Source: Candidatus Hermodarchaeota archaeon (GTDB taxonomy: Archaea > Asgardarchaeota > Hermodarchaeia > Hermodarchaeales > Hermodarchaeaceae). From it: 27,275 bases of DNA. The notes beneath the pieces were generated by a model. That model did not search any database. It worked only from the letters and a program-made list of their open reading frames with translations, and was not told the origin of the DNA. Position numbers and translations under genes: made by a program. The stretch is taken from the NCBI GenBank assembly GCA_016840065.1, contig JAEOTB010000007.1, forward strand, positions 1 to 27,275, written 5' to 3'. Shown here one piece after another: positions 1-27,275 of this stretch (position 1 is the stretch's first letter; each line of letters starts with the position of its first letter).

Positions 1-156
1 CAGCAGGACCTCCAACCGCAGGCCCACCCACAGCAGGACCTCCAACCGCAGGCCCACCCACAGCAGGACCTCCAACCGCAGGCCCACCCACAGCAGGACC
101 TCCAACCGCAGGCCCACCCACAGCAGGTCCCCCAACAGCCAGCCCACCCACAGCAG
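1..156 (+). repeat. Coding tandem repeat: 30-bp unit cagcaggacctccaaccgcaggcccaccca, 4 exact copies plus 1 degenerate copy (underlying 15-bp/5-aa period)
   Basis: Directly visible: 1-120 is four exact copies, 121-150 is a degenerate copy, and 151-156 is a partial copy. Confidence 0.97.
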
Positions 157-239
157 AATCAGCTTCAGCGCCTATATCCAGTCTTAGAACACAAATGATG
201 GCGGAAATTAAGCGGATTAAGGGTATGTTTGAGTCTTAA
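1..239 (+). CDS. C-terminal fragment of a proline-rich repeat protein, (AGPPT)x9-ASPPT-AESASAPISSLRTQMMAEIKRIKGMFES*, ending in a WH2-like/amphipathic helix; 5' truncated by the window edge
   Basis: Not in the ORF track. The frame starting at nt 3 is open to TAA at 237-239. The alternating 15-nt units (gca gga cct cca acc / gca ggc cca ccc aca) differ only at third codon positions in this frame, which identifies it as the coding frame. Confidence 0.8.
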   Translation, partial: AGPPTAGPPTAGPPTAGPPTAGPPTAGPPTAGPPTAGPPTAGPPTASPPTAESASAPISSLRTQMMAEIKRIKGMFES

Positions 240-378
240 TCGCCCTTGTTTTTACTGCTTCAATTCCGTTGCTGGATTTTGGGTATCGGTGGTAATGAAG
301 TATTCTAGCTCCCAATTTAGTATCTAGTTATTAGGTTACTCTGAATAGAAGAAATGATTTGATGAGGGGATTGAGGGC

Positions 379-654
379 CTATTTGGTGTAGAGCCGCCAA
401 AGAGCACCGTTTTGAAAGATGAAGAACTCCTCATCCTTGTAGATAACGATACAATGATGGTACTTGGCCACGGCGAGGAATGTCTTGAGTTTCATTTCCT
501 CACCTTCTCGGAATCGTATGTGGACCTCAAGATCAATAGCACCTTTATTCAGGCTCAGTTTCTCAATGGCACGTTCATCCACTATTGGAATCTTCATCTC
601 CTGGGCCAACTTGTATACGGTTTTTCGAAAAATGCTGATTGATTGCTTTGACAT
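379..654 (-). CDS. Small hypothetical protein (~91 aa, MSKQSISIFRKTVYKLAQEMKIPIVDER...)
   Basis: ORF track 379..675. ATG at 654 is preferred because a GGAG SD-like motif lies just upstream on the minus strand. Co-oriented downstream of lysS, with a globular-protein-like composition. Confidence 0.65.
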   Translation of the reverse strand: MSKQSISIFRKTVYKLAQEMKIPIVDERAIEKLSLNKGAIDLEVHIRFREGEEMKLKTFLAVAKYHHCIVIYKDEEFFIFQNGALWRLYTK

Positions 655-756
655 CTTTGTCAACTCCAAGTCCACAGAGGCTTCTGAGTAATGAATTGTA
701 CCGATTTAGGTTTTAAAAGCTTATGTCTTACCGCTGGTTGAAGCTTGTAAGATGTG

Positions 757-2409
757 TTACGGAGGCGTTGAGAGGTATTTGAGACGTTCAATGACAATTT
801 GTGGGTCAATGAACGCAAAGAATGCAGAGATACGAGGACCCTCGTCTTGGCCAAAGAAAGACTGGTAGAGGAATTGGAAGAACTGTTTCTGGACGGCTTT
901 ATCACGACGAAGCGGTTTAGTGACTTGCTTCATGGCTTCTCGAATTGAGTTCTCGGTCCAGTTCTTTGGAGAAAGACGGTCAAGCAGTTGTTGGTAAAGC
1001 GTACGGAGTTGGGGCGTGATTTGTTTGTTGAGAGCTGAGGGAGGGTCAGCGAGAATGCGAATGCGATAACTGGAAGGAGCATATAATTCCACCCAGTTTT
1101 TAGCACGTTCCAGACGGTTTGAGATGTATCTACGCTGTTGTTTGGTGATTGACGAGGAGATAATATCCTGGTGTTTGAGTTTCTCAATAACTGCTTCAAG
1201 CAAGCTATCTTGGGGAACGACTTGAACAAGAACTACCGCATGGAGAAATGGAATTTGGATTGGGGGAGTTGAGGGAGAAGGTTCTAGTTGTGAAAGCTCA
1301 TAGGTACGACGTATGTCTTCTAGTTCAGCAGGATTTGCCCTAGACTCCTCCAGTTTGAAGTAAACGCGTTCAGCACGATCATATTGACCGACATAGGTTG
1401 GTACATACTCTAAACCAAGGGTTATCCGCCGCATAGGCTTGTTCTTCAAGTAGAGATAGCGAAGGCTTTCACCAGGAGCAACACTCTCCCAGACTCTAGG
1501 TGTAAAACCATGAAAATCAGAGCTCCCCATATCACCTTTGTCTTCACCTTTTACAATTAGTCCAACCCATTCATTGGCGAAAGGATAGGGGGGTTTGAAA
1601 CGAAAGGCTTTTTCTGCCAATTCTTTTGCACTGTCGCGAGAGCCACCTGGAGTTGCGTGGTCCTTTCCAAAGGGCTCAAAACCAACGTCTAATACGCTCC
1701 AGAGGGCTGCCCATTCGACTCTCCAAGAGAGTTTCCCATTTACCAGGCTAGTTGTTCCTTCTTTGTTACAGCGAGCACATCGATAATTAGCAGTATAAGC
1801 ATCCAAATCAACTGATAGAACAGAAGTTGTGCTGATTCGACGACAATACTCACATACCACAAGCACTGGAAACCAGTTAGAAGGATAGGGGTTTCGAACT
1901 CGGTACTTGTTAACAATTTTTCTGATAAGGTCACGGTGTTCGATTGCATAGCGGACAAGGTTTTGCATCTCTGGCCAAGTGTAAATCTCATGGGTGCTTA
2001 CAATCTCATAGTCGCGAGAAAAAGCGTCAAGATATCCACCAAAGTCCTGCCAGTAACGTTCCACCCACCCAGATAGTTCCCCCTTTGGGTCTGGCACATC
2101 TATCAACCGAAAACCAGTGTACGCTTTCGCTTCCTTAGCATCAGAGAACTCAGCGAGCTGGGTGGGTTTACCCTTCCACTCGTCGGAAGTGTAGCGAACT
2201 ATTAAGTGGCGAGCTTTGAAACCTCGCTCACGGAGCAAATGCATTATTGTATTCGGTGTAGTGATTTCTCCGCGAAGCCTTCCTACATGCTGAAGACCTG
2301 AAACCGAAAGACCGCAACTGCAGTTGATAGTTTTGGCACTGGCACCCCAATAATCGATAATCGCTTCTAAGAGTTCGTCAACCCAGTGTTGGTAGGTTTC
2401 AGCAGTCAC
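757..2409 (-). CDS. lysS: Lysyl-tRNA synthetase, class I
   Basis: Motifs: SGLQHVGRLRGE (HIGH-like), GKLSWRVEWAALW, EPFGKDHATPGGS, DMGSS (KMSKS-like), Zn knuckles CEYC/CARC, and a C-terminal GPRI anticodon-domain motif. 550 aa, GTG start. Confidence 0.96.
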   Translation of the reverse strand: MTAETYQHWVDELLEAIIDYWGASAKTINCSCGLSVSGLQHVGRLRGEITTPNTIMHLLRERGFKARHLIVRYTSDEWKGKPTQLAEFSDAKEAKAYTGFRLIDVPDPKGELSGWVERYWQDFGGYLDAFSRDYEIVSTHEIYTWPEMQNLVRYAIEHRDLIRKIVNKYRVRNPYPSNWFPVLVVCEYCRRISTTSVLSVDLDAYTANYRCARCNKEGTTSLVNGKLSWRVEWAALWSVLDVGFEPFGKDHATPGGSRDSAKELAEKAFRFKPPYPFANEWVGLIVKGEDKGDMGSSDFHGFTPRVWESVAPGESLRYLYLKNKPMRRITLGLEYVPTYVGQYDRAERVYFKLEESRANPAELEDIRRTYELSQLEPSPSTPPIQIPFLHAVVLVQVVPQDSLLEAVIEKLKHQDIISSSITKQQRRYISNRLERAKNWVELYAPSSYRIRILADPPSALNKQITPQLRTLYQQLLDRLSPKNWTENSIREAMKQVTKPLRRDKAVQKQFFQFLYQSFFGQDEGPRISAFFAFIDPQIVIERLKYLSTPP

Positions 2410-2489
2410 AAATATCCACCTGACACTCAGAAGCTATCTAATTACAGCAATAAGAAACCATCGCCTATTCCCAAGAAGCAACGGCTCTG

Positions 2490-3593
2490 TTACTTAAGCT
2501 CTGCATACCGTTTTCGGATTAGGATTTCCAACTCTGACAAATTGTATCCAGTGGCTGCTGAAACAGCCACCCATTCTAAATCAAAGTTTTTTTCAATGAA
2601 GGGTATAATTTGGTTTGTAAGGCGCTCTCCGACAAGGTCCACCTTATTTAGCGCGATTATGAGGCGGCGTCGATCAATTCCCGTATCATCAAGTATACTA
2701 ATCACCCTTTGCAGTTTCATGTGGAGGAGAACGATGTCATCAGCAGCATCTAATACAAGAACCACAATATCAGCTGCCCGCATATCATCCAAGTTCAATT
2801 GAAACGCGGAGATAAGAACTGGATCCAATCCTAAGGCAAAGCCGATAGTGTCCACGAAGAAAACCCCCAGATTGGAGGCTTGCGAAACTTTTGAAGCTAA
2901 AGTTGTAAAAGGACGTTCACTTACCTCTTTCTCGCCACCAGTGAGAGCATTGAACAAACTTGTTTTTCCAGCATTATAACATCCCACAAGGCAAACCATG
3001 GGAATTCCTAATTCCCGTCTAGCGCGCAAGCGGCTTCTATTTTCGCGGCGCAGTTTCGCCAATTCTCTTTTCACCTTAGTGATTCTCTTGTCCACTTGCT
3101 GGAGCTTAGAATGATAGGCGTATTCACCTCCACCTCGACTGTGCTCTCCCCGGCTGGGCTTTTCTCTTTTCAGCTGCTCCCCTACAGTCACCTTAATGAA
3201 AGGATAACTCTTCTGAAGGCTTGCCAGCTCTAATTGTAGTTTTGATACCCTATCACGCGCTTCCCTTTCAAAAATCCGTAAAACTACTTCGTATCTATCT
3301 ATCACTTCGCAGCATAATATCTTCTGCAGTTTGTATTTCTGCATCGAAGTAAGCACATTATAAAATGCAACTACCTCAATCTCTTCTGAAGCCACTCGCT
3401 CAGCCATTTCCTCCACCCTTCCCTTTCCCATCAGATAAGCCGAGTGCCGATGAATTCGCGTCTGAATTATAGTATCCACTACCTCAAACCTAACAGCCTC
3501 TACTAGCTGCCGAAACTCAGCTAGTTCCGCGGGCCACTCAATATGATCATGGATTTTCGTTCGCAACATTGCGACAAATGCACGCGTAACCAA
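2490..3593 (-). CDS. hflX: Ribosome-splitting GTPase HflX
   Basis: N-terminal HflX motifs (YLMGKGRVEE, VIDRYEVVLRIF, KLQLELASL, GGGE). G1 GCYNAGKTS, G2 FTTL, G3 DTIGF, G4 NKVD, G5 SAATG. Confidence 0.93.
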   Translation of the reverse strand: MVTRAFVAMLRTKIHDHIEWPAELAEFRQLVEAVRFEVVDTIIQTRIHRHSAYLMGKGRVEEMAERVASEEIEVVAFYNVLTSMQKYKLQKILCCEVIDRYEVVLRIFEREARDRVSKLQLELASLQKSYPFIKVTVGEQLKREKPSRGEHSRGGGEYAYHSKLQQVDKRITKVKRELAKLRRENRSRLRARRELGIPMVCLVGCYNAGKTSLFNALTGGEKEVSERPFTTLASKVSQASNLGVFFVDTIGFALGLDPVLISAFQLNLDDMRAADIVVLVLDAADDIVLLHMKLQRVISILDDTGIDRRRLIIALNKVDLVGERLTNQIIPFIEKNFDLEWVAVSAATGYNLSELEILIRKRYAELK

Positions 3594-3953
3594 TCACCAC
3601 ACACCACACGAACTCTACCATCTTCAAAAAACCTTCGTAAGGGATATTCTATAAATTGAGAAACCCTTAAAATATACCACTTGTTTTGTATATACCACAC
3701 CACTGAGGAAGGTGTGCAGGACGACTCACAAAGAGTACCCGGGTAAAAGCATACTTGGCTTTACGAGGAAAGCCGCAATGAAAGCCAATATATTTTGATA
3801 CCTCGAAATCCCCGCTGGAATGAAAATCTGTAGCCACACCATTCTCCCAGGCGAAGTGTGCTTCCTTTAGGGTGGGCGTCGCGGCGCTTTGGTCCTGTTA
3901 CAAGTGTATTTTGTTGGTCTGTTCTGTTGTCTTTTTATCTCCCCTTTTAAGTA

Positions 3954-3968
3954 GGAAAGTTATAAATC
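3954..3968 (+). promoter_or_regulatory. Putative archaeal BRE/TATA promoter of the gelsolin gene
   Basis: ggaaagtTATAAAT about 60-70 nt upstream of ATG 4028; GGAG SD-like motif just before the start. Confidence 0.5.
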
Positions 3969-4027
3969 CAGATTTACCTGCTAAGTATTATGTGAGCATA
4001 AGGGTAAGAGAAAGGAGATGATTACCT

Positions 4028-4636
4028 ATGCCCGATTTCATCAAATATCATATTCAAAAGGGACGCCTTGTCAAAGTTCCTCATGCTCTTAGGTCAGAGT
4101 TTGGTAAGGGTGACTGCTACCTAATTGATACTGAATCCATCATTTATCTTTGGTGTGGACCCGAGGCAACACCTGATGAAAGGTTTGTTGGCGCCGTGAC
4201 TTCGGTTTGGCGTGATCAGGCCCGTAGAGGAGCAGCCCGACTTGTAACTGTAGAACCAGGAGAAGAACCCGCTGAATTCCTAGAACTCTTCGAAGGCGAG
4301 ATTGATATAACAGACCTAGACACCGAAGGCTTTCTCAAAGAAGTGATACTAGAGAAACGAGAATACAAGCTATGGAGAATCCATATTACAGGTGGAATCA
4401 ATCTTTTCATCGAGGTGCCAAGGGAGCGGGAGAGCTTGACCTCAGATGACGTTTATCTTCTTGACACTTTTGATAAAATCTTTATCTGGCGAGGAACCAC
4501 CTCCACTGGACGGGAGAAATTCCATGGAATGTTAGTGGCTAGACGCTATGATTTTGATAGGGCTGGTGCTCAGCAAATCATACTGATTGATGAAGGCGAA
4601 GAGACTAAAGAATTCCTTGAAGCTCTGGAAAGCTGA
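4028..4636 (+). CDS. Two-domain gelsolin/villin-family actin regulator (Asgard 2DGel-like)
   Basis: Two gelsolin repeats. Repeat 1: GDCYLIDT..IIYLWCG..ATPDER..VEPGEEPAEFLELF. Repeat 2: KLWRI..EVPRERESLTSDDVYLLDT..IFIWRG..STGREK..IDEGEETKEFLEAL. Confidence 0.9.
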   Translation: MPDFIKYHIQKGRLVKVPHALRSEFGKGDCYLIDTESIIYLWCGPEATPDERFVGAVTSVWRDQARRGAARLVTVEPGEEPAEFLELFEGEIDITDLDTEGFLKEVILEKREYKLWRIHITGGINLFIEVPRERESLTSDDVYLLDTFDKIFIWRGTTSTGREKFHGMLVARRYDFDRAGAQQIILIDEGEETKEFLEALES

Positions 4637-4701
4637 TTATTTCACGAGTTGCTAGACTCTTTGTTGACCTTTCTCATGATTGTGTTAGTTAGGAATGGTC
4701 A

Positions 4702-6147
4702 CTAGTTCCCCTTTCGTGTGTGAATGAATTCCTTTTCAGGTTTCCAGAAAGCTTTGGGGTTTCGTTGCCTCCCGTACCCTAGCCATTTATCGAGTTTGAC
4801 CCAGAAACGATTGAGCCAGGGAAGGTATTTGATGAAGAACCGCGTCAACCCATGGGACCAGTGACGGTCCTTAGTAAAGGGGCATGAAATGACGCAGCGG
4901 CTGCAGTCGGCGCCATTTAAAGTCCAGTAATTGTAACAGGACTCAGCATTCACATACCACTTCAGAATTCCCGGGTTATTTGATTTTGAAGCTCCTGTCC
5001 AAGATGGGTCATCATCATAGCTAATTGAGAATGAAGGACAGGCTTTGGCACAACGCTTGCAAGTACGACAGAAGTCAAGTACACCGAAATCTATTGGAGA
5101 ATCAGGTACTAGAGGGAGATTGGTGAGCACTTTGCAGAGGCGTACATTCGACCCCAAATCGGGGGTTATTAACAATCCATGTCGACCATACTGTCCAAGC
5201 CCCGCGTCTATTGCCATGGGAACACTTAGACCCACATTGTTTCCTGCTGGAATCGCATCAAAGCCCAGCCCTCTGATAAACTCTGCAACACAGGCCTGTG
5301 TGAACGCCATTCGTGAGTAACCATTCCCCGTGGCAAACCCTCCCGGAAAAGCAGGTGTAGTCTCAAGAGCTTCAAGATCCATTTCAATCGCCATAACCAC
5401 AACCCTGTCGATGTGGTCTGGGATATCAATAGGAGTACCACTTCGGTTATGAGTGTACAACCAGTTGTGGTCAAGTTTACAGATACCAACCAAGGCTGCT
5501 CCGAAGGCTTTGGCTGCCTGTTTTACCTTTTGCGTGATTTCATAAGGATCATCCACTTGTATCTTGGTTTCCTTTGGCTGGGGAAGCTGTGCATCAAAGG
5601 ACATATCAGAAGTAGCAGTGAGTTTCTCCCATGCAAAGGCCCCACGGAAACTATTGTATATTGTCCACGAGGCTGCAATCAATGCTTCATCAATCCTAGA
5701 ATACCCATGTCTGTTAGCACTAAAGATAACATCAAGATGTGAACGAATGCCCACCCGATAGTTTTTGAAACTCGGGTCATTGAGAACCCGGGAGAAAACT
5801 GTGTTGCGTTCGTCGAATGGTCGGTATATTTGCGAATCAATCACGTAAGGTTTCTGTCTCCAGGTGTTCAAATCGAATGACGTTTCAGCACCTGTACATT
5901 TCTGTCGTTCAATCCTTCGACTGGTAATGATTGCACTCTGAGGACACGCAGCTACGCACTTCCCGCAGGCAGTACACAGGGTGTAATCAATAACTGGTTT
6001 CTGAGTCTCCTTAGACAACCCAATGACATCTCGCCCATCAGCCTGCGTCCCTACGGGACAAACACTCATGCATTCAGAATGGCATTGCTTAGGAACGCAT
6101 AATGCATCTTTTATCTGAACGCGCCTTTGCCCGTATTCTTCAGACAT
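4702..6147 (-). CDS. rdhA: Reductive dehalogenase (RdhA-like cobalamin/2x[4Fe-4S] enzyme) with an N-terminal RLI/ABCE1-type ferredoxin domain and no TAT signal
   Basis: Motifs: VKQAAKAFGAALVGIC, VVVMAIEMD, GYSRM, FIRGLGFDA, AIDAGLGQYGRHGLLITP, NVRL.KVLTNLPL.PD.PIDFG, FCRTCKRCAKACP, NNPG..KW, CX10CX2CX3CP, and C-terminal W.H...R...D.WLGYG. The N-terminal domain has CX4CX3CX3CP and CX2CX2CX3CP. Confidence 0.85.
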   Translation of the reverse strand: MSEEYGQRRVQIKDALCVPKQCHSECMSVCPVGTQADGRDVIGLSKETQKPVIDYTLCTACGKCVAACPQSAIITSRRIERQKCTGAETSFDLNTWRQKPYVIDSQIYRPFDERNTVFSRVLNDPSFKNYRVGIRSHLDVIFSANRHGYSRIDEALIAASWTIYNSFRGAFAWEKLTATSDMSFDAQLPQPKETKIQVDDPYEITQKVKQAAKAFGAALVGICKLDHNWLYTHNRSGTPIDIPDHIDRVVVMAIEMDLEALETTPAFPGGFATGNGYSRMAFTQACVAEFIRGLGFDAIPAGNNVGLSVPMAIDAGLGQYGRHGLLITPDLGSNVRLCKVLTNLPLVPDSPIDFGVLDFCRTCKRCAKACPSFSISYDDDPSWTGASKSNNPGILKWYVNAESCYNYWTLNGADCSRCVISCPFTKDRHWSHGLTRFFIKYLPWLNRFWVKLDKWLGYGRQRNPKAFWKPEKEFIHTRKGN

Positions 6148-6223
6148 TTACTGCCACCCTGGCTGGTTAAAATGTCACCAAGACCTACACTCCTGAAGAA
6201 CCTTCGCATTTAACCATGTATAA

Positions 6224-7570
6224 TTACCATTTACCCATCAGGTCCATTATGACCGCGACTCGCCGCGTAGCCTTAAAAAAGGTTTCAAGAGCTACACTCT
6301 CATTGGGGGCATGCGCACGGGAATCATGGTCGCCGACCCCGACTGAAACCATTGGGCAATAATCCTTGAAGAGATAGAGGGGTCCTGAGCCAGGGCTAGT
6401 GGGATGGATGAGAGGTTCATGGTCAAAGATCTGTTGTGTAGCTTGTTTTACGATTTCTACAAATCGATGGTTTACAGGTGTTTTTGCTGCAGGATATCCC
6501 TCGTGCCAAGCAATTTTGACATCAGTAAATCCGTGGGAATCGAGGTGTGCTCGTAATTTCTCCAAGATGTCCTCTGGTTTCTGTTCCTCAACTAGCCTGA
6601 AATCCACCTTGGCAGTAGCCTTCGCTGGGAGAACTGTCATAGAGCCGTCGCCTTGGTAGCCGCTGATAAGCCCACAAATATTGCAGGTGGGAGCATTATA
6701 GTAGGCTTCTTTTAATTCATCACCTGTCAGCCCTCGGACAAAACCCTCGATTCCGTAGTATTCGAGCTTTTGTTCCTCACGGAGATCAACCTTGTCAATA
6801 GCTTTCTTTTCAGCTTTAGTAAGAGGCTTGACATCATCATAGAAGCCCTCGATTTGGATTTGTTCTTCTTGATCCTTGAGCGAGTTGAGTGCCCACACCA
6901 GCTGATACGGGGCAGCGGGAAGGATACAAGCTGTACTGGAATGAGCATCGTGGGATAAGAGGTCCACTTCTAATTGTACGTATAGAATTCCCTTCAGCCC
7001 CAACCACGCCTCCTGTGTAGCATCTGGTGTTGTGCTACCAAATTCCCAAATGCCGCCATCCGCTTTCAGGAAATCAGTTTGCGTCTGCAAAAAGTCTGGG
7101 AGATGGGGACTACTGATTTCCTCTTCGCCTTCGATGAGAAAATTCACGTTAACTGGTAGCGGAGTATTAGTTTTCTGAAAAGCCCGCAACACCCAGATTC
7201 GTGACACGATGTCGCCTTTGTTATCGGCTACACCCCTACCATAAATACGTCCATCCCGCTCCTCTAAATCAAAAGGAGATGACTCCCATTCGTGGAGAGG
7301 CTCAGCAGGCTGCACATCGTAATGATCATAAAATAACAGAGTACGCTTTGCCCCCACATCACGTTGTGCAGTTAGAACCGGTGCTCCTTTTGTAGGGTTT
7401 AGGCGTGCTTCTACGCCAGAGCGCACAAGCATAGTCCTGACAAGTTGAGCAGCCTCAAAGAGCCCCTCATTCTGAGCGGCAATGGAGGGAATCTGAACAA
7501 GACGCTTGATATCCCTTACAATGTTGTCAGCATTCTCGTCAATATAGTCTAGCACATCTTTGATAGTCAA
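6224..7570 (-). CDS. M20/M25/M40-family metallo-amidohydrolase (DapE/ArgE/dipeptidase-like)
   Basis: Metal-binding motifs YDHYDVQP, GRGVADNKG, EGEEEISS and C-terminal AHAPNE. 448 aa, TTG start. Confidence 0.92.
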   Translation of the reverse strand: MTIKDVLDYIDENADNIVRDIKRLVQIPSIAAQNEGLFEAAQLVRTMLVRSGVEARLNPTKGAPVLTAQRDVGAKRTLLFYDHYDVQPAEPLHEWESSPFDLEERDGRIYGRGVADNKGDIVSRIWVLRAFQKTNTPLPVNVNFLIEGEEEISSPHLPDFLQTQTDFLKADGGIWEFGSTTPDATQEAWLGLKGILYVQLEVDLLSHDAHSSTACILPAAPYQLVWALNSLKDQEEQIQIEGFYDDVKPLTKAEKKAIDKVDLREEQKLEYYGIEGFVRGLTGDELKEAYYNAPTCNICGLISGYQGDGSMTVLPAKATAKVDFRLVEEQKPEDILEKLRAHLDSHGFTDVKIAWHEGYPAAKTPVNHRFVEIVKQATQQIFDHEPLIHPTSPGSGPLYLFKDYCPMVSVGVGDHDSRAHAPNESVALETFFKATRRVAVIMDLMGKW

Positions 7571-7720
7571 GGTGAGTCGCCCTCAAACACTTGGTACGCA
7601 GGTGCTTAATATTTCTAGTTGTACTTGCCTAGAGCTACCGAACGTATAGAAAACCGTATATTCACTTCATTTATTTATTGACAAGAAGAATAACCTATCA
7701 TCACCTTCAGGTGAAATAGA

Positions 7721-8134
7721 ATGACAAACGAAGAATTAAAGGAACTAATCCAGATCAAGGAATCGCTAAAAGCCCTTGAGAAGGCTATGGTAGCGCCACC
7801 GCCACCACCAGCCCCAGAAGGGCTTGTAGAGGAATTCAAAGATTTTCTTAAGCAGTACAAAGTTATGGGTCTGGCTGTTGCATTTATCATGGGTATCTAC
7901 CTCGGTCAACTCATCTCAGCACTCGTCGCGGACCTTGTAATGCCCTTAGTCAACATTTTCTTACCACCCTGGCTGGACATATCATCGCTGCAGGCTGGAC
8001 CTTTCTACATTGGCACTCTCTCGGTTGGGCCCTTCCTTGTTGGTCACTTCCTTAATGAACTAATCACCTTCATCATAATCGCCTTCGTTATCTTCCTCCT
8101 CATCAAACTCACAACCCGCTTCGGCATAGAGTAG
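7721..8134 (+). CDS. mscL: Large-conductance mechanosensitive channel MscL with an N-terminal helical/polyproline extension
   Basis: EEFKDFL...VMGLAVAFIMG...LISALVADLVMPLV (S1 helix plus TM1) and GHFLNELITFIIIAFVIFLLIK (TM2) match MscL. Confidence 0.88.
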   Translation: MTNEELKELIQIKESLKALEKAMVAPPPPPAPEGLVEEFKDFLKQYKVMGLAVAFIMGIYLGQLISALVADLVMPLVNIFLPPWLDISSLQAGPFYIGTLSVGPFLVGHFLNELITFIIIAFVIFLLIKLTTRFGIE

Positions 8135-8376
8135 ACTCGGACAACAACTCTCGAAGCAGTCTCGGAGGAAATCGGGAGGCACCCCTCCCTCAAATAGGCT
8201 AAGGTAGTTGGTGTGCCATATAATTTCACATTGACCCAGCTGAACTAATATCTACGGGCTCTAGAAATAGCCCTAAACCGGGCGCATCATTGAGCAGCCA
8301 CTAGACTTTTCTATTTTAACACCTGCTGTTCAACAACCACAGCAGACAGGAACATCACTACAAAGGGGCGAATAAT

Positions 8377-9684
8377 TTGACAAAGGTTGGAATCAGATGC
8401 GAAGATAAACCCTACGAGCTACGAACACCAATACCACCCCAATTCGTCAAAGCCTTCTCCGAAAAACACGGCTTCGATTTCGTTGTTGAACACTCAGACC
8501 AGCGAGCATACACTGACGAGGAATATAAACAAGTAGGCGCTCAGATCAGCAAGTTACGTGGAAGCCCAGTAAAAATCATCTTTGGGCTCAAGGAAATACC
8601 CAGTGCAGAATTCGAAAAGGACAAGGTATACTTGTTCTTCGCGCACGTGATCAAAGGTCAGTCCTATAACATGGATATGCTACGGCAAATCCTGAAAATG
8701 GGTGCAACCCTCATTGACTATGAACGAATCGTGGAAGTCCCCTCAGAGAAAAGGTTGGTTTTCTTCGGTAATTGGGCGGGTTTTGCGGGTATGTCGGAAA
8801 CACTGCGAGCGTTTGGTCAACGCCTCGAATATGAAGGCATCAAACCTAACCCGTTCAAGCTGAAACCCACCTATGAGTATGATGGTTTGGGCGCGCTAGA
8901 GGATGCCGTTCGACAGATGGGTAATCGCATCAAAGAAGAGGGGTTCGCGAAGGAACTAGCTCCCCTTGTGACTGGGTTTATTGGATACGGTAATACGAGT
9001 AAAGGAGCGCAAGCAATTTTCGACCTACTACCGCACAAGGAAGTCGAACCGAATCAACTGGCTGATTTAGAACCAAATCCGCACCTCCTCTACAAGGTTG
9101 TATTCCGTGAGGAAGACACGGTACGCCCCCGCAACCCAGATGCAACATTCGAATTACAGCACTACTACAAACATGGTAAGGAACTCTACGAATCCCAGTT
9201 TATGGAGTATGTGCCCTACATCACAGTCCTGATGAACTGTATTTACTGGACTGATAAATACCCAAAGATGATTACAAAGGCAGAACTCAGTGAGCATTGG
9301 GAAGAAACAGGCGGAAAGCCGCGCTTGAAAATCGTGGGAGATATAAGCTGCGACATAGAAGGAGCAATCGAATTCACGCTCGACTCAACAAAACCATACA
9401 AACCCTGCTTCGTCTATGACCCAACCAAAGGAAAAATAAAACTAGGCATAGAGGGTAAGGGAGTTGCTGTAATGGCAGTAGATAATCTTCCAACAGAACT
9501 ACCTCGTGAGGCATCAACCTCCTTTAGTGAGTCGCTCCAACGGTTTGTCCCAGCAATAGTTAAGGCGGATTATACTGTACCTTTTAACAAGTTGAATCTA
9601 CCACCGGAGGTCCTGAAGGCTACTATTGTTTACAGAGGCGAACTGACACCAGAATATGAGTATTTGAAACAGTACCTCAAATGA
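8377..9684 (+). CDS. Lysine-ketoglutarate reductase / saccharopine dehydrogenase (lysine-forming)-type enzyme (AlaDh/PNT fold; LKR domain of AASS)
   Basis: Motifs: GIRCEDKPYELRTP, GLKE, FFAHVIKGQSYNM, LIDYE, RLVFFGNWAGFAG, GYGNTSKGA, NCIYW, DISCD..G.IEF, MAVDNLPTELPREAS, G.LTPEYEYL. Confidence 0.88.
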   Translation: MTKVGIRCEDKPYELRTPIPPQFVKAFSEKHGFDFVVEHSDQRAYTDEEYKQVGAQISKLRGSPVKIIFGLKEIPSAEFEKDKVYLFFAHVIKGQSYNMDMLRQILKMGATLIDYERIVEVPSEKRLVFFGNWAGFAGMSETLRAFGQRLEYEGIKPNPFKLKPTYEYDGLGALEDAVRQMGNRIKEEGFAKELAPLVTGFIGYGNTSKGAQAIFDLLPHKEVEPNQLADLEPNPHLLYKVVFREEDTVRPRNPDATFELQHYYKHGKELYESQFMEYVPYITVLMNCIYWTDKYPKMITKAELSEHWEETGGKPRLKIVGDISCDIEGAIEFTLDSTKPYKPCFVYDPTKGKIKLGIEGKGVAVMAVDNLPTELPREASTSFSESLQRFVPAIVKADYTVPFNKLNLPPEVLKATIVYRGELTPEYEYLKQYLK

Positions 9685-9738
9685 GAACTACATGAAAACG
9701 TGAATAGTAAGGAACTTGAATTTCGGAGATTGATTGTT

Positions 9739-11055
9739 ATGAAGCATGTTTTATGTCTTGGAGCGGGTCTTGTAGCTAGACCTTACATTGATTATTTGTT
9801 GAAGAAGGGATTTCAGGTCACTGTTGCCAGCCGGACCGTCAGTAAGGCGGAACGGATGGTAAACGGGCACGCCAATGGTATCCCTGTTGCTTTCGACATC
9901 CAGCGGGAACCAGAGCGACTCAAGGAGCTTGTGAAACCTGCTGACTTGGTGACCTCGTTATTACCCTACACGCATCATGTTACTGTGGCAAACGAGTGCT
10001 TACGCCAAGGAAAGCACATGGCCACCACATCATATGTTTCTGATGGGATGCGGGCGTTGGATGCTAAGGCTAAGAAAGCAGGAATTACTTTGTTGAACGA
10101 GTGTGGTGTGGATCCAGGCCTTGATCATATGTCAGCTATGAAAATAATCCATGAAGTTCAGGCAGCTGGAGGAAAAGTCACGAGTTTCACTAGCTTCTGT
10201 GGTGGCTTACCTGCCCCAGATGCCAACAACAACCCGTTTGGTTACAAATTGTCTTGGAGCCCTAGAGGCGTCTTGCTTGCAGGTACTAATAGCGCCAAGT
10301 TCATCAGAGACGGAAAGGAGGTACTGATTCCTTCGGAGGAGCTCTTTAACAGTTGCCACGAAGAAGAGGTTCCTGGTCTAGGAAGGTTTGAAGGTTACCC
10401 GAATAGGGACTCGACACCCTATATCGAGATATATGGCGTGAAGCACGCAGAGACGATGATTCGGGGTACTTATCGGTATCCTGGTTGGTGTGCGACCGTA
10501 TACGATTTTGGCAGGCTTGGACTTCTAGACCTTACGGAACAGGATTTCAAAGGTAAGACCTACGACGGCTTCGTGCGGGGGCTTGTGAAAGCAAAGTCTG
10601 GCACAGACACTAGAACTGCTGTTGCTAACTTCCTCAAGAGGGACAGAAGCCATAACGTCTTGGATCGGTACGAGTGGTTGGGACTGTTTGAGGATCGTCC
10701 TATCCCGCTTGAGAAAAGCACAGCGCTTGATGTAGTTTGTACTTTGTTTGAGGAGAAGCTTCAGTATACGCCAGGTGAACGGGATATGCTTGTTCTGCAA
10801 CACAAGTTCGGAATCGAGTATGCTGGTGGTAGGAAGGAACGGATACGATCTACTTTGATTGACTACGGCATTCCGCATGGCGATACATCCATGAGCCGCA
10901 CCGTCGCTTACCCTGTTGCGATTGCTACACGCCTCATACTTGAGGGCGAGATAAACCTAACTGGCGTACAAATCCCCATAATTCCCGAAATCTATGAACC
11001 AATCCTAGCTGAAGTAGCTGAGTTCGATATCCGCTTCAAAGAAGAGACATACTAG
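9739..11055 (+). CDS. Saccharopine dehydrogenase/reductase (glutamate-forming; Lys9/AASS SDH-domain-like)
   Basis: Rossmann start KHVLCLGAGLVA, then SLLPY..H, TTSYVS, NECGVDPGLDHMSA, SFCGGLPAP..NNNPFGYKLSWSPRG, EGYPNRDS, RGTYRYPG, ERDM, MSRTV. The ORF track starts at 9700; ATG 9739 with upstream GGAG is preferred. Confidence 0.93.
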   Translation: MKHVLCLGAGLVARPYIDYLLKKGFQVTVASRTVSKAERMVNGHANGIPVAFDIQREPERLKELVKPADLVTSLLPYTHHVTVANECLRQGKHMATTSYVSDGMRALDAKAKKAGITLLNECGVDPGLDHMSAMKIIHEVQAAGGKVTSFTSFCGGLPAPDANNNPFGYKLSWSPRGVLLAGTNSAKFIRDGKEVLIPSEELFNSCHEEEVPGLGRFEGYPNRDSTPYIEIYGVKHAETMIRGTYRYPGWCATVYDFGRLGLLDLTEQDFKGKTYDGFVRGLVKAKSGTDTRTAVANFLKRDRSHNVLDRYEWLGLFEDRPIPLEKSTALDVVCTLFEEKLQYTPGERDMLVLQHKFGIEYAGGRKERIRSTLIDYGIPHGDTSMSRTVAYPVAIATRLILEGEINLTGVQIPIIPEIYEPILAEVAEFDIRFKEETY

Positions 11056-11149
11056 TTCACGACAACACGTTCAGTTGTTGCGACGGTAGACGGCTCCACT
11101 TCGTTCATCCTAGGACTGGGAAGCCTTTTGAGAGGGAACATAATATGAA

Positions 11150-12067
11150 GTGGCTATGGAGCGCAGAACTGCTGTAGCCCTAGCAATCATCGCTGCCTGT
11201 ATCACCCTTGATGTAGCTTGGGCTTGGCTTAATTACATCATTCCAAGCTTATCCGGTCCTCTGGATATGGTAGCAATATTACCTGGTCCCATTTTGACCG
11301 ATTGGCTGGTGATCATGTATGTGTTCCCACTTGCCTCGGTAGTACTCTATCTGCTGCTGAGTAGTGTCACTGCGCGTTGGTTGGTACTTCCGCTAAACAA
11401 AGTCTTTAACCCTGGAAAGGAGGTTTTCTTCTACGCACCAGTGACTCCTCGACCCCGTCCAGTGTATTCGATACTCCGCCGTGCGTTTTTTAATTTACTC
11501 TTGATGATGGCGTTAGCACTGACTATCACCCGATTCTTACCAACACAAGTCGCGTGGTTTCTACCAGCGAACCCAAACTTGGCTGATATTTTCAATGAGA
11601 TGAATCAAGCCATCCTTTTGATGCCACTGTTCTTCCCGTTGTTGGCATTTATTCTGCCTGCCACATGGCTCATCGAGGACTCCAATATTGTATTCCACAC
11701 CTATCCGTCATGTGGTCCACAGGAGCTGCGTGTAGGTGGACGAACGCTTCTTGACTATCTGAAAGGATTTGCCAGTATCTTCGTCCTCATTGATTACTTG
11801 CGGATGGTCTTCAACGTTCCAGGACTTATCACGTTTAGTACAATACCTAGTACTCTTGGCGGTCTTTGGCCATGGGTCCCCCCGTGGTTCTTCTTCCTCA
11901 TCACCTTCATCAACCCATTCATCCTCTTGTACTTGCCATTGGTTGCCCTCCTCCTCTATCACCAGTTCTTCCATCGGATTCAACCTGGCTTCCAAGCAGC
12001 GATGAAACGGAGGGGTATAAAGCAGCTCCTTAGCGTGGGCGAGGTAGCGGAGTCAGATATGAAATAG
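11150..12067 (+). CDS. Hypothetical multi-pass membrane protein (about 6 hydrophobic segments)
   Basis: 305-aa ORF with several long hydrophobic stretches, ending 15 bp before the LLM gene; no family recognised. Confidence 0.75.
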   Translation: MAMERRTAVALAIIAACITLDVAWAWLNYIIPSLSGPLDMVAILPGPILTDWLVIMYVFPLASVVLYLLLSSVTARWLVLPLNKVFNPGKEVFFYAPVTPRPRPVYSILRRAFFNLLLMMALALTITRFLPTQVAWFLPANPNLADIFNEMNQAILLMPLFFPLLAFILPATWLIEDSNIVFHTYPSCGPQELRVGGRTLLDYLKGFASIFVLIDYLRMVFNVPGLITFSTIPSTLGGLWPWVPPWFFFLITFINPFILLYLPLVALLLYHQFFHRIQPGFQAAMKRRGIKQLLSVGEVAESDMK

Positions 12068-12082
12068 TGAGGTAGTTGAGTG

Positions 12083-13024
12083 ATGGAGTTTGGAGTTCAG
12101 GTTGAACCACAATTCGGGTTCAGTTTTGATGAAGTTATAAATATCGCAGATGCAGCCTTGGGCAGCGGGTTTTCAACAGTATGGTTTTCAGATCATTTCA
12201 TGCTTGATACAGAGTCAACAGACCGTGTTCTGTTAGACCCTTGGTTACTCATGACCGCTCTAGTTATGATGAACAAGCAGGTTCGCGTTGGTAGCCTTGT
12301 TTTCTCTCAGAGCTACCGGAACCCAGCCTTGACAGCCAAGATGGCGGCTACTCTCGATGTCTTATCAGATGGAAGATTGGAGTTTGGGATTGGTGCCGGC
12401 TGGAAAGAGATGGAATACAAGGCCTATGGATTCGAGTTCCCTGATGTAATGACTCGGATTGATCAGCTCGCAGAAGCTATCCAGATTATTAGGGGAATTT
12501 GGGAGCACGAACGGTTCAGTTTCAAGGGAACCCATTACTCGGTAGAGGATGTGCTCTCCGTACCAAAACCCATACAACAGCCCATGAAGGTGTGGGTAGG
12601 CGCAGCGGCAGGCAAGAGGAAGATGCTTCGTCTAACTGCAAAATACGGGGATGGCATCAACTTAGCATGGGCATACTCGCCAGCCGATTGTGTTCCGAAG
12701 TTCCGTCGCCTTGACAAGTATTGTCAACGAGAGGGGCGGGATCCCTCCGAGATGATGAAATCGGTAGGGCTCTGGACCCGCTTCTTCGAGTCAGAGGAGG
12801 ACATAGAGACCGCTATAAAGGAAAACGCTGCAAAACGAGGAGTGTCGGAGCAAGAGTACCGTGAACGGGTTTCCAGCTCGCTTTGGGGCACTGCTGAACA
12901 GATGCTAGAAAGAATCCAAGAATATGAAAGGATAGGCGTTACACATCTTATTCTAATGTTTCCTCCCAAGCAGGAGGGTGAGCAAATCAGGAGTATGGGC
13001 GAAGCGGTTCTTTCTAAGCTCTAG
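12083..13024 (+). CDS. LLM-class (luciferase-like) flavin/F420-dependent oxidoreductase
   Basis: Motifs: GFSTVWFSDHF, YRNPALTAKMAATLDVLSDGRLEFGIGAGWKEMEYKAYG, PKPIQQP, LRLTAKYGDG.N. GAGGT SD-like motif upstream. Confidence 0.92.
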   Translation: MEFGVQVEPQFGFSFDEVINIADAALGSGFSTVWFSDHFMLDTESTDRVLLDPWLLMTALVMMNKQVRVGSLVFSQSYRNPALTAKMAATLDVLSDGRLEFGIGAGWKEMEYKAYGFEFPDVMTRIDQLAEAIQIIRGIWEHERFSFKGTHYSVEDVLSVPKPIQQPMKVWVGAAAGKRKMLRLTAKYGDGINLAWAYSPADCVPKFRRLDKYCQREGRDPSEMMKSVGLWTRFFESEEDIETAIKENAAKRGVSEQEYRERVSSSLWGTAEQMLERIQEYERIGVTHLILMFPPKQEGEQIRSMGEAVLSKL

Positions 13025-13051
13025 AACACATCTTTCCTATTCCTTGTTATC

Positions 13052-13573
13052 GTGGTGTTGGTTGTGCCGAAAAACAGGACAAAGCCGAGACTGGAGGCTG
13101 CCTTCGATTATGATGATGCATATGCGTGCACGGTTAGCCCGCTGAAAGGACGGGATATTCCCGAGATTAGCGGAGAGGAGAGTAGGCAATATGGGCAGTT
13201 CAAGATTGTACGCAGGGGGAGTAAGCCCACTAAAGAGGAGGTGGAGAGCGGTGGCGCCTTCGCGGGTGATTTCCACATTTTGGATATCCTTTGTTTTCTC
13301 CATGAAGGCGAATGGAAGGATGTGTTTTGGAAGACTATTGAGCGGGAGGAATTTTATTGGGAGCGAGGGAGGATTGAGAAGTCTCGAGGTAGCCCGCTTC
13401 AGCAGGTGATGTATGTTGATGTCGAAACCAACATCCTTTACATAGAAGATGAGCACGATGTACTCTACTGCTCCGAGAACCAGTTTAGGTGGGTCATGTA
13501 CCAAGTAAAACCAGAGAAACGCCCCTATTATAGGCGAATAAGTAAGCTCCGAAAGTTTAAACTTCCAAACTGA
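13052..13573 (+). CDS. Hypothetical protein (173 aa)
   Basis: Fills the gap between the LLM gene and the first GH3 gene in the same orientation; start uncertain; no family recognised. Confidence 0.65.
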   Translation: MVLVVPKNRTKPRLEAAFDYDDAYACTVSPLKGRDIPEISGEESRQYGQFKIVRRGSKPTKEEVESGGAFAGDFHILDILCFLHEGEWKDVFWKTIEREEFYWERGRIEKSRGSPLQQVMYVDVETNILYIEDEHDVLYCSENQFRWVMYQVKPEKRPYYRRISKLRKFKLPN

Positions 13574-13632
13574 GCCCCCCTTCTGATCGAGTGCACAAAT
13601 ATTTTAGAAGTTCAGGAAGGTCAAATAATTTG

Positions 13633-15189
13633 ATGTCTCAAACAGCAATTGTGAAGGCGATTTACGACCGCTTCTGTAAACCTTTGTTGAAGCAATTAGA
13701 GGATCCTGTCGGTTCTCAGGAAAAATGCCTACGCAATGTCCTGAAGAGGGCAAAAGATACTGTTTACGGTAAGCAGCATGGCTTCGCTGACATCCGATCA
13801 ATCGAAGAGTTCCAACGTGCTGTACCTATCAATAACTTCGAGTCGCTGCAACCTTATATTTCCCGGGCAATGGCGGGTGAGCAGAACATACTTTTCCCTG
13901 ATAAGATTCTATGTTTTCTGATCACCTCGGGAACAACTGGTGACCCGAAGCTTTTCCCCTTTGGTGAACACCGTGTCCAAGACACAATTATCAATGTCCT
14001 TCGGTCTGGTGCCTTCTATGTCGTTCACCACGATCGCTGGGACACTTTGGAAGGGCGCAGGCTGGTTTTCCCTGCACCCTCTTCAATAGGTCAGAAAATC
14101 GGTGAATACGAAGTTGCCTTCATGTCGGGTGCGCTAGCTGTTGCCCCGCTGCCACCGCAATTGAAGATGTTACAGACATCAGAGAGACGGCGTGTACCAC
14201 CCCTAGAAGTAGACAATATTCTAGACTGGGATGAGAAGTTCTATCTTTGTGCCCGGTACTCCGTCTCGGCAGATGTTCGTTCAGCAACAGGAATAACCTC
14301 AAACATCGTTTCGTTGCTTCGCAAGATTAGTACAGATTACCTCGACCGCTTGCTTGCAGACCCAGAAGTAGACTCGGTTACTAAAACAAAGCTCCGAGGA
14401 GCAGAATCAGATGGGGTAATTGACCTACAAAAGATTTGGCCTAACTTCCGAGTCCTCCTTCATGGAGGAGTCTCCATAACACCCTTCAGAAGAGCAATTA
14501 AAGATCTAATGGGTGAAATCGATCTCTGGGAGGGCTATGCAGCCACTGAAGGATGGCTAGCTACCCAGATTTATCTAGACAAGGGGATGATGCCCTATGT
14601 GGGCACGATGTTCTATGAATTCATCCCAGAGGATGACGAAGCAGCAACGCCAATTCCCCTAAGCGACGTTAAAGCTGGTAAGCCATATCGTGTGCTGGTT
14701 ACAAACTCTGGTGGGTTCTATCGCTATGACATCGGGGATGTAATCGAGTTCACAGGCACAGAACCGCTGACACTGCGCGTGGTCGGCCGCAAAGCCAGTA
14801 TAGTTAGCTTAGCTGGTGAACGCATGTCTGAGGAACTCATCCTAAGAGCACTAGAGCTGGTGTGCAGGGATTTTGGAATAGGCTTTGTGGATTTTGCGCT
14901 GTTACCTGAAGTCTCTGCTGAAGTAATTCGCTATCATCTGTTCATTGAATTCACACAACTACCTGATGATTTTGAGGATTTTACAGGTCAAGTCGATGAG
15001 CGCCTAGGTGCAATCAACATCATGTATGGGGCACAGCGCCAGGCCAACGTTATACATCGTCCGATTATCATACCTGTTCAACCGGGGGGCTTCGAAGCCA
15101 TGCTGAAAGGACAAGAAAAGATTCTAGGGCAAACAAAGGTACCACGGCTCTTGACGCTAGAACTCAGTCGATTGATTCCTCGACTTTAG
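13633..15189 (+). CDS. GH3-family acyl-acid amido synthetase, paralog 1
   Basis: Motif I ITSGTTGDPK, motif II YAATEG, motif III FYRYDIGD, C-terminal QTKVPR, N-terminal QE..L..VL....T.YGK.HGF..I.S.EEFQ..VP. Start set at ATG 13633 by comparison with the paralogs. Confidence 0.92.
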   Translation: MSQTAIVKAIYDRFCKPLLKQLEDPVGSQEKCLRNVLKRAKDTVYGKQHGFADIRSIEEFQRAVPINNFESLQPYISRAMAGEQNILFPDKILCFLITSGTTGDPKLFPFGEHRVQDTIINVLRSGAFYVVHHDRWDTLEGRRLVFPAPSSIGQKIGEYEVAFMSGALAVAPLPPQLKMLQTSERRRVPPLEVDNILDWDEKFYLCARYSVSADVRSATGITSNIVSLLRKISTDYLDRLLADPEVDSVTKTKLRGAESDGVIDLQKIWPNFRVLLHGGVSITPFRRAIKDLMGEIDLWEGYAATEGWLATQIYLDKGMMPYVGTMFYEFIPEDDEAATPIPLSDVKAGKPYRVLVTNSGGFYRYDIGDVIEFTGTEPLTLRVVGRKASIVSLAGERMSEELILRALELVCRDFGIGFVDFALLPEVSAEVIRYHLFIEFTQLPDDFEDFTGQVDERLGAINIMYGAQRQANVIHRPIIIPVQPGGFEAMLKGQEKILGQTKVPRLLTLELSRLIPRL

Positions 15190-15272
15190 ACTGCGACCTG
15201 TCTGCCAGCTACGGTAGATTTCAATGGTATAGTGCTAAGCCTTTTAGCCAATACCTGTAAAGACTGGTGCGT

Positions 15273-16838
15273 ATGTTGTCTAGCAAGCAGTTAGTACAGG
15301 TTGTTTTCGACCGATATTGCAAACCAAGGCTGAAAGACCTAGAGGATCCCTTTGGAACCCAAGAGAAGGTTCTACGCAAGATTTTGAGGCGTGCAAAGGA
15401 TACGGTTTTTGGTAAACAACATTGCTTTTCAGATATCAAATCAGTCGAAGACTTCAAGCGCTTAGTGCCCGTAACAACCTATGATTATATGCAGCCCTAT
15501 GTTGCCCGAGTAATACAGGGTGAGGAAAACATCCTTTTTCCTGAAAAGACGATGTGCATGTTGGTTACAAGCGGAACCACAGGTAGTCCCAAGCTATACC
15601 CATTCAGCGAGTATCGAGTAAGAGAGATTATCTTTAGTGTATTTGAGGCGACAGCCTTCTATGTGGTTTTTTCCGGTAATTATGATGTAATGGAAGGCAA
15701 ACGCCTTTCGTTTCCAGCCCCACCGTCGTTAGGTGAAAAAATCGGGGAATACGATGTTGCTTTCTATTCTGGAGCGCTTACAGTAGCCCCTATACCACCA
15801 GAACTACAGAAGTTAATCGAAGGAAGAGCGGATCGACGTGTCCCACCAAGAGACATTGACAAGATTCTTGATTGGGACAAGAAATTCTATCTCACAGCTC
15901 GCTATGCAGTTGCAGCTGACGTCCGTTCAACCGCAGGTGTTACTTCAAATACTGTGTCGCTGCTTCGCAAGATAAGTACACAATACCTCGATCGCCTCCT
16001 TGCTGATCCAGAGCTCGACAAAGAGACTAAATCTAGACTTCGAGATGTGTCTCCAGATGGTGTGATAAATCTACAAGAACTTTGGCCAAAGTTCAGTGTT
16101 GTCACCTCGTCAGGTGTGTCTCTCACGCCGTATAAACGCATTATACGGAAACTTGTTGGTGATGCTGATATTCGAGAACACTATGTTGCGACTGAGGGAG
16201 AATTGGGTGGCCAAGTTTTCATGGATAAGGGCATGATTCCTAATGTTTCACGAATATTTTTCGAGTTCATCGCCGATGACGAGGAAGACGCCGTGCCAAT
16301 CCCGTTAAGCGATGTGAAGCTGCGAACACACTATCGGGTGCTCATTACGACCCTTGGTGGATTTTATCGGTATGATATAGGCGATCTTGTGGAGTTTACT
16401 GACACTCAGACTCCTGTATTTACGGTTATAAGTAGGAAGAAGAGCATTGTCAGCTTGGCAGGAGAACGTTTGAGTGAGGAAATCATACTCCGAGTTCTTG
16501 AACGAGCCTGTGAACAGCATGGAATCGGATTCATCGATTTCGCGCTGTTACCAGAGATTTCGGAGGATGTGATTCGTTATCACCTCTTCATCGAGTTCAC
16601 CAAGCTACCTGAGGACCTCGAGGAATTCACGAGCATAGTTGATAAACGTCTAGGGGCAGCAAACATTCACTACGCAGCGCAACGCCAAGCAAATGTGTTG
16701 CATTTACCTGTCATCATTCCAGTCCAGCCTGGAGGCTTTGAAGCTTTGCTCCAGAAAATGGACAAGGTGATTGGGCAGACGAAGGTGCCACGCCGCTTGA
16801 CCCCTGAACTCAGCCGTCTGATTCCCATTCTGAAATAA
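15273..16838 (+). CDS. GH3-family acyl-acid amido synthetase, paralog 2
   Basis: VTSGTTGSPK / YVATEG / FYRYDIGD / QTKVPR. Confidence 0.92.
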   Translation: MLSSKQLVQVVFDRYCKPRLKDLEDPFGTQEKVLRKILRRAKDTVFGKQHCFSDIKSVEDFKRLVPVTTYDYMQPYVARVIQGEENILFPEKTMCMLVTSGTTGSPKLYPFSEYRVREIIFSVFEATAFYVVFSGNYDVMEGKRLSFPAPPSLGEKIGEYDVAFYSGALTVAPIPPELQKLIEGRADRRVPPRDIDKILDWDKKFYLTARYAVAADVRSTAGVTSNTVSLLRKISTQYLDRLLADPELDKETKSRLRDVSPDGVINLQELWPKFSVVTSSGVSLTPYKRIIRKLVGDADIREHYVATEGELGGQVFMDKGMIPNVSRIFFEFIADDEEDAVPIPLSDVKLRTHYRVLITTLGGFYRYDIGDLVEFTDTQTPVFTVISRKKSIVSLAGERLSEEIILRVLERACEQHGIGFIDFALLPEISEDVIRYHLFIEFTKLPEDLEEFTSIVDKRLGAANIHYAAQRQANVLHLPVIIPVQPGGFEALLQKMDKVIGQTKVPRRLTPELSRLIPILK

Positions 16839-16939
16839 GGATGCTCCACTGCAACATAATCCCTAGCTCGAGTGATTAGAAGAAATTTCTTAATGCGGGT
16901 GTGATAAACACTTTTAGCCGTTCATGGAGAGAAAGAGCT

Positions 16940-18523
16940 ATGCTTTCTAGGGAGTCCATGGTGAAAACATTCTATGAGAAGTTCTGCCGCCCGACACTAA
17001 AGCGGCTGGAAGACCCCATGGCTGCGCAAGAAGCCTGTTTGCGGAAGATTCTGAAGCGTTGTAAGGGAACTCTCTTTGGGAAGCAACACGGGTTCGGCGA
17101 CATCCGTTCCATCGAAGAGTTCCAGAACAAAGTGCCAATCTTAACCTATGAGAGTATGCAGCCATATATTAGCAAGATTGCCAATGGTGAGCAAAATATT
17201 CTCTATCCCGATGAGACGCTGGTTTTTATGTTGAGTGCGGGAACCACGGGGACGCCCAAGTACTTCCCGTTTGGTGCAAAGCGGTACGAAGAGCTTGTAC
17301 TAGACGGATTAATTGGGAGTGTGTTCTTCATCGTACACACTGGGCATTACGATGTGATGGACGGCGCAATCCTATCGATGAGAGCTCCACCAAGATTGGG
17401 TCAGAAATTTGGTATTTATGATGTATCCTTCTTTTCGGGTGCGATTACCAATGTTCCTCCACCACACCGATTGAAAGCGCTACAGCGATTCCAAACTGGC
17501 AGTAGCCTGCGAAGTGTGCCACCTCGGGAGGTAGACCTTGTCCGGGACTACGACACAAAATACTATCTAACCGCGCGATATTCCGTTGCAGCTGATGTCC
17601 GAGCAGCTAGCGGCGTGACCTCAAAATTGGTATTCCAATTAATCAAGACGAGTACAGAATATCTCGACCGCTTCCTAGCAGACCCCGAGTTAGATGCGAA
17701 GACTAAGACTAAGCTCAGAAAAGCCTGCTCAGACGGTGTTATTGACCTAAAGAGTGTTTGGCCAAATTTTCGAGTTGTTCTCTCAGGAGGGACATCAGCT
17801 ACACCTTATCAGCGGATGATTCATGACCTCCTAGGAGATTGTTGCATTTGGGAGACATTCGGAGCGACCGAGGTTTCGGTAGGCTACCAGATTTTTCCTG
17901 ATCAAGGTATTGTTCTTTCGGTGGACAGGTGCTTCTTCGAGTTTATCCCCGATGACGAAGAGGATTCAGCTGCGGTCCCACTAAGTGATGTGAAGACAAA
18001 TACTCCCTACCGAATTATCGTGACGTCAAACGGCGGGTTTTACAGATATGATCTTGGAGACTTGGTGACATTTGTGGATTTAGAACCGCCTGTCTTTGGT
18101 GAAATCAGCCGAAAGAAGGCATTGGTCAACCTTGGTGGAGAGCGCCTGAGTGAGGAGGTCTTCCTCAGGGTTATTGAACGGTCCTGTGAGCAGTTCGGGA
18201 TTGACTTTGTGGAATTCGCACTCTTACCTGAATTTAAGGGGAAAACTGCCTGCTATCACCTTTACATCGAATTTATGCCAAACCTATCCGACCTAGAAGG
18301 ATTTACAGGTGATTTAGACCGTAGACTTCGAACTGCAAGCTTCTTCTACGATTTGAAACGAAAGCAGGGTGTTTTTACCCCTCCTGTAATCATTCCCGTA
18401 AGGCTAGGCGGTTTTGATTTTGTACTTCAGAAACTGGGTAAAGATTCAGCCTCGGGTAAAATGCCTCGTCTTCTTACGCCAGAACTCAGCCGCATGATTC
18501 CCACACTCCCCCAGTCATCCTAA
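16940..18523 (+). CDS. GH3-family acyl-acid amido synthetase, paralog 3
   Basis: LSAGTTGTPK / FGATEV / FYRYDLGD / GKMPR. Start at ATG 16940 by paralog comparison. Confidence 0.92.
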   Translation: MLSRESMVKTFYEKFCRPTLKRLEDPMAAQEACLRKILKRCKGTLFGKQHGFGDIRSIEEFQNKVPILTYESMQPYISKIANGEQNILYPDETLVFMLSAGTTGTPKYFPFGAKRYEELVLDGLIGSVFFIVHTGHYDVMDGAILSMRAPPRLGQKFGIYDVSFFSGAITNVPPPHRLKALQRFQTGSSLRSVPPREVDLVRDYDTKYYLTARYSVAADVRAASGVTSKLVFQLIKTSTEYLDRFLADPELDAKTKTKLRKACSDGVIDLKSVWPNFRVVLSGGTSATPYQRMIHDLLGDCCIWETFGATEVSVGYQIFPDQGIVLSVDRCFFEFIPDDEEDSAAVPLSDVKTNTPYRIIVTSNGGFYRYDLGDLVTFVDLEPPVFGEISRKKALVNLGGERLSEEVFLRVIERSCEQFGIDFVEFALLPEFKGKTACYHLYIEFMPNLSDLEGFTGDLDRRLRTASFFYDLKRKQGVFTPPVIIPVRLGGFDFVLQKLGKDSASGKMPRLLTPELSRMIPTLPQSS

Positions 18524-18566
18524 CCCCGTCGAAAAGTACTTCTGCCCTGGCATTGCAGTCTATTAT

Positions 18567-20165
18567 GTGATATCTCTAAAGGCGCTTGTAAAACCAGTCT
18601 ATGACAGGCTATGCACGCCTGTTTTAAAGCGTCTAGAGGATGTTGCAGCTGCACAGGAGGAGCGATTGCGAAGGGTAGTGAAGCGCTGCAAGAACACCCT
18701 GTACGGTAAAAAGTACCGATTCTCCGATATCAAATCAATCAAGGACTTCCAGCAAAACGTTCCATTCAGTAATTTTGAACGCATGCAGCCCTACATTCTT
18801 CGCTGCACCAGAGGCGAGCAGAATATCCTCTTCCCCGATAAGATTCTGATGTTTATAGCTACGTCCGGGACGAGCGGCACAGCGAAGTACTATCCGCTGG
18901 GAGAACAACGAGTGAAAGAAATCCTTCTCGAATTCAGTCAACTTGGCCTCTTCTTTGTAGCCCATACAGGGCACTATGATATCATGGATGGTGCGTCGTT
19001 GGTTGTGAGGGCTGCACCACGCTTGAAACAGATGATTGGTGAATACGAGGTGGCCCACTTAGGCGGAGCCTTCTCAAGTTTTCCGCTTCCAGGACGGTTG
19101 CAGGCACTTGGTAACTTTCGGATAGCTGCAGGGGATAGGTTAATCCCGCCTCAAGAAGTCGTAGAGCTACGGGACTGGGAGAGGAAGGCGTATCTTACGG
19201 CTAGGCATGCTGTGGCGGCAGATATCCGTATGATCGGGGGTGTAACGTCCAAGTCGGTTGGACAACTAATCACCACCCGCAATGACTACTTGGACCGCCT
19301 GCTTTCAGACCCAGAACTTGATGAAAAGACCAAGGCCAAGCTTCGAAGAGTGTCTTCTGAAGGTAGAATAGACTTACAGGAACTCTGGCCTAATATCCGC
19401 GCGGTGTTTACGGGAGGTGTATCGATAACGCCTTTTCGTCGGATTTTACGCGACCTTCTTGGAGATGTGACAATCTGGGAGTCCTATTGGGCAAACGAAG
19501 CAACAATGGGTTCTCAAATCTTCCCAGATAAGGGTCTTATTCCTGAGATTAGCCATACTTTTTTCGAGTTCATCCCATACGACGACGCAGAGGCAGAGCC
19601 AATCCTGCTATGTGACGTGAAACGCGACACACAATACCGTGTTTTAGTTACCAATACTGCCGGGTTTTATCGATTTGAACTCGGAGATATAGTGACCTTC
19701 TCTGCCTTGGACCCACCAGTCTTTGGGGAAATCAGTCGAGGAAGCGCACTCATAGACATTGTTCAGGAAAGGATGAGTGAGTCGCTGTTTCTCCGAGTAC
19801 TTGACCGGGCTTGTGAGCAGTTCAGAACCAGCTTTGTGGATTTTGCTATTCTTCCTGAAATGACCACCGACGTTGTTCGTCATGTTCTTTTCATCGAATT
19901 CACCACCCCTCCAGATGATTTGGAGAAGTTCACGGATGCCGTCGACCTGCGCCTTAAGCGAGCTAGTTTTGCCTATTATACAAAACGGAAGCAGAGAGCC
20001 TTACACCGCCCAGCTATTATCCCTGTACAACAAGGCGGGTTCAATGCCCTGATACGAAAACTTGGTAGAGATTCAGTGCAGGGTAAGGTTACACGTCTCC
20101 TAACCCCTGAAACCAGCCGATTGATACCTAAATTAAAACCATCGAGGAAAGGGTTAAAGATTTAA
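18567..20165 (+). CDS. GH3-family acyl-acid amido synthetase, paralog 4
   Basis: ATSGTSGTAK / YWANEA / FYRFELGD / GKVTR. GTG start. Confidence 0.92.
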   Translation: MISLKALVKPVYDRLCTPVLKRLEDVAAAQEERLRRVVKRCKNTLYGKKYRFSDIKSIKDFQQNVPFSNFERMQPYILRCTRGEQNILFPDKILMFIATSGTSGTAKYYPLGEQRVKEILLEFSQLGLFFVAHTGHYDIMDGASLVVRAAPRLKQMIGEYEVAHLGGAFSSFPLPGRLQALGNFRIAAGDRLIPPQEVVELRDWERKAYLTARHAVAADIRMIGGVTSKSVGQLITTRNDYLDRLLSDPELDEKTKAKLRRVSSEGRIDLQELWPNIRAVFTGGVSITPFRRILRDLLGDVTIWESYWANEATMGSQIFPDKGLIPEISHTFFEFIPYDDAEAEPILLCDVKRDTQYRVLVTNTAGFYRFELGDIVTFSALDPPVFGEISRGSALIDIVQERMSESLFLRVLDRACEQFRTSFVDFAILPEMTTDVVRHVLFIEFTTPPDDLEKFTDAVDLRLKRASFAYYTKRKQRALHRPAIIPVQQGGFNALIRKLGRDSVQGKVTRLLTPETSRLIPKLKPSRKGLKI

Positions 20166-20190
20166 TTACTACAAGACTCGATTTTAGGAC

Positions 20191-21759
20191 ATGAGTTTTC
20201 GGGAAGCGGCTTTCAGACTTGTCCATAAACAGTTATGTCAGCCCTTCCTAGAGAAGCTGAAGGACCCAGGGGCAGCGCAGGAGGCGTGTCTAAGGAAGAT
20301 TCTACACCGCTGCAGAAATACACTCTACGGCAAAGACTACGGATTCGCTGACATCACATCCATCGAGGAGTTCCAGCAAAGGGTTCCCATCACTACCATT
20401 GATTCTATGCAGCCGTATATTGCCCGGTGTGCGAAAGGCGAGCAGAACATTCTCTTCCCTGATAAGATTCTTTGTTTCATAAGGAGCTCTGGAACCACTG
20501 GTGACCCCAAGTACTTCCCTCTAGGTGAATATCGTGTTGGTGAGTACGCACGAGAGAGAGCTAGAGGGGGTCTCTTCTATATTATACATGGTGAGCATTA
20601 CGATTTACTGGACGGCGCAAGTATATTCATACATTCTCCCCCAAAAACGGAAGAGAAGTGTGGCGTGTACGATGTTGGTGTTGCTTCTGGCGCTTTTTAT
20701 GCGGCGTATTCATCGATGACACAGAATCAATGGTTTCTACGGGAGATGGGGAACTCGACAATCCCGACTCCCGAGGTGAATGCGATTCATGATTGGGAGA
20801 AAAAAGTTTACCTCACTGCGCGTCTTGCCGTTGCTGCAGATGTCCGAATGGCCGCTGGAGTAACTGCCGAGGTTGTTTCACTTTTACGAAAAATCAACAC
20901 AGAGTTCTATGACCAGCTGCTCGCTGATCCTGAGCTGGATCCTCAGACGAAAGCTAAGCTGCGATGCGTATCCAAGAACCGGGTTATTAATCTCCAAGAG
21001 CTCTGGCCAAATTTCACAATCTTTTGTGCTAGTAGTGTCTCCGTTACACCATTCAGACGAATCATTCAAAATCTCCTTGGAGATGTGGAAATCTGGGACA
21101 CCTATAATGCTGCAGAGGGGACTGGAGGTCTCCAGATTTATCCAGATGGTGGCATAGTCCCAATAGTCGACCACACCTTCTTCGAGTTCAAACCCACTAA
21201 CGTGGAGGATGCGAAGCCGATTCCAATTAGCGATGTGCAGATTAATACTCCATACCAGATTCTCATGACAAACCATGGAGGCTTCTATCGGTACAAGTTA
21301 GGAGACGTGGTCACCTTTGCCTCCTTGAACCCACCAGAATTCGGAGAAATCACCCGAATGAAGGCGGTACTAAATCTTGTTGGCGAGCGGCTACGAGAGG
21401 AGCTGCTGCTCCGCGCTCTAGATTATGCTTGTCAGCAGCAGGGGACCAGTTTTGTTGAGTGCGCATTGTTACCTGAGGTCACCACTGATTTCACACGTTA
21501 CCAGCTCTTCGTCGAGTTCACCCACGTCCCCAGCGACCTTCAGGAATTCGCAGGCGATGTCGATTCACATCTTAGAAAGGTAAGCATCCGCTTCGATTAT
21601 TCGAGGAAGAGCAATACACTATCACCCATTCTAATTATACCTGTTAGACCTGGAGGCTTTGATACCCTTCTGTTGGAAATGGGTAAGAGTCCTGGAACGA
21701 GTAAGGTTCCCCGACTACTCACGCCTGAACTCAGCCGGCTAATTCCTCTGCTAAAATAA
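20191..21759 (+). CDS. GH3-family acyl-acid amido synthetase, paralog 5
   Basis: RSSGTTGDPK / YNAAEG / FYRYKLGD / SKVPR. Confidence 0.92.
   Translation: MSFREAAFRLVHKQLCQPFLEKLKDPGAAQEACLRKILHRCRNTLYGKDYGFADITSIEEFQQRVPITTIDSMQPYIARCAKGEQNILFPDKILCFIRSSGTTGDPKYFPLGEYRVGEYARERARGGLFYIIHGEHYDLLDGASIFIHSPPKTEEKCGVYDVGVASGAFYAAYSSMTQNQWFLREMGNSTIPTPEVNAIHDWEKKVYLTARLAVAADVRMAAGVTAEVVSLLRKINTEFYDQLLADPELDPQTKAKLRCVSKNRVINLQELWPNFTIFCASSVSVTPFRRIIQNLLGDVEIWDTYNAAEGTGGLQIYPDGGIVPIVDHTFFEFKPTNVEDAKPIPISDVQINTPYQILMTNHGGFYRYKLGDVVTFASLNPPEFGEITRMKAVLNLVGERLREELLLRALDYACQQQGTSFVECALLPEVTTDFTRYQLFVEFTHVPSDLQEFAGDVDSHLRKVSIRFDYSRKSNTLSPILIIPVRPGGFDTLLLEMGKSPGTSKVPRLLTPELSRLIPLLK
21496..21566 (+). repeat. 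71-bp exact repeat, copy A (inside GH3 paralog 5)
   Basis: cgttaccagctcttcgtcgagttcacccacgtccccagcgaccttcaggaattcgcaggcgatgtcgattc, identical to 23167-23237. Confidence 0.92.
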
Positions 21760-21864
21760 GGCGTAATGGACGTTCCATCCTGCAACGGGTGCTAATCCAC
21801 TAGGAGAGCTCTTTGTTCTTACGAAAGTACACATTTATCTTTGACACTACTCTAGAAAAGGTAT

Positions 21865-23427
21865 ATGAGCCTAAGAGATGCAGCGGTTAGACTGTCCTAT
21901 GAGAGGTTGTGCCGACCATATCTGAAGAGGCTGAAGACTCCGACAGCGACACAGGAACGCTATCTACGGAAGGTACTGAAACGGTGTAAGGACACCGTCT
22001 ATGGTAAGGAGTACGGCTTTGCCGACATTAAATCAGTCGAGGAGTTCCAGCGTACGGTCCCCGTCACCACCTACGCAAGTATGGAGCCTTACATCGCCCG
22101 GTGCATGAAAGGCGAGCAGAACGTTCTCTTTCCCGACAAGATTGTATATTTTATGACAACCTCCGGTACTACGGGCGCTCAGAAATACTATCCTTTAAGC
22201 GAGCAACGCGTGAGAGTGTACGCGCATGACGCCGCAAGGAGGACACTCTTCTTCATCGTACATGGTAATCATTTCGATATGATGGATGGCGCGATAATAA
22301 TGCTTCATGCTCCTCTATCCACAGGAGAGAAAATCGGCCCCTATGATGTGGCTCAAGCTTCAGGTGCATTTACCGCAGCGATGGCTGCACACCTACCAGG
22401 CTTAGATTATGGAGTGGGAGAGAATTACCTTGTCATTCCGCCTTTTGAAGTGAACGCGATGACCGACTGGGACAAGAAAATCTATCTTACTGCGCGCTAC
22501 GCTGTTGCCGCGGACGTCCGGATGACTGCGGGGTTAACATCCGTTATGGTGTCGCTTCTCCGAAAAATCAGCACTGAGTTTCATGACCAGCTGCTCGCGG
22601 ACCCAGCACTGGATGCTGAGACGAAGACCAAACTTCGGCGCGTCTCCACAGATGGCATCATCAATCTCCAAGAATTGTGGCCCAACTTCACCCTGTTTGG
22701 TGGTGGTGGGACATCCATTACGCCCTTCCGGCGGGTTATCCGTGACCTCCTTGGAGACGTGGAAATCTGGGACGGCTACGGAGCCACTGAGGCAACAATG
22801 GGGGCTCAAATCTATCCAGACAAAGGTATAGTCTTAACCGTCGATAAGACCTTCTTCGAATTCCAGCCCCTTGAGGAGGGAGCAATTCCTCTACCGCTGA
22901 GCGATGTGAAGACTAATACTCCCTACCAAGTTCTCATTACGAACGATACGGGGTTCTTCCGATACCTGATAGGAGACATCGTCACCTTTGTTGCATTGAA
23001 TCCTCCCGAGTTGGGAGAAATCACTCGCATGAAAACCCTGGTTAATATTGTGGGTGAGCGAATGCGGGAGGAGATGCTCCTTCGCGCGCTAGAGCATGCA
23101 TGTGAACGGCAGGGTACAAGTTTTCTTGATTTCGCGTTGTTGTCAGAGACCACTACAGACGTCACGCGTTACCAGCTCTTCGTCGAGTTCACCCACGTCC
23201 CCAGCGACCTTCAGGAATTCGCAGGCGATGTCGATTCTCATCTCCAGAGCTTAGGTTTTTATTATGAGTTCTTTCGGAAAAGTGGTGCTTTGGGGATACC
23301 CCTCATAATCCCAGTTCAACCCAGGGGGTTTGAGGTGTTGCTACGAACGATGGGCAAAGATCTTGAATCTGGTAAGGTTCCCCGACTATTAACCCCTGAA
23401 CTCAGCCGCATGTTACCTCGCCTCTAG
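21865..23427 (+). CDS. GH3-family acyl-acid amido synthetase, paralog 6
   Basis: TTSGTTGAQK / YGATEA / FFRYLIGD / GKVPR. Confidence 0.92.
   Translation: MSLRDAAVRLSYERLCRPYLKRLKTPTATQERYLRKVLKRCKDTVYGKEYGFADIKSVEEFQRTVPVTTYASMEPYIARCMKGEQNVLFPDKIVYFMTTSGTTGAQKYYPLSEQRVRVYAHDAARRTLFFIVHGNHFDMMDGAIIMLHAPLSTGEKIGPYDVAQASGAFTAAMAAHLPGLDYGVGENYLVIPPFEVNAMTDWDKKIYLTARYAVAADVRMTAGLTSVMVSLLRKISTEFHDQLLADPALDAETKTKLRRVSTDGIINLQELWPNFTLFGGGGTSITPFRRVIRDLLGDVEIWDGYGATEATMGAQIYPDKGIVLTVDKTFFEFQPLEEGAIPLPLSDVKTNTPYQVLITNDTGFFRYLIGDIVTFVALNPPELGEITRMKTLVNIVGERMREEMLLRALEHACERQGTSFLDFALLSETTTDVTRYQLFVEFTHVPSDLQEFAGDVDSHLQSLGFYYEFFRKSGALGIPLIIPVQPRGFEVLLRTMGKDLESGKVPRLLTPELSRMLPRL
23167..23237 (+). repeat. 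71-bp exact repeat, copy B (inside GH3 paralog 6)
   Basis: Identical to 21496-21566. Confidence 0.92.
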
Positions 23428-23491
23428 CGTGACCTTAGGGGCTAATTCTTATGTGAAGCACGGGTAATTATTGTGCTGTAGTGAATCCTCC

Positions 23492-25075
23492 ATGCTGTCA
23501 AGTAAAGCCTTAGTGAAGCTGTTCTATGATCAGAAATGCCGACCTGCTTTGAAGCGGTTAGAGAACCCTGCAGCTGCTCAAGAGAAGTGTTTGAGGAGGA
23601 TACTGAAACACAATAAGGGAACGGTGTATGGCAAGGAACACGGGTTTGCAGAAATAAAATCTATCGAAGAATTTCAGCGGATAATTCCGCTCACATCCTA
23701 TCAGAGTATGGAGCCCTACATTGACCGGTGCAAACAGGGAGAGCAAAACGTCCTCTTTCCAGGTGACATCCTCTACTTTCTAGCTACTGCTGGAACGACG
23801 GGCACGTCGAAAGTTTTCCCATTAGGATGGAAGCGGGTCGAGGAGATTATTCTTGAAGGGGCGCTGATGGGCACCTTCTTTCTTGTCCACACTGGATGCT
23901 ATGAGGTAATGGATGGCTTAATGTTAACCATAGCTGCTCCTCCAAGCACTGGTGAGAAGTTTGGCGATTACGACGTAGCATATCTTTCGGGAGCGATGTC
24001 TAACCTATCTCTTCCCTCTGAGCTAGGGAAATACCAACGCTCCCTTGCAGGGCTAGGCCGCTATCGGGTTCCCCCTAGTGAAGTTGACAGGATTACCGAC
24101 TGGGGGGAAAAGTTCTATCAGACTGCCCGATATGCTGTTGCTGCTGATATCCGATATGCATCAGGTGTCACCGCAAATATGGTTGCGCTTCTGCTCAAAA
24201 TCCACTCTGAATACTATGAGCGCTTACTCGCTGATTCAGAACTGGACAACGAAACTAAAACCAAGCTTAGACGCGTTTCTAAGGACGGTATCATTGACTT
24301 GCGGAAGCTTTGGCCCAATTTCTGTGTATTCGGATCTGGTGGAATGTCTGTCACACAGCACCGACGAATAATACATGACCTTCTGGGGGACTGCTACATC
24401 TGGGAGTCATACTCAACAACCGAGGCCTCCATAGGGATCCAAATCTATCCCGACAAGGGCATAATCCCGGTCGTCGACTTTACCTTTCTGGAATTCATAC
24501 CAGAAGGAGAGAAAACTGGTGAACCGATACCCCTGTGTGATGTGAAGCGACACACCCCTTACAGAATAATCGTGACAAATAATGCTGGATTCTACAGGTT
24601 CGATATAGGCGATATGGTGACCTTTAGTGAATTAGACCCACCAGTTTTTGGGGAAATCAGTAGAAGAACCTCCTTAGTGAATATTGTGGGAGAACGAGTT
24701 AGTGAGGAGATGCTTCTCCGTGCGCTGGAGCAGGCTTGTGAACAGCAGGGAATTGCTTTTGTGCATTTCTCATTGTTACCAGAAGTCACGAAGGAGATTA
24801 CTCGCTATTATATCTTCGTCGAGTTCACACATCCCCCGGAGGATATTGACGAGTTCGTTGGCATTGTTGACACCTACCTGAGAAGTATTGGCTTGTATTA
24901 CGACTCCCAACGTCAAAATGGCGTACTGTCACCACCAGTCATTATCCCTGTGAAACCAGGTGGCTTCGATCTTGTACTCCAGCAATTAGAGAAGGTTCCA
25001 GGGCAAGCCAAGGTTCCTCGACTCATATCACTTGAGCTTAGTAAGCTAATTCCCAGACTAAAAACCGCCAAATGA
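23492..25075 (+). CDS. GH3-family acyl-acid amido synthetase, paralog 7
   Basis: ATAGTTGTSK / YSTTEA / FYRFDIGD / QAKVPR. Start at ATG 23492 by paralog comparison. Confidence 0.92.
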   Translation: MLSSKALVKLFYDQKCRPALKRLENPAAAQEKCLRRILKHNKGTVYGKEHGFAEIKSIEEFQRIIPLTSYQSMEPYIDRCKQGEQNVLFPGDILYFLATAGTTGTSKVFPLGWKRVEEIILEGALMGTFFLVHTGCYEVMDGLMLTIAAPPSTGEKFGDYDVAYLSGAMSNLSLPSELGKYQRSLAGLGRYRVPPSEVDRITDWGEKFYQTARYAVAADIRYASGVTANMVALLLKIHSEYYERLLADSELDNETKTKLRRVSKDGIIDLRKLWPNFCVFGSGGMSVTQHRRIIHDLLGDCYIWESYSTTEASIGIQIYPDKGIIPVVDFTFLEFIPEGEKTGEPIPLCDVKRHTPYRIIVTNNAGFYRFDIGDMVTFSELDPPVFGEISRRTSLVNIVGERVSEEMLLRALEQACEQQGIAFVHFSLLPEVTKEITRYYIFVEFTHPPEDIDEFVGIVDTYLRSIGLYYDSQRQNGVLSPPVIIPVKPGGFDLVLQQLEKVPGQAKVPRLISLELSKLIPRLKTAK

Positions 25076-25260
25076 AAACCTTCAACAGCCCTTCTTAACT
25101 AAATAAAGAGCAGGGCCACCCAATTTCTTTCCAAGAATCCATCTCGGGATTGTGCAGGAAACGAAATTGTATTAAGGACTTCTTTGCACAAGGCGGCAAC
25201 TTTAAATCATTATTGATAATTGTGCCTACCCCTTCAATCTCTTATCTAGGTGTTCATTTA

Positions 25261-26013
25261 ATGCCGAAAGCCAAACCAAAAGCCAAACCGAAACCCAAAC
25301 CAAAACGACGAGTCAAACAACGATTAGCAATACGATGCAAAAACGTGGTAAAGAACTATGAAGACGCCGATGTTATTGTTGAAGTCCTCAAAGGTTTGGA
25401 CTTCGAGGTAAGGACTGGAGAATTGGTCGCTATTGTGGGTGCTAGTGGTAGTGGTAAAACCACTCTCATCAATCTCCTAGCTTGCTTGGACCAGCCAACT
25501 TCTGGTGAAATACAGATAGATGACAAAGTTCTGGGCGGACTCAGCGACGATGAACTCTCTATGATTCGTCGACATAAAATCGGGATAGTATTCCAAGGAT
25601 TCTATCTCCTAGATATCCTCGATGCAAGGGAGAACGTTGAAGTCCCAATGATTTTCGACGAAAGGCCCAAGGATGAGAGAACCAAGCGCGCGCTTGAACT
25701 TCTAGATTTAGTTGGGATGAGGGATTCCGCGGAGCAGTATCCAAACGAGATGTCGGGTGGTCAGATGCAGCGTGTTGCAGTTGCACGCGCACTTGCGAAT
25801 AGTCCAGTGATTCTTCTTGCAGACGAGCCGACTGGAAATCTAGACACTCAAACCGGAACTGAGATTATTCAGCTCTTCCAGGATTTAGCCCACAAATACA
25901 ACATGGCACTAGTTGTAGCGACTCACGACCCTGACGCGGCAAGTGCTGCAGACCGTGTAGTGGTGCTACGCCATGGAAAGCTCCATTCAGAAACCAGCAA
26001 GTATCAAGAGTAG
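25261..26013 (+). CDS. ABC transporter ATP-binding protein, LolD/MacB/FtsE-like
   Basis: Walker A GASGSGKTT, RRHKIGIVFQ (Q-loop), signature MSGGQMQRVAVARAL, Walker B/D-loop ILLADEPTGNLD, H-loop ATHD. ATG 25261 is preferred over the ORF-track start at 25150. Confidence 0.93.
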   Translation: MPKAKPKAKPKPKPKRRVKQRLAIRCKNVVKNYEDADVIVEVLKGLDFEVRTGELVAIVGASGSGKTTLINLLACLDQPTSGEIQIDDKVLGGLSDDELSMIRRHKIGIVFQGFYLLDILDARENVEVPMIFDERPKDERTKRALELLDLVGMRDSAEQYPNEMSGGQMQRVAVARALANSPVILLADEPTGNLDTQTGTEIIQLFQDLAHKYNMALVVATHDPDAASAADRVVVLRHGKLHSETSKYQE

Positions 26014-26024
26014 GTGCAGAGATA

Positions 26025-27275
26025 TTGAGTGATAAGTCCTCGTCGAGACCACCACTGGTTGGTGAAAAGGGGAGTGGATTGTATGTTGTTAGCTATGTTG
26101 GTGGCAGTCTACGCAAGCACAAAATGCGATCACTAAGTCTCTTACTAGGTGTTGTTATCGGAGTTGCCCTAGTGGCTAGTGTTTTTGTGTGGACTGACAC
26201 TGGTACAAGAGTTGCTATTGATGATTACTTTGAAGACAACATCTTCCAGTTCGCTGTGACTCCTCAAGGGGGTACAAACCCACCAGATATTAGTTCTATC
26301 CAGACATGGGCGACAAATCAGTACCTAACGGAGTCTTCATTCATCGTACATCGCACTTACGGATTCTTTGGTATTGAAGACATGAACAATAGTGCGCCGT
26401 ACATGCCACCCGCCGCTCCTTACCCGTACACCTACGGCATCAAAGATGCTGAAGTACTATTAGTGACACAGACTTTTCTTGATGTAATAGCTAGAAAATT
26501 TAACGTGTCCTCAGGCTCTTTTTCAGTACAACCTGATCAATGTCTGGTCAGCGAAAGAGTTGTCGATGATATCTATGACATTCTTAACTATACGATTTCC
26601 GTCGGAGATACCATTGACTTTGCCCTTGCTCAAGATTACAGCTTCAGCCCTTACCCTGCCACATTAGGTGGCATCAATCGATTGAACCTAACGGGAATAG
26701 AGGTTGCAGGCATATATAGCATCACACCAGCCGACGATGTTCTCTACAGTGCCTTCTCCGGGACTCGTCGAAGAAACTATCCCAGTTCTGGCGAGGAACA
26801 GATATTTGGCTGGAATGACGGAGTTATCATGCACCGTGATCAACCAGGAGTTAATCTAGTAACAATTTCCGATGAAGTGCACCAGTCAACGCTACTTATC
26901 CGGGTTAACCCTACAGTAGCTCTCAGCTTTGGGATTGAGAATGTACCTCAACTTCTTAGCAACTACAAACTCCGACTCGGAGTAGACTTTCTAGGCGGAG
27001 TATCTGTTGTTGGAGAACGCCAAATCTTGTATCTGTCACAATACATACAAGCCTACCAGTCAAGACGCACCATGGGTGTCCTAGTAGCGCCTGTGATAGT
27101 TCTCTCAGTATTCTTAACCACCTTTGCAACCAACATCTTTCTCAGCGGCCGACGAGCTGAAGTAGCAATTCTCCGAGCCCGAGGAGCTAGCTTTCGCCAG
27201 CTCTATGCCGCCTTTATATTGGAATTTATAGTCATTGGAATCATCGGGTTAGTTATAGGTTCAATACTCAGTCTA
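26025..27275 (+). CDS. FtsX/MacB-like ABC transporter permease, 3' truncated by the window edge
   Basis: Not in the ORF track because it has no stop in the window. The frame is open from TTG 26025 to the end: LRKHKMRSLSLLLGVVIGVALVASV (TM1), a large extracellular domain with N-x-S/T sequons (NNS, NVS, NYT, NLT), then RRAEVAILRARGASFRQLYAAFILEFIVIGIIGLVIG (FtsX motif). Confidence 0.9.
   Translation, partial: MSDKSSSRPPLVGEKGSGLYVVSYVGGSLRKHKMRSLSLLLGVVIGVALVASVFVWTDTGTRVAIDDYFEDNIFQFAVTPQGGTNPPDISSIQTWATNQYLTESSFIVHRTYGFFGIEDMNNSAPYMPPAAPYPYTYGIKDAEVLLVTQTFLDVIARKFNVSSGSFSVQPDQCLVSERVVDDIYDILNYTISVGDTIDFALAQDYSFSPYPATLGGINRLNLTGIEVAGIYSITPADDVLYSAFSGTRRRNYPSSGEEQIFGWNDGVIMHRDQPGVNLVTISDEVHQSTLLIRVNPTVALSFGIENVPQLLSNYKLRLGVDFLGGVSVVGERQILYLSQYIQAYQSRRTMGVLVAPVIVLSVFLTTFATNIFLSGRRAEVAILRARGASFRQLYAAFILEFIVIGIIGLVIGSILSL

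Follow-up and report, generated by a model that had tools for sequence, protein, structure and literature searches.

A genus of Hermodarchaeia carries a tandem array of GH3 genes, seven in the genome analyzed here, which on balance is probably a library of acid:amine ligases evolving by birth and death, in which each copy would use different substrates and the products would be diffusible N-acyl amides for chemical interaction. No archaeal GH3 array, and no study of archaeal GH3s, was found in the literature, in a search that ran mostly outside subscription journals, in agreement with the novelty claimed by an earlier note on this DNA, and the Hermodarchaeota paper makes no mention of GH3 (PMC8163825).

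The array, its host and its history

Within the window, that is, the whole stretch of 27,275 nucleotides analyzed, seven consecutive head-to-tail open reading frames (ORFs) of 520–540 aa occupy positions 13591–25075 of the forward strand, separated by gaps of 25–105 nt, with the ATG of copy 1 at position 13633 (Table 1). None of them has an internal stop, and all seven proteins exceed the Pfam cut-offs for GH3, GH3_M, and GH3_C, which, together with the recurrence of the array in congeners, bears out the earlier description of seven intact paralogs. Because the copies are only 47–63% identical in protein and 55–66% in DNA, the array is ruled out as an assembly duplication. Nearly letter-for-letter matches of the stretch are found on long contigs of two runs belonging to a single study, one run being possibly the source sample. 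At each copy of the 71-bp tract the unitigs break, and the dip in contig depth across copies 5–6 is too slight to draw on. Promoter and terminator scans, based on a bacterial model, gave results below chance.

Table 1. Coordinates of the GH3 copies, conversion tracts, and flanking genes in the window
Feature	Position	Strand	Remarks
GH3 copy 1, class A	13633..15189	+	Pfam; basal, slowest-evolving, clusters with sister-lineage single copies
GH3 copy 2, class B	15273..16838	+	Pfam; AlphaFold pLDDT 92, TM 0.79–0.85 against most plant GH3 chains
GH3 copy 3	16940..18523	+	Pfam; close ortholog not found in congeners; Ala at OlsH S115 position
GH3 copy 4, class D	18567..20165	+	Pfam; Trp in place of JAR1 G331
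GH3 copy 5, class E	20191..21759	+	Pfam
GH3 copy 6, class E	21865..23427	+	Pfam
GH3 copy 7, class Z	23492..25075	+	Pfam; terminal gene of array in three genomes; Ala at OlsH S115 position
71-bp conversion tract, copy 5	21496..21566	+	identical to 23167–23237
71-bp conversion tract, copy 6	23167..23237	+	identical to 21496–21566
LolD/MacB-type ABC ATPase and FtsX-type permease, right flank	25150..27275	+
173-aa orphan gene, left flank	13052..13573	+	directly upstream of array in all congeners

The host belongs to a Hermodarchaeia genus, as do the congeners compared, H02S_Hermod_124 (G003), YT_063 (G002), and SRR22302347_concoct_51 (G001), all Hermodarchaeia MAGs, so that the Asgard origin proposed earlier holds. 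Four genomes of the genus, along with two additional contigs, have the array at this site; the congener arrays comprise at least seven, seven, and nine copies in differing gene order, and one further metagenome contig carries at least five. In congeners the flanks are shared, an F420-LLM gene and the 173-aa gene on one side and the ABC ATPase and FtsX permease on the other, and in a sister lineage a single array-clade GH3 precedes the same ABC genes. In the genus Hermodarchaeum, the family-wide copy is the only GH3. In total, the host genome encodes 12 GH3 genes, those outside the array being two array-clade members located elsewhere (contigs C15 and C122), a pair on C48 that adjoins a gene for a B12 radical SAM protein, and the copy conserved family-wide (C41).

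GH3 genes were found in 89 of 301 Asgard genomes, mostly one per genome, with up to four candidates scored in each. As single-copy GH3 genes are thus common in several Asgard families (family names beyond Hermod and Odin being inferred), only the array is special: seven to nine copies at the same site in this genus against mostly zero to two GH3 genes in other Asgards, which takes up the count of copies and synteny that the earlier note had in view. Other Asgard GH3 genes adjoin tailoring enzymes (B12 radical SAM, ThiF, and methyltransferase), and in a limited sample of bacterial loci 74 of 74 had one GH3 each within up to 8 kb.

In trees built without plant or animal sequences, the Hermodarchaeia GH3s form one clade (support 100/99) that splits deeply into three. 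One of these branches holds the array (100/100); copy 1 and the sister-lineage single copies are basal there, followed by copy 2 and then the rest, an order that fits serial tandem duplication. More than 10 ortholog classes are shared unevenly among species and stand in different orders. For six of the seven copies, ortholog pairs give dN/dS values of 0.06–0.16 at dS >1, with copy 1 at 0.06–0.08; for copy 3 no close ortholog was found among congeners. These values are far from the ratio near 1 that the earlier note had named as the sign of decay and denote purifying selection, and at the level of sequence the history is one of birth-and-death evolution under selection, not of decay. The 71-bp tract shared by copies 5 and 6, together with tracts of 38–44 bp that lie near the corresponding codons in the class E paralogs of G003, marks recurring gene conversion in the C-terminal domain, away from the pocket.

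With regard to the flanks, the ABC ATPase/FtsX pair follows the array-clade GH3 in both array and single-copy lineages, but these genes are also present in a sister genus without array-clade GH3, and any functional link to the array is conjectural. The 173-aa gene is probably a mere neighbor, since a distant homolog sits away from GH3. Also encoded in the window are a dipeptidase-like M20 peptidase (PRK06446/PRK08201) and a reductive dehalogenase that scores above the TIGR02486 cut-off. The M20 near the single-copy founder is PRK08554 and not orthologous to that of the window. The M20 was considered as a deconjugating partner and rejected, there being no orthologous linkage.

Conserved catalytic core and variable substrate pocket

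Judged by domain, fold, and motifs, the array proteins are members of the GH3 family. The fold was taken from an AlphaFold model of copy 2, built from a 114-row input and compared with the PDB, whose top 28 matches are all plant GH3s; TM scores are ~0.8 to most of these chains and ~0.5 to PaaK-type CoA ligases, the next structural neighbors, which accords with the GH3/ANL fold foreseen earlier. The AMP-binding profile PF00501 remained below the Pfam cut-off for the array proteins. The P-loop Lys, the Mg-binding Glu of motif II, the Asp of motif III, the hinge Arg, and the C-terminal Lys are invariant in all seven copies. Hence the statement that every copy retains the motifs stands for motifs I–III and the C-terminal Lys, but deviations in copies 3, 4, and 7 had gone unflagged. 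Copy 3 has Phe for the motif II Tyr, and the C-terminal motif of copy 4 reads KVTR. The position of JAR1 S101 and OlsH S115 is Ser in copies 1, 2, 4, 5, and 6 and Ala in copies 3 and 7; S115 is the essential motif I serine of OlsH, which is inactivated by the S115A change (PMC12493201). The Ala is kept across copy 7 orthologs (dN/dS 0.09). At this position, Ser occurs in 75 of 75 bacterial homologs, whereas 8 of the 35 proteins in the array clade have another residue.

The substrate pocket behaves differently from this core. Fifteen pocket positions were taken from plant structures (PMC12493201, PMC4294127, PMC10747189) and mapped by alignment to JAR1 rather than by coordinates. Among the seven copies, the mismatch at these positions is 0.72 versus 0.48 for all sites (P = 0.0008), and among 14 class representatives it is 0.66 versus 0.46, so that the pocket is hypervariable while the ATP-binding residues are nearly fixed, as the diversification proposed earlier would have it. 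In two Bacteroidota clades, the pocket is more conserved than average (0.31 versus 0.43 and 0.13 versus 0.36). Variability alone is nevertheless no proof of specialization among paralogs, because the pocket is also hypervariable among single-copy Hermodarchaeia orthologs (0.63 versus 0.42), which comprise several types. In most classes, conservation of the pocket does not exceed the average (0.21 versus 0.22), except that in class A the pocket is invariant, bacterial-like (His, Ser, Leu, and Gly-Trp), and identical in five orthologs; copy 1 also retains the Gly-Trp after motif II, as in JAR1. In derived classes, Asp/Glu, Arg, Tyr, and small residues replace the Trp floor, which suggests pockets suited to polar or varied ligands, and the Trp at the JAR1 G331 position likely narrows the pocket of copy 4.

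A single-copy paralog paired with a seven-helix protein

At the C41 locus, the family-wide GH3 gene faces an orphan gene for a 215-aa seven-helix protein (7TM), and in a second Asgard family many genomes likewise have this 7TM beside GH3. Across 19 Hermodarchaeia loci of this type, the GH3 and 7TM trees have well-supported groups in common and conflict with the genes on both sides. The correlation of identity matrices is 0.43 between GH3 and 7TM, −0.05 to 0.24 between either of them and the flanks, and 0.67–0.88 between flanks. Monophyly of genera is rejected by the AU test for GH3 (p = 6e-8) and 7TM (p = 3e-5), whereas two flanking genes hold it and reject the GH3 grouping. The placement of G002 is unresolved in the 7TM tree, and the congruence between GH3 and 7TM is imperfect. 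In the Thor-like family, GH3 and 7TM give a rho of 0.50, with similar values for the flanks and few loci.

The predicted inner loops of the 7TM are basic and conserved and its outer loops variable (0.65/0.47/0.66 versus 0.40/0.42/0.36), and it had no match in Pfam, NCBIfam, or the PDB. In the Atlas, HisKA_7TM came up with a share of only 10% and a score of 0.83, a lead only. Proteins of the Rce1/Abi type are joined to some 7TMs or encoded next to them. Taken together, the sequence comparisons favor a pherotype-like, exchangeable cassette of synthase and receptor-like protein that moves between species, although a pair of enzyme and immunity protein or of enzyme and transporter would give the same pattern of co-variation.

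Hermodarchaeia genomes have one 7TM of this family each, in the host genus against 10–12 GH3 matches, and none lies in the window, which leaves the array copies without a receptor of their own. The array and cassette clades are deeply separated sisters at ~35% identity, so the function of the array may differ. A 305-aa membrane protein upstream of the array was considered as a 7TM of the C41 type and rejected, as it is not of that family; it has no named match in the Atlas.

Candidate functions and known relatives

In GH3 chemistry, an acid is adenylated with ATP/Mg, and the acyl group then passes to an amino acid or a related amine to form an amide. For the array, the explanation we favor is that a founder gene ahead of the ABC/FtsX genes was duplicated serially, as tree and synteny show, and that each copy, to go by fold and motifs, carries out this reaction on a carboxylic acid. 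At the sequence level the ATP site stayed fixed while the acid/amine pocket diverged, from which we infer different substrates per copy. The products would most likely be diffusible N-acyl amides, serving either as signals or mimics or as inactivated forms of the acids and signals of neighbors. The chemical-interaction reading draws on the single-copy paralog, which behaves as half of an enzyme and 7TM receptor-like cassette; having no matched 7TM, the array copies would not form seven separate circuits but would broadcast, mimic, or quench. The tailoring enzymes beside other Asgard GH3 genes also speak for this explanation, and the Ala of copies 3 and 7 at the OlsH S115 position speaks against it. 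A wider scheme, in which Hermodarchaeia, and probably Thorarchaeia, signal through GH3 and 7TM with exchangeable pherotypes, and the host genus adds a receptor-less array to broadcast, mimic, or quench many signal variants, is more doubtful and is put forward tentatively. If true, it would mean hormone-like N-acyl amide signaling in Asgard archaea, a small-molecule communication with a 7TM partner of which no description was found there, and a GH3 expansion convergent with that of plants. Of the signals, lipids, and detoxification that the earlier note had left side by side, signal-type chemistry is somewhat favored by the evidence and lipids of the OlsH type disfavored.

Detoxification and export, in which aromatic or halogenated acids would be conjugated to amino acids, exported by the ABC proteins, and released again by the M20 peptidase, is unlikely. 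It draws on the predicted role of Hermodarchaeia as aromatic degraders with reductive dehalogenases (PMC8163825), on the dehalogenase and M20 genes of the window, and on the ABC/FtsX pair that follows array-clade GH3 in all lineages seen, and it is compatible with broad pocket diversity. Yet the window M20 is no ortholog of the one at the founder locus, the sister genus keeps ABC/FtsX without array-clade GH3 and degrades aromatics with one GH3, and spending ATP to discard a carbon source would be costly for a sediment anaerobe. Somewhat less likely again is the making of OlsH-like aminolipids, i.e., phosphorus-free membrane lipids from fatty or isoprenoid acids and various amino acids. This is the reaction of the one characterized prokaryotic GH3 found (PMC12493201), which the array proteins match in size and fold, with 26% identity to an OlsH-like protein, and copy 1 keeps the bacterial-like pocket. 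The NCBIfam OlsH score of copy 1, however, is 184 bits against a cut-off of 620 (NF052613), orthologs of olsI/olsG were not found (the top matches in this genome score weakly and lie on other contigs), derived copies bear Asp/Glu/Arg/Tyr in their pockets, and the pocket is conserved in lipid-type bacterial homologs, in contrast to the array; moreover, such lipids are reported to be absent from archaea (PMC12971839).

Expansions of acyl-CoA synthetase paralogs are common in Asgards, a precedent for catabolic activation, in which the copies as acyl-adenylate or acyl-CoA ligases would broaden the organic acids used as a carbon source, and PaaK-type CoA ligases are indeed the structural neighbors after GH3. 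This is nonetheless improbable: the model is much closer to GH3 than to PaaK, OlsH forms no acyl-CoA (PMC12971839), and genes for beta-oxidation were not found beside the array. Very improbable, finally, is neutral amplification, dosage, or decay, for which the varying copy number and order, a dispersed copy reduced to a remnant in G003, and the failure to find the copy 1 class in G002 could speak; no copy is broken in four arrays as far as they are assembled, dN/dS does not exceed 0.16, classes persist across species at dS >1, and divergence is concentrated in the pocket.

Arrays of paralogs are nothing unusual in genomes. What this one offers is a natural pocket series of seven predicted soluble, well-folded paralogs in one genome, with which the substrate range of prokaryotic GH3s would be directly testable in E. 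coli and which could yield ATP-dependent amide-forming biocatalysts. The earlier view that prokaryotic GH3s are largely uncharacterized needs correction in light of OlsH of Singulisphaera acidiphila, which acts in the OlsH-OlsG-OlsI ornithine lipid pathway and resembles the array proteins in length (~525 aa) and motifs (PMC12493201). The array differs from OlsH in falling far below the NCBIfam cut-off, lacking olsI/olsG, having another pocket, forming a separate clade, and comprising seven diverged copies instead of one; the OlsH-like protein mentioned above comes from an olsI-olsG-olsH operon. An identity of the array with OlsH was rejected on the profile score and the missing olsI/olsG.

The agr and comQXPA systems are quorum-sensing cassettes with pherotypes. 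Like them, the C41 paralog combines an enzyme with a membrane partner that co-varies with it across species between conserved flanks, but it lacks peptide, kinase, and response regulator, and its 7TM has neither an output domain nor a known family; the array copies are without matched membrane partners. The OxzAB oxazolone pathway joins an N-acyl amino acid synthase to a ThiF-nitroreductase (bioRxiv 10.1101/2020.06.11.147165). A similar pairing is seen at four loci of another Asgard family, where ThiF adjoins GH3. The OxzAB synthase belongs to a family other than GH3, a nitroreductase domain was not found at these Asgard loci, and no ThiF stands beside the array.

From the plant GH3s (JAR1/AtGH3.11, GH3.5/3.6, PBS3/GH3.12, and GH3.15), the array proteins differ in being archaeal, ~50 residues shorter, 17–20% identical, and without a plant-group pocket signature. 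Profile scores against plant GH3s are 127–165 bits for Asgard, 83–110 for bacterial, and 78–110 for the array profile, and since they are confounded by alignment diversity, as the array profile itself indicates, we make no claim of eukaryotic ancestry. The parallel to plants drawn earlier holds for the expansion of GH3, which is independent, and carries no claim of shared ancestry. Common to both are the fold, the three nucleotide motifs, and a family expansion in which the ATP site is fixed and the acyl pocket variable (PMC10747189).

Single-copy GH3 and its seven-helix partner

Across Hermodarchaeia, the single-copy GH3 found on contig C41 of the genome carrying the window and its convergent seven-helix orphan (7TM) vary together, in conflict with both flanks, and the pair may be likened, by analogy, to a pherotype cassette. 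In a second Asgard family, probably Thorarchaeia, members of the ThiF and Rce1/Abi families are encoded next to GH3, and fusions of the 7TM with an Rce1/Abi domain also occur (L156, L169, L170, L186; P0121-P0123).

Other GH3 loci and strain variation

In the congener G001, a single GH3 accompanies the same B12 radical SAM gene as on C48, another contig of the window's genome, and an independent GH3 in the compared genome G239 adjoins three related genes (L179). The dispersed GH3 of the array clade has been reduced to a remnant at the EamA/UPF0047 site of the congener G003. In the sister lineage, the tubulin-family gene of L194 lies near the single-copy founder GH3. Within the array, strain differences from three sediment runs, all of one study, cluster at window 20146-20722, a stretch covering the 5' portion of copy 5 and its immediate surroundings.

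Genes upstream of the array

The two-repeat gelsolin protein is an Asgard eukaryotic signature protein, and the reductive dehalogenase carries an additional ferredoxin domain at its N-terminal end, with synteny kept in G001. The AlaDh/PNT-type gene, probably encoding a lysine-ketoglutarate reductase, and the neighboring saccharopine dehydrogenase gene occupy the array-upstream position in all congeners; these separate, adjacent genes resemble the two halves of eukaryotic AASS. Look-alikes of the orphan membrane protein are all unnamed Asgard proteins.

Coordinates of window genes and compared loci
Locus	Position	Strand	Feature
Window	757-2409	-	Class I lysyl-tRNA synthetase
Window	2490-3593	-	HflX-type GTPase
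Window	4028-4636	+	Two-repeat gelsolin protein
Window	4702-6147	-	Reductive dehalogenase (scores above TIGR02486 cut-off)
Window	7721-8134	+	MscL
Window	8377-11055	+	AlaDh/PNT-type and saccharopine dehydrogenase genes
Window	11150-12067	+	Orphan membrane protein, 305 aa
L057 (C48)	8814-13694		Two GH3 genes, then B12 radical SAM gene
L058	12249-13820		Dispersed array-clade GH3, flanked by EamA and UPF0047 genes
L059 (C41)	4417-6739		Single-copy GH3 and 215-aa 7TM orphan, convergent
L060 (G003)	8639-8719		GH3 remnant, 27 codons
L194	3009-8110		Tubulin-family gene between unannotated 899-aa and 337-aa genes
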